This document shows, piece by piece, positions 1 to 41,971 of a stretch of 41,971 nt of DNA. Origin of the DNA: a bacterium (lineage in GTDB: Bacteria; CALINM01). The notes beneath the pieces were generated by a model. That model had not been told where the DNA came from and did no database searches. It worked only from the letters and a program-made list of their open reading frames with translations. Position 1 is the stretch's first letter, and every line of letters starts with the position of its first letter. The DNA is taken from the NCBI GenBank assembly GCA_041640455.1, contig JBEQAF010000003.1, forward strand, positions 1-41,971, read 5' to 3'. A program made the position numbers and the translations under genes.

Positions 1-1760
1 TACATATGTGCTGATGAAAAGCGTAACAAAATACTTCAAAACATTTTTTGTTAATAATCTCTTCCCTCGACATCTCCAGAATCTCTGCGTATTTTCTGTT
101 AGCAGATAAAATATTCAGATCTTCATCAAGAATGGCAAGCCCTTCTCCCATGCTTTCAAATACACCCATCAACAGCTCATCTATCTTTTGTTTTTCTTCA
201 TTTACTCTGATGCTTTTTATGGCAAAACCAAGATCCAGAGCAAGCTCTTTTAGAAGCTCCACATCCACGTCTATGAAAATATTTTTTGAGTTTGATACAA
301 CTGCCAGTATGCCGTGTAGAGATTCACCAACATAAACAGGCAGTAAACAGTATGAATCAAATCCATAATTTAACAACTTCTCCTCAAAAGGATCATCAGG
401 TTTTAATAGCTCATTTTTATAAAATGGTTCAGCTTTTTCAAATCTTTTTATCAGGGATACCTTGACCAGCTGATCATTTATTACAGATTCAAAATCCTTA
501 GCTGTTTCGGCACTACATCCATAATAACATGCTATCTTAAAGCCTTCCTTCTCTTTATCTTTTTCTGCTATAAAGCTTATCTTATATCCGCCAGTCTCAA
601 TTATATCCCTCGCTATATCTCTTTGAAGTATCTCCACATCACCGCATCGGATAATTTTCTTATTAGCATCTGAAAGTAGCTTATATAGTCTGCTAAGCTT
701 ATTAACTTCCAGCTCATAACGATAGATATTATCAGCCATCTGATTGAATGTGGAGAAAACATTATTAAACTCGTCTTTAACCTCATCTGTGTTAAACCGA
801 AACCTAATACACCCTTTTCCAAAACTGTTTATCCCTGATAGCAAAAGATCGAATCTCTTATTTATGGACTTTGAAAGTCTGAAAGTAATAAAGAAAGACA
901 GTCCAAAAAGTACCAATACCTGGAGGAAATTGTTTCTCAATCTATCAGAAATACCGCTCAGTATAGCATCCTCATTTGTTTCAATAATCACCTTCCATCC
1001 AAATTTTTCAAAAGTATCAAAAACCACCAGACTCTTTGCAACATGTTCATTTTTATATAAATAGCCCGTATCTTTAAGAAAGATATTTTTAAAGACACCA
1101 TCTTTATCGATACTAATGCCAACAGCTTCAGAATTTTTATAGTTAAACATTATCTGACCCGCATCATTAACTATAATAACATTGGTATCTCTGGACAGTT
1201 TATAGCTGTCTATTAGCTCTTCAGATATTTTGGTTAGATTTACAGGTATACCTAAAACGGCTATCTGCTTCCCCCCTGATGATACAGGATGGGTAATCAT
1301 AAAGGTATGGACGTTAAAAAGCTTTGAGATATGGGGCGGATTAATAACAATTTCGCCTCGCATACCTTTCACAAACCAGTCTTTGTCAAGATAGTTAAGG
1401 CTGTGAGCCTTTTCTGGATTTATTGCTGAGCCTATATTATTACCGTTTACATCAGCCAGAAGTATATTTAAACAGAACTGACAGGTAGTTATTACCCTGG
1501 CAAAAAGTCTATCACAATCTTTAATTTTTTTTCCTATCACTGCATTGTGTTCGCTAAGGGAGGTTAAAATAGAGATAATGTTGTTAAGCGATACCTCAAC
1601 CTTATTCTTAATTCCCTTAGCTATATGTTGGTGAGATTGTATTGCCTCTTCTCTAATCTGTTTTTTAATGTCAAGATAAAAGTGGACAAAGCTCAGAAAG
1701 ATGGGTAGATAAATAATCAGGATTAAAAAAATCAGTTTACATCTGATTTTACATTGCATC
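1..1760 (-). CDS. Membrane sensor protein, N-terminal ~586 codons (TM / Cache-like / TM / HAMP / GAF-like / start of PAS); C-terminal output domains lie beyond the window start
   Basis: Absent from the ORF track because no stop falls inside the window. I checked every minus-strand codon (plus-strand triplets starting at 2,5,8...) and found no stop from 2 to 1771. The translation shows KLIFLILIIYLPIFLSFVHFY (TM1), DWFVKG...INPPHIS (Cache-like) and FLQVLVLFGLSFFITF (TM2). These are followed by HAMP-like FNNVFSTFNQMADNI, a GAF-like block, then PAS-like MGVFESMGEGLAILDEDLNILSAN. The 5' end is anomalous (see finding). Confidence 0.6.
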
Positions 1761-1842
1761 TTTCTCTAATTTAGCAAATTTTATTCCATTTTAATTAAAA
1801 AATTATTAGGATTCAAATGCCTTTGTAAAATCAGACTGTTTG

Positions 1843-2781
1843 TTATTTCTGAACAGTACAGCAGATTCCGTTATTTTGACGGGAACATTCCTCTTCTATC
1901 TGAATGTTTATATGATCTACCCTGTAGTTTTCCTGCAACATTGCCTCAACCACATTAAGCAAATCCCTCGCCCTCTGAAGAGGCTTATCAATCACTATGT
2001 GCATACTCACATAAATATCTTTCCCGGACACACTCCATACGTGCACATCATGTACATCCTCCACATTATCAATTTTTTTAATCTCATCAATCATTTCAAT
2101 TATATCAAACTCATGAGGAGTTCCTTCAAAAAGTATATGAAGACTTTCTTTAATCAGTTTGAATGAGCTTATAAATAAATATACCGAAATGGTTATAGCG
2201 ATAAAAGGATCAATCCAGCGAAAACCAGTAAAATAGATTATAATGAGACCTATTATTACGCCAAATGAAGACATAGCATCTGCAATTACATGTAGAAAAG
2301 CGCCCTGAATATTTATGCTATCTTCTTTATGAGGCTTGAGAATAAAAGCCACAACAAGATTTGCCAAAAGCCCAATAGCTGATATGGTTATGGCAGAAAA
2401 TATTTTTATATCCTTGGGATTAAAGAACCGGTCAAAGGCTTCAAAGACTATAAATACTACCACTACAGTAAGCGAAGATCCATTTATCAGTCCCGATAGT
2501 ACCTCCATTCTTTTATAGCCATAGGTTCTCTTTAGATCCGCCTGCCTTTCTCCCTGGATCTTTGCTATCCAGCTAAGTCCTATTGCTAAAGCATCCGATG
2601 CCACGTGCCAGGCATCAGAAAGCAGAGATAGACTTTTTGAAAAATAGCCGCCAAAAAGCTCCAGAACAAATATAAAGATGGTAAAAACAAGAGAAAAAAA
2701 TAGAGCGCTTTTGGAATCAAAATTTATGTGACTATGGTGATGATCAGCTTGATGACCATGTTCACATTCTTTTTTTCCCAA
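1843..2781 (-). CDS. Cation diffusion facilitator (CzcD/ZitB-type) metal efflux transporter
   Basis: 312-aa ORF with a His-rich N-terminus (HGHQADHHHSH), multiple TM helices carrying HVASDA / HVIADA motifs, and a C-terminal cytoplasmic domain. Confidence 0.8.
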   Translation of the reverse strand: MGKKECEHGHQADHHHSHINFDSKSALFFSLVFTIFIFVLELFGGYFSKSLSLLSDAWHVASDALAIGLSWIAKIQGERQADLKRTYGYKRMEVLSGLINGSSLTVVVVFIVFEAFDRFFNPKDIKIFSAITISAIGLLANLVVAFILKPHKEDSINIQGAFLHVIADAMSSFGVIIGLIIIYFTGFRWIDPFIAITISVYLFISSFKLIKESLHILFEGTPHEFDIIEMIDEIKKIDNVEDVHDVHVWSVSGKDIYVSMHIVIDKPLQRARDLLNVVEAMLQENYRVDHINIQIEEECSRQNNGICCTVQK

Positions 2782-2782
2782 A

Positions 2783-3175
2783 TTATTTACCCTTCTTTTC
2801 CTTATAGTCTTTAATAGCTGCTTCTATAGCTTGCTGGGCTAAAACGGAGCAGTGGATCTTTGCAGGTGGCAGTCCACCTAAAGCCTCAGCAACTGTCTCA
2901 TTGGTAACCTTCAATGCCTCCTCTATGGTCTTACCTTTAATCATCTCAGTAACCATACTGCTTGATGCGATTGCAGCGCCACATCCAAAGGTCATAAACT
3001 TTGCATCTTCTATAATCCCCTGATCGTTTATTTTGAGATAAAGTCTCATAACATCTCCGCAGGAAGGATTTCCCACCTCTCCGATGCCGCTGGCATTTTC
3101 AATCTCACCCATATTTTTGGGATTTAAAAAATGCTCCATAACTTTCTGACTATAGGGTCCCTGACCATCTGCCAT
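2783..3175 (-). CDS. iscU: Fe-S cluster assembly scaffold, IscU/NifU N-terminal type
   Basis: 130 aa with the three scaffold cysteines in canonical contexts (PSCGDVM, FGCGAAIASSS, KIHCSVLA). It lies 17 nt downstream of the nifS-like gene. Confidence 0.85.
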   Translation of the reverse strand: MADGQGPYSQKVMEHFLNPKNMGEIENASGIGEVGNPSCGDVMRLYLKINDQGIIEDAKFMTFGCGAAIASSSMVTEMIKGKTIEEALKVTNETVAEALGGLPPAKIHCSVLAQQAIEAAIKDYKEKKGK

Positions 3176-3192
3176 AAAAACCTCCTTTTTTA

Positions 3193-4428
3193 TTATTTAT
3201 CTGCTTTTGTAAGCTTTGGTGTATGTCCTTTTATCCTGTCCAGATAAAAAGGCGACATCTGCCATAGTCTTTCAACGATCTTAGGCATAATCTCAAGTAT
3301 GTAATCAATATTCTCTTCTGTATTTTTCATCCCGAGAGAGAATGTGAGCGAACCAGTACATATATCTGATGGTACCCCAATTGCCTTGAGCACAGGTGAG
3401 GCAATAAGCTCATCTTCATCTTTTGCTCTCAGATTTGAACTACAGGCAGAACCACTACTTGCCATAACGCCCAGATGATTTAGCATTAAAAGAAGGGACT
3501 CTCCCTCTGCATACTCTACCCAGAAACTATAATGGTTGGGCAGTCTTTCTGTCCTGTGACCGGTCAGATGAACAAAATCTATATTCTTTTCGATACCGTC
3601 CATCAGCCTGTCTCTCAGCTTTGAAAGATAGCTTATTCGCTGAGACATTTCCTTTTTCGCAATCTCTGCGGCTTTTGCAAGACCGATAATAGCAGGCACA
3701 TTCTCTGTGCCAGATCTAACCCCTCCTTCCTGAAATCCGCCTTCAAGAATAGGTTTTAATAACACTCCTTTTCTAACATAAAGTGCGCCTACCCCTTTGG
3801 GTCCGTAAAGGCTCGTAGCAGAGATGGTTAGTAGATCTACTCCCAGATCCCTAACGTTAAAATTTATTAGCCCCGCAGCAGCACAGGCATCGCAGTGAAA
3901 GATTATATTTTCATTAAAATCCTTTGCTATCTTTACAAGACTTTTTATATTCTGAATGGTTCCGATCTCATTATTTGCCAGCTGAATGGAAATGATAGCT
4001 GTATCTGCTGAAAGAGCTTTTCTAAAAGCATCTTCAATAATAAAGCCGTTGTTATCCACAGGCACATAGGAAACTTTCACACCAAAATCTCTATGAAGGG
4101 TGGAAAGAGGCGATGTTATACTGAAATGCTCAATACTGGAGGTTATAATATGTTTACAGTTTTTAATGTTCTGAAAAAAAACACCTTTAAGTGCCAGATT
4201 GTTGGACTCAGTAGCTCCTGAGGTAAACACAATCTCAAAACTCTCACATCCAAGAAACTCTGCAACGGTTTTCCTGCTTTCATCGAGAGCTGTTAAAGCC
4301 TCGTTACCCTTTGAGATAATGTGTGAAGAGGGATTGCCATATTTCTCCATGAAGTATGGTTTCATAGCCTCAAATACCCGCTCATCAACAGGACAGGCAT
4401 TGGCATAATCTACAAAAATCTGTTTCAT
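3193..4428 (-). CDS. IscS/NifS-family cysteine desulfurase homolog lacking the canonical PLP-binding lysine
   Basis: 411 aa with class V aminotransferase-fold motifs (TSSIEH, HCDA, GPKGVGALYV, RSGTEN) and the active-site loop SSGSACSS. The position equivalent to E. coli IscS GHK206 reads SATS (codons at 3811-3822). Confidence 0.8.
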   Translation of the reverse strand: MKQIFVDYANACPVDERVFEAMKPYFMEKYGNPSSHIISKGNEALTALDESRKTVAEFLGCESFEIVFTSGATESNNLALKGVFFQNIKNCKHIITSSIEHFSITSPLSTLHRDFGVKVSYVPVDNNGFIIEDAFRKALSADTAIISIQLANNEIGTIQNIKSLVKIAKDFNENIIFHCDACAAAGLINFNVRDLGVDLLTISATSLYGPKGVGALYVRKGVLLKPILEGGFQEGGVRSGTENVPAIIGLAKAAEIAKKEMSQRISYLSKLRDRLMDGIEKNIDFVHLTGHRTERLPNHYSFWVEYAEGESLLLMLNHLGVMASSGSACSSNLRAKDEDELIASPVLKAIGVPSDICTGSLTFSLGMKNTEENIDYILEIMPKIVERLWQMSPFYLDRIKGHTPKLTKADK

Positions 4429-4500
4429 ATCTGCTCCATAAGTAATCCCTTGAGGGAGATTTTAAAAATCCGAACTATATGGTTTATAGAAAAAATTATA

Positions 4501-5235
4501 TCATAAACCTGTTGCTTTTTTAAGCTGACTAACCTCTTTTTCTGTTAGATATCTAAAGCTGCCAATAGGTAGCTTGCCAAGTTTTAAAGGACCAATTGCC
4601 ACCCGCTTCAGCTTCATTACCGGATGTCCTATCCTCATAAACATTCTTCTAATCTGCTGTCTCTTACCTTCCTTTAATATTACGCTGAGCCAGCAGTTTT
4701 CTTTTGTCTTTTTTATAAATGAGATCTGACATGGCAGGGTTTTCCCCTCCTCAAGATAAATCCCCTTTCTTAGCTTATCAAGCTTTTCCTCATCGGGGAC
4801 ATCCTTTACCTTTACCTCATAAACCTTATCTACTTTATGTTTAGGATGGGTAAGCCTCAGGGCAAGCTCACCATCATTGGTAAGAAGTATAAGCCCCTCT
4901 GAATGATAGTCAAGCCTGCCAACGGGAAAAACCCTTTCTTTAACCTTACTGCCTATTATATCATAAATGGTCTGTCTCCCCTCTGGGTCGCTGGTGGTAC
5001 ACATAACCATTTTAGGCTTGTTAAAGGCTATATATACAAGATTTTCTGGCTTTTTTATCAGCTTACCATTTACTTTTATGGCATCTTCCAAAGGATCTGC
5101 CTTAAAGCCAAGCTCTGTAATAAGCTTTCCGTTGACCGTAACACAGCCTTCCTGTATAAGTTTTTCAGCCTCTCTTCTGGAGGCTATACCTGCATCAGCT
5201 ATTATCTTCTGTAGTCTTATTTTCGTCATATTCAT
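4501..5235 (-). CDS. rluB: 23S rRNA pseudouridine synthase, RsuA/RluB family
   Basis: N-terminal S4 domain (RLQKIIADAGIASRREAEKLI) and catalytic GRLDYHSEGL motif. It follows scpA-scpB, which is a conserved arrangement. Confidence 0.8.
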   Translation of the reverse strand: MNMTKIRLQKIIADAGIASRREAEKLIQEGCVTVNGKLITELGFKADPLEDAIKVNGKLIKKPENLVYIAFNKPKMVMCTTSDPEGRQTIYDIIGSKVKERVFPVGRLDYHSEGLILLTNDGELALRLTHPKHKVDKVYEVKVKDVPDEEKLDKLRKGIYLEEGKTLPCQISFIKKTKENCWLSVILKEGKRQQIRRMFMRIGHPVMKLKRVAIGPLKLGKLPIGSFRYLTEKEVSQLKKATGL

Positions 5236-5794
5236 CCCCTATTAACTGTGGCTGTAATGCCCTTTCTTTTTCCATCTCTTTAATCTCTCTCAGATTTGGC
5301 AGGTCTGTAAGACTTTTAAGTCCGAAGGCTACCAGAAACTCCTTTGTAGTTCCATAAACATGGGGTCTTCCGGGTACGTCTTTTCTCCCTACAATCTTTA
5401 TGAGCTTTTTATCAAGTAGATTTCTTATTGCATTACCAGAATCAACACCTCTTAAATGCTCTATCTCTGCCCTTGTAACAGGCTGTTTGAAGGCAATAAT
5501 TGATAGGGTCTCCATTACAGCCTTCGAGAGCTGGGATTCCCTTCCTAAAACTATCTTTTTCAGCTGAGGCGCAAATCTAAGTTTAGTTCTGAAAAAAAAA
5601 CCCTCAGCGAGCTCGGCTATCTCAATCCCTCTGCTATCATTGCCTCTATAATATTCCATTAGAAAATCCAGAACCTCAGCCACTACCTCCTTTTCTTCAT
5701 TGAGATAACCAGCTATCTTTTCAACTGTAATCGGCTTTTCGGAAGCAAAAATTATGGCTTCTATAAGAGGTATTAAATTCTTTCTACTCTCCAT
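5195..5794 (-). CDS. scpB: Segregation and condensation protein B
   Basis: 199 aa with ScpB-like winged-helix repeats (IEAIIFASEKPITVEKIA ... AFKQPVTRAEIEHLRGV). It overlaps the end of scpA. Confidence 0.85.
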   Translation of the reverse strand: MESRKNLIPLIEAIIFASEKPITVEKIAGYLNEEKEVVAEVLDFLMEYYRGNDSRGIEIAELAEGFFFRTKLRFAPQLKKIVLGRESQLSKAVMETLSIIAFKQPVTRAEIEHLRGVDSGNAIRNLLDKKLIKIVGRKDVPGRPHVYGTTKEFLVAFGLKSLTDLPNLREIKEMEKERALQPQLIGDEYDENKTTEDNS

Positions 5795-6518
5795 CTACTC
5801 TTTCCTCAACCCTTAGTATTATCTCTATATCTTCAAACTGCTTCATCTGTCTTAAATAAATCATTCTCAGCTTTGCAAGCTCAAGGACAGAAAGAAAAAA
5901 TACTATCAGCTCCAGCCTGTTTTTTAAAGCCGAGCCATAGGTGAAAAAGCTTGTCCTGTGCTCACTTTTAAGATGTTCCATAAGCTCATTCATTTTATCA
6001 ACCACAGAGAGATTTTCCAGCTTAACAGTAAGGTAGCTCTCATCGGGAAGTTTTTTTACAAGATCATAAAAAGCCTTAACCAGAAGATAGGGATCAAACT
6101 CTTCTTCATATACATCAAATTTAAACTCTGTATATCCTCTCGGAAAAAAATTTTCATAAAGTCTATCTTTCTTTTCCAGCAGGCTAACCATCTCCTTGAT
6201 CCTCTGATACTCAACAAGCTTTTCAACCAGCGGTTTTCTTGGATCTTCTTCCTTTTCAATCTCTCCTATTTCACTCTCAATCTCTACCTTTTTTGGCAGA
6301 AGCATTCTGGACTTTATATACACAAGCGTAGCCGCCATGAGCAGAAATTCGCTGGCAATATAAATATTAAGCTCCTTCATTTTCTCAAGATATTCAAGAT
6401 ACTGTTCGGTAATCTTCACTATAGGTATATCGTAGATATCGACTTTTTCTTTTTTAATAAGATGAAGCAGCAGGTCTAAGGGACCCTCAAAGCTTTCAAG
6501 CTTTACGCTTATACTCAT
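5784..6518 (-). CDS. scpA: Segregation and condensation protein A (kleisin)
   Basis: 244 aa with the N-terminal FEGPLDLLLHLIKKEKVDIYDIPI signature of ScpA. It is adjacent to scpB. Confidence 0.85.
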   Translation of the reverse strand: MSISVKLESFEGPLDLLLHLIKKEKVDIYDIPIVKITEQYLEYLEKMKELNIYIASEFLLMAATLVYIKSRMLLPKKVEIESEIGEIEKEEDPRKPLVEKLVEYQRIKEMVSLLEKKDRLYENFFPRGYTEFKFDVYEEEFDPYLLVKAFYDLVKKLPDESYLTVKLENLSVVDKMNELMEHLKSEHRTSFFTYGSALKNRLELIVFFLSVLELAKLRMIYLRQMKQFEDIEIILRVEERVDGE

Positions 6519-7498
6519 AGGCAGATAGCATCTCGAACCTCTTCCATAACAGAGGCGGCAAAGGATTTTGCCTGAATGTTACCCTCCCTGATAATCTCTC
6601 TTACCTTTTCTGGATTGTTCTCATAATAGGTTCTTTTTTCCCAGTAGCTGTCAATTTCTGGCTTCATATTGGCAAGAAGTATTTTTTTACAGTCTCTGCA
6701 TCCAAACAGGGCATTTTTGCAGTTATGAATAATCTCTGCCCTTTGCTCTTCGGTTGTATAAATCTTGTGAAATAAAAATAGCGGGCATAGATCGGGATCT
6801 CCCTTGTCGGTCTTTCTCACTCTTTGAGGATCTGTCATCATGGTAAGTATTTTATTCTCAATAACCTCAGGCTTGTCTGAAAGATAGATAGAGTTGTTGT
6901 AGCTTTTACTCATCTTTCTGCCGTCAGTGCCCAACAGCTTGGGAATATCGGTCAGTAAAGGTTCCGGGATAGGAAAGACCTCTCTGTTAAAAATATGATT
7001 AAATCTCCTTGCAATCTCTCTGGTAAGCTCCACATGTGGCACCTGATCAATCCCTACAGGCACATATTTTGCCTTATAAATAAGTATGTCTGCTGCCTGA
7101 AGTACCGGGTAGCCCAGAAACCCTATGGTGCTCAGATCTTTGTTTTTAATCTCCTGGAGCTGTTCCTTGTAAGTGGGGTTACGTTCAAGCCATGATAGAG
7201 GGGTAATCATCTCAAAAATCAGATTCAACTCTGCATGCTCTATCACCTTTGACTGGACAAATATGGTAGCTTTATCGGGATCAATCCCTACAGAGAGCCA
7301 GTCTATAATATTGTCAAAAATGTATTCTTTTAAAGGAGCCACATTTTCATACTCGCTTGTTAAAGCATGCCAATCTGCAGAAAAGAAAAAACATTTATAC
7401 TCATCCTGAAGCCTTATCCAGTTCTTAAGAACACCATGAAGATGACCGAAATGAAGCTTTCCAGTGGGTCTCATCCCGCTTAAAACCCTCTCTGTCAT
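6515..7498 (-). CDS. trpS: Tryptophan--tRNA ligase
   Basis: 327 aa class I aaRS with a HIGH-like GKLHFGHLHG and a KMSKS motif. Overall TrpS-like sequence (GYPVLQAADIL). Confidence 0.9.
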   Translation of the reverse strand: MTERVLSGMRPTGKLHFGHLHGVLKNWIRLQDEYKCFFFSADWHALTSEYENVAPLKEYIFDNIIDWLSVGIDPDKATIFVQSKVIEHAELNLIFEMITPLSWLERNPTYKEQLQEIKNKDLSTIGFLGYPVLQAADILIYKAKYVPVGIDQVPHVELTREIARRFNHIFNREVFPIPEPLLTDIPKLLGTDGRKMSKSYNNSIYLSDKPEVIENKILTMMTDPQRVRKTDKGDPDLCPLFLFHKIYTTEEQRAEIIHNCKNALFGCRDCKKILLANMKPEIDSYWEKRTYYENNPEKVREIIREGNIQAKSFAASVMEEVRDAICL

Positions 7499-8136
7499 AA
7501 AAACATACCTCCCAGAAACAGTATAAGAAGCTTAAACAAAAAACCCACGTATATGTCAAAAACTCTTGTCATAATAAGTAGCATGATTATCAAAAAGCCG
7601 TAAGGCTGTATCCTATCATATAGATTTCTTAAAGAAGAGGGGAGAAAGAAATATAACACCTTGCTTCCATCAAGCGGGGGGACAGGAAGAAGATTAAAGG
7701 CAAATAAAGCAAAATTTAGAAAAAAGCTTGCCTTAAGCACCCTGGCAAAAAAATCCTGATTTACCGTCATCCCGCCCTGAGAGATCTCTTTATAAAGAAA
7801 AAATGAGATAATGCAGATTGCCAGATTTGAAATAGGTCCTGCTACTGATGACAGAGCCATATCTCTTATGGGCTTTTTAAAATACACGGGGTTTACCGGT
7901 ACCGGCTTTGCCCATGCAATAACAAATGGCGATTTTATTAGAAATAGGAGCATTGGTAAAAGCACCGTGCCAAAAAGGTCAATATGATGGAAAGGATTAA
8001 GAGTCAGCCTTCCCATCAGTTTGGCTGTTGGATCCCCCAGTCTGAATGCCACATATCCGTGAAAAAACTCATGGACAGTTATGGCAAGCAGAACGGGAAA
8101 GGCATAGACCGATATGTTTAATAGCAGATCTTCCAT
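7495..8136 (-). CDS. Site-2 protease family (peptidase M50) membrane metalloprotease
   Basis: 213 aa polytopic protein with HEFFHG (HExxH) and a second NLLPVPPLDG motif. Confidence 0.8.
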   Translation of the reverse strand: MEDLLLNISVYAFPVLLAITVHEFFHGYVAFRLGDPTAKLMGRLTLNPFHHIDLFGTVLLPMLLFLIKSPFVIAWAKPVPVNPVYFKKPIRDMALSSVAGPISNLAICIISFFLYKEISQGGMTVNQDFFARVLKASFFLNFALFAFNLLPVPPLDGSKVLYFFLPSSLRNLYDRIQPYGFLIIMLLIMTRVFDIYVGFLFKLLILFLGGMFL

Positions 8137-8273
8137 AGAGACTAATATTTTAATGATTTTTCAAAATAAAAGCAATTACAGAAGAATGAATAAAACAATA
8201 AAGTTATTTCATAAGATACTGATTTAAAATAATAAACAGAGTATTAGCAGGAGCTTTAAAAAACCGTTTTTTC

Positions 8274-8302
8274 TTGATTTAATATGAAAACAGCTATATT
8301 AT
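8274..8302 (+). promoter_or_regulatory. Putative sigma-70 promoter (TTGATT-N17-TATTAT) for the AMP-binding ligase gene
   Basis: -35 at 8274-8279 and -10 at 8297-8302, 36 nt upstream of the ATG at 8338, in a 200-bp divergent intergenic region. Confidence 0.35.
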
Positions 8303-8337
8303 TATGAAACTTAAAAATGATTTAAACAAAGGATTTT

Positions 8338-9855
8338 ATGTACCTGCTGCACCATAACTTTATTAAAATTGCAAAAAAATTTTCCCAAAAGGTTGCTATA
8401 AAAGATAAAGCCACAGGAAAGGATATTACATACGGAAGGGCTCTGATTGCTACGCTTATATTATCCAGCAGGTTTAGAAAACTTGCCGATGGATTCCTTG
8501 GCATAATGCTCCCCACCTCAGGCGGCTGTACTCTGGCAATTCTTGCATCGCTTATGAGTGGTAAAACTCCTGTTATGATTAACTATTCTATAGGTGCTGA
8601 AAATAATGTGAGGTTTGCCCAGAATAAATGTAATTTTAAAACCGTTATTACCACAAGAGCGCTTCTTGAAAAGATCAACTGCCCCTTTCTGGATGGTATG
8701 ATCTTTCTTGAAGATATTGTTAACAGCGTGTCAACCACAGAAAGGCTTATGGCGGCTATGAGTTCAAAACTGCCCACCCCCCTTTTAATCAAAAAGGTTC
8801 ACAAAGGAGACCTTGATGATACGGCGGTAATACTATTTACCAGCGGCAGTGAAAAGGAGCCAAAAGCGGTTCAGCTTACCCACAAAAATATATCTTCCAA
8901 TATTTTAAGCTTTATTAAAACCTTTCCTCTGAATGAGGAAGATATAATGCTTGCCAACCTACCATTTTTTCACGTCTTCGGGTTGACCGTAAACCTCTGG
9001 ACACCTTTGCATTTTGGTATGACCATAGTTACCTACCCTAATCCGATAGATTATAAAACGGTTGTAAACATTATAAGAGCTGAAAAGCCCACCCTGCTTG
9101 TGGGCACACCATCCTTTCTTTCTGGCTACCTGAGAGTCTCCTCTTCAGGAGATTTTAGTTCTCTTAGATATGTAATAAGCGGCGCTGATAAATGCCCCGA
9201 TACTCTAAGAGAGGGCTTTCTAATAAAACACAATCTGGTAGTTTATGAAGGTTATGGAACAACCGAAACCTCTCCGGTAATCTCTGTTAACACACCTTCT
9301 CATAATAAGCCTGGAAGCATAGGAAGACCTATTCCTGATGTTCAGGTTAAGATAGAAAATTATGATTCTGGAGAGCTTTGCAAGCCCAATGAGATAGGGA
9401 AAATACTGGTTAAGGGAGACCTTGTGATGAAAGGTTACTTTGACGATATGGAGCAGACCTCATTAAGAATTCGTGGCGGCTGGTATGACACAGGAGACAT
9501 GGGCTATATGGATGAGGAAGGATTTCTCTGGCATGCAGGCAGGCTTATGAGATTTGTTAAAATAGGGGGAGAGATGGTATCTCTGGTAAGGGTGGAGAAT
9601 GTACTGGAAAAATATCTACCGCCAGATGTGGAGTGCTGTGTAGTTGAACTACCCGATAGCCTTAAAGGTGCCAGAATAATTGCAACTGTCACAAAAACTG
9701 TGAATGATAAAGAAATTATTAAAAGCATGTCAGCTGAACTGCCTAACATTGCCATTCCCAAACAGTTTTTAGTTATTGAAGAGCTGCCCAAGATGGGTAG
9801 CGGGAAGATCGATTTTAGAAAAACCACTGAGCTGGTTAAAGCTATGTTAGGTTAA
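8338..9855 (+). CDS. AMP-dependent synthetase/ligase (acyl-CoA or acyl-ACP synthetase family)
   Basis: 505 aa with adenylate-forming motifs FTSGSEKEPKAV, YGTTETSP, DTGDMGY and PKMGSGKIDFRK. Confidence 0.8.
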   Translation: MYLLHHNFIKIAKKFSQKVAIKDKATGKDITYGRALIATLILSSRFRKLADGFLGIMLPTSGGCTLAILASLMSGKTPVMINYSIGAENNVRFAQNKCNFKTVITTRALLEKINCPFLDGMIFLEDIVNSVSTTERLMAAMSSKLPTPLLIKKVHKGDLDDTAVILFTSGSEKEPKAVQLTHKNISSNILSFIKTFPLNEEDIMLANLPFFHVFGLTVNLWTPLHFGMTIVTYPNPIDYKTVVNIIRAEKPTLLVGTPSFLSGYLRVSSSGDFSSLRYVISGADKCPDTLREGFLIKHNLVVYEGYGTTETSPVISVNTPSHNKPGSIGRPIPDVQVKIENYDSGELCKPNEIGKILVKGDLVMKGYFDDMEQTSLRIRGGWYDTGDMGYMDEEGFLWHAGRLMRFVKIGGEMVSLVRVENVLEKYLPPDVECCVVELPDSLKGARIIATVTKTVNDKEIIKSMSAELPNIAIPKQFLVIEELPKMGSGKIDFRKTTELVKAMLG

Positions 9856-9867
9856 TCTGATAAAAAG

Positions 9868-10491
9868 ATGATAATCACATTTGAAGGCATTGAAGGAAGC
9901 GGAAAATCAACCCAGATAAACAGATTTAAAGAGGCTCTCGAGAAAAAACAGATAGATTTTATATGTCTGAGAGAACCCGGTGGGACATTACTGTCTGAAG
10001 AGATAAGAAATGTATTGCTAAACAAAGACTTTGAGATATCCTCTCTGGCTGAGCTTTTTCTATTTGAAGCAAGTAGATGCGAGCTGGTTAAAAAGGTGAT
10101 ATCCCCCGCCATAAGGGAAAACAAGCTGGTTATTATTGATCGGTTTACAGACTCCACCATTGCCTATCAGGGCTATGGCAGAGGTATACCTTTAAAAATA
10201 ATAAATTTTATGAATAACCTGGCAACTGAAGGTATTAGTATTGACAGGACATATCTGCTTGATGCGCCGGTTAACCTGCTGGAAGAGAGAAATAAAAATA
10301 AGATAAAGGATCGGATAGAACGGGAGGATGGTGATTTTCACAAAAGAATCAGAGATGGCTTTCTAAAGATTGCCAGAAAAAACAAAGAACGTATATTAAA
10401 AATCAATGCTCTGCTGAACGAAGATGAGATCCATCAAATTATTTTGAGCGACTTTTTAAAAATTTATGGACGAAAAAGCACCACAAGGTAA
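9868..10491 (+). CDS. tmk: Thymidylate kinase
   Basis: 207 aa with the P-loop FEGIEGSGKST and a DRF motif. It precedes holB, which is a conserved arrangement. Confidence 0.9.
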   Translation: MIITFEGIEGSGKSTQINRFKEALEKKQIDFICLREPGGTLLSEEIRNVLLNKDFEISSLAELFLFEASRCELVKKVISPAIRENKLVIIDRFTDSTIAYQGYGRGIPLKIINFMNNLATEGISIDRTYLLDAPVNLLEERNKNKIKDRIEREDGDFHKRIRDGFLKIARKNKERILKINALLNEDEIHQIILSDFLKIYGRKSTTR

Positions 10492-11386
10492 TAAATCGGT
10501 TCTGAAGTTTTTAATTAAACTTTCTAAAAACAAAAAGATTCCCCATGCTTATATTTTCTACGGTCCAAAAGGTGTTGGAAAAAAGCAGTTCGCTCTTTAC
10601 TTTGCAAAACTTCTCAACTGTTTAGCAAAATCAGAAGATCAGCGCCCCTGCCATAGCTGTATTAGCTGTCACAAGATAGATAATAATATTCATCCTGACC
10701 TGAAAATAATCGCCACAGACAGAAAGCAGATTAAGATTGACGAGATCAGGGAGGTTACAGTATTTACCAATACCTCCGCTCTCGAAGGCAGATTTAAGGT
10801 TATAATTATTGACGATGCCCATAAGATGAATGTATTTTCTGCCAATGCTTTGCTTAAAACCCTTGAAGAACCACTTTCAAATTCAATAATAATCCTTATT
10901 ACAGATAACCTGAAAAATCTTCTGCCAACCATTCAATCCCGTTGTATTAAGATCCCCTTTTCACCTCTAAAAGATGAGGAGATTCTGCAGATTCTTTCAC
11001 AGAAAGGCTATGATATTAGCAAAATAAATGACATTCTTCCATTTTGTGCGGGATCGGTCAAGATTGCTGAAGAGCTTCTGATTGATAAGAACTATGCGAT
11101 GGCTATAGATCTGATAGAAAATCTTGAAAAATTCGGGCATCTGAGATTTATTGAGATATCAGCTATTTCTGAAAGAATATCTCAGAATAACTTTGAGGAA
11201 ACCAGCTTTAATATAATGTTACAGTTTTTCAGAAATAAGGCGCTCAAAATGGATGAGAATCTTTTTTCCTATCTCAGCGCCTATGAAAAAGTTCTTATTT
11301 TTATGAGCTATTTGAGATATAATATTTCCAAATCTTTTATTTTAGAGGCATTATTTCTTAGTCTATCGTCAAGTGAGGACACATGA
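10466..11386 (+). CDS. holB: DNA polymerase III delta-prime subunit
   Basis: 306 aa with HAYIFYGPKGVGKK, a Cys-rich zinc module (CHSCISCHK), and an SRC-type motif (TIQSRCIKIPF). Confidence 0.8.
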   Translation: MDEKAPQGNKSVLKFLIKLSKNKKIPHAYIFYGPKGVGKKQFALYFAKLLNCLAKSEDQRPCHSCISCHKIDNNIHPDLKIIATDRKQIKIDEIREVTVFTNTSALEGRFKVIIIDDAHKMNVFSANALLKTLEEPLSNSIIILITDNLKNLLPTIQSRCIKIPFSPLKDEEILQILSQKGYDISKINDILPFCAGSVKIAEELLIDKNYAMAIDLIENLEKFGHLRFIEISAISERISQNNFEETSFNIMLQFFRNKALKMDENLFSYLSAYEKVLIFMSYLRYNISKSFILEALFLSLSSSEDT

Positions 11387-12120
11387 TTTTAATCGGGGTT
11401 AAGTTTAGATCTTCTGTAAAAACCTATTATTTTGACCCGGATAACTGGGAGATAAATAAAGGAGATCTGGTAGTTGCGGAAACCGAAAGGGGGCTTACAG
11501 TAGGAAGAGTGGTACAGCCTCCTAAGGATATTACACCTACAATTCAGGATATTAAAAAGATATTAAGAAAAGCCACTGAGGAGGATATGGATGCCCTCAG
11601 AAAAAATCTTGAAGATGAAAAAGATGCATTCAAAATATGTCTTCAGTACATAGATAAGCATAGTCTCCCTATGAAGCTTATATCAGCTGAATACACCCTT
11701 GATAGAAACAAGCTCATATTTTATTTTACAGCCGATGGGAGGATAGATTTTAGAGAGCTGGTTAAGGATCTGGCTCGAGTTTTTAAAACACGTATAGAGA
11801 TGAGACAGATAGGTGTGAGAGATGCTTCCAAGCAATGCGGAGGAATGGCTGTATGTGGTAGAGAGCTTTGCTGTTCCTCGTTCCTTTCTGGCCTTACTCC
11901 TATTTCTATTAAGATGATTAGAGCCCAGTTCCTGCCGCTAAATCCTTCAAAGCTTTCAGGCATGTGCGGTAGACTGCTTTGCTGTCTTTCTTATGAGGTT
12001 GTTAACTATCTGGAAGGCGGAGATCTTTATCAGAAAGAAGCTTCCTATCTAAAATCTTTGAATGAGCAGGTAGATATTGATACTTTGACCAAACTGGATG
12101 AGAAGGAGGAGAACAAGTGA
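11383..12120 (+). CDS. PSP1 domain protein (YaaT/RicT-like)
   Basis: 245 aa with a conserved Cys cluster (CGRELCCSSFL ... MCGRLLCCLSYE). Its ATGA start overlaps the holB stop. Confidence 0.8.
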   Translation: MILIGVKFRSSVKTYYFDPDNWEINKGDLVVAETERGLTVGRVVQPPKDITPTIQDIKKILRKATEEDMDALRKNLEDEKDAFKICLQYIDKHSLPMKLISAEYTLDRNKLIFYFTADGRIDFRELVKDLARVFKTRIEMRQIGVRDASKQCGGMAVCGRELCCSSFLSGLTPISIKMIRAQFLPLNPSKLSGMCGRLLCCLSYEVVNYLEGGDLYQKEASYLKSLNEQVDIDTLTKLDEKEENK

Positions 12121-14009
12121 AAAATACCTTTTATGTTACAACACCTATCTATTACGTAAATGATGTGCCACACATAGGGCATGCCTATACCACCATTGCC
12201 TGTGATGTGATGGCAAGGTACTATAGATTATCTGGCTATGATGTGTTTTTCTTAACCGGTACTGATGAGCATGGTCAAAAGATTGAAAAAACTGCAAAAT
12301 CTCTCAATATATCTCCAAAAGAGCTGGCAGACCGAGTGGTAGTTAATTTTCAGAATCTCTGGAAAAAGCTAAATATAAACAATACAGATTTTATCAGAAC
12401 CACCGAGGAAAGACACTATAGGACAGTTTCTTACCTTTTCAAAAAGATTGAAGAAAAGGGAGACATATATCTTGGAGAGTATGAAGACTGGTACTGTGTT
12501 CCCTGTGAGACTTTTCTTACCGAAAGCCAGCTTGTGGATGGCAAATGTCCCGAATGTAAAAGACCAGTAGACAAACTAAAAGAGGAAAGCTACTTTTTCA
12601 GAATGTCCAGATACACAGAGCCTCTTTTAAAATACATTGAAGAGAACCCGGATTTTATTTATCCCCCCTCAAGAAGAAATGAGATCATAAGCTTTGTTAA
12701 ACAGGGGTTAAGAGATCTTAGTATATCTCGAACATCTACCAGATGGGGGATTCCCGTGCCTGAAAATGATAGGCATGTCATCTATGTCTGGTTTGATGCC
12801 CTTACCAATTATATAACTGCCATAGGCTATCCCGATAATCCTGCCCTTTTTGAAAAATACTGGCCTGCTGTGCATTTTATCGGTAAAGACATATTAAAGT
12901 TTCATGCTGTTTACTGGCCCTGTTTCTTGCTCTCTGCAGGGCTTCCGCTTCCCAAAAGGGTGGTAGCTCACGGCTGGTGGACTGTTGAAGGTCAGAAGAT
13001 GAGCAAATCTCTTGGAAATGCCATAGATCCTTTTGCGCTAACCGACAAATATGGAGTAGATGCCTTCAGATATTTTCTATTAAGAGAGGTGCCCTTCGGG
13101 CTTGATGGAGATTTTTCTGACGAGGCTATGACCAAAAGGATTAATTCTGACCTCGCAAATGATCTTGGGAATCTTGTAAAAAGAAGCATATCTATGGTGG
13201 AAAAGTTTCTTGAATCCAGATTTGAGCCCCCTCAAAACTCTGACATAGACGAAAATGTGCTCAAGGTGGTTCTTAACAGCACTCAGAAATATGACGAGGC
13301 GATGAAAGAGTGTTCTTTTAGTAGAGCCCTTGAAGCCCTCTGGGAGCTCATTGGTTTTCTCAATAAATACATAGTAGAAAAAGAGCCATGGAGCCTGAAC
13401 AAAAAAGGTGAAAAAAATGAGCTTAAAAAGGTGCTTTCAAACCTGCTTGAGGGCTTAAGAGTTGTAGCCATGTATCTCTACCCCTTTATGCCCCAGAAGT
13501 CAAATCAGATTTTCAATGCCTTAGGGATTAAAGAGGACATCCAGTCTTTTATAAACAAAATCCCAGAATCCCTGCTATTTGGAAAAGTAAGCGGCTCATT
13601 TAAAGTTGAAAGTATGGGCGACCTATTTCCAAGAATTGAAAAAGAAGAGGCAAAAGCCATCGAAATTTCTGAGAAAAAAGAAGAGGCTAATATATCTATC
13701 GATGATTTTGCCAAAATAGAGCTTATGATAGGAAAAGTTAAATCGGCAGAACGGGTTCCCAAATCTGATAAACTGATAAAACTATCTGTTTTTGACGGCA
13801 AAAAGGACAGGACAATTGTAGCAGGAATCGGCAAGTTTTACGCTCCTGAGGAGCTTGTGGGGAAAAATATTACCTTCGTAGCCAATCTAAAACCAACCAA
13901 GCTTATGGGTATTTTATCGGAAGGGATGATTCTTGCTGCTTCAGATGAAAAGGGGCTATCTCTTATTGTTCCCGAAAAAGACGTTGATTCTGGTTCAAAG
14001 GTTAAATAA
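12117..14009 (+). CDS. metG: Methionine--tRNA ligase with C-terminal tRNA-binding (Trbp111/EMAP-like) domain
   Basis: 630 aa starting at GTG. It has HIGH (PHIGHAYT), KMSKS, a zinc knuckle (CVPCE...CPECK), and a C-terminal OB domain (KIELMIGKVKSAERVPKSDKLIKL). Confidence 0.9.
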   Translation: MKNTFYVTTPIYYVNDVPHIGHAYTTIACDVMARYYRLSGYDVFFLTGTDEHGQKIEKTAKSLNISPKELADRVVVNFQNLWKKLNINNTDFIRTTEERHYRTVSYLFKKIEEKGDIYLGEYEDWYCVPCETFLTESQLVDGKCPECKRPVDKLKEESYFFRMSRYTEPLLKYIEENPDFIYPPSRRNEIISFVKQGLRDLSISRTSTRWGIPVPENDRHVIYVWFDALTNYITAIGYPDNPALFEKYWPAVHFIGKDILKFHAVYWPCFLLSAGLPLPKRVVAHGWWTVEGQKMSKSLGNAIDPFALTDKYGVDAFRYFLLREVPFGLDGDFSDEAMTKRINSDLANDLGNLVKRSISMVEKFLESRFEPPQNSDIDENVLKVVLNSTQKYDEAMKECSFSRALEALWELIGFLNKYIVEKEPWSLNKKGEKNELKKVLSNLLEGLRVVAMYLYPFMPQKSNQIFNALGIKEDIQSFINKIPESLLFGKVSGSFKVESMGDLFPRIEKEEAKAIEISEKKEEANISIDDFAKIELMIGKVKSAERVPKSDKLIKLSVFDGKKDRTIVAGIGKFYAPEELVGKNITFVANLKPTKLMGILSEGMILAASDEKGLSLIVPEKDVDSGSKVK

Positions 14010-15379
14010 TGGCAGAGTTTGTAGATGTTCATACTCATCTTGAGATGCCCGAATTTGAAAAGGATCTGGAAGAAACAATAAAAAGGGCAAAAGATAGCTC
14101 TGTTACCTTTATCTGCACAGTAGGCACAGAGCCCCGATACTGGGATCGGGCAAAGGAAATCGCAACTAATCACAAAAATATATACTTTTCCATCGGCTTA
14201 CATCCCCACGAAGCAACTCAGTATGACAAAAATATTGAAAAAAGCCTTCTTAACTATCTATCGGAAGATAAATGCCTGATGCTGGGAGAGATTGGTCTTG
14301 ACTTCTTTAAAAACTACTCCCCAAAAGAAAAACAGATAGCGGTCTTTCAAAAACAGCTTGATATTGCTGAAGAGCTTAACAAACCTGTGATGATTCATAT
14401 AAGAGAAGCCCACAAAGAGGCTAAAGAGATACTGAAAAAAAGAGATCTAAGCGGCATTATCCACTGCTTCTCTGGAACTCTTGAAGATGCAAAGTTTTAC
14501 ATAGACTTAGGCTATTTTATCTCCATACCCGGCACAGTAACTTTTAAAAAGGCAGCCAATCTGGCAGAGGTGGTAAAAACTATCCCCCTTGACTATATTC
14601 TTACAGAGACAGATGCACCCTTTCTTGCTCCAGAGCCCTACAGGGGTAAAAGAAATGAGCCCGCTTTCGTAGTCCAGGTTACAAAAAAGATTTCAGAGCT
14701 CAAAAACCTTCCATTGGAAGATGTGGCAAGAACAATAAAGATAAATACAGAAAAAATATTTGGCTTAAATTCTGAAAAAAAAGCAAAGCTTGTATATAAA
14801 ATACGAAACTCACTTTACATTAATCTTACAAACAGATGCTCCAACCGCTGTGTGTTTTGTGGCAAAAACAGAGATTTTTTTGTAAAAGGACACTATCTAA
14901 AGCTCGATTATGAGCCATCTTATGAGGATATTCTTAAGGAGACTCCAGATGACCTAAGTAGCTATGATGAGGTGGTATTCTGCGGTTATGGAGAGCCCAC
15001 TCTCAGGCTTGATATTATAAAAAGTCTTTCAGGGGAGTTTAGAAAAAGAGGCGCAAAAAAGATAAGGCTAAATACCGATGGTTTAGCAAGTCTTAGAGAA
15101 AAAAGAAATATGCCCTTTGAGCTCAAAGATTTTATAGATTCGGTATCCATAAGTTTAAATGCTGCCGACGAGGAGACTTACAACAGGCTTTGCAAGCCAG
15201 GCTTTCCTCAGGCATTTAGTGAGCTAATAAAGTTTATTGAAGAGTCTAAAAAGTACATAAAAGAGGTGGTTGTCTCAGCGGTTGCTGTTCCTGAGCTTGA
15301 CGTGGAAAGAGTAAAAGACTTTGCCGAAAACACTCTAAAAGTAAGATTTCGACTGCGACCCTACAACGATCTTGGATAA
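14009..15379 (+). CDS. TatD-family metal-dependent hydrolase fused to a C-terminal radical SAM domain
   Basis: Residues 1-255 carry the TatD motifs (VDVHTHL, GEIGLD, MIHIREA, IIHCFSG, TETDAPF). Residues ~265-456 carry CSNRCVFC (CxxxCxxC) plus GYGEPTL. Confidence 0.8.
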   Translation: MAEFVDVHTHLEMPEFEKDLEETIKRAKDSSVTFICTVGTEPRYWDRAKEIATNHKNIYFSIGLHPHEATQYDKNIEKSLLNYLSEDKCLMLGEIGLDFFKNYSPKEKQIAVFQKQLDIAEELNKPVMIHIREAHKEAKEILKKRDLSGIIHCFSGTLEDAKFYIDLGYFISIPGTVTFKKAANLAEVVKTIPLDYILTETDAPFLAPEPYRGKRNEPAFVVQVTKKISELKNLPLEDVARTIKINTEKIFGLNSEKKAKLVYKIRNSLYINLTNRCSNRCVFCGKNRDFFVKGHYLKLDYEPSYEDILKETPDDLSSYDEVVFCGYGEPTLRLDIIKSLSGEFRKRGAKKIRLNTDGLASLREKRNMPFELKDFIDSVSISLNAADEETYNRLCKPGFPQAFSELIKFIEESKKYIKEVVVSAVAVPELDVERVKDFAENTLKVRFRLRPYNDLG

Positions 15380-15408
15380 AAAAAAAGGGGTGCTTGGCAC
15401 CCCTTTTT
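15378..15408. terminator. Bidirectional intrinsic terminator between convergent tatD-rSAM and the barrel gene
   Basis: A-run, then the GGGGTGC-TTG-GCACCCC hairpin (15387-15403), then TTTTT. Confidence 0.8.
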
Positions 15409-15429
15409 AAGTTTTATAATCAAAGGGTA

Positions 15430-17913
15430 TTAGAAGTTGTAGGTTATAGAAGCAGATACGGTATGGAGCTTTCCATCCTGATCGAAGTAAACATAGGGTT
15501 TTTTATCAGCCACCATTGAGAAGAGATAACCTAAACCAAGTTTCAAGTTCTCCCTAATCTTATATCCAAGAGCTAAACTAAGGTCAAAGATTTCATACTC
15601 AAGATCCGAAAGCTCTGGAAGAATATTCATATAGGCAAAGTTGTACAAAAGTACCTGTTCTGCCGCATTTGTAGTCTGGTTATTATCTTTTCCATCATAA
15701 AGGTATCCTAATTTTTTATCATCCCATGAGGTGTCAGAAAAATTAGGTCCTGTAATATAGCCTTTGACTTTGTTGTAGGTAAGATTTCCTGAAAAGCTGG
15801 TTTTGCTATTAACCTCTATGTTGCTTCCAAGATAAATGGTGTCTGCGCTGTTTTTGTATTCAATTTTGTTCTGTTTAGAGCCAACCTGGCTTGAAGTAAT
15901 TATGTTTGCTCAACCGTCGTAGTAGGATGCGCAGATTATACTATCATACTTCTCACCCAGATAATTATATCCAGCATATAAACTAATCTTGTCATTTAAC
16001 ATATATCCAAGATTAATACCGGTATTCAAAATATTTCTTTTCCACTCATAGGTTTTAAGATCATCGTTTTTTGCAGTTTTATACTTTCCAGATAGATCTA
16101 CCGAAAGCCTATCGGAGGGCAAGTAATTAATATCTAAAGCAATCTGATGCTCTCCTGTAGGCTCAATGGACATACTCGCCTTTCTTCTGTCATAAACAAC
16201 TGGACCGTAGAGTGCATCCCATCTGTACATACCTACAGGCACATTATAATAGGCATGAGGTTCAGTACCATTTGTGTCATCGTAGCTGCTTAAATCTCCA
16301 GGTCTCTGGTAGAATTCTGCACATCCTGCCTTAAAATATATAAAGGGGTCATCAATATTAATATACCTGTAGGAAAGCCTTGTTTTAAGATTTTTTGCTA
16401 CCTTATATTTTGCACCCAGTTTCAATGTGTATTTTGTAGTCTCTTCGGTAATCTCAAAGTCATGGGCGTTATCTCTTTCTATCTTATCCATGTAGAGCCC
16501 ACCGAGGAGGGTTAATGCATCTGAAACCTTATAATCCACATCTAAGCCCAGGCCATATTCATCCCGGTTATACAACGAGTGCCTTGTGAGATCAAAGGTA
16601 AGATTTGAACCAGGAAAAGGCTCTATACCTACTGCGGCAAAGTTAGTTGATGTATTATAAGAATTACCCAGCAAGCCATTAAGTAGAGTCTGGGCTCCAC
16701 CAGGTGCTGCTGGTGGATTTGTCCTTTCTACCACGTCAACAAATACATCATCATTTTCTACGGTTCTGTAATATCCAGAGAGAGAAAGCCTAAGGTCTTT
16801 ATTTAGCTTTGTATTATATCTTAAGTCTATGCTTTTAGTATCCAGTTCAAGAGATTTGTCGTATTTGCCCCTCAAGATATCATAGCTGCCACTTGTTTCG
16901 TGATTAATGGCATTAGACACTACCCCCTTGACAACAAGATTTGAATTTTTAGAAAAATCATATCTAAGTTTTAAGATATTTGTGTTCTTCTCTGAATCAG
17001 GGGCATTATTGGCTGGGAGATAACCATCAGTGTTATCAAACATTGCTCTATTTCTGAATGGATTTGAGCTGTCTAATGGACTACCTGTCCTGTCATATTT
17101 AAACTCCTGATAGGCTTTATTGGTAAAACTGGTGCTCTTTAATCTGTAGTTCACAGTTAGCTTTCCAAGCTTTGCATCTATAAAAGGCGCAACATCAGTG
17201 GTGTTTTCATCAATTCTTTTGTCATATCCTGTTACATGGCAGGAGCTGCAATGTGCTGATACTGTTGAATGGTCGAACCCTTTTCTTGTAAGAACCTTAG
17301 CTTCAACACCAAAGGTTACTCCTTCAAGGGAAGGCAGATTTATTTTTAGACTATTACTCCATTCTGAAACAGACTTCCCGAAGTTACTTCTTTGACTTAA
17401 ATCGGTATTGTAAACAGTAGCAGAACCTATCTGACCAAGAGATGTAGTCCCTGTGGATGGTACAATTGGAAATCCTGGAACTGCAACAGGATCAGCATTT
17501 CCATCTGGTACAAGTATTGTCGTATTAGCATTATCTCTAAAATCAACACCAGCATGCGCTTCTAAATTCCTTAGATCTTGTTTAGGAGTTATGTGGAAAT
17601 ATTTCAGGTAGTTACTCTGAAACCTGAAGATCCGGTTACCATCAAATTTTAAGTAATATTTCTGATCTTCAGGATGAACGTATCTGCCAAAAAAATCAAT
17701 TCTTGCATCCTTATCATAACTGCCTTTAATTTCGATAAGAGGCAAAAGATCAGACTTATACTGCTTATTATATTTAGCAACAAGAGAAGCATCATCTTTT
17801 ATATCATTTACAGATGCACCTATTGTAACGCTGCCATTAAAGCTTTTATCTTCAGCATATAGTAATGAGCTTAAAAGTATAAGAGTTAAAGCTACTGTAA
17901 ATAGTTTTTTCAT
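15430..17913 (-). CDS. MtrB/PioB-like outer-membrane beta-barrel partner of the decaheme cytochrome, interrupted by one in-frame TGA at 15910-15912
   Basis: Signal peptide MKKLFTVALTLILLSSLLYA-ED, followed by long alternating beta-strand-like sequence. It starts 9 nt after the decaheme gene with an AGGGGGA SD. The 667-codon track ORF stops at a TGA, and I verified that the same frame stays open for 160 more codons, ending in ...SASITYNF (aromatic OMP C-terminus). The 72-aa track ORF (15430-15648) is simply the tail of this frame. Confidence 0.6.
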
Positions 17914-17922
17914 AGCATCCCC

Positions 17923-18900
17923 CTATCTGGTTAAGTTTTTGCCCTGGCTTGTGGTGCCCTGAGATGGCAGGTCAGAACCATGGACTGCTGGATGGCATTG
18001 GGTACATTTTGTAAGAAAGGCTTTCTGAAAAGCCCTCTGCTGGGGATCACCTTTGATTGTAATAGGCTGATTAGTATAGGGATCCTGAACACCCAGGTAA
18101 GTTAAATCATACTTAGATGATATTCTCAAGGCATGGAAATGGGCTTCATGACACTGCAGGCATACAAAAGGCTCATTCTGTTTTAGTAGATTATTTGCAA
18201 TACTGCCATGGGCATCATGACAGTTCATGCAGTCTTCTACAACAGGGGCATGCTCAAACACAAATGGTCCCTGATACTTTCTGTGACAGGATAGACATAG
18301 CTCGTTTTTGTGTTCATCGGTGTTTAACATACCTGAATTTGCATTGTGAACATTATGACAGCTTGAACAGCTCATCTTATCTTCCTTAAGGGGATGATGG
18401 GATGGATAAGAGAGCTTTGCCTGCACATCTCTGTGGCAGGAGGAACAGAGCGCGGTTTCTTTGTTTTTAAGAAGTTTTTTATACTTTGATTTGTGAGCCG
18501 AATGACAGTCCGTACATACCATACCTTCTCTGTGATGGACTGTTCCTTCAAAAGACATGGTCTTCATGCTCTGATGGCAGCTCATACAGACTGAAACAAT
18601 ATCAATGTCTTTTTCTTTAAAGCTAATTATTTTACCTCCTCCTTCGCTATGCAAAGATCCAGGTCCATGACAGCTTTCACACCCAACCTTAGTTCCTACC
18701 TCAAACTCAGCAATCCTCAAATGCACGTTCTTATTGTCTTTAAAATACTCTTCATGACAGCCTTTGCAAGCTTGGGCACCAACAAAGCTCGAACCGCTTA
18801 AGTATTCGGCAGGCGAAAACATCTCTGCCCTCTTTTTAAGGGCGCTCGAGCAAGCAGTGATGAGGATTAGGAAACCCAACAAACAAATTAACTTTTGCAT
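17923..18900 (-). CDS. Decaheme c-type cytochrome, MtrA/DmsE/PioA-like
   Basis: Ten CxxCH motifs counted (CKGCH, CESCH, CMSCH, CTDCH, CSSCH, CSSCH, CLSCH, CMNCH, CLQCH, CTQCH). The preferred start is the ATG at 18900, 4 nt after AAAGGGGGG; the track's TTG start at 18927 is unlikely. The signal peptide has a lipobox-like LITAC. Confidence 0.85.
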   Translation of the reverse strand: MQKLICLLGFLILITACSSALKKRAEMFSPAEYLSGSSFVGAQACKGCHEEYFKDNKNVHLRIAEFEVGTKVGCESCHGPGSLHSEGGGKIISFKEKDIDIVSVCMSCHQSMKTMSFEGTVHHREGMVCTDCHSAHKSKYKKLLKNKETALCSSCHRDVQAKLSYPSHHPLKEDKMSCSSCHNVHNANSGMLNTDEHKNELCLSCHRKYQGPFVFEHAPVVEDCMNCHDAHGSIANNLLKQNEPFVCLQCHEAHFHALRISSKYDLTYLGVQDPYTNQPITIKGDPQQRAFQKAFLTKCTQCHPAVHGSDLPSQGTTSQGKNLTR

Positions 18901-18940
18901 AGACCCCCCTTTATTAGAAGAACACAATTAATTCAATTTA

Positions 18941-18971
18941 ATTATAATAATAAAAACTACTCCCATGTCAA
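18941..18971 (-). promoter_or_regulatory. Putative sigma-70 promoter of the cytochrome/barrel operon
   Basis: On the minus strand, a perfect TTGACA (18971-18966) is followed by TATTAT at N16 or TATAAT at N19 (18946-18941), about 40 nt upstream of the ATG at 18900. Confidence 0.45.
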
Positions 18972-19004
18972 GTTAATTATTTTTTTTTAATTAAATTAAA
19001 TAGA

Positions 19005-19054
19005 TACATTTAATAAAAAGAGAAGCCCATGCAAAAATCTACAGGGGCTTCAAA
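19005..19054. repeat. Direct repeat copy A (orphan copy of the glnB terminator)
   Basis: TACATTTAATAAAAAGAGAAGCCCATGCAAAAATCTACAGGGGCTTCAAA matches 20672-20721 at 48 of 50 positions. Confidence 0.9.
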
Positions 19055-19250
19055 AAATTTCGCCAAATTAAGCTTTAATGGCAATATTTATTTTTTCCTA
19101 ATCTTCTTGTTAAATTTTCATAAATTGTCAATAATCATAAACCCTAAAGATTTTATATGTTCCTTAAATGAAATCTTCTGCCCTATTCAGCATCACAGCT
19201 ACTTTATATTACTTCGTATATTTATAAGTCCTTTTTTATTTTGCTTCAGC

Positions 19251-19258
19251 TGTATAAT
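19251..19258 (+). promoter_or_regulatory. Extended -10 element (TGTATAAT) upstream of the DUF4143 ATPase gene
   Basis: TG at 19251-19252 and TATAAT at 19253-19258, 50 nt upstream of the ATG at 19308. The palindrome ATATCA-N5-TGATAT (19277-19293) lies between them. Confidence 0.35.
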
Positions 19259-19307
19259 GCTATGATGTTGTATTTTATATCACAATTTGATATATTTTAT
19301 AACAAAT

Positions 19308-20549
19308 ATGGAATCTGGCTATAAACCAAGATGGCTTGCTGATAAACTGCGAAGGTCCATTGAGTTTTCACCAGTAATAGTTCTTTCCGGTGCAAGGCAG
19401 ACAGGCAAAAGCACCCTGCTCGCAAACGAGCCCCCTTTTAGAGATTGGCATTATATATCTTTTGATGACCTTGATAGCCTTTCTCTTGCATTAAAAAGAC
19501 CTGAAGAGATACTAAATATCTCTAAAAACATCATCATAGATGAAGTTCAAAGAGCTCCAGAGCTTTTACATGCTGTAAAAATAGCCGTTGATAAGGATAG
19601 ATCCCGCAGGATAATTTTGTCAGGCTCAGCAAGGCTTATGCTAATGAATAGGGTTTCAGAAAGCCTTTCGGGTCGAGCCATCTATTACGACTTGATGCCA
19701 TTTAGCTATGGAGAGCTATTAGAGATAAAGTACAATAACTGGCTTGACCTATTTATGAAAACCGGGGAACTGCCATCGCTTAACATAAAGGATTACATTG
19801 GGGATAAAGCATTTGTAGATGATCTATACCATAGTCTTTTTAGAGGATTTCTGCCACCTGTTGCATTTTTGAACAAAGAGGAGCAGATTGCATCATGGTG
19901 GAAAGGTTATGTAAAGACCTATCTTGAGCGAGACTTGAGGAGCATTGCCGAGATAGCCTATCTACCAGATTTTAGAAAAATGATGGAACTAATTGCATTA
20001 AGAAATGCTAATATTTTAAAGCAGAGTGAGATTGCAAGAGATGCTGGACTTTCACAGTCAACCGCAGGAAGATATATCAGTATCCTTGAAGAGACCAGCC
20101 TTATTTCCAAAGTCAGACCCTATGCAAAGAATATATCAAAGAGATTGATTAAATCACCTAAAATAATAGTTACTGACTCTGGGCTCGCTTCATCTCTTGC
20201 CGGTTTTTTATCTACCGAATCAGTTCCAAAGCAGTTTATGGGAGCTATTTTTGAATCCTATGTGTTTTTGAATTTATCGGTTAGAGCTTCTCTTATGGAT
20301 GGCGAGATCATGTATTTAAGAACTCAGGGTGGGCTTGAAAAGGAAGTTGATTTTATACTTGAACGAGGTAATCAGATAATCGGGATAGAGGTGAAGCTTA
20401 GCGATACTGTTTCAATGAAAGATATAAAAAATCTGTTGCTTCTCAAAGACTTTTCAGACAGATTTGCATGTGGGCTAATTGTTTATTCTGGATCTGAAAT
20501 AAAAAAACTTGCGCAAAGAATTTATGCAGTACCTTGGTTTGTAATCTAA
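19308..20549 (+). CDS. AAA+ ATPase with C-terminal PD-(D/E)xK nuclease-like domain (AAA_14 / DUF4143, COG1373-type)
   Basis: Walker A is SGARQTGKST and Walker B-like is IIIDEVQ. The C-terminal EVDFIL...IGIEVK reads as a D...ExK nuclease motif. The ATG at 19308 is preferred over the track's TTG at 19287. Confidence 0.7.
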   Translation: MESGYKPRWLADKLRRSIEFSPVIVLSGARQTGKSTLLANEPPFRDWHYISFDDLDSLSLALKRPEEILNISKNIIIDEVQRAPELLHAVKIAVDKDRSRRIILSGSARLMLMNRVSESLSGRAIYYDLMPFSYGELLEIKYNNWLDLFMKTGELPSLNIKDYIGDKAFVDDLYHSLFRGFLPPVAFLNKEEQIASWWKGYVKTYLERDLRSIAEIAYLPDFRKMMELIALRNANILKQSEIARDAGLSQSTAGRYISILEETSLISKVRPYAKNISKRLIKSPKIIVTDSGLASSLAGFLSTESVPKQFMGAIFESYVFLNLSVRASLMDGEIMYLRTQGGLEKEVDFILERGNQIIGIEVKLSDTVSMKDIKNLLLLKDFSDRFACGLIVYSGSEIKKLAQRIYAVPWFVI

Positions 20550-20671
20550 TAGATAATTGATTATTAAACAACATGCCATCTAAAATACCACGTGGTATTA
20601 TGAACTAAGCACTGTATCTAATTTGCCTGTTCATCTGCGCCTTATAACTTTAAGGAGAATTTGGGTTTTAG

Positions 20672-20721
20672 TATATTTAATAAAAAGAGAAGCCCATGCA
20701 AAAATCTGCAGGGGCTTCAAA
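20672..20721 (-). terminator. Intrinsic terminator of the porin-amtB-glnB operon; also direct repeat copy B
   Basis: The minus strand reads GAAGCCC-C-TGCA-GATTTT-TGCA-T-GGGCTTC followed by TCTTTTTATT, about 30 nt downstream of the glnB stop. Confidence 0.75.
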
Positions 20722-20751
20722 GTATATGGAGGGTATTGAGAGAGAAATTTT

Positions 20752-21099
<348 letters not shown>

Positions 21100-22446
21100 T
21101 TATTTCTCAGCATGGACAAAGTCTGGATAGGCAATATTTCCATGCTCCATAATGTCCAGACCTTCCATCTCTTCTTCTTTTGATACCCTTAGTCCAACTG
21201 TCTTTTTTATGATAAAAAACATTATCAAACAGAGACCGAAAGACCAGACAAAGGCTGATACCACACCCAGTGCCTGAACATATAAAAGTTGAAAGGTAAA
21301 CCCGCTCTCATTGAAAATTGCGGCTGAAAGAGTTCCGAAGGCACCGCATACACCATGAACAGATACAGCGCCAACAGGATCATCAACTTTGAGAACTTTC
21401 TCAATAAAAAGCACCGAAATAACAACCAGAATACCTGCAATAAGTCCTATTATTATTGAGCTCATTGTAGATACATTATTACAGGGTGCAGTTATGGCTA
21501 CCAGCCCAGCAAGCACACCATTCAGTGTCATGGTTGCTTCTGGCTTTTTAAAAAGTATCCATGCGGTAATCATTGAAGAGAGCCCACCTGCTGCAGCTGC
21601 CATATTTGTATTAACTGCAATTTTAGCCGCATCTCCGCCTGCAACAGTTGTACTACCCGGATTAAAACCAAACCATCCAAAAAAGAGTATAAATACACCA
21701 AGAGCTGCAAGAGTTATACTATGACCTGGTATAGCTTTAGGCTTTCCATCTGTACCATATTTGCCCAGCCTGGGTCCCAGCATCAAAGCACCTGCCAATG
21801 CTGCCCATCCGCCTATTGAATGAACAACTGTAGATCCAGCAAAGTCAATAAAACCCATTTTTTCCAACCAGCCCTTACCATGATACAGCCCGCCCCAGCA
21901 CCATGAACCAAAGACAGGATATATAAACGCACTGATCACTGCGCTATATATCAGATAGGCAATAAATTTAGTCCTTTCCGCCATTGCTCCCGAAACTATT
22001 GTAGAGGCTGTTGCAGCAAAAACTACCTGAAACATCCAGAAGGCAAATACCCATAGATCTTTCTCTTTAGCAAAATCGGATATCATAAACCCGTCTGTAC
22101 CATAAAAACCGGTAGGATTTGTTCCGAACATAAGCCCAAAGCCTATGAAGAAAAAGGCTAAAGAGCCAAGTACATAGTCCATCAGGTTTTTCATCATAAT
22201 ATTTGCAGCATTTTTTGCACGGGTAAGACCAGTTTCAACCATTGCAAATCCTGCCTGCATAAAAAAAACGAGGAAAGCAGCTATCAATGTCCACACATAG
22301 TTTGCATTTTTCTGAACGGCATCTACTTTTCCAACCACATCTTGAATGGTCGGAACAGCCTGCTGAACCACTTCTTCTGCAAAAACTGCACTGGTCATAG
22401 ACATTATTAATACTAAAAGACTTAAATACTTAAACTTGTTTTTCAT
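21100..22446 (-). CDS. amtB: Ammonium transporter
   Basis: 448 aa polytopic Amt family protein (FAGSTVVHSIGGWAALAGALMLGPR, VHGVCGAFGTL). It lies immediately upstream of glnB. Confidence 0.95.
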   Translation of the reverse strand: MKNKFKYLSLLVLIMSMTSAVFAEEVVQQAVPTIQDVVGKVDAVQKNANYVWTLIAAFLVFFMQAGFAMVETGLTRAKNAANIMMKNLMDYVLGSLAFFFIGFGLMFGTNPTGFYGTDGFMISDFAKEKDLWVFAFWMFQVVFAATASTIVSGAMAERTKFIAYLIYSAVISAFIYPVFGSWCWGGLYHGKGWLEKMGFIDFAGSTVVHSIGGWAALAGALMLGPRLGKYGTDGKPKAIPGHSITLAALGVFILFFGWFGFNPGSTTVAGGDAAKIAVNTNMAAAAGGLSSMITAWILFKKPEATMTLNGVLAGLVAITAPCNNVSTMSSIIIGLIAGILVVISVLFIEKVLKVDDPVGAVSVHGVCGAFGTLSAAIFNESGFTFQLLYVQALGVVSAFVWSFGLCLIMFFIIKKTVGLRVSKEEEMEGLDIMEHGNIAYPDFVHAEK

Positions 22447-22462
22447 AAAATCCTCCTTTATC

Positions 22463-23536
22463 TTACCATCTATACATAAGCCCTAAGGCTGCAGTAATCT
22501 GATAGTCCTTGCTTCCACCGTTAAATACCTTTTCGTCAGACATATCATATCTGATCTCCGGTCTTACAATGAGACCTCCTTTCATGGTGATCTCTGGAGT
22601 CAGAGTTAACTCTGTTAATGTCTGCTTAGTACCTGTTCTTGCTGCATCCTTGTCATCAAACATCTCAGCTCTTAAGGAAAGGCTGTAGCTATCAGAAAAC
22701 TTATATTTCAATATACCTGCTATACCATACCACTTTGCATCATCATTAGGATTTAAGACCGAGGCATTTTCTTCCATACCATAGTCACCATTAAGATATA
22801 TTGTCATCCTGTCTGTGACGTTTACTGTTACAACCGCATCAAGCAGGCTTCTCTTATTCAATCCTTCTCTACCAGTAATACCGTTCAGAAGCACTGAGAA
22901 CCTGTCAGAAGGTGTTAGGGACACAGAGATACCTATACTTTTATCCTTATTATCATCTTTGAAGTTATCCCAGCCGTTTGCTAAATAAAAAGACAATGAG
23001 AACTTATCTGAAAATGATTTTGAAAGTTTAAGTCCTGTGTGAGTAAAGGGGATGGCATAGTAAAATAGAAAGCTTCTTGAATAATTAGGGTTATCGATAG
23101 CTTCAATTACCTCACCGCCTATAAATGTAGCATATTTACCTACCATGGCTTTCATTCCATCGCCAAAGTTATACTCCATGTAAGCTTCTGTCAGATCAAC
23201 CTCATCTGCCATTGTTCCTGCTGAATGAATTTGTGTAGCTGTCTCACCAAGACTGAGTTTCAGCTTAAAACCAAGACTGTCTTTTTCAGCCGCTTCCTTT
23301 GAAAAAACTACTTGCGCGAGGTCAAGTGTAAACTGGTCTGAATTGGCGTCAAAGGGTCTAAGATCTGTGCCTTTGCCATCATTAGAAAAATTGGCTGTAT
23401 AACCGCCCTGAAGATTTAGTGATAGTCCAAGAGCTTTTTTGATCTCATCGGCTGAAAGTGCATGAGATTTTTTAACCCCAAAGACAACTAAGATACAAAC
23501 CGCCATTAAAACTGTAAAAAAATTTTTTCTGTGCAT
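22463..23536 (-). CDS. Putative outer-membrane porin, first gene of the amtB-glnB operon
   Basis: 357 aa with a signal peptide, alternating beta-strand pattern and a C-terminal ...GLMYRW. It has an AAGGAGG SD. No family name could be assigned by eye. Confidence 0.55.
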   Translation of the reverse strand: MHRKNFFTVLMAVCILVVFGVKKSHALSADEIKKALGLSLNLQGGYTANFSNDGKGTDLRPFDANSDQFTLDLAQVVFSKEAAEKDSLGFKLKLSLGETATQIHSAGTMADEVDLTEAYMEYNFGDGMKAMVGKYATFIGGEVIEAIDNPNYSRSFLFYYAIPFTHTGLKLSKSFSDKFSLSFYLANGWDNFKDDNKDKSIGISVSLTPSDRFSVLLNGITGREGLNKRSLLDAVVTVNVTDRMTIYLNGDYGMEENASVLNPNDDAKWYGIAGILKYKFSDSYSLSLRAEMFDDKDAARTGTKQTLTELTLTPEITMKGGLIVRPEIRYDMSDEKVFNGGSKDYQITAALGLMYRW

Positions 23537-23571
23537 AAATGCCTCCTTTTTTATTGGTTTGGCAAATTATG

Positions 23572-23587
23572 AGCAGTTTTAATGCCA
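23572..23587 (-). promoter_or_regulatory. Sigma-54 (-24/-12) promoter for porin-amtB-glnB
   Basis: The minus strand reads TGGCATTAAAACTGCT against the consensus TGGCAC-N5-TTGCW. GG-N10-GC spacing is exact, and the GC lies 35 nt before the porin ATG. Confidence 0.65.
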
Positions 23588-23740
23588 CAAATTAAATCTT
23601 TGATTTTAAACGATATTTTTAGATTGAAGAGGATGGGATTAAACTACAATTTTGTATTGTTTTTCTTTATGATAGGAAGTATTCTATTAATTTCAATTAT
23701 TTATAAAAAAATACAAAATTGTATTTACTACATTTTTGTA

Positions 23741-25258
23741 TCAGATGTTAATGTTTAGCTTTTCTATCTTATAGTTTATCTGTCTTTCCGTAAGTCCAAG
23801 AAGCTGAGCTGCTTTTTTTCTGTTTCCTCTGGTACTCTCAAGAGCCTTTGTAATATGTTCTCTTTCAAGCTCTTTTATAAGTTTCGGTAGCCCCATGTTA
23901 TAGGATAGCTCCATTGCTACAGACTGTTTTGGCTTTCTAATATTTATTGGTATATCATTTTCATCAATAAGATCCTTTTTTGACATTAAAACAAGTCTTT
24001 CAATGGTATTTTCAAGCTCCCTCACATTTCCTGGCCAGTTATAATCCACCAGCCGTTCCATTGCCTTTTCTGATATTCTGGCTTTTCTTTTATGCTCACT
24101 GTTAAATCTTTCCAGAAAATGCTCTATGAGAATGGGGATATCTTCCTTCCTCTCCCTTAGCGGCGGAACCTGTATGGGGATTACATTCAGTCGGAAATAT
24201 AGGTCTTCTCTAAATTTGTCTTCCCTTATCAGCTCTGTAAGGTTCCTATTGGTTGCGGCAATAACCCTTACATCCACTTTAATCTTATTGCTTCCACCAA
24301 CCCTTTCAAACTCCATCTCCTGAAGAACCCTTAAAAGCTTTGGCTGAAGATGTAGAGGCAGGTCACCTATCTCATCAAGAAATATTGTACCGCCATCAGC
24401 AAGCTCAAACTTGCCCTTTCTTGTATTTATAGCACCGGTAAATGCACCTTTCTCGTGACCAAAAAGCTCGGATTCTATAAGATTTTCGGGTATGGCAGAG
24501 CAGTTCAGGCTGATGAAAGGTTTATCCTTTCTATTACTCAAAAAATGTATAGACCTGGCTAAAAGCTCCTTTCCAGTACCGCTTTCGCCCAGTATAAGCA
24601 CCGAAGCTTTTGTTTTTGCAACCATATGAATTGTTTCAAATATGATCTGCATCTTTTCCGAATTAGATACTACATTTTCGAGCCGGTAGCGCTCTTTCAT
24701 CTCCGAGATAAGCTGATCTCTTTGTTCAATCAGAGAGGTAATTTCTGATTCGTAATAGCTGTTGAGCTGGATATTAATGGCAAAAAGCGTTGCAACGGTT
24801 TTAAGAAGTTTAATGTCATCTTCAAATTTAGTGTTTCTATCAAAATTTTTATCTACACTTAAGACTCCCAGAACATCACTCTTAATCTTTATGGGCACAC
24901 AGATAAAGGATATTTTTGCCTTTTCTTCAGCAGGTCTTGATCTGGTTTTATTGAGAAATACCTCATCATCGGTAACGTTTGGAATTACAATGGGTGTGCC
25001 GTTTTTTGCAACCTTACCAATTACACCTTCACCAAGTTTATATCTACCTCTTTTGACCTCGTCTCTCGAAAGACCAAATGATGAGACTATCTCCACCATG
25101 TCACCTTTTTTAAGCGCAACAACACCTCTTTTCATCTCGAAAAAATTATTTAATATTACGAGAGCGGAGCGAAGACTTTTTCTTAGATCAGGATTGGAAG
25201 CAAGAACCTTGCTTATCTCATAGATGGCAGATAGCTCCAGTTTAAGTCTTTCTGACAT
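23741..25258 (-). CDS. Sigma-54-dependent transcriptional activator, GAF-AAA+-HTH (NifA/NtrC-like EBP)
   Basis: 505 aa with an N-terminal GAF-like domain, Walker A GESGTGKE, the sigma-54 contact loop GAFTGA, and a C-terminal Fis-type HTH ([16 protein letters not shown]). Confidence 0.9.
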
Positions 25259-25298
25259 AATAGAATAATAACATATTTTTCGGCAGGTTGAAGAAAAA

Positions 25299-25952
25299 TC
25301 AGACCATAAGCCCGTCTTTTAATCTGATTACTCTTTTTGTTCTTACTGCTAAGTCAGGGTTATGAGTTACCAGGACAATGGTTATCCCTTTTCGGTTTAA
25401 CTCTTCAAGAAGGGCAAAAATCTTTTCACTGTTTTCTGTATCCAGATTGCCAGTTGGTTCATCTGCCAGAATAAACTCTGGATTATTTACAAGAGATCTG
25501 GCTATGGCAACCCGTTGCATCTCTCCACCGCTTAGCTGATTGGGTTTATGATTTGCCCTTTTTTTCAGCCCAACAAGATCAATCAGGTCGAGTATATACT
25601 CTTTGCTAACCTTCTTTCTGCTAAAAGTTAAGGGCAGTTCAACATTTTCATAAACCGTAAGCCCAGGAATAAGATAAAACTGCTGAAATATATATCCAAT
25701 CTTACTTCTTCTTATAGTTACCAGCTCCTGCTCTGACATATTTTCAACTTCAATACTGTCTATCTTTATTATTCCGCTGGTAGGTTTATCAAGACAGCCC
25801 ATAAGATGCAAAAGAGTGGTCTTTCCTGAGCCCGAAGGACCTACTATGGAAATAAATTCTCCTTTTTCAATGGTCAGATCTATCCCCTTAAGTGCCCTGA
25901 CCTTTTCACTACCCCGCTGATATATCTTCTCTACCCTTATTAGCTCAATCAT
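25299..25952 (-). CDS. ABC transporter ATP-binding protein (MacB/LolD/FtsE-like)
   Basis: Walker A is GPSGSGKTT, the signature motif is LSGGEMQR, and Walker B is ILADEPT. Confidence 0.9.
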
Positions 25953-27106
25953 CCTTTTATCGCCTCAATGGGGCTTACTTTTGAAGCCCTGTATGCAGGG
26001 TAAATCCCTGCAACTACCCCGATTGCTATAGAAAAAATTATGCACATAAAAGCTATCACAGGCTCAAAGATTATCATTCTGCCAGAAGGGACGTAGGGCA
26101 TAAACTTTTTTACAAATATCTCTATTAACCCCGAACCGATTAGAGAAGCGAGAAGCCCGATCACCCCGCCCAGAGTAGTAAGTATTATGGTTTCAGTGAT
26201 AATAATCTTAAAAATATCAAGCCTTCCCGCGCCAATAGCTCTCATCATGCCAATCTCCTGAGTTCTTTCGAATATTGCCATAAGAATAGAGTTCATAACT
26301 CCTATGGAGCTTATGATAATGGCAATTACTGCTATGGAGAGAGACAGTATTTTTGCTGAGTTTGCTATGCTTGCTATGCTGTTCATTACCTGCCCCATGG
26401 TAACTATCTGTATACCAGGAATCTCCTTTGACAGAAGCTCTGTTATTTGATTTAGCTCTGACGGATTTTTTACCCTTACGCCAAGAGCTGTAACCCTACC
26501 TTCCTTATTAATCATTTTCTGTAAAGACAAAACTGGCATATAGATAAAGGCATCGTCCTGACTACCAGTTTTTTCAATAATTCCTGCAACCTTAAAAATT
26601 TTGTCATTGTATCTATAATGATCACCCGGATTTAGCCTGTCATGATCGGCTATTTCAGAGCCTATTAAAAGCTCATCTTCCTTTTCTGGCATCTTCCCTT
26701 TGATGATCCAGCCAGGCTTAATTTTTGAAACATACTCCATCTCCATCCCATAAACCAGATCAACTCTTGACTTTTCCTGATTGGGTAGCTGGGTTACTAA
26801 AATGGAAGTAGTAAGCTCAATCTGATCAAATTTCTTAATTTTTTCAAATACTGCAGCATCTAAAAACTTTGGGATAACACCGCCATGCAGCACCAGTGAT
26901 GCCACCTCGTGGGGGCAGCCGGATGGTACAATCATAAAGTGGAGACCTGTTCTTTCAAGCTCCTTTGTTAGCCCTCTTTCAAAGCCTCTGTTAAAGGATA
27001 TAATGGAGAAAAGGACTGCGATTGATGCTGCTATGCCTACAAGGGTTAGAAAGCTCCTAAGTTTGTGCCTGAGAAGGTTTTTAAAAGAGATGTGAAAAAA
27101 GACCAT
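25949..27106 (-). CDS. ABC transporter permease, FtsX/MacB-type
   Basis: 385 aa with an N-terminal TM, a large periplasmic domain and a C-terminal 3-TM FtsX module. It overlaps the ATPase gene by 4 nt. Confidence 0.8.
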   Translation of the reverse strand: MVFFHISFKNLLRHKLRSFLTLVGIAASIAVLFSIISFNRGFERGLTKELERTGLHFMIVPSGCPHEVASLVLHGGVIPKFLDAAVFEKIKKFDQIELTTSILVTQLPNQEKSRVDLVYGMEMEYVSKIKPGWIIKGKMPEKEDELLIGSEIADHDRLNPGDHYRYNDKIFKVAGIIEKTGSQDDAFIYMPVLSLQKMINKEGRVTALGVRVKNPSELNQITELLSKEIPGIQIVTMGQVMNSIASIANSAKILSLSIAVIAIIISSIGVMNSILMAIFERTQEIGMMRAIGAGRLDIFKIIITETIILTTLGGVIGLLASLIGSGLIEIFVKKFMPYVPSGRMIIFEPVIAFMCIIFSIAIGVVAGIYPAYRASKVSPIEAIKG

Positions 27107-27456
27107 TACTTAAGCTCAACCCCGTGAGCAATGATAAACACACCGTTTTGCCCGAAAGATACGGTTCCAGTAACAATAGCCTTTTTACCCTGTCTCTGAG
27201 GCAGAGCAAAGCCTTTTGTAGCCAGATCTACAAAAATCTGCCCTGTATCATCTTTAAGAAAAAACCAGCAGCCGTTTGAAGCACACTGAGTAGTTATAAC
27301 TCCTTCAAGATTAACAATCTTACCCTGATACGTGGTGTTAATAAACACATCTTTTACAGAAACCTTCTGGACAGTTTTATCAACGCCAGAACCATACTTC
27401 TCAGCCCCACAACCAATAACTAAAATAAGCAACAGAATAAAAAATATTTTTTTCAT
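27106..27456 (-). CDS. Small lipoprotein of unknown function (possibly DUF4920-like)
   Basis: 116 aa with lipobox LVIGC and a CASNGCWFFLKDDTGQIFVDL motif. Its stop overlaps the permease start by 1 nt. The family name is from memory and unverified. Confidence 0.5.
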   Translation of the reverse strand: MKKIFFILLLILVIGCGAEKYGSGVDKTVQKVSVKDVFINTTYQGKIVNLEGVITTQCASNGCWFFLKDDTGQIFVDLATKGFALPQRQGKKAIVTGTVSFGQNGVFIIAHGVELK

Positions 27457-27524
27457 CTACTCTCCGATAAAATTCATTTACTAATAAACAGCTTTTATAT
27501 TATATCATTAATCTGGTGATAAAT

Positions 27525-28274
27525 CTATAGTTTTATATTTACAGGGATTTTATAGTATCCCTGAGTCTGTTTATATTCATAAAAGGGGATAAGGTAGGGT
27601 TCTGAAAAATCCTTAGGAAATATCTCAATAAATATATCGCTTTTACCCGCTTTTATAGAACCTGCAAGTCTCGCATAGCCTTTTTCGCCTTCAAAGCCAA
27701 TGGATTTAATGTTAATATCATTATTTACAATCTCAATACCACCTTTTGCCCTGTCAAAAAGGTCTAACGGCAAGCTGTTTTTTTCAATCTCAAAGCTCTT
27801 CCAGATAAGATTATTTAGCCTGAATTCAAAAAGAACGGATCTGTTTTCTGCTATAATTCTGCCATCCATAATACCAGTAAAGGATATCTCTGGAGGAATA
27901 TTTACAAGCTCTGTATCAAAAAATAGATTTTTTACATTAAGCTCGCCCTTAATCCTATTTAATACAGAAAGCTCAAGATAACCTTCTATCGTGTCAGAAT
28001 AGATATCTACCTTCAAACCACCTGCTAAAAGTTTTAAAAGATTTACATCAATTTTTAGCCTCTTAAGCTCAATGATTGTTTTTCCCGCTTTTTCAATCCT
28101 CACATCTTTAAATCGGTAGCTTGTTAAAAATCCTCCTTCTGCCTGACCTGCCCTGACAGAAACCAGACTCTGGGACTCATTTATCTTATCCAGCAGATAG
28201 GAAGGAGATAACCAGAAGTAAAGGGTCAAAAATAATATACTAACAAGTGCTATCAGTCCGTATAAAATTTTCAT
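27525..28274 (-). CDS. gspN: Type II secretion system protein N
   Basis: 249 aa with a single N-terminal TM. It is the last gene of a canonical gspC-to-N order. The call rests on position and topology. Confidence 0.5.
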   Translation of the reverse strand: MKILYGLIALVSILFLTLYFWLSPSYLLDKINESQSLVSVRAGQAEGGFLTSYRFKDVRIEKAGKTIIELKRLKIDVNLLKLLAGGLKVDIYSDTIEGYLELSVLNRIKGELNVKNLFFDTELVNIPPEISFTGIMDGRIIAENRSVLFEFRLNNLIWKSFEIEKNSLPLDLFDRAKGGIEIVNNDINIKSIGFEGEKGYARLAGSIKAGKSDIFIEIFPKDFSEPYLIPFYEYKQTQGYYKIPVNIKL

Positions 28275-28277
28275 AGG

Positions 28278-28781
28278 CTAACTGATATAGGATATAACTA
28301 TTGTGGCGTTAAGTAAGGATGGATTTTCAAAGGAGGAGTTAATACTAAAGCTTGTTATTTTTATAAAAAAATCCAGATTTTTAATCCGATAGATAAAGTT
28401 TATCAGACTGTTAATATCTATGCCTTCAAGTCTGAGCTCGTAGTCTTCACGATTGTAGCTACCTTCTTTTTTTTTGGAAATAAAGTTTATTTTTTTAAGA
28501 TTTTTCTTAGCAGAAATAAGCTCAGCCACTTTTTCTATCTCTGTATTTATATTTCTATTTTTGCCCGATTCTATCCGTCTTTTACTGCTGGTGATAAACT
28601 CTGACATAGTGTTTATGGAATCTCTGTTTGTTATAATTTCCTGGAGAATTAATCTTGAGTTATCAATATTTTTCCTTAGCTCCCTGTTTTTTGACACCAT
28701 ATAGATATCTGCAATAAGAAGAACAATAGCAGCTGTGAGAAAAATGTAGAAACTTTTTTTATTATCTTTCATCGATATCAA
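28278..28781 (-). CDS. gspM: Type II secretion system protein M
   Basis: 167 aa bitopic protein with one N-terminal TM, positioned after gspL. Confidence 0.55.
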   Translation of the reverse strand: MISMKDNKKSFYIFLTAAIVLLIADIYMVSKNRELRKNIDNSRLILQEIITNRDSINTMSEFITSSKRRIESGKNRNINTEIEKVAELISAKKNLKKINFISKKKEGSYNREDYELRLEGIDINSLINFIYRIKNLDFFIKITSFSINSSFENPSLLNATIVISYIS

Positions 28782-29730
28782 CCTCTAAGACGAAGCTTAC
28801 CGATCCGTCGGGAAGATTTTTTGTCTCAGTTGTTCTTGCATCTTTTACAAGCTTCTTAATATTAGCTCTGAACTGTTCAATAAGATTTGAATCTTTGCTC
28901 TCTCCTTTAAGCAATATACGTGAAGATTCACCACTAATCTCTTTTACCTTCATCCCTTTTGGCATACTTTCGGAAAATATTTTCATAATGTCAAGAATCT
29001 CTATTCCATTCAAAGACCTGTAGCTGGTTTTTAGATCCATAAGTTTTGACCGAATATAGACTGCTGGATCTCTTTCTATCTTCTGCCCTTGAGAGAGAAA
29101 CATTGCCGATGACAGAAGCTCGGATCTTAGCTTTTCATCCTTCTTTTTTAAACCAAAAAAACTAATAAGCTCTCCTGCTAAAACAATTAAAAGTAATAGA
29201 CAGATATAAAAGCCAGACCTTTTAAAAAGCGAGATTTTTTCCAGCTGTTTACCCATCCCGAGAAACTCTTTAGGCATAAAATTAAGCTTGAAGCTGTTAA
29301 AACTTTTCTCGTCAATAACATCTTCGAGACTCTCGTCATAGAAAGGGGCTATTAACCTCATTACCCCCACCTCTTTTCCGAGGGCTTTTAAATAGCTTTC
29401 CAGTTTTGATTTTTCAATGGCAAATACCAGCGCATAAAGCTCCTTTTCTTTTTTTTCAAGAGGGATAAGATCCATTACTAACTCTTTAGATTCTACCAGA
29501 AATATATCTTCCATCTCAAAAGGAAGAATCTCCATTAATTTTTCACCCTCAAGATTGGGTAACTGTACCTTTCTAACATAAAAATCCTCTGCTGGCAGAT
29601 ATAACTCTATTCCCTTTTTCAGATCAATCTTCTGGATGAGCTCATTAAAGTTATTGTAATGAGCTGATTCTCCTGTCTCCCCGTTCAGGACTCTGAATCC
29701 ATCTTTAAGTTTAAATATGCTGAATGCCAT
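28762..29730 (-). CDS. gspL: Type II secretion system protein L
   Basis: 322 aa with a cytoplasmic domain, a central TM (GFYICLLLLIVLAGELISFFGL) and a periplasmic domain. It lies between gspK and gspM. Confidence 0.55.
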   Translation of the reverse strand: MAFSIFKLKDGFRVLNGETGESAHYNNFNELIQKIDLKKGIELYLPAEDFYVRKVQLPNLEGEKLMEILPFEMEDIFLVESKELVMDLIPLEKKEKELYALVFAIEKSKLESYLKALGKEVGVMRLIAPFYDESLEDVIDEKSFNSFKLNFMPKEFLGMGKQLEKISLFKRSGFYICLLLLIVLAGELISFFGLKKKDEKLRSELLSSAMFLSQGQKIERDPAVYIRSKLMDLKTSYRSLNGIEILDIMKIFSESMPKGMKVKEISGESSRILLKGESKDSNLIEQFRANIKKLVKDARTTETKNLPDGSVSFVLEVDIDER

Positions 29731-29744
29731 TTATCGTTCCTGTA

Positions 29745-30605
29745 TTAATATTCTTTCCAGAAGTTTGTTTTTATTTTCCCACTGTCAATATCAAAGCTAA
29801 CCTCAACTACCTCTTTAAATTCATCTTTGCTTGCTACAATATTTAGAAAAAAGCTGGTGCTCTTAACTGTAATTATGTCAGATATGTTAACACCTATCAC
29901 ATTCATCTGCGGGAATGCAACCAGCTCCCCTCGGGATTTAAAGGGCTTATCAGCTCTTCTTTCTATTATCCTGTCTGCCAGCTCAGCGCTTATATCTTTA
30001 TGCAGTGCCATTATCAGCTCTTTTTCTGCCGTGTTAATATTTATTTGCCCGTTACCATATATGGTCACATAGGGCTTAAGCTTTTCTAAATCTTCAGACT
30101 TAAAGATATACTTTAATTCAGATAGCGAAAAAAGAAAATAATTTTTTGCGTTTATCTCTCCATCTCCTATTCTTGAGGTTCTATCAAAATCAATATAATC
30201 AACCAGCCTGTCCGCATATGCCTCGTCAAGACCTAAATTTTTGAGAAGTCTTCTCATTATCTCATAGCTTCTCAGATTTATTAAGCCGTTCTGATAGATC
30301 AGACTGTTTAGATTGAGCTTGCTGTTGTTATCCTCCACAAGGGCTGTAACGGTAATATCTTCTACTCTGTCAACAAGTGTTTCAGATTTTTTATCGGTAT
30401 AATCGAGCCTTCTTAAAAACTGCTCTATCTGCTGAGAGGAAAAGGTATAACCAGACTTTAAAACAGAGGACATCTTTTCTGAAAGTTTATAGTTCTCAGT
30501 CATATTTACAAAAAGATAAACCCTTCTCACAAAACTAAACAGGACGCTCACCGTAATGGTAAATACTACCAGCACTATAATTAACACATTTCCTTTATTA
30601 TTCAT
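29745..30605 (-). CDS. gspK: Type II secretion minor pseudopilin K
   Basis: 286 aa with an N-terminal hydrophobic segment GNVLIIVLVV and the GspK-typical ININTAEKELIMAL motif. Confidence 0.7.
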   Translation of the reverse strand: MNNKGNVLIIVLVVFTITVSVLFSFVRRVYLFVNMTENYKLSEKMSSVLKSGYTFSSQQIEQFLRRLDYTDKKSETLVDRVEDITVTALVEDNNSKLNLNSLIYQNGLINLRSYEIMRRLLKNLGLDEAYADRLVDYIDFDRTSRIGDGEINAKNYFLFSLSELKYIFKSEDLEKLKPYVTIYGNGQININTAEKELIMALHKDISAELADRIIERRADKPFKSRGELVAFPQMNVIGVNISDIITVKSTSFFLNIVASKDEFKEVVEVSFDIDSGKIKTNFWKEY

Positions 30606-31186
30606 CTTGCCACCATCAGCTTACATATCTGAGATAGCTCTTCACTGTCTCTTTCGCCTTTCTTAAGATATATGGATATTTTTACAAATTCAGGGATTTT
30701 CTGGGAGTTTTCACTGTTATAAACCTTTTTTTCCAGATTGTCCTCATAAGATACTACCCTGAAACCTGCTATGTCTCTCAAAATTATTATCCTGTGTGCC
30801 CGGTCCTCTTTCAGCGGGTCGTAGATCTTCTTATAAAGGTTCAGGGTACCTTCACTTTCTTCCACAAAGTAACTGACAACTTTAGTGCCTTCTTTAAAAA
30901 AACTGGTAAAGGTAATCTTGCTTGCAGGTTTTCCAAAAAAGTCATTCTCCTCCACTTTTATACCTGAATATGGAAGCTTCCTGTCAAAATAAATGCTCTC
31001 CACCTCTTTTCTCATAACGCTGAGCAGATTAAAGACCTTCTCCCTGTTTTTCATTAACTCATATACATCAAGGCTACCTCTTTTAAGGGCAAAAAAGACT
31101 GTATAGGCAGCAGAGATTACAACCATTGATATGGCAACTGCGATTAGTATCTCTATGAGTGTATAGGCTTTATTGTTTTTTAACAT
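30602..31186 (-). CDS. gspJ: Type II secretion minor pseudopilin J
   Basis: Prepilin-type N-terminus KAYTLIEILIAV, 194 aa, in the gspJ position. Confidence 0.65.
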   Translation of the reverse strand: MLKNNKAYTLIEILIAVAISMVVISAAYTVFFALKRGSLDVYELMKNREKVFNLLSVMRKEVESIYFDRKLPYSGIKVEENDFFGKPASKITFTSFFKEGTKVVSYFVEESEGTLNLYKKIYDPLKEDRAHRIIILRDIAGFRVVSYEDNLEKKVYNSENSQKIPEFVKISIYLKKGERDSEELSQICKLMVAR

Positions 31187-31553
31187 AGCTAAATAGGGTT
31201 ACCTCATTTTTTCCATAACTGGCTCTTGATATAACCTTTTTAATACCAAGCATAAACTCTTCTTCTGTAACTACATAATTTATGTTTTCTTTTACACCTG
31301 TCATGGCAGAAAGCTTTCCCTTCTCGTAAAGATATAGATTTTCTTTTGCCACCAGAATAAGTTTTATTTCATCCTTTTTATCCTCAAAAATCCCCAGATG
31401 GTAAGAAAATGATGAAAGCACTGCTACAAGAGTGGTTGCCACAATAAAAAGGGCAACCATTACTTCAATTAAGGTAAAAGCTCTTTCACTCCTATTAATC
31501 CCTCTCGCTTTTAGACCAAAAAGTTTAATCATAAAACTCTTTTCTACCTTCAA
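31170..31553 (-). CDS. gspI: Type II secretion minor pseudopilin I
   Basis: Prepilin-type N-terminus RAFTLIEVMVALFIV. The ATG at 31532 (MIKLFG...) is a plausible alternative start that overlaps gspH by 8 nt. Confidence 0.65.
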   Translation of the reverse strand: MKVEKSFMIKLFGLKARGINRSERAFTLIEVMVALFIVATTLVAVLSSFSYHLGIFEDKKDEIKLILVAKENLYLYEKGKLSAMTGVKENINYVVTEEEFMLGIKKVISRASYGKNEVTLFSYVKKQ

Positions 31554-31977
31554 ATATTTCTATCTCACCGGTCACATTGTTTAGAAATAGTGTCTGCTCC
31601 TTCCCGCCTTTTTTCTGATAAAAAACAAGAAAATCTTCCGAAGGGAACGGTGGAAAGCTGATTATAACCTGACCATCTCTTATAAGCCCCGAATTTGGGA
31701 TCAGCACCTCCCAGAGCTCATTATCTTTCATGGATAATTTTTTTTCTGCCTTTGATGATCTAAATGAGAAAAATCTTTCCTTAAAGTCAATCTTTAGAAC
31801 CCCCTCTTTTTTTGAGGTGATGGCATCTTCTCTGAGATCCTTTAGATAGGAAGAGAGTGATACCTCTTCTTTAATACCTATCTCTTTAAATAATGCAGGG
31901 GCTGTAAAAAAAGAAACTGTTGTGATGATAAAAATAACTACCAGCAGTTCAATTAAGGTAAAACCCTTTTTTTTCAA
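31525..31977 (-). CDS. gspH: Type II secretion minor pseudopilin H
   Basis: MKKKGFTLIELLVVIFII prepilin leader, 150 aa, in the gspH position. Confidence 0.65.
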   Translation of the reverse strand: MKKKGFTLIELLVVIFIITTVSFFTAPALFKEIGIKEEVSLSSYLKDLREDAITSKKEGVLKIDFKERFFSFRSSKAEKKLSMKDNELWEVLIPNSGLIRDGQVIISFPPFPSEDFLVFYQKKGGKEQTLFLNNVTGEIEIFEGRKEFYD

Positions 31978-31981
31978 AGCT

Positions 31982-32413
31982 TTAGTTAATCTCCCAGCTA
32001 TTTATATCGGCGTTAATCCCTTCTCCACCTGGTTTTCCGTCTGCGCCGTATGAGGACAGATCAAAATCTCCATGAGCACCTGGTGAAATATAGATATAAT
32101 CATTCCCCCAGGGATCTTTGGGCAGGTTTTTTTTCTCCAGATAACCCCCTTCCCTGTATTTTTCCGGAACTGGAGCTATGGAAGGTTTTCTAACAAGCGC
32201 CTCAAGCCCCTGCTCTGTCGTGGGATACGTGCCGTTATCAAGCTTATAAAGTTTTAATGCGGTGCTAAGATTTACAATCTGAATCTTTGCCTCCGCAATC
32301 CTGGCATCATCGGTTCTACCTATAACTTTGGGACCCACAAGTGCAGCAAGCAGCGCCAGAATAAAAACCACCACAAGAATCTCAATTAATGTAAAACCTC
32401 TTTTATCTCTCAT
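31982..32413 (-). CDS. gspG: Type II secretion major pseudopilin G
   Basis: 143 aa beginning [30 protein letters not shown], with a GspG-typical body ([26 protein letters not shown]). Confidence 0.9.
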
Positions 32414-32433
32414 ATTACCTCCATAATCTTTAG

Positions 32434-33597
32434 TTATCTGATGACCTGATTCATCTGAAATATGGGCATAAGTATAGAGATAACCATTAATCCTACAAAG
32501 ATACCCATAAAAAGTATAATGGAAGGTTCCAGAATCCTCAGGAAATTTTCTGTTGCCTTCCTGAAATCTCTTTCTGCCATATCGGCAAGTTTAATAAGTG
32601 AATCATAGAGGTTTCCTGTTTTTTCACCCGTATGGATTATCTGCAGGTAAGTAGGGGGCAAAAAATTTATCACCTCCGATAACCTTTTCCCCTCCTTAAT
32701 ATCCTCTTTTGCTTTTTCTATCTCAAGACTGATATATGCGTTCCCTGTCACGTCCCTGCTAAAAGAGAGTGCACTTACAATGGGTACCCCTCCTTTTAGT
32801 AGAAGCCCGAATATGCGGCAGAATCTTGAAATGTAAAGACTTTTTATCGCCCGTATAGATGATTGGTAAAGAAACTTATGAAAATAATAACGTTTTTTTA
32901 TCAAAAATCTTTTCAAGCTGAAAAAAATAAGAAAGAATGCTATTAGAAGCAGATACCAGAATCTTTCGAGAAAGGCACTGATACTAATAAAGAGCCTGGT
33001 AAGGAACGGAAGCGGCACCTTCTGTTCCAAAAAAATACTTGTAATCTTTGGAAATACAAATGAAAAGATAAATACAATGAGAATTAATGACACTGCTATC
33101 ATAAAGGCAGGATAAATCATTGCTGATTTTATCTTATCTTTAATCTCCTTTTCTCTTTCCAGAAATGCTGAAAGGTCAAAAAGTACCTTATCGAGCGTTC
33201 CAGATTCTTCTCCAGCCCTTACCATAGAAACTGCAAAGGATGGAAAAAAATCCTTTCTAATCTCCATTGATGAAGAGAGACTCATACCTTTTATAAGATT
33301 TGAATGTATCTCGTCAAGGATAACCTTAATTCTTCCCGTGGCTTCAAGAGATAAGGATTTAACCGCATCAGGAACCAGCACACCAGCCGAAATCATGGAG
33401 GAAAGGTTGAGAAAAATATCCGATAACCCTATATCTTTTTCAAGTTTAAATCGTTTTTTTTCTGCCAGCGCTATCTCTTTAATATATAAGCCCCGTTCTT
33501 TTAACGCGCTAACAGCCTCATTCTCTGAGGTTGAAAAGATCTCTCCCCTTATCTCCTTACCATCCAAACCATAGGCAGTATATCTGAAGTTGGGCAT
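32434..33597 (-). CDS. gspF: Type II secretion inner-membrane platform protein F
   Basis: 387 aa with the duplicated GspF/PilC domain architecture and 3 TM segments. Confidence 0.85.
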
Positions 33598-33606
33598 AAT
33601 TAATTT

Positions 33607-35118
33607 TTAACCCTCATTAACGTTTGTAACTCTTAAAACCTCTTCAATTGTGGTAGTTCCGTCTTTAATCTTCGAGATTCCATCGTCAAGAAGTGTTTCC
33701 ATCCCTTTCTTTACAGCCATATTTTTTATAGCTCTTGCATCACTTCTTGTCATTATTTTTTCTTTAATATCATCATCTATCACCAACAGCTCATAAATGC
33801 CTGTTCTTCCTGAATAACCTTTGAAATTACACTGCTTACATCCTGCCCCACTGTAAACATAATCCTGATCCTTTAATGCAGGAATCAATCTTTTATGTTC
33901 CTCAGAAAGAGGGATCTCGGTTTTGCAGTGGGTGCATATCTTTCTCACGAGCCTCTGCGCCAGAACACCTGTCAGAGATGAGGCAATGAGAAAGGGCTCT
34001 ATCTCCATATCAACAAGTCTGGTGACAGCACTGGCTGAATCATTGGTATGCAGAGTGGAGAGCACGAGATGCCCCGTGAGGGATGCCTGAATGGCTATCT
34101 CAGCAGTTTCTCTGTCTCTTATCTCACCTATCATTACAATATCAGGATCCTGTCTAAGAATAGATCTGAGCCCTGCGGCAAAGGTTAGATTAATTCTTGG
34201 ATTAACCTGTATCTGACCAATTCCTTTAATCTGATACTCCACAGGGTCTTCTATTGTTATAATGTTTTTCTCTTCCGAAAATATTTTTAACAGGCTTGCA
34301 TAAAGAGTGGTGGTTTTACCTGAACCTGTAGGACCTGTAACCAGTATAATGCCATTAGATCTGAAAAGTAAATTTTCAAAGGCTTTAAGCTTATCCTTTT
34401 CAAGCCCCAGCTCGTTCAGGCTCATTACCCCCTTCATCCTGTCTAAAATCCTTAGCACTGCACGCTCACCAAAAAATGTAGGGATTATGGACACTCTTAT
34501 ATCGATATCCTTCCCTCCCACAATAAGTCTGATTCTACCATCCTGCGGCAGTCTTTTCTCTGCAATGTCAAGATTGGCAAGCACTTTTATTCGGGATATA
34601 AGAGACTCATGAATAATCTTTGGAGGTTGCAGAACTTTTCTTAAAATTCCATCTACCCTGAACCTTACCTCCAGCTCTTTCTCATAGGGCTCTATATGAA
34701 TATCCGATGCCCTTTCCTTCACTGCCTCAAGGAAAAGCGCATTGAGCAGTTTAATAATCGGGGCATCATCCTTAAGTTCAAGCAGGTCTTTGGGTAGCTC
34801 TCCATACTGAGTAAGTCCGCCTAACCCCTCCTCTTCAATCTCACCCATCACATTCTGAGCCGATGATACAAGGCTGTAAGCCTCGTTTAAAAGTGAGATT
34901 AGCTCCTTTTCCTCAATTTTTTCATACTCATAGTCAACGCCAAGTTTCCTTGAAAAATCCCTTAGCGCCAGAACCCCATTTTCGTGAGCAACGAGCCCTG
35001 AGACCTTATTATCTTCTCTTTTATATATTAAAAGCCTGTTGTTTTTTAAAAACTTGTATGGTATCTCCCTGAGTATGGCAAGGTCAATATCTGCAAGCTC
35101 TATTCTCTTCTTTTCCAT
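33607..35118 (-). CDS. gspE: Type II secretion ATPase E
   Basis: 503 aa with Walker A GPTGSGKTT, Asp/His boxes, and the tetracysteine motif CTHC...CKQC. Confidence 0.9.
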   Translation of the reverse strand: MEKKRIELADIDLAILREIPYKFLKNNRLLIYKREDNKVSGLVAHENGVLALRDFSRKLGVDYEYEKIEEKELISLLNEAYSLVSSAQNVMGEIEEEGLGGLTQYGELPKDLLELKDDAPIIKLLNALFLEAVKERASDIHIEPYEKELEVRFRVDGILRKVLQPPKIIHESLISRIKVLANLDIAEKRLPQDGRIRLIVGGKDIDIRVSIIPTFFGERAVLRILDRMKGVMSLNELGLEKDKLKAFENLLFRSNGIILVTGPTGSGKTTTLYASLLKIFSEEKNIITIEDPVEYQIKGIGQIQVNPRINLTFAAGLRSILRQDPDIVMIGEIRDRETAEIAIQASLTGHLVLSTLHTNDSASAVTRLVDMEIEPFLIASSLTGVLAQRLVRKICTHCKTEIPLSEEHKRLIPALKDQDYVYSGAGCKQCNFKGYSGRTGIYELLVIDDDIKEKIMTRSDARAIKNMAVKKGMETLLDDGISKIKDGTTTIEEVLRVTNVNEG

Positions 35119-35162
35119 AGGCTATATGCCCTGCCCTGATGAGCTAATAAATATTTTTTTAA

Positions 35163-37229
35163 TCATCCTTCGCTTTTTCTCACCTTAATATTGGGTTCAA
35201 TATATTCAATAATGCCTTTCTTCATAAAGATATCTTTTATCTCCTGAAAACCCTTATCTACCGGTATCTCGATGAGATACATTCTTTCCATGAGCTTTTT
35301 CTTAATAGACATTTTGTTTTCCTTTAAAAACTTATCAAACTCTGATTCTGAAACCCCTTCCTTTATTTTTACAATTGCCTCATTGAAGGTCTCCTCACTC
35401 ATTTTATTGGAATAATCACTAATTTTTTTATTGGTCAGCTGTGCAAGTTCTGAAGAGTCTCTGATAATGTGGGGGGTCAAAAAGACCAGTAGATTGGTCT
35501 TTCTTGTCTCATAAGACTTATACCTGAAAAGAAATCCAAGAATGGGAATATCTCCAAGAAAAGGCACTTTGGTAATTATCTCTTCTGTTTTTTCCTGCAT
35601 CAGTCCGCTGATTACTACGGTCTGCTTGTCTTTAACAACCACAGAGGTTTTTGTTGACCTTTTGGTAGTGGTAGGTCCAAGATTTAGTAGCTCTTCCTTT
35701 GTCACCTGCTTGAGAGATGATATCTCCTGATAAATATCCAGCTTTACATACTCACCTTCGGTTATCTGCGGCGTTATCTTTAAGTTTATTCCCACATCCT
35801 TTCTTTCAATAACGTTAAAATAGGACTGTAAAGTGGTTGTAGAAGTATTCTGCTCCCTTCTGGAAATAAATGGCACATTCTCACCAACTATTATCTCTGC
35901 CTCCTTATTATCAGAGGTAAGTATCTGGGGTGTGGAGAGCACATTTACGGCATCTTTAAACTCGTTAAGGCTGAACAGGGCTGAGAAACCAGGTATGGTA
36001 AGACTACCTGTTCCTGCAGGGTTGGGGATGTCAAAAAAGTTTCCGATGCCACCGATTGAAAATCCCGAAAGCCCGTTAATTACCGATAACATGGTAGAGC
36101 TGTCAATGTTTCCGAAGCCGGTTATGGCGACCGGTTCGCTGTTATTTCTTACCACCGTTCTCCATTTTGATCCCAGCTCTTTTAACTTATCGAGAGAAGC
36201 CTCCACTATCATAGCCTCCACAAATACCTGTTTCCTTCTCTTGTCAAGATTTTTAATAATACTCTCAAGCTGGGGATAAAGATGAGGAGGACAGCTAATG
36301 ATAAGGGAATTTGTTGCCTTATCCGGTGTTATGCTTATACGGGGCTTTTCCTGAGGCTTTGCACCTGCCTTTACCTCATCAAGGGTCTTTACCGTTGAGT
36401 CCAGCACCTTTGAAAGCTCAGTGGCATCTGCATTTTCAAGAAAGTAAACATATATATTGCCTTTTACCTCCCTTGCAGGGATATCAATAAGCTCTACCAC
36501 CTTCTTTATATAATCCATAAGAAGCGGTGAGCTCACAACTACAAGCGCATTAAGTCTCGAATCGGCAAATATCTTTGCATCCTCCTGAGGCTGGGCTTTA
36601 TCTTTCTTTAAAACCGAATCGGTTAAAAACTTTGCCACATCCTCTGCCGAAGCATTTTTGACATATATAATCTCAGGCTTCTCTTTTAGAGCTGGTTTAT
36701 CAATATAGCTTAAAAGATGCTCAAGTCTTTTTATATTCGTAGCGCTATCTACAATCAGCAGATACTCTCCCGTACCAAATATAGATATATGCCCATCCTT
36801 TGATATTAAAGGCTGGAGAAATCTTAAGGTAACATCAGGATTGACATACTGTATCGGTATGAGCTTGGTTATATAGTTATCGTTTACCTTATCTGATTCG
36901 GGTGAGAGTGTTTTGGCATCTCTTGAAGGAACAATCTTTAACAAATTTCCAGGAGCTGGAACTACTGTATAGCCCTTCAGGTTTAAAACAGCTGTAAAAA
37001 GATTATATGCCTCATCGGCAGATATCTTTGAAGGAGCTATGATGGTCACCTTACCTTTTACATTATCATCAAAAATAAAGTTCTTCCCCGTTACATCGCT
37101 TATAAACTTAACCACATTGGTTATTTCTGCATCCTGAAGATTAACTGTAATCAGCTTTTTCTTCTGCTCAGCCAGCACATGGGTATGAAACGCAAAAATT
37201 ATCAAAACAATCAGGATTAATCTTTTCAC
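35163..37229 (-). CDS. gspD: Type II secretion secretin D with a ~95-aa C-terminal extension
   Basis: 688 aa with a signal peptide, an N0 domain (ITNVVKFISDVTGKNFIFD), and a secretin core (VPFLGDIPILGFLFR ... LLVFLTPHII). An additional tail follows. Confidence 0.9.
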   Translation of the reverse strand: MKRLILIVLIIFAFHTHVLAEQKKKLITVNLQDAEITNVVKFISDVTGKNFIFDDNVKGKVTIIAPSKISADEAYNLFTAVLNLKGYTVVPAPGNLLKIVPSRDAKTLSPESDKVNDNYITKLIPIQYVNPDVTLRFLQPLISKDGHISIFGTGEYLLIVDSATNIKRLEHLLSYIDKPALKEKPEIIYVKNASAEDVAKFLTDSVLKKDKAQPQEDAKIFADSRLNALVVVSSPLLMDYIKKVVELIDIPAREVKGNIYVYFLENADATELSKVLDSTVKTLDEVKAGAKPQEKPRISITPDKATNSLIISCPPHLYPQLESIIKNLDKRRKQVFVEAMIVEASLDKLKELGSKWRTVVRNNSEPVAITGFGNIDSSTMLSVINGLSGFSIGGIGNFFDIPNPAGTGSLTIPGFSALFSLNEFKDAVNVLSTPQILTSDNKEAEIIVGENVPFISRREQNTSTTTLQSYFNVIERKDVGINLKITPQITEGEYVKLDIYQEISSLKQVTKEELLNLGPTTTKRSTKTSVVVKDKQTVVISGLMQEKTEEIITKVPFLGDIPILGFLFRYKSYETRKTNLLVFLTPHIIRDSSELAQLTNKKISDYSNKMSEETFNEAIVKIKEGVSESEFDKFLKENKMSIKKKLMERMYLIEIPVDKGFQEIKDIFMKKGIIEYIEPNIKVRKSEG

Positions 37230-37243
37230 AGCTCCTCCTGCTG

Positions 37244-38095
37244 TTAATTTATAATAAAAACAAGGGTCTTCCTGCCACCATCTCTTAAAATATCAAGCTC
37301 CACCTTATCCAGCTCTTTCAGCAGGTTAAATATCTTAATGCCATCATTGGGAGAAGTAAGTTCAATATTATTTGCCCTTAATATCACATCGCCGTTTTTA
37401 AGTCCGATACTTTCATAAAAGCCACCAGGTCTGACCTCTTTTATTATGAACCCCTGTTGCCTGCCGTTTACAATATTTGGAAGAAGTCTTGCATCTGTCA
37501 GTATCTCTTTTGGATCTTCAAGAAATCTTTTTATCTGCTCCCTGCTAAAGGTTCTGCTACCAGACAAACTATCCTGAGAAGGTGAAAAGCCCTGTTCGGT
37601 AACGGATGCCTGTTTTTTCTCCTCCTTAACAATCCCCTCAAGATAAAGGGTAAAACCTTTAGAGCCCTGAGATATATATACATGATCACTGGAAACCAGA
37701 CTTAGTTTTCCTGCAGAAAATACATCCTCGCCTGACTTGAATAATACCTGCTTTCCCTCCCTGTTTTCTATAAAGGCATAGCCAGGGTATAGGGTTATTA
37801 CCCCTTTTAGCTTAAACCCCGTTGCATCAACGGTAGAAACTGTCTCTCCCCTTTTCTCAATTACTGAAAAAGAAACCCCTGGTATTCCAAAGATGTTTTT
37901 GTCAACCAGCTGAGCATAATCCTGAATGGGTTTTGAAAATACCTTTTTTTCTTCCTTCCTATCCCTGACTGAAACTTCTATCCTATAGGTATAAATCTTT
38001 ATTATATTGCCGAGATAATATGATAAAACCAGAATCCCAAATCCTATACCCAGCAGATCAATAATTTTCCTTTTATTTATCTTCACCATTTCCAT
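37244..38095 (-). CDS. gspC: Type II secretion protein C (TM + HR region + PDZ)
   Basis: 283 aa with an N-terminal TM and a C-terminal PDZ domain (GFIIKEVRPGGFYESIGLKNGDVILRANNIEL). It lies immediately upstream of gspD. Confidence 0.7.
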   Translation of the reverse strand: MEMVKINKRKIIDLLGIGFGILVLSYYLGNIIKIYTYRIEVSVRDRKEEKKVFSKPIQDYAQLVDKNIFGIPGVSFSVIEKRGETVSTVDATGFKLKGVITLYPGYAFIENREGKQVLFKSGEDVFSAGKLSLVSSDHVYISQGSKGFTLYLEGIVKEEKKQASVTEQGFSPSQDSLSGSRTFSREQIKRFLEDPKEILTDARLLPNIVNGRQQGFIIKEVRPGGFYESIGLKNGDVILRANNIELTSPNDGIKIFNLLKELDKVELDILRDGGRKTLVFIIN

Positions 38096-38970
38096 AACGT
38101 TATTAGAAAAATTATTATAAACACATTAACCAGGTTTGTATAGGCAAGAAAATAAAATACTTTAATTGACCTATCGTCGCTTCCTTCTTCTTCAATTGCA
38201 ATATTAACAGTGTTAAATCTGTTTAAAACCTCTTCTTTGTGAGGTGCCAGCTTTAATGCCTCAGTGAGATCAGAGCCTGCAAAATGTCTTCCCATATGAA
38301 CTCCATCTCTCCAGAGCTGACTGCTGGTAAGGTCATAAATTTTTCCATCATATTTTATATAAGCCGGTCGTCCCTCTTTTCCATCATAATAATCCAATCT
38401 ACCTTTGCTTGAACGCTCCTTTCTCTTTCTCATTTTTGGACCAAGAAACAAAGTTACAAAAAGAGCCGACAGGAACATGAGAACAAAGAATATAATTTTT
38501 ACAGAGAGGATTATTCCCCAACTGCTGGAAAAAAGATCCGTTAGTTTATCAATTTTGAATAAAGTCAATACACTGCCAGAAACTGCCATAATAATTATTG
38601 AAACCCAGCCAAGAATAAGCTCTCCCCGTGGTAGCCCCTTTGATGCATAGCCTGGTTTTAGTATTAAGTGAACATAAAGTATAGTTCCAAACCATGCAAT
38701 ACCAAACAGGATATGAAGATAATAGAAAAAAAATCTGATCACTCTTTTGACAGGACTAATGCCTCTAATCTCTTTTAAATACTTAACTCCCTCCGCAGTA
38801 AGCTCACTTCCGCCATCTGCATTTTTATGGCAGTAAATACAATCCTTTCCTGTTTTTTCAGCATAAAATTCAGTGGTATAGCCATATCTTGTTAATCCAA
38901 GTACTAAAACTGCAATAAAAAACAGCCTTACAAGATTAGCCATTTTCAAATATCCCATTATACTAATCAA
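38083..38970 (-). CDS. Composite membrane heme protein: signal/TM, CxxCH c-heme motif, CopD-like multi-TM block, cytochrome b5-like heme/steroid-binding domain, terminal TM
   Basis: CIYCH lies near the N-terminus, followed by four hydrophobic helices. Then comes YYDGKEGRPAYIKYDGKIYDLTSSQLWRDGVHMGRHFAGSDLTEALKLAPH (b5-like, COG4892-type). The track start is TTG; ATGs at 38958 or 38943 are alternatives. Its TGA stop lies inside the gspC start region. Confidence 0.6.
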   Translation of the reverse strand: MISIMGYLKMANLVRLFFIAVLVLGLTRYGYTTEFYAEKTGKDCIYCHKNADGGSELTAEGVKYLKEIRGISPVKRVIRFFFYYLHILFGIAWFGTILYVHLILKPGYASKGLPRGELILGWVSIIIMAVSGSVLTLFKIDKLTDLFSSSWGIILSVKIIFFVLMFLSALFVTLFLGPKMRKRKERSSKGRLDYYDGKEGRPAYIKYDGKIYDLTSSQLWRDGVHMGRHFAGSDLTEALKLAPHKEEVLNRFNTVNIAIEEEGSDDRSIKVFYFLAYTNLVNVFIIIFLITLWKW

Positions 38971-40069
38971 TACTTATTAACTCATAATCTTTTTTTCCCA
39001 GACCTATCTTTTCCGCATAATTTAGCTGAACATTCCAGTCAATTTCTGGATATACTCCTCTAAACTTATCCTCATTAGAATTGAAACCCGATTTTAATGC
39101 TGTATTCTGATTTCCCACCTCTTTATTAACCAGATCTACACTTGCCATGTCTATGGCTACAGGATCTTTTGAGGCAAGGATACCTATATCTCTTGTGATA
39201 GGATAATCATTATGTCCGTAGCAGTCGCAGGCTGGGCTTATCTGCGTAAGAAAGTTTATATACACTGCTTTTTTACCTTTGCAAGCACCGTATGCATGCT
39301 CTATCATCTTTTTCTGTAATACAGGCACCTGTTCATTCCAGTTAATTACTATGGCACCCTTTGGACAAACCAGTATACACTCTGCACAACCAACACAATG
39401 CCTGTCAAGAATCTCTGCCTTTTTATCAACCATAATAATTGCACCATGATTACAGCTCTTGACACAGAGCTCACATCCCACACAGTTTTTTTTCTTAACA
39501 GATGGAGAGATATTTGAATGCTGGGCAAGCTTCCCCTCCCTGCTGGCACAGCCCATTCCCAGATTTTTCAGGGCACCGCCAAAGCCAGTTAGTTCGTGGC
39601 ATTTAAAATGAGACATTACCACCATCCCATCAGCTCTTGCTATTTCAGAACCTATGGAGACATGCTTAAATATCTCAAGGTTAACTTCAACCTTTTTAAA
39701 ACTTCCACCTGTCAGTCCATCTCCAATAATGATAGGAGCATTAACAACTGCGTAATCAAAGCCATTAAATATGGCATTCTCAATATGACTTACCGAATCA
39801 CCTCTTGATCCTTTGTAAAGTGTATTGCAATCAGTGATAAAAGGTTTGGTTTTTAATTTTTTTAACTCATCCACAACGACTCTTACAAAATTGGGTCTTA
39901 TAAAAGATAGATTACCTTTTTCACCAAAATGAACTTTAATAGCCACCAGCTCCTGCTCTTTAAAAATGTCTTTAATATCAAGATTATCAAGCAGAATTCT
40001 CAATTTGTCCAGAAGGTTTCTTCCAATTTTTGTTCTCAAATTTGCAAAATAAACCTTAGATTTATCCAT
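38963..40069 (-). CDS. DUF362-family protein with inserted 2x[4Fe-4S] ferredoxin domain
   Basis: 368 aa with two CxxCxxCxxxC(P) motifs (CVGCELCVKSC, CVGCAECILVCP) within a DUF362-like frame. The family name is from memory. Confidence 0.6.
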   Translation of the reverse strand: MDKSKVYFANLRTKIGRNLLDKLRILLDNLDIKDIFKEQELVAIKVHFGEKGNLSFIRPNFVRVVVDELKKLKTKPFITDCNTLYKGSRGDSVSHIENAIFNGFDYAVVNAPIIIGDGLTGGSFKKVEVNLEIFKHVSIGSEIARADGMVVMSHFKCHELTGFGGALKNLGMGCASREGKLAQHSNISPSVKKKNCVGCELCVKSCNHGAIIMVDKKAEILDRHCVGCAECILVCPKGAIVINWNEQVPVLQKKMIEHAYGACKGKKAVYINFLTQISPACDCYGHNDYPITRDIGILASKDPVAIDMASVDLVNKEVGNQNTALKSGFNSNEDKFRGVYPEIDWNVQLNYAEKIGLGKKDYELISID

Positions 40070-40078
40070 AGCTCCTCC

Positions 40079-40708
40079 CTAAGCATTAAAAATTTTTTCT
40101 TCTGGTAACATTATAGCAGTCAGAACTCCTCCGTAAACTGCTCCTGTATCAATACCGATCTTATTTTTATCAAAATATGGCATAAAGCTTTTCATAGATG
40201 TATGACCAAATATGACTCTTTTGCCAAAATTAAAATCGCTAAAAATAAACTCCCCCCTAATCCACAAAAGATCTTCTTCCCTCTGACAGGTAATAGAAAC
40301 ACCAGGTTTAAGCCCTGCGTGAACAAAGATATAATTCTCAGTCTCATAATAGGGTAAAAGCTGTTTGAAAAACATTAGATGTTCATCGGGCAGATAAAAC
40401 CTTCCATTAACACTATAGCTTTCTATGGTCTTTCTGCCACCGTTTATAAAAAATATCTCCTCATTCTTTCCATTCAGATAATCAAGAAAAAGCGCCTCAT
40501 GGTTGCCTTTAAGAAATATAGTGTGATCTTTTGGTCTCTCCGCTCTTAATTTTATAAGAAAATCAATAACATTTTTGCTATCTTCGCCTCTATCTATATA
40601 ATCGCCAAGAAATACAATCAGATCTTTATCTTTCAGAGGAAGCTTATTAATTAGCTCAACCAGTCTGTTATAGAGACCATGTATATCGCCTACCGCAAAA
40701 ACATTCAT
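40079..40708 (-). CDS. PPP-family metallophosphoesterase (Ser/Thr phosphatase / ApaH-like)
   Basis: Motifs GDIHG, GDYIDRG, GNHE, VHAG and GHT appear in the canonical order. Confidence 0.85.
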   Translation of the reverse strand: MNVFAVGDIHGLYNRLVELINKLPLKDKDLIVFLGDYIDRGEDSKNVIDFLIKLRAERPKDHTIFLKGNHEALFLDYLNGKNEEIFFINGGRKTIESYSVNGRFYLPDEHLMFFKQLLPYYETENYIFVHAGLKPGVSITCQREEDLLWIRGEFIFSDFNFGKRVIFGHTSMKSFMPYFDKNKIGIDTGAVYGGVLTAIMLPEEKIFNA

Positions 40709-40787
40709 AGAAAAAATTTAACACACAAGGTTTCATAAGGCAAAGACAAAAAGCCAGTGGTAGCAATTTTTTAATAATCTGAAAAAA

Positions 40788-40796
40788 TGATATAAT
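40788..40796 (+). promoter_or_regulatory. Extended -10 promoter element TGATATAAT
   Basis: It lies 24 nt upstream of the ATG at 40820, which has an AAAGGAGG SD. Confidence 0.4.
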
Positions 40797-40819
40797 TATG
40801 AAAAAACAAAGGAGGTTTT

Positions 40820-41254
40820 ATGATACGTAAACTTTTAGTAGTTTTAATGATAGTTGTTTTATTGCCTTTTACCGCATCTGGCAAGGATGATCTGGAAGAT
40901 TTTATTTCCAGTCTGAATGTATCAGCTGAAGCTGACCTTAAGGATTTTAAGGGGAAACTTTCAGTTTCTTTCGGTGTGGATCAAACCAGAGTAGAATCGG
41001 TTTTAAAAATTACAGATAAACCAGGAGACGCCTACATGATCTTCCGCATTGCAGAGGTGGCAAACAAAAAACCAGAAGAGCTAATACCAATCTATCAGAA
41101 GAATAAAAACAGAGGCTGGGGAGTAATCGCCAGAGAGCTCGGCATAAAACCAGGTTCAAAGGAGTTTAAGGAGCTTAAAAAGAATAAATTTTCCGATACA
41201 GCAGACACGGATAAGGGGAAAAACAAAGGTAAAGGAAAAGGTAAAAACAAATAA
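40820..41254 (+). CDS. Secreted hypothetical protein with Lys/Gly-rich tail
   Basis: 144 aa with a strong SD, a signal peptide LLPFTASG-KD, a GWGVIARELGIKPGSKEFKELKK block, and the tail KGKNKGKGKGKNK. Confidence 0.6.
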   Translation: MIRKLLVVLMIVVLLPFTASGKDDLEDFISSLNVSAEADLKDFKGKLSVSFGVDQTRVESVLKITDKPGDAYMIFRIAEVANKKPEELIPIYQKNKNRGWGVIARELGIKPGSKEFKELKKNKFSDTADTDKGKNKGKGKGKNK

Positions 41255-41258
41255 AAAA

Positions 41259-41275
41259 GGGAGGCAAAGCCTCCC
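41259..41275. terminator. GC-rich hairpin GGGAGGC-AAA-GCCTCCC
   Basis: It lies 4 nt after the stop of the 144-aa gene. The U-tract exists only for the minus-strand reading (an A6 run precedes the hairpin on the plus strand). It therefore fits best as a terminator for transcripts coming from the right. Confidence 0.5.
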
Positions 41276-41550
41276 TGAACCTTATAGTCTGACAAAAACC
41301 ATATCCTTTTGTTTACAAAATTCTAACCCAATCTTCTGACTCTCCATAAATAAAATCTATCTCTGGATCTAAGCCTGCAAATATTTTCAGCTTATTTAGT
41401 GTAGGGGATGAAACAGCCAAGGTATCTTGTTGAAAATATTATACAGTTCCTTTAGGAAGTAAAGCTTTTAGTCTCCTCTTATCTTTAAGTCTACCTAAAT
41501 ATATATCGAGGACAAGTCCCATTATCTTGTAGACATTGCATTTTTTTAAA

Positions 41551-41971
41551 ATTTCAATCCTTGTTTTTATGGAAGTAGCTCGAAAGCTTAAATCTTGCAT
41601 CGTTGTTATACGATGCAAAGCTTAATTTCAATCCTTGTTTTTATGGAAGTAGCTCGAAAGCTTTATACACGTGAAACTTAATCACTTTCTTTATTTCATA
41701 TTTCAATCCTTGTTTTTATGGAAGTAGCTCGAAAGCAAAGCAGAAAAAACAGCAGGCACTGTTGACTGGTTAGATTTCAATCCTTGTTTTTATGGAAGTA
41801 GCTCGAAAGCACTTTCCAGTCCGTCCAGTTTGGCTTTATCAACTCAATTTCAATCCTTGTTTTTATGGAAGTAGCTCGAAAGCACCACCACCTGAACCAG
41901 ATGGACCAGCACCACCAAATTTCAATCCTTGTTTTTATGGAAGTAGCTCGAAAGCCTGACTAAAAATCTTA
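41551..41971. CRISPR. CRISPR array, at least 6 repeats, continuing beyond the window
   Basis: Six identical 37-nt repeats ATTTCAATCCTTGTTTTTATGGAAGTAGCTCGAAAGC start at 41551, 41625, 41700, 41774, 41847 and 41919. Spacers are 37, 38, 37, 36 and 35 nt; a sixth is truncated by the window end. Confidence 0.97.

Follow-up and report, generated by a model that had tools for sequence, protein, structure and literature searches.

A conserved in-frame TGA in a divergent OmcL/GSU2204-like outer-membrane barrel gene is very probably a selenocysteine codon

The OmcK/OmcL conduit family, named after the GSU2203/GSU2204 pair, has been linked to the reduction of minerals and to electron transfer between species (PMC4070692, PMC10553843). 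The two proteins are induced on hematite and magnetite (PMC4070692), and an OmcKL conduit has been proposed in the sulfate-reducing partners of methane-oxidising archaea (PMC10553843). The GSU2204 family is also listed as a selenoprotein in two reviews (PMC13188914, PMC9312934), both of which credit it to a 2008 metagenome study (PMC2398784), although the family name was not found by term search in the main text of that study. Selenocysteine (Sec) is not mentioned in the article on methane-oxidising consortia that discusses OmcKL (PMC10553843), and work on electron transfer through the conduit seems to have missed it. No protein-level or experimental evidence of selenium in GSU2204-family members was found in the searched literature. 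The selenoprotein family itself is already known and curated, and the gene described here is a new, divergent member of it.

The gene lies on the minus strand of the window, that is, the whole stretch of DNA analysed (41,971 bp, one whole contig). Its open reading frame, 17913..15910, encodes 667 aa and is terminated by TGA at 15912-15910 in the context ...CASYYDG-TGA-ANIITSSQ. Past this TGA another 159 sense codons follow in frame before TAA at 15432-15430, and the sequence ends in ...SASITYNF, so that the read-through frame comprises 827 codons in total. An earlier note on this DNA had reported a barrel reading frame that stops at an in-frame TGA and stays open beyond it, and its coordinates and codon count were reproduced. 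The earlier note weighed selenocysteine or read-through against a fresh pseudogene. The evidence set out below favours the former, and the probability that the TGA is a real selenocysteine codon, in a gene of the already catalogued OmcL/GSU2204 family, is put at roughly 0.9. The features of the locus are as follows:

18944..18971, minus strand: promoter-like site upstream of the two-gene unit, matching 11 of 12 consensus positions (consensus match only)
17923..18927, minus strand: GSU2203/OmcK-family decaheme c-type cytochrome (MtrA/DmsE-like), scoring 389.8 bits with NF041028 (cutoff 325) and 222 bits with TIGR03508 (cutoff 192)
15430..17913, minus strand: probable full selenoprotein gene, OmcL/GSU2204-like barrel, with 667 codons, UGA (Sec668), 159 codons and TAA
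17854..17913, minus strand: likely signal peptide MKKLFTVALTLILLSSLLYA, as judged by reading the sequence
17236..17250, minus strand: CSSCH heme c attachment motif (C222, C225, H226), invariant in the aligned family
15931..15933, minus strand: Cys661, 7 residues upstream of the Sec position, invariant in the close subfamily and present in 51 of 119 representatives
15910..15912, minus strand: UGA read very probably as selenocysteine, residue 668, with TGA at the same codon in 12 close and 4 distant loci
15879..15891, minus strand: putative apical hairpin of a bacterial SECIS, AGCCA-GGU-UGGCU, with a 5-bp stem and a GGU loop that lies 23 nt after the UGA
15433..15909, minus strand: C-terminal 159 codons, whose translation would depend on Sec insertion, encoding the five final barrel strands and the terminal ...ITYNF, dN/dS 0.07-0.09
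15382..15408, minus strand: terminator-like hairpin 3' of the TAA, with a 12-bp stem and a T run behind it

Family membership was assigned by profile scans. The protein scored 439.3 bits against a cutoff of 350 with the NCBIfam model NF041027 ("GSU2204 family CXXCH-containing (seleno)protein", short name GSU2204_Se_pt_1), and its residues 8-667 aligned with profile positions 2-580 of 580, ending exactly at the TGA. The Pfam model MtrB_PioB (PF11854) was passed at 49.4 bits (cutoff 23), whereas the MtrB/PioB model TIGR03509 gave 21.6 bits, below its cutoff of 240. The N-terminal third carries one CXXCH motif, C222-S-S-C225-H226, which all 52 aligned members share unchanged. Together with the score above the model cutoff and this single CXXCH, the UGA column with its tail and the adjoining decaheme gene are the features that place the gene in the GSU2204/OmcL family. 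Wherever a locus extends upstream of the barrel, the decaheme gene is its immediate neighbour there, and no MtrC-like surface cytochrome gene was found adjoining the pair. The gene belongs to a low-GC (37.8%), divergent branch, for which a word-index protein search gave only eight clusters. C531 and C661 are extra invariant cysteines of this close branch, shared by only about half of the family; C661 is the Cys that the earlier note had placed 7 residues before the TGA.

TGA terminates 12 other window genes, including rluB, holB and PSP1/RicT (the three that had already been named as evidence of TGA being a genuine stop here), and no more than 20 open codons follow any of these stops. Stop usage in the window is TAA 21, TGA 13 and TAG 6. 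Genome-wide reassignment of TGA (codes 4 or 25) was thus rejected because TGA ends these 12 genes. As no other TGA-ending window gene has a long in-frame extension, the window holds no second selenoprotein candidate.

Comparison with related sequences bears directly on the reading of the TGA. In the word-index search the seven other clusters were 43-65% identical to the window protein, and six of them terminate at ...CASYYDG, in the same column. The seventh (P0002) has W at the column and runs on to ...TYNF; its underlying DNA has TGA, and the Trp is a gene-calling artefact in which TGA was translated as W. One scan of a genome collection yielded just two related loci. At the DNA level, 12 other distinct loci from independent assemblies (38-79% identity) were compared, and TGA occupies the same codon in all 12. 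Eleven of these have 154-159 open codons after the TGA, then TAA and a ...TYNF or ...TYSF end, while the twelfth (L017) is degraded: it has stops in frame both before and after the TGA and is cut off by the end of its contig. Four distant members (L018-L021) also have TGA at the column, which brings the independent TGA loci to 17 including the window. Furthermore, when 1.84 billion cluster representatives were searched with a profile, 270 hits were obtained, 190 of them at E below 1e-10, and 119 of the best 150 of the 270 end at the same ...x[YFMWLV]xG column. Among these 119, one CXXCH is present in 115 and a Cys at position -7 in 51.

The tail behind the TGA evolves as coding sequence. Its dN/dS is 0.07-0.09, compared with 0.085-0.146 in the 159 codons before the TGA, both taken only where synonymous divergence was unsaturated. 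The frame downstream of the TGA is therefore under purifying selection, and this low dN/dS indicates that the tail is translated in frame, which removes the readings as a pseudogene or as a sequencing error. On those readings the TGA would be a recent nonsense mutation, or an ordinary sense codon misread in sequencing or assembly. A single sequence alone is compatible with either, and L017 does look degraded. However, the same TGA recurs in 16 further independent assemblies, the 119 representatives mentioned above end at this column, and the sole terminator-like site on the strand follows the TAA, with none found between TGA and TAA on the barrel-gene strand. The fresh pseudogene, one of the two options of the earlier note, is thus refuted by the conserved TGA and the selected tail, and the probability left to this class of explanation is negligible.

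Several full-length representatives have a sense residue at the Sec column. Cys is found in P0060, P0085, P0076 and P0118 (at the protein level), Gly in P0022, P0109 and P0141, and Thr in P0133. The DNA of P0022 (locus L022) confirms the Gly, with a GGT codon, and the hairpin is absent from the equivalent position. A column in which Sec alternates with Cys is the classical mark of genuine selenoproteins.

The structural consequence of stopping at the TGA was examined in an AF2 model of the full-length homolog P0002, which is 57-61% identical to the window protein, using a 53-row alignment. The model (pLDDT 84.7, pTM 0.81) has 26 long strands, five of which follow the Sec position (629-650, 655-671, 720-736, 739-752 and 763-775). 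Its best match in the PDB, far ahead of all others, was MtrB (6r2q_B; E 6.2e-24, TM 0.73 normalised to MtrB), followed by TonB-dependent receptors at E of about 1e-11. Since five of the 26 strands and the aromatic C-terminus lie past the TGA, a product ending there would lack both, in agreement with the earlier suggestion that the 667-aa product is without its closing strands.

A barrel made in two pieces, a 667-residue product and a separately initiated C-terminal part, would supply the missing strands by another route. In every locus, gene callers do place a short ORF (66-133 aa) behind the TGA. Against such a split, both parts share one frame with no intervening stop in 17 of 17 loci (as counted here), the peptide ANIITSSQVGS directly after the TGA is conserved with no start codon in front of it, and the Cys- and Gly-containing relatives are single continuous ORFs. 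Separate initiation is accordingly regarded as extremely unlikely.

The hairpin AGCCA-GGU-UGGCU starts 18 nt past the TGA, exactly where it had been noticed before. Taken as a single sequence it is not significant, with z = 0.40 and 133 of 200 shuffles folding as well, and it gains significance only when other loci are compared. The 14 nt AGCCAGGTTGGCTC are identical in all 13 distinct close sequences. The hairpin codons AGC CAG GTT GGC have zero synonymous substitutions in these sequences, whereas elsewhere just one of 19 codon columns with an invariant, degenerate amino acid is fixed. This pattern points to selection on the RNA rather than on the protein. RNAalifold run on the 13 close sequences returned just the invariant 5-bp stem and no covariation, because the hairpin never varies there. 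A longer lower stem (columns 7-15 with 43-51), which appeared in some single-sequence folds, was no better than shuffles and was dropped.

Variation in the hairpin is supplied by the four distant members. In L018-L021 a hairpin of 5-8 bp occurs 20-23 nt after the TGA, with a G-first loop (GGU, GUU or GGA), and in L018 the peptide SSQVGS is kept with different codons that rebuild the stem. In an ungapped, loop-anchored alignment, compensatory changes were found in 7 of 8 stem pairs, a covariation that rests on those four sequences in an alignment anchored by hand on the hairpins, which favours structure. In this alignment 83% of cells are paired and the covariation score is 0.468, values that were reached by 0 of 500 shuffles, and all slid controls were far lower. 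The description of the hairpin as loosely SECIS-like is borne out by this covariation in distant members and by the nucleotide-level selection in close loci.

Bacterial SECIS elements (bSECIS) have a consensus comprising a loop of 3-9 nt, an upper stem of 4-16 bp, a G in the first two loop positions and 16-37 nt between UGA and loop (PMC13188914). The window hairpin agrees with it in loop (GGU, 3 nt), stem (5 bp), a G first in the loop and a UGA-to-loop distance of 23 nt. The consensus also sets a minimum free energy limit of -7.5 kcal/mol or lower (PMC13188914), which the window hairpin at -5.2 kcal/mol and its 60-nt region at -5.3 kcal/mol miss, while the relatives range from -7.7 to -23.7 kcal/mol. 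The bSECIS prediction that had been called for therefore holds for loop, G-first position, stem and spacing and fails for free energy. In Rfam there was no match at gathering thresholds, and at E up to 10 just one chance-level match.

The hairpin and the column also bear on whether the UGA is read through without Sec. In that case a near-cognate or suppressor tRNA would insert Trp, Cys or Gly, and the hairpin would merely slow the ribosome or block release factor 2. Such read-through is consistent with the weak hairpin of the window, with the tolerance of Gly or Cys at the column in some relatives and with the search for Sec machinery in the window and the related loci. NCBIfam scans gave no match to SelA, SelB or SelD among the 36 window proteins, selA, selB and selD were likewise not found in the related loci examined, and a tRNA-Sec gene was found neither in the window, an entire contig rather than a genome, nor in 22 loci. 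Such read-through does not, however, readily account for a G-first 3-nt loop on a stem of at least 4 bp, placed 20-23 nt after the UGA in 17 of 17 TGA loci, or for a UGA kept across more than 100 clusters, which is typical of Sec; retention of so costly a UGA is not known for simple read-through. The NCBI curators, too, model the family as a selenoprotein. With these points on the other side, read-through without Sec is judged very unlikely, and the first option of the earlier note is upheld in its selenocysteine form by the 17 conserved TGA loci, the selected tail, the covarying hairpin and the Sec/Cys alternation.

If the UGA encodes Sec, the following course of events may be proposed. SelB carrying Sec-tRNA(Sec) would be recruited by the hairpin 18 nt past the UGA, Sec would be inserted at residue 668 and the ribosome would then add the 159 remaining codons. 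The 827-residue precursor would be exported via its signal peptide, one c-type heme would be attached in the periplasm at C222-x-x-C225-H226, and the BAM machinery would insert the barrel through its aromatic C-terminus. The resulting 26-strand MtrB-like barrel may sheathe the decaheme cytochrome encoded upstream, and together they would carry electrons across the outer membrane as a two-gene conduit without an adjacent MtrC-type partner.

The location of the Sec residue in such a conduit can be approached from the homolog model. Connections after even-numbered strands of the P0002 model are all 2-6 residues, and those after odd-numbered strands are mostly long. In MtrB the periplasmic turns are tight and the surface loops long, and the loop joining strands 1 and 2 lies outside the cell (PMC7198977). 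By this topology, the CXXCH (7/8 loop), the Sec (21/22 loop) and Cys531 (17/18 loop) would all be on the cell-surface side. Direct ligation of the barrel's own heme by Sec is unlikely in the model because about half the barrel separates strands 7/8 from strands 21/22. A more speculative proposal is that Sec, located in a surface loop where the conduit opens to the outside, is a catalytic or a metal- or heme-contacting residue, for example in a selenenylsulfide with Cys661 or Cys531. The barrel would then be an outer-membrane selenoenzyme acting on extracellular substrates and not a passive sheath; this is offered tentatively and is, on balance, doubtful.

Reading the UGA as Sec has consequences for annotation. 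The gene would be correctly annotated as one 827-codon selenoprotein and not as a 667-aa 'truncated porin' with a small orphan ORF behind it. Gene callers in public collections have split the gene at the TGA in every related locus examined, except that one caller instead wrote Trp. With this locus, the OmcK/OmcL conduit family gains a divergent branch of low GC content. It also shows strong retention of Sec and the SECIS hairpin across the family, which makes the role of Sec in an outer-membrane barrel a clear experimental question.

Among known systems, the E. coli fdhF-type SECIS resembles the window hairpin in its position within the coding region just after the UGA, in a loop with G followed by G/U and in a spacing within 16-37 nt (PMC13188914). 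The window stem is, however, much shorter and weaker, has no supported lower stem and shares no sequence similarity with it. ExtKL of Geobacter (GSU2937-2936) is likewise a predicted selenoprotein in an outer-membrane electron-transfer cluster whose gene is split in annotation at the UGA (PMC5877670, PMC13188914), but it is a soluble or peripheral pentaheme cytochrome and not a barrel. Its model NF040886 gave no match to the window gene, and no sequence relationship was found between them.

MtrB of the Shewanella MtrCAB complex (PDB 6R2Q chain B) provides the closest structural parallel, with 26 antiparallel strands whose connections are short on one face and long on the other, and it too is paired with a decaheme MtrA/DmsE-type cytochrome gene (PMC7198977). 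Sequence identity to it is 13%, and no MtrC-like gene adjoins the window pair. MtrB is not known to have a heme motif or Sec. Also close is GSU2204/OmcL (NF041027) of Geobacter sulfurreducens and other Desulfobacterota. It differs in that the window hairpin has 5 bp compared with 6-8 bp in distant members (5-8 bp by the count of L018-L021 given above), and in that the window branch is low-GC and divergent, with the extra invariant C531 and C661. The two are alike in a family model that ends at the TGA, a single invariant CXXCH, a Sec column before the last ~150 residues and a GSU2203/OmcK-type decaheme gene directly upstream.

The selenoprotein nature of the MtrB-like barrel is obscured in public collections in two ways. 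The public family protein P0002 carries Trp at the alignment column of the TGA (the Sec column), and the underlying DNA reads TGA (locus L003, 4128-4130). The gene caller seems to have applied a genetic code in which TGA specifies Trp, and the collection thus contains a mistranslated 'full-length' P0002. Furthermore, in all related loci a small orphan ORF of 66-133 aa without a Pfam match is called directly 3' of the barrel gene. Gene-caller predictions of this ORF include:

L004, 12263-12463
L006, 10469-10834
L009, 12053-12367
L018, 5936-6337

This orphan ORF encodes the selenoprotein's C-terminal portion, and the split annotation is therefore systematic.

Sec is not universal in the family. 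At L022 (1816-4119, the locus of P0022) the Sec column is occupied by a genuine GGT Gly codon and no SECIS-like hairpin follows downstream, which indicates that some branches have either lost Sec or never acquired it. Gly also occupies this column in the family representatives P0109 and P0141, and Thr in P0133. A degraded homologous locus, L017 (about 3000-3324), retains the TGA and the exact hairpin, yet its reading frame is interrupted by stops on either side, with Tyr in place of the Cys at position -7; a decaying gene copy or a poor assembly could account for this. Two further cysteines of the barrel are invariant in the close subfamily:

15931-15933, Cys661
16321-16323, Cys531

Across the wider family they are limited to roughly half of the members, and the four relatives with Cys for Sec have neither.

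The window also encodes the following features:

2783-4428, reverse strand, NifS/NifU-type Fe-S assembly pair, apart from the nitrogen-regulation block
14009-15379, forward strand, 456-aa ORF with a TatD-family nuclease domain fused to a 'TatD-associated radical SAM' domain (TIGR04038)
20752-25258, reverse strand, nitrogen-regulation block (P-II protein, ammonium transporter, unassigned 357-aa ORF and NifA-type sigma-54 activator)
28278-38095, reverse strand, type II secretion cluster (GspK, GspF, GspE, GspD, GspC and probable pseudopilin genes)

The TatD/radical SAM fusion ORF is convergent with the barrel gene, and the two have a bidirectional terminator in common (15382-15408). The sigma-54 activator scores above the NifA cutoff. 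In Shewanella, surface cytochromes are exported by type II secretion; no MtrC-like gene was found within the window.

The surroundings of the cytochrome-barrel pair (an OmcK-type decaheme cytochrome gene and the barrel gene) vary among related loci. In one subfamily branch (L004, 2115-8892; L005, L006 and L007) a V-type ATPase operon lies immediately 5' of the pair, whereas the neighbourhood in the window differs: there, 19287-20549 encodes a DUF4143-containing AAA ATPase. In one lineage (L006, 11386-13218; L007, 6620-8452) two genes come after the barrel gene, one for an additional c-type cytochrome and one for a rhodanese-domain protein. Rhodanese proteins are also associated with the ExtHIJKL selenoprotein cluster of Geobacter (PMC5877670).
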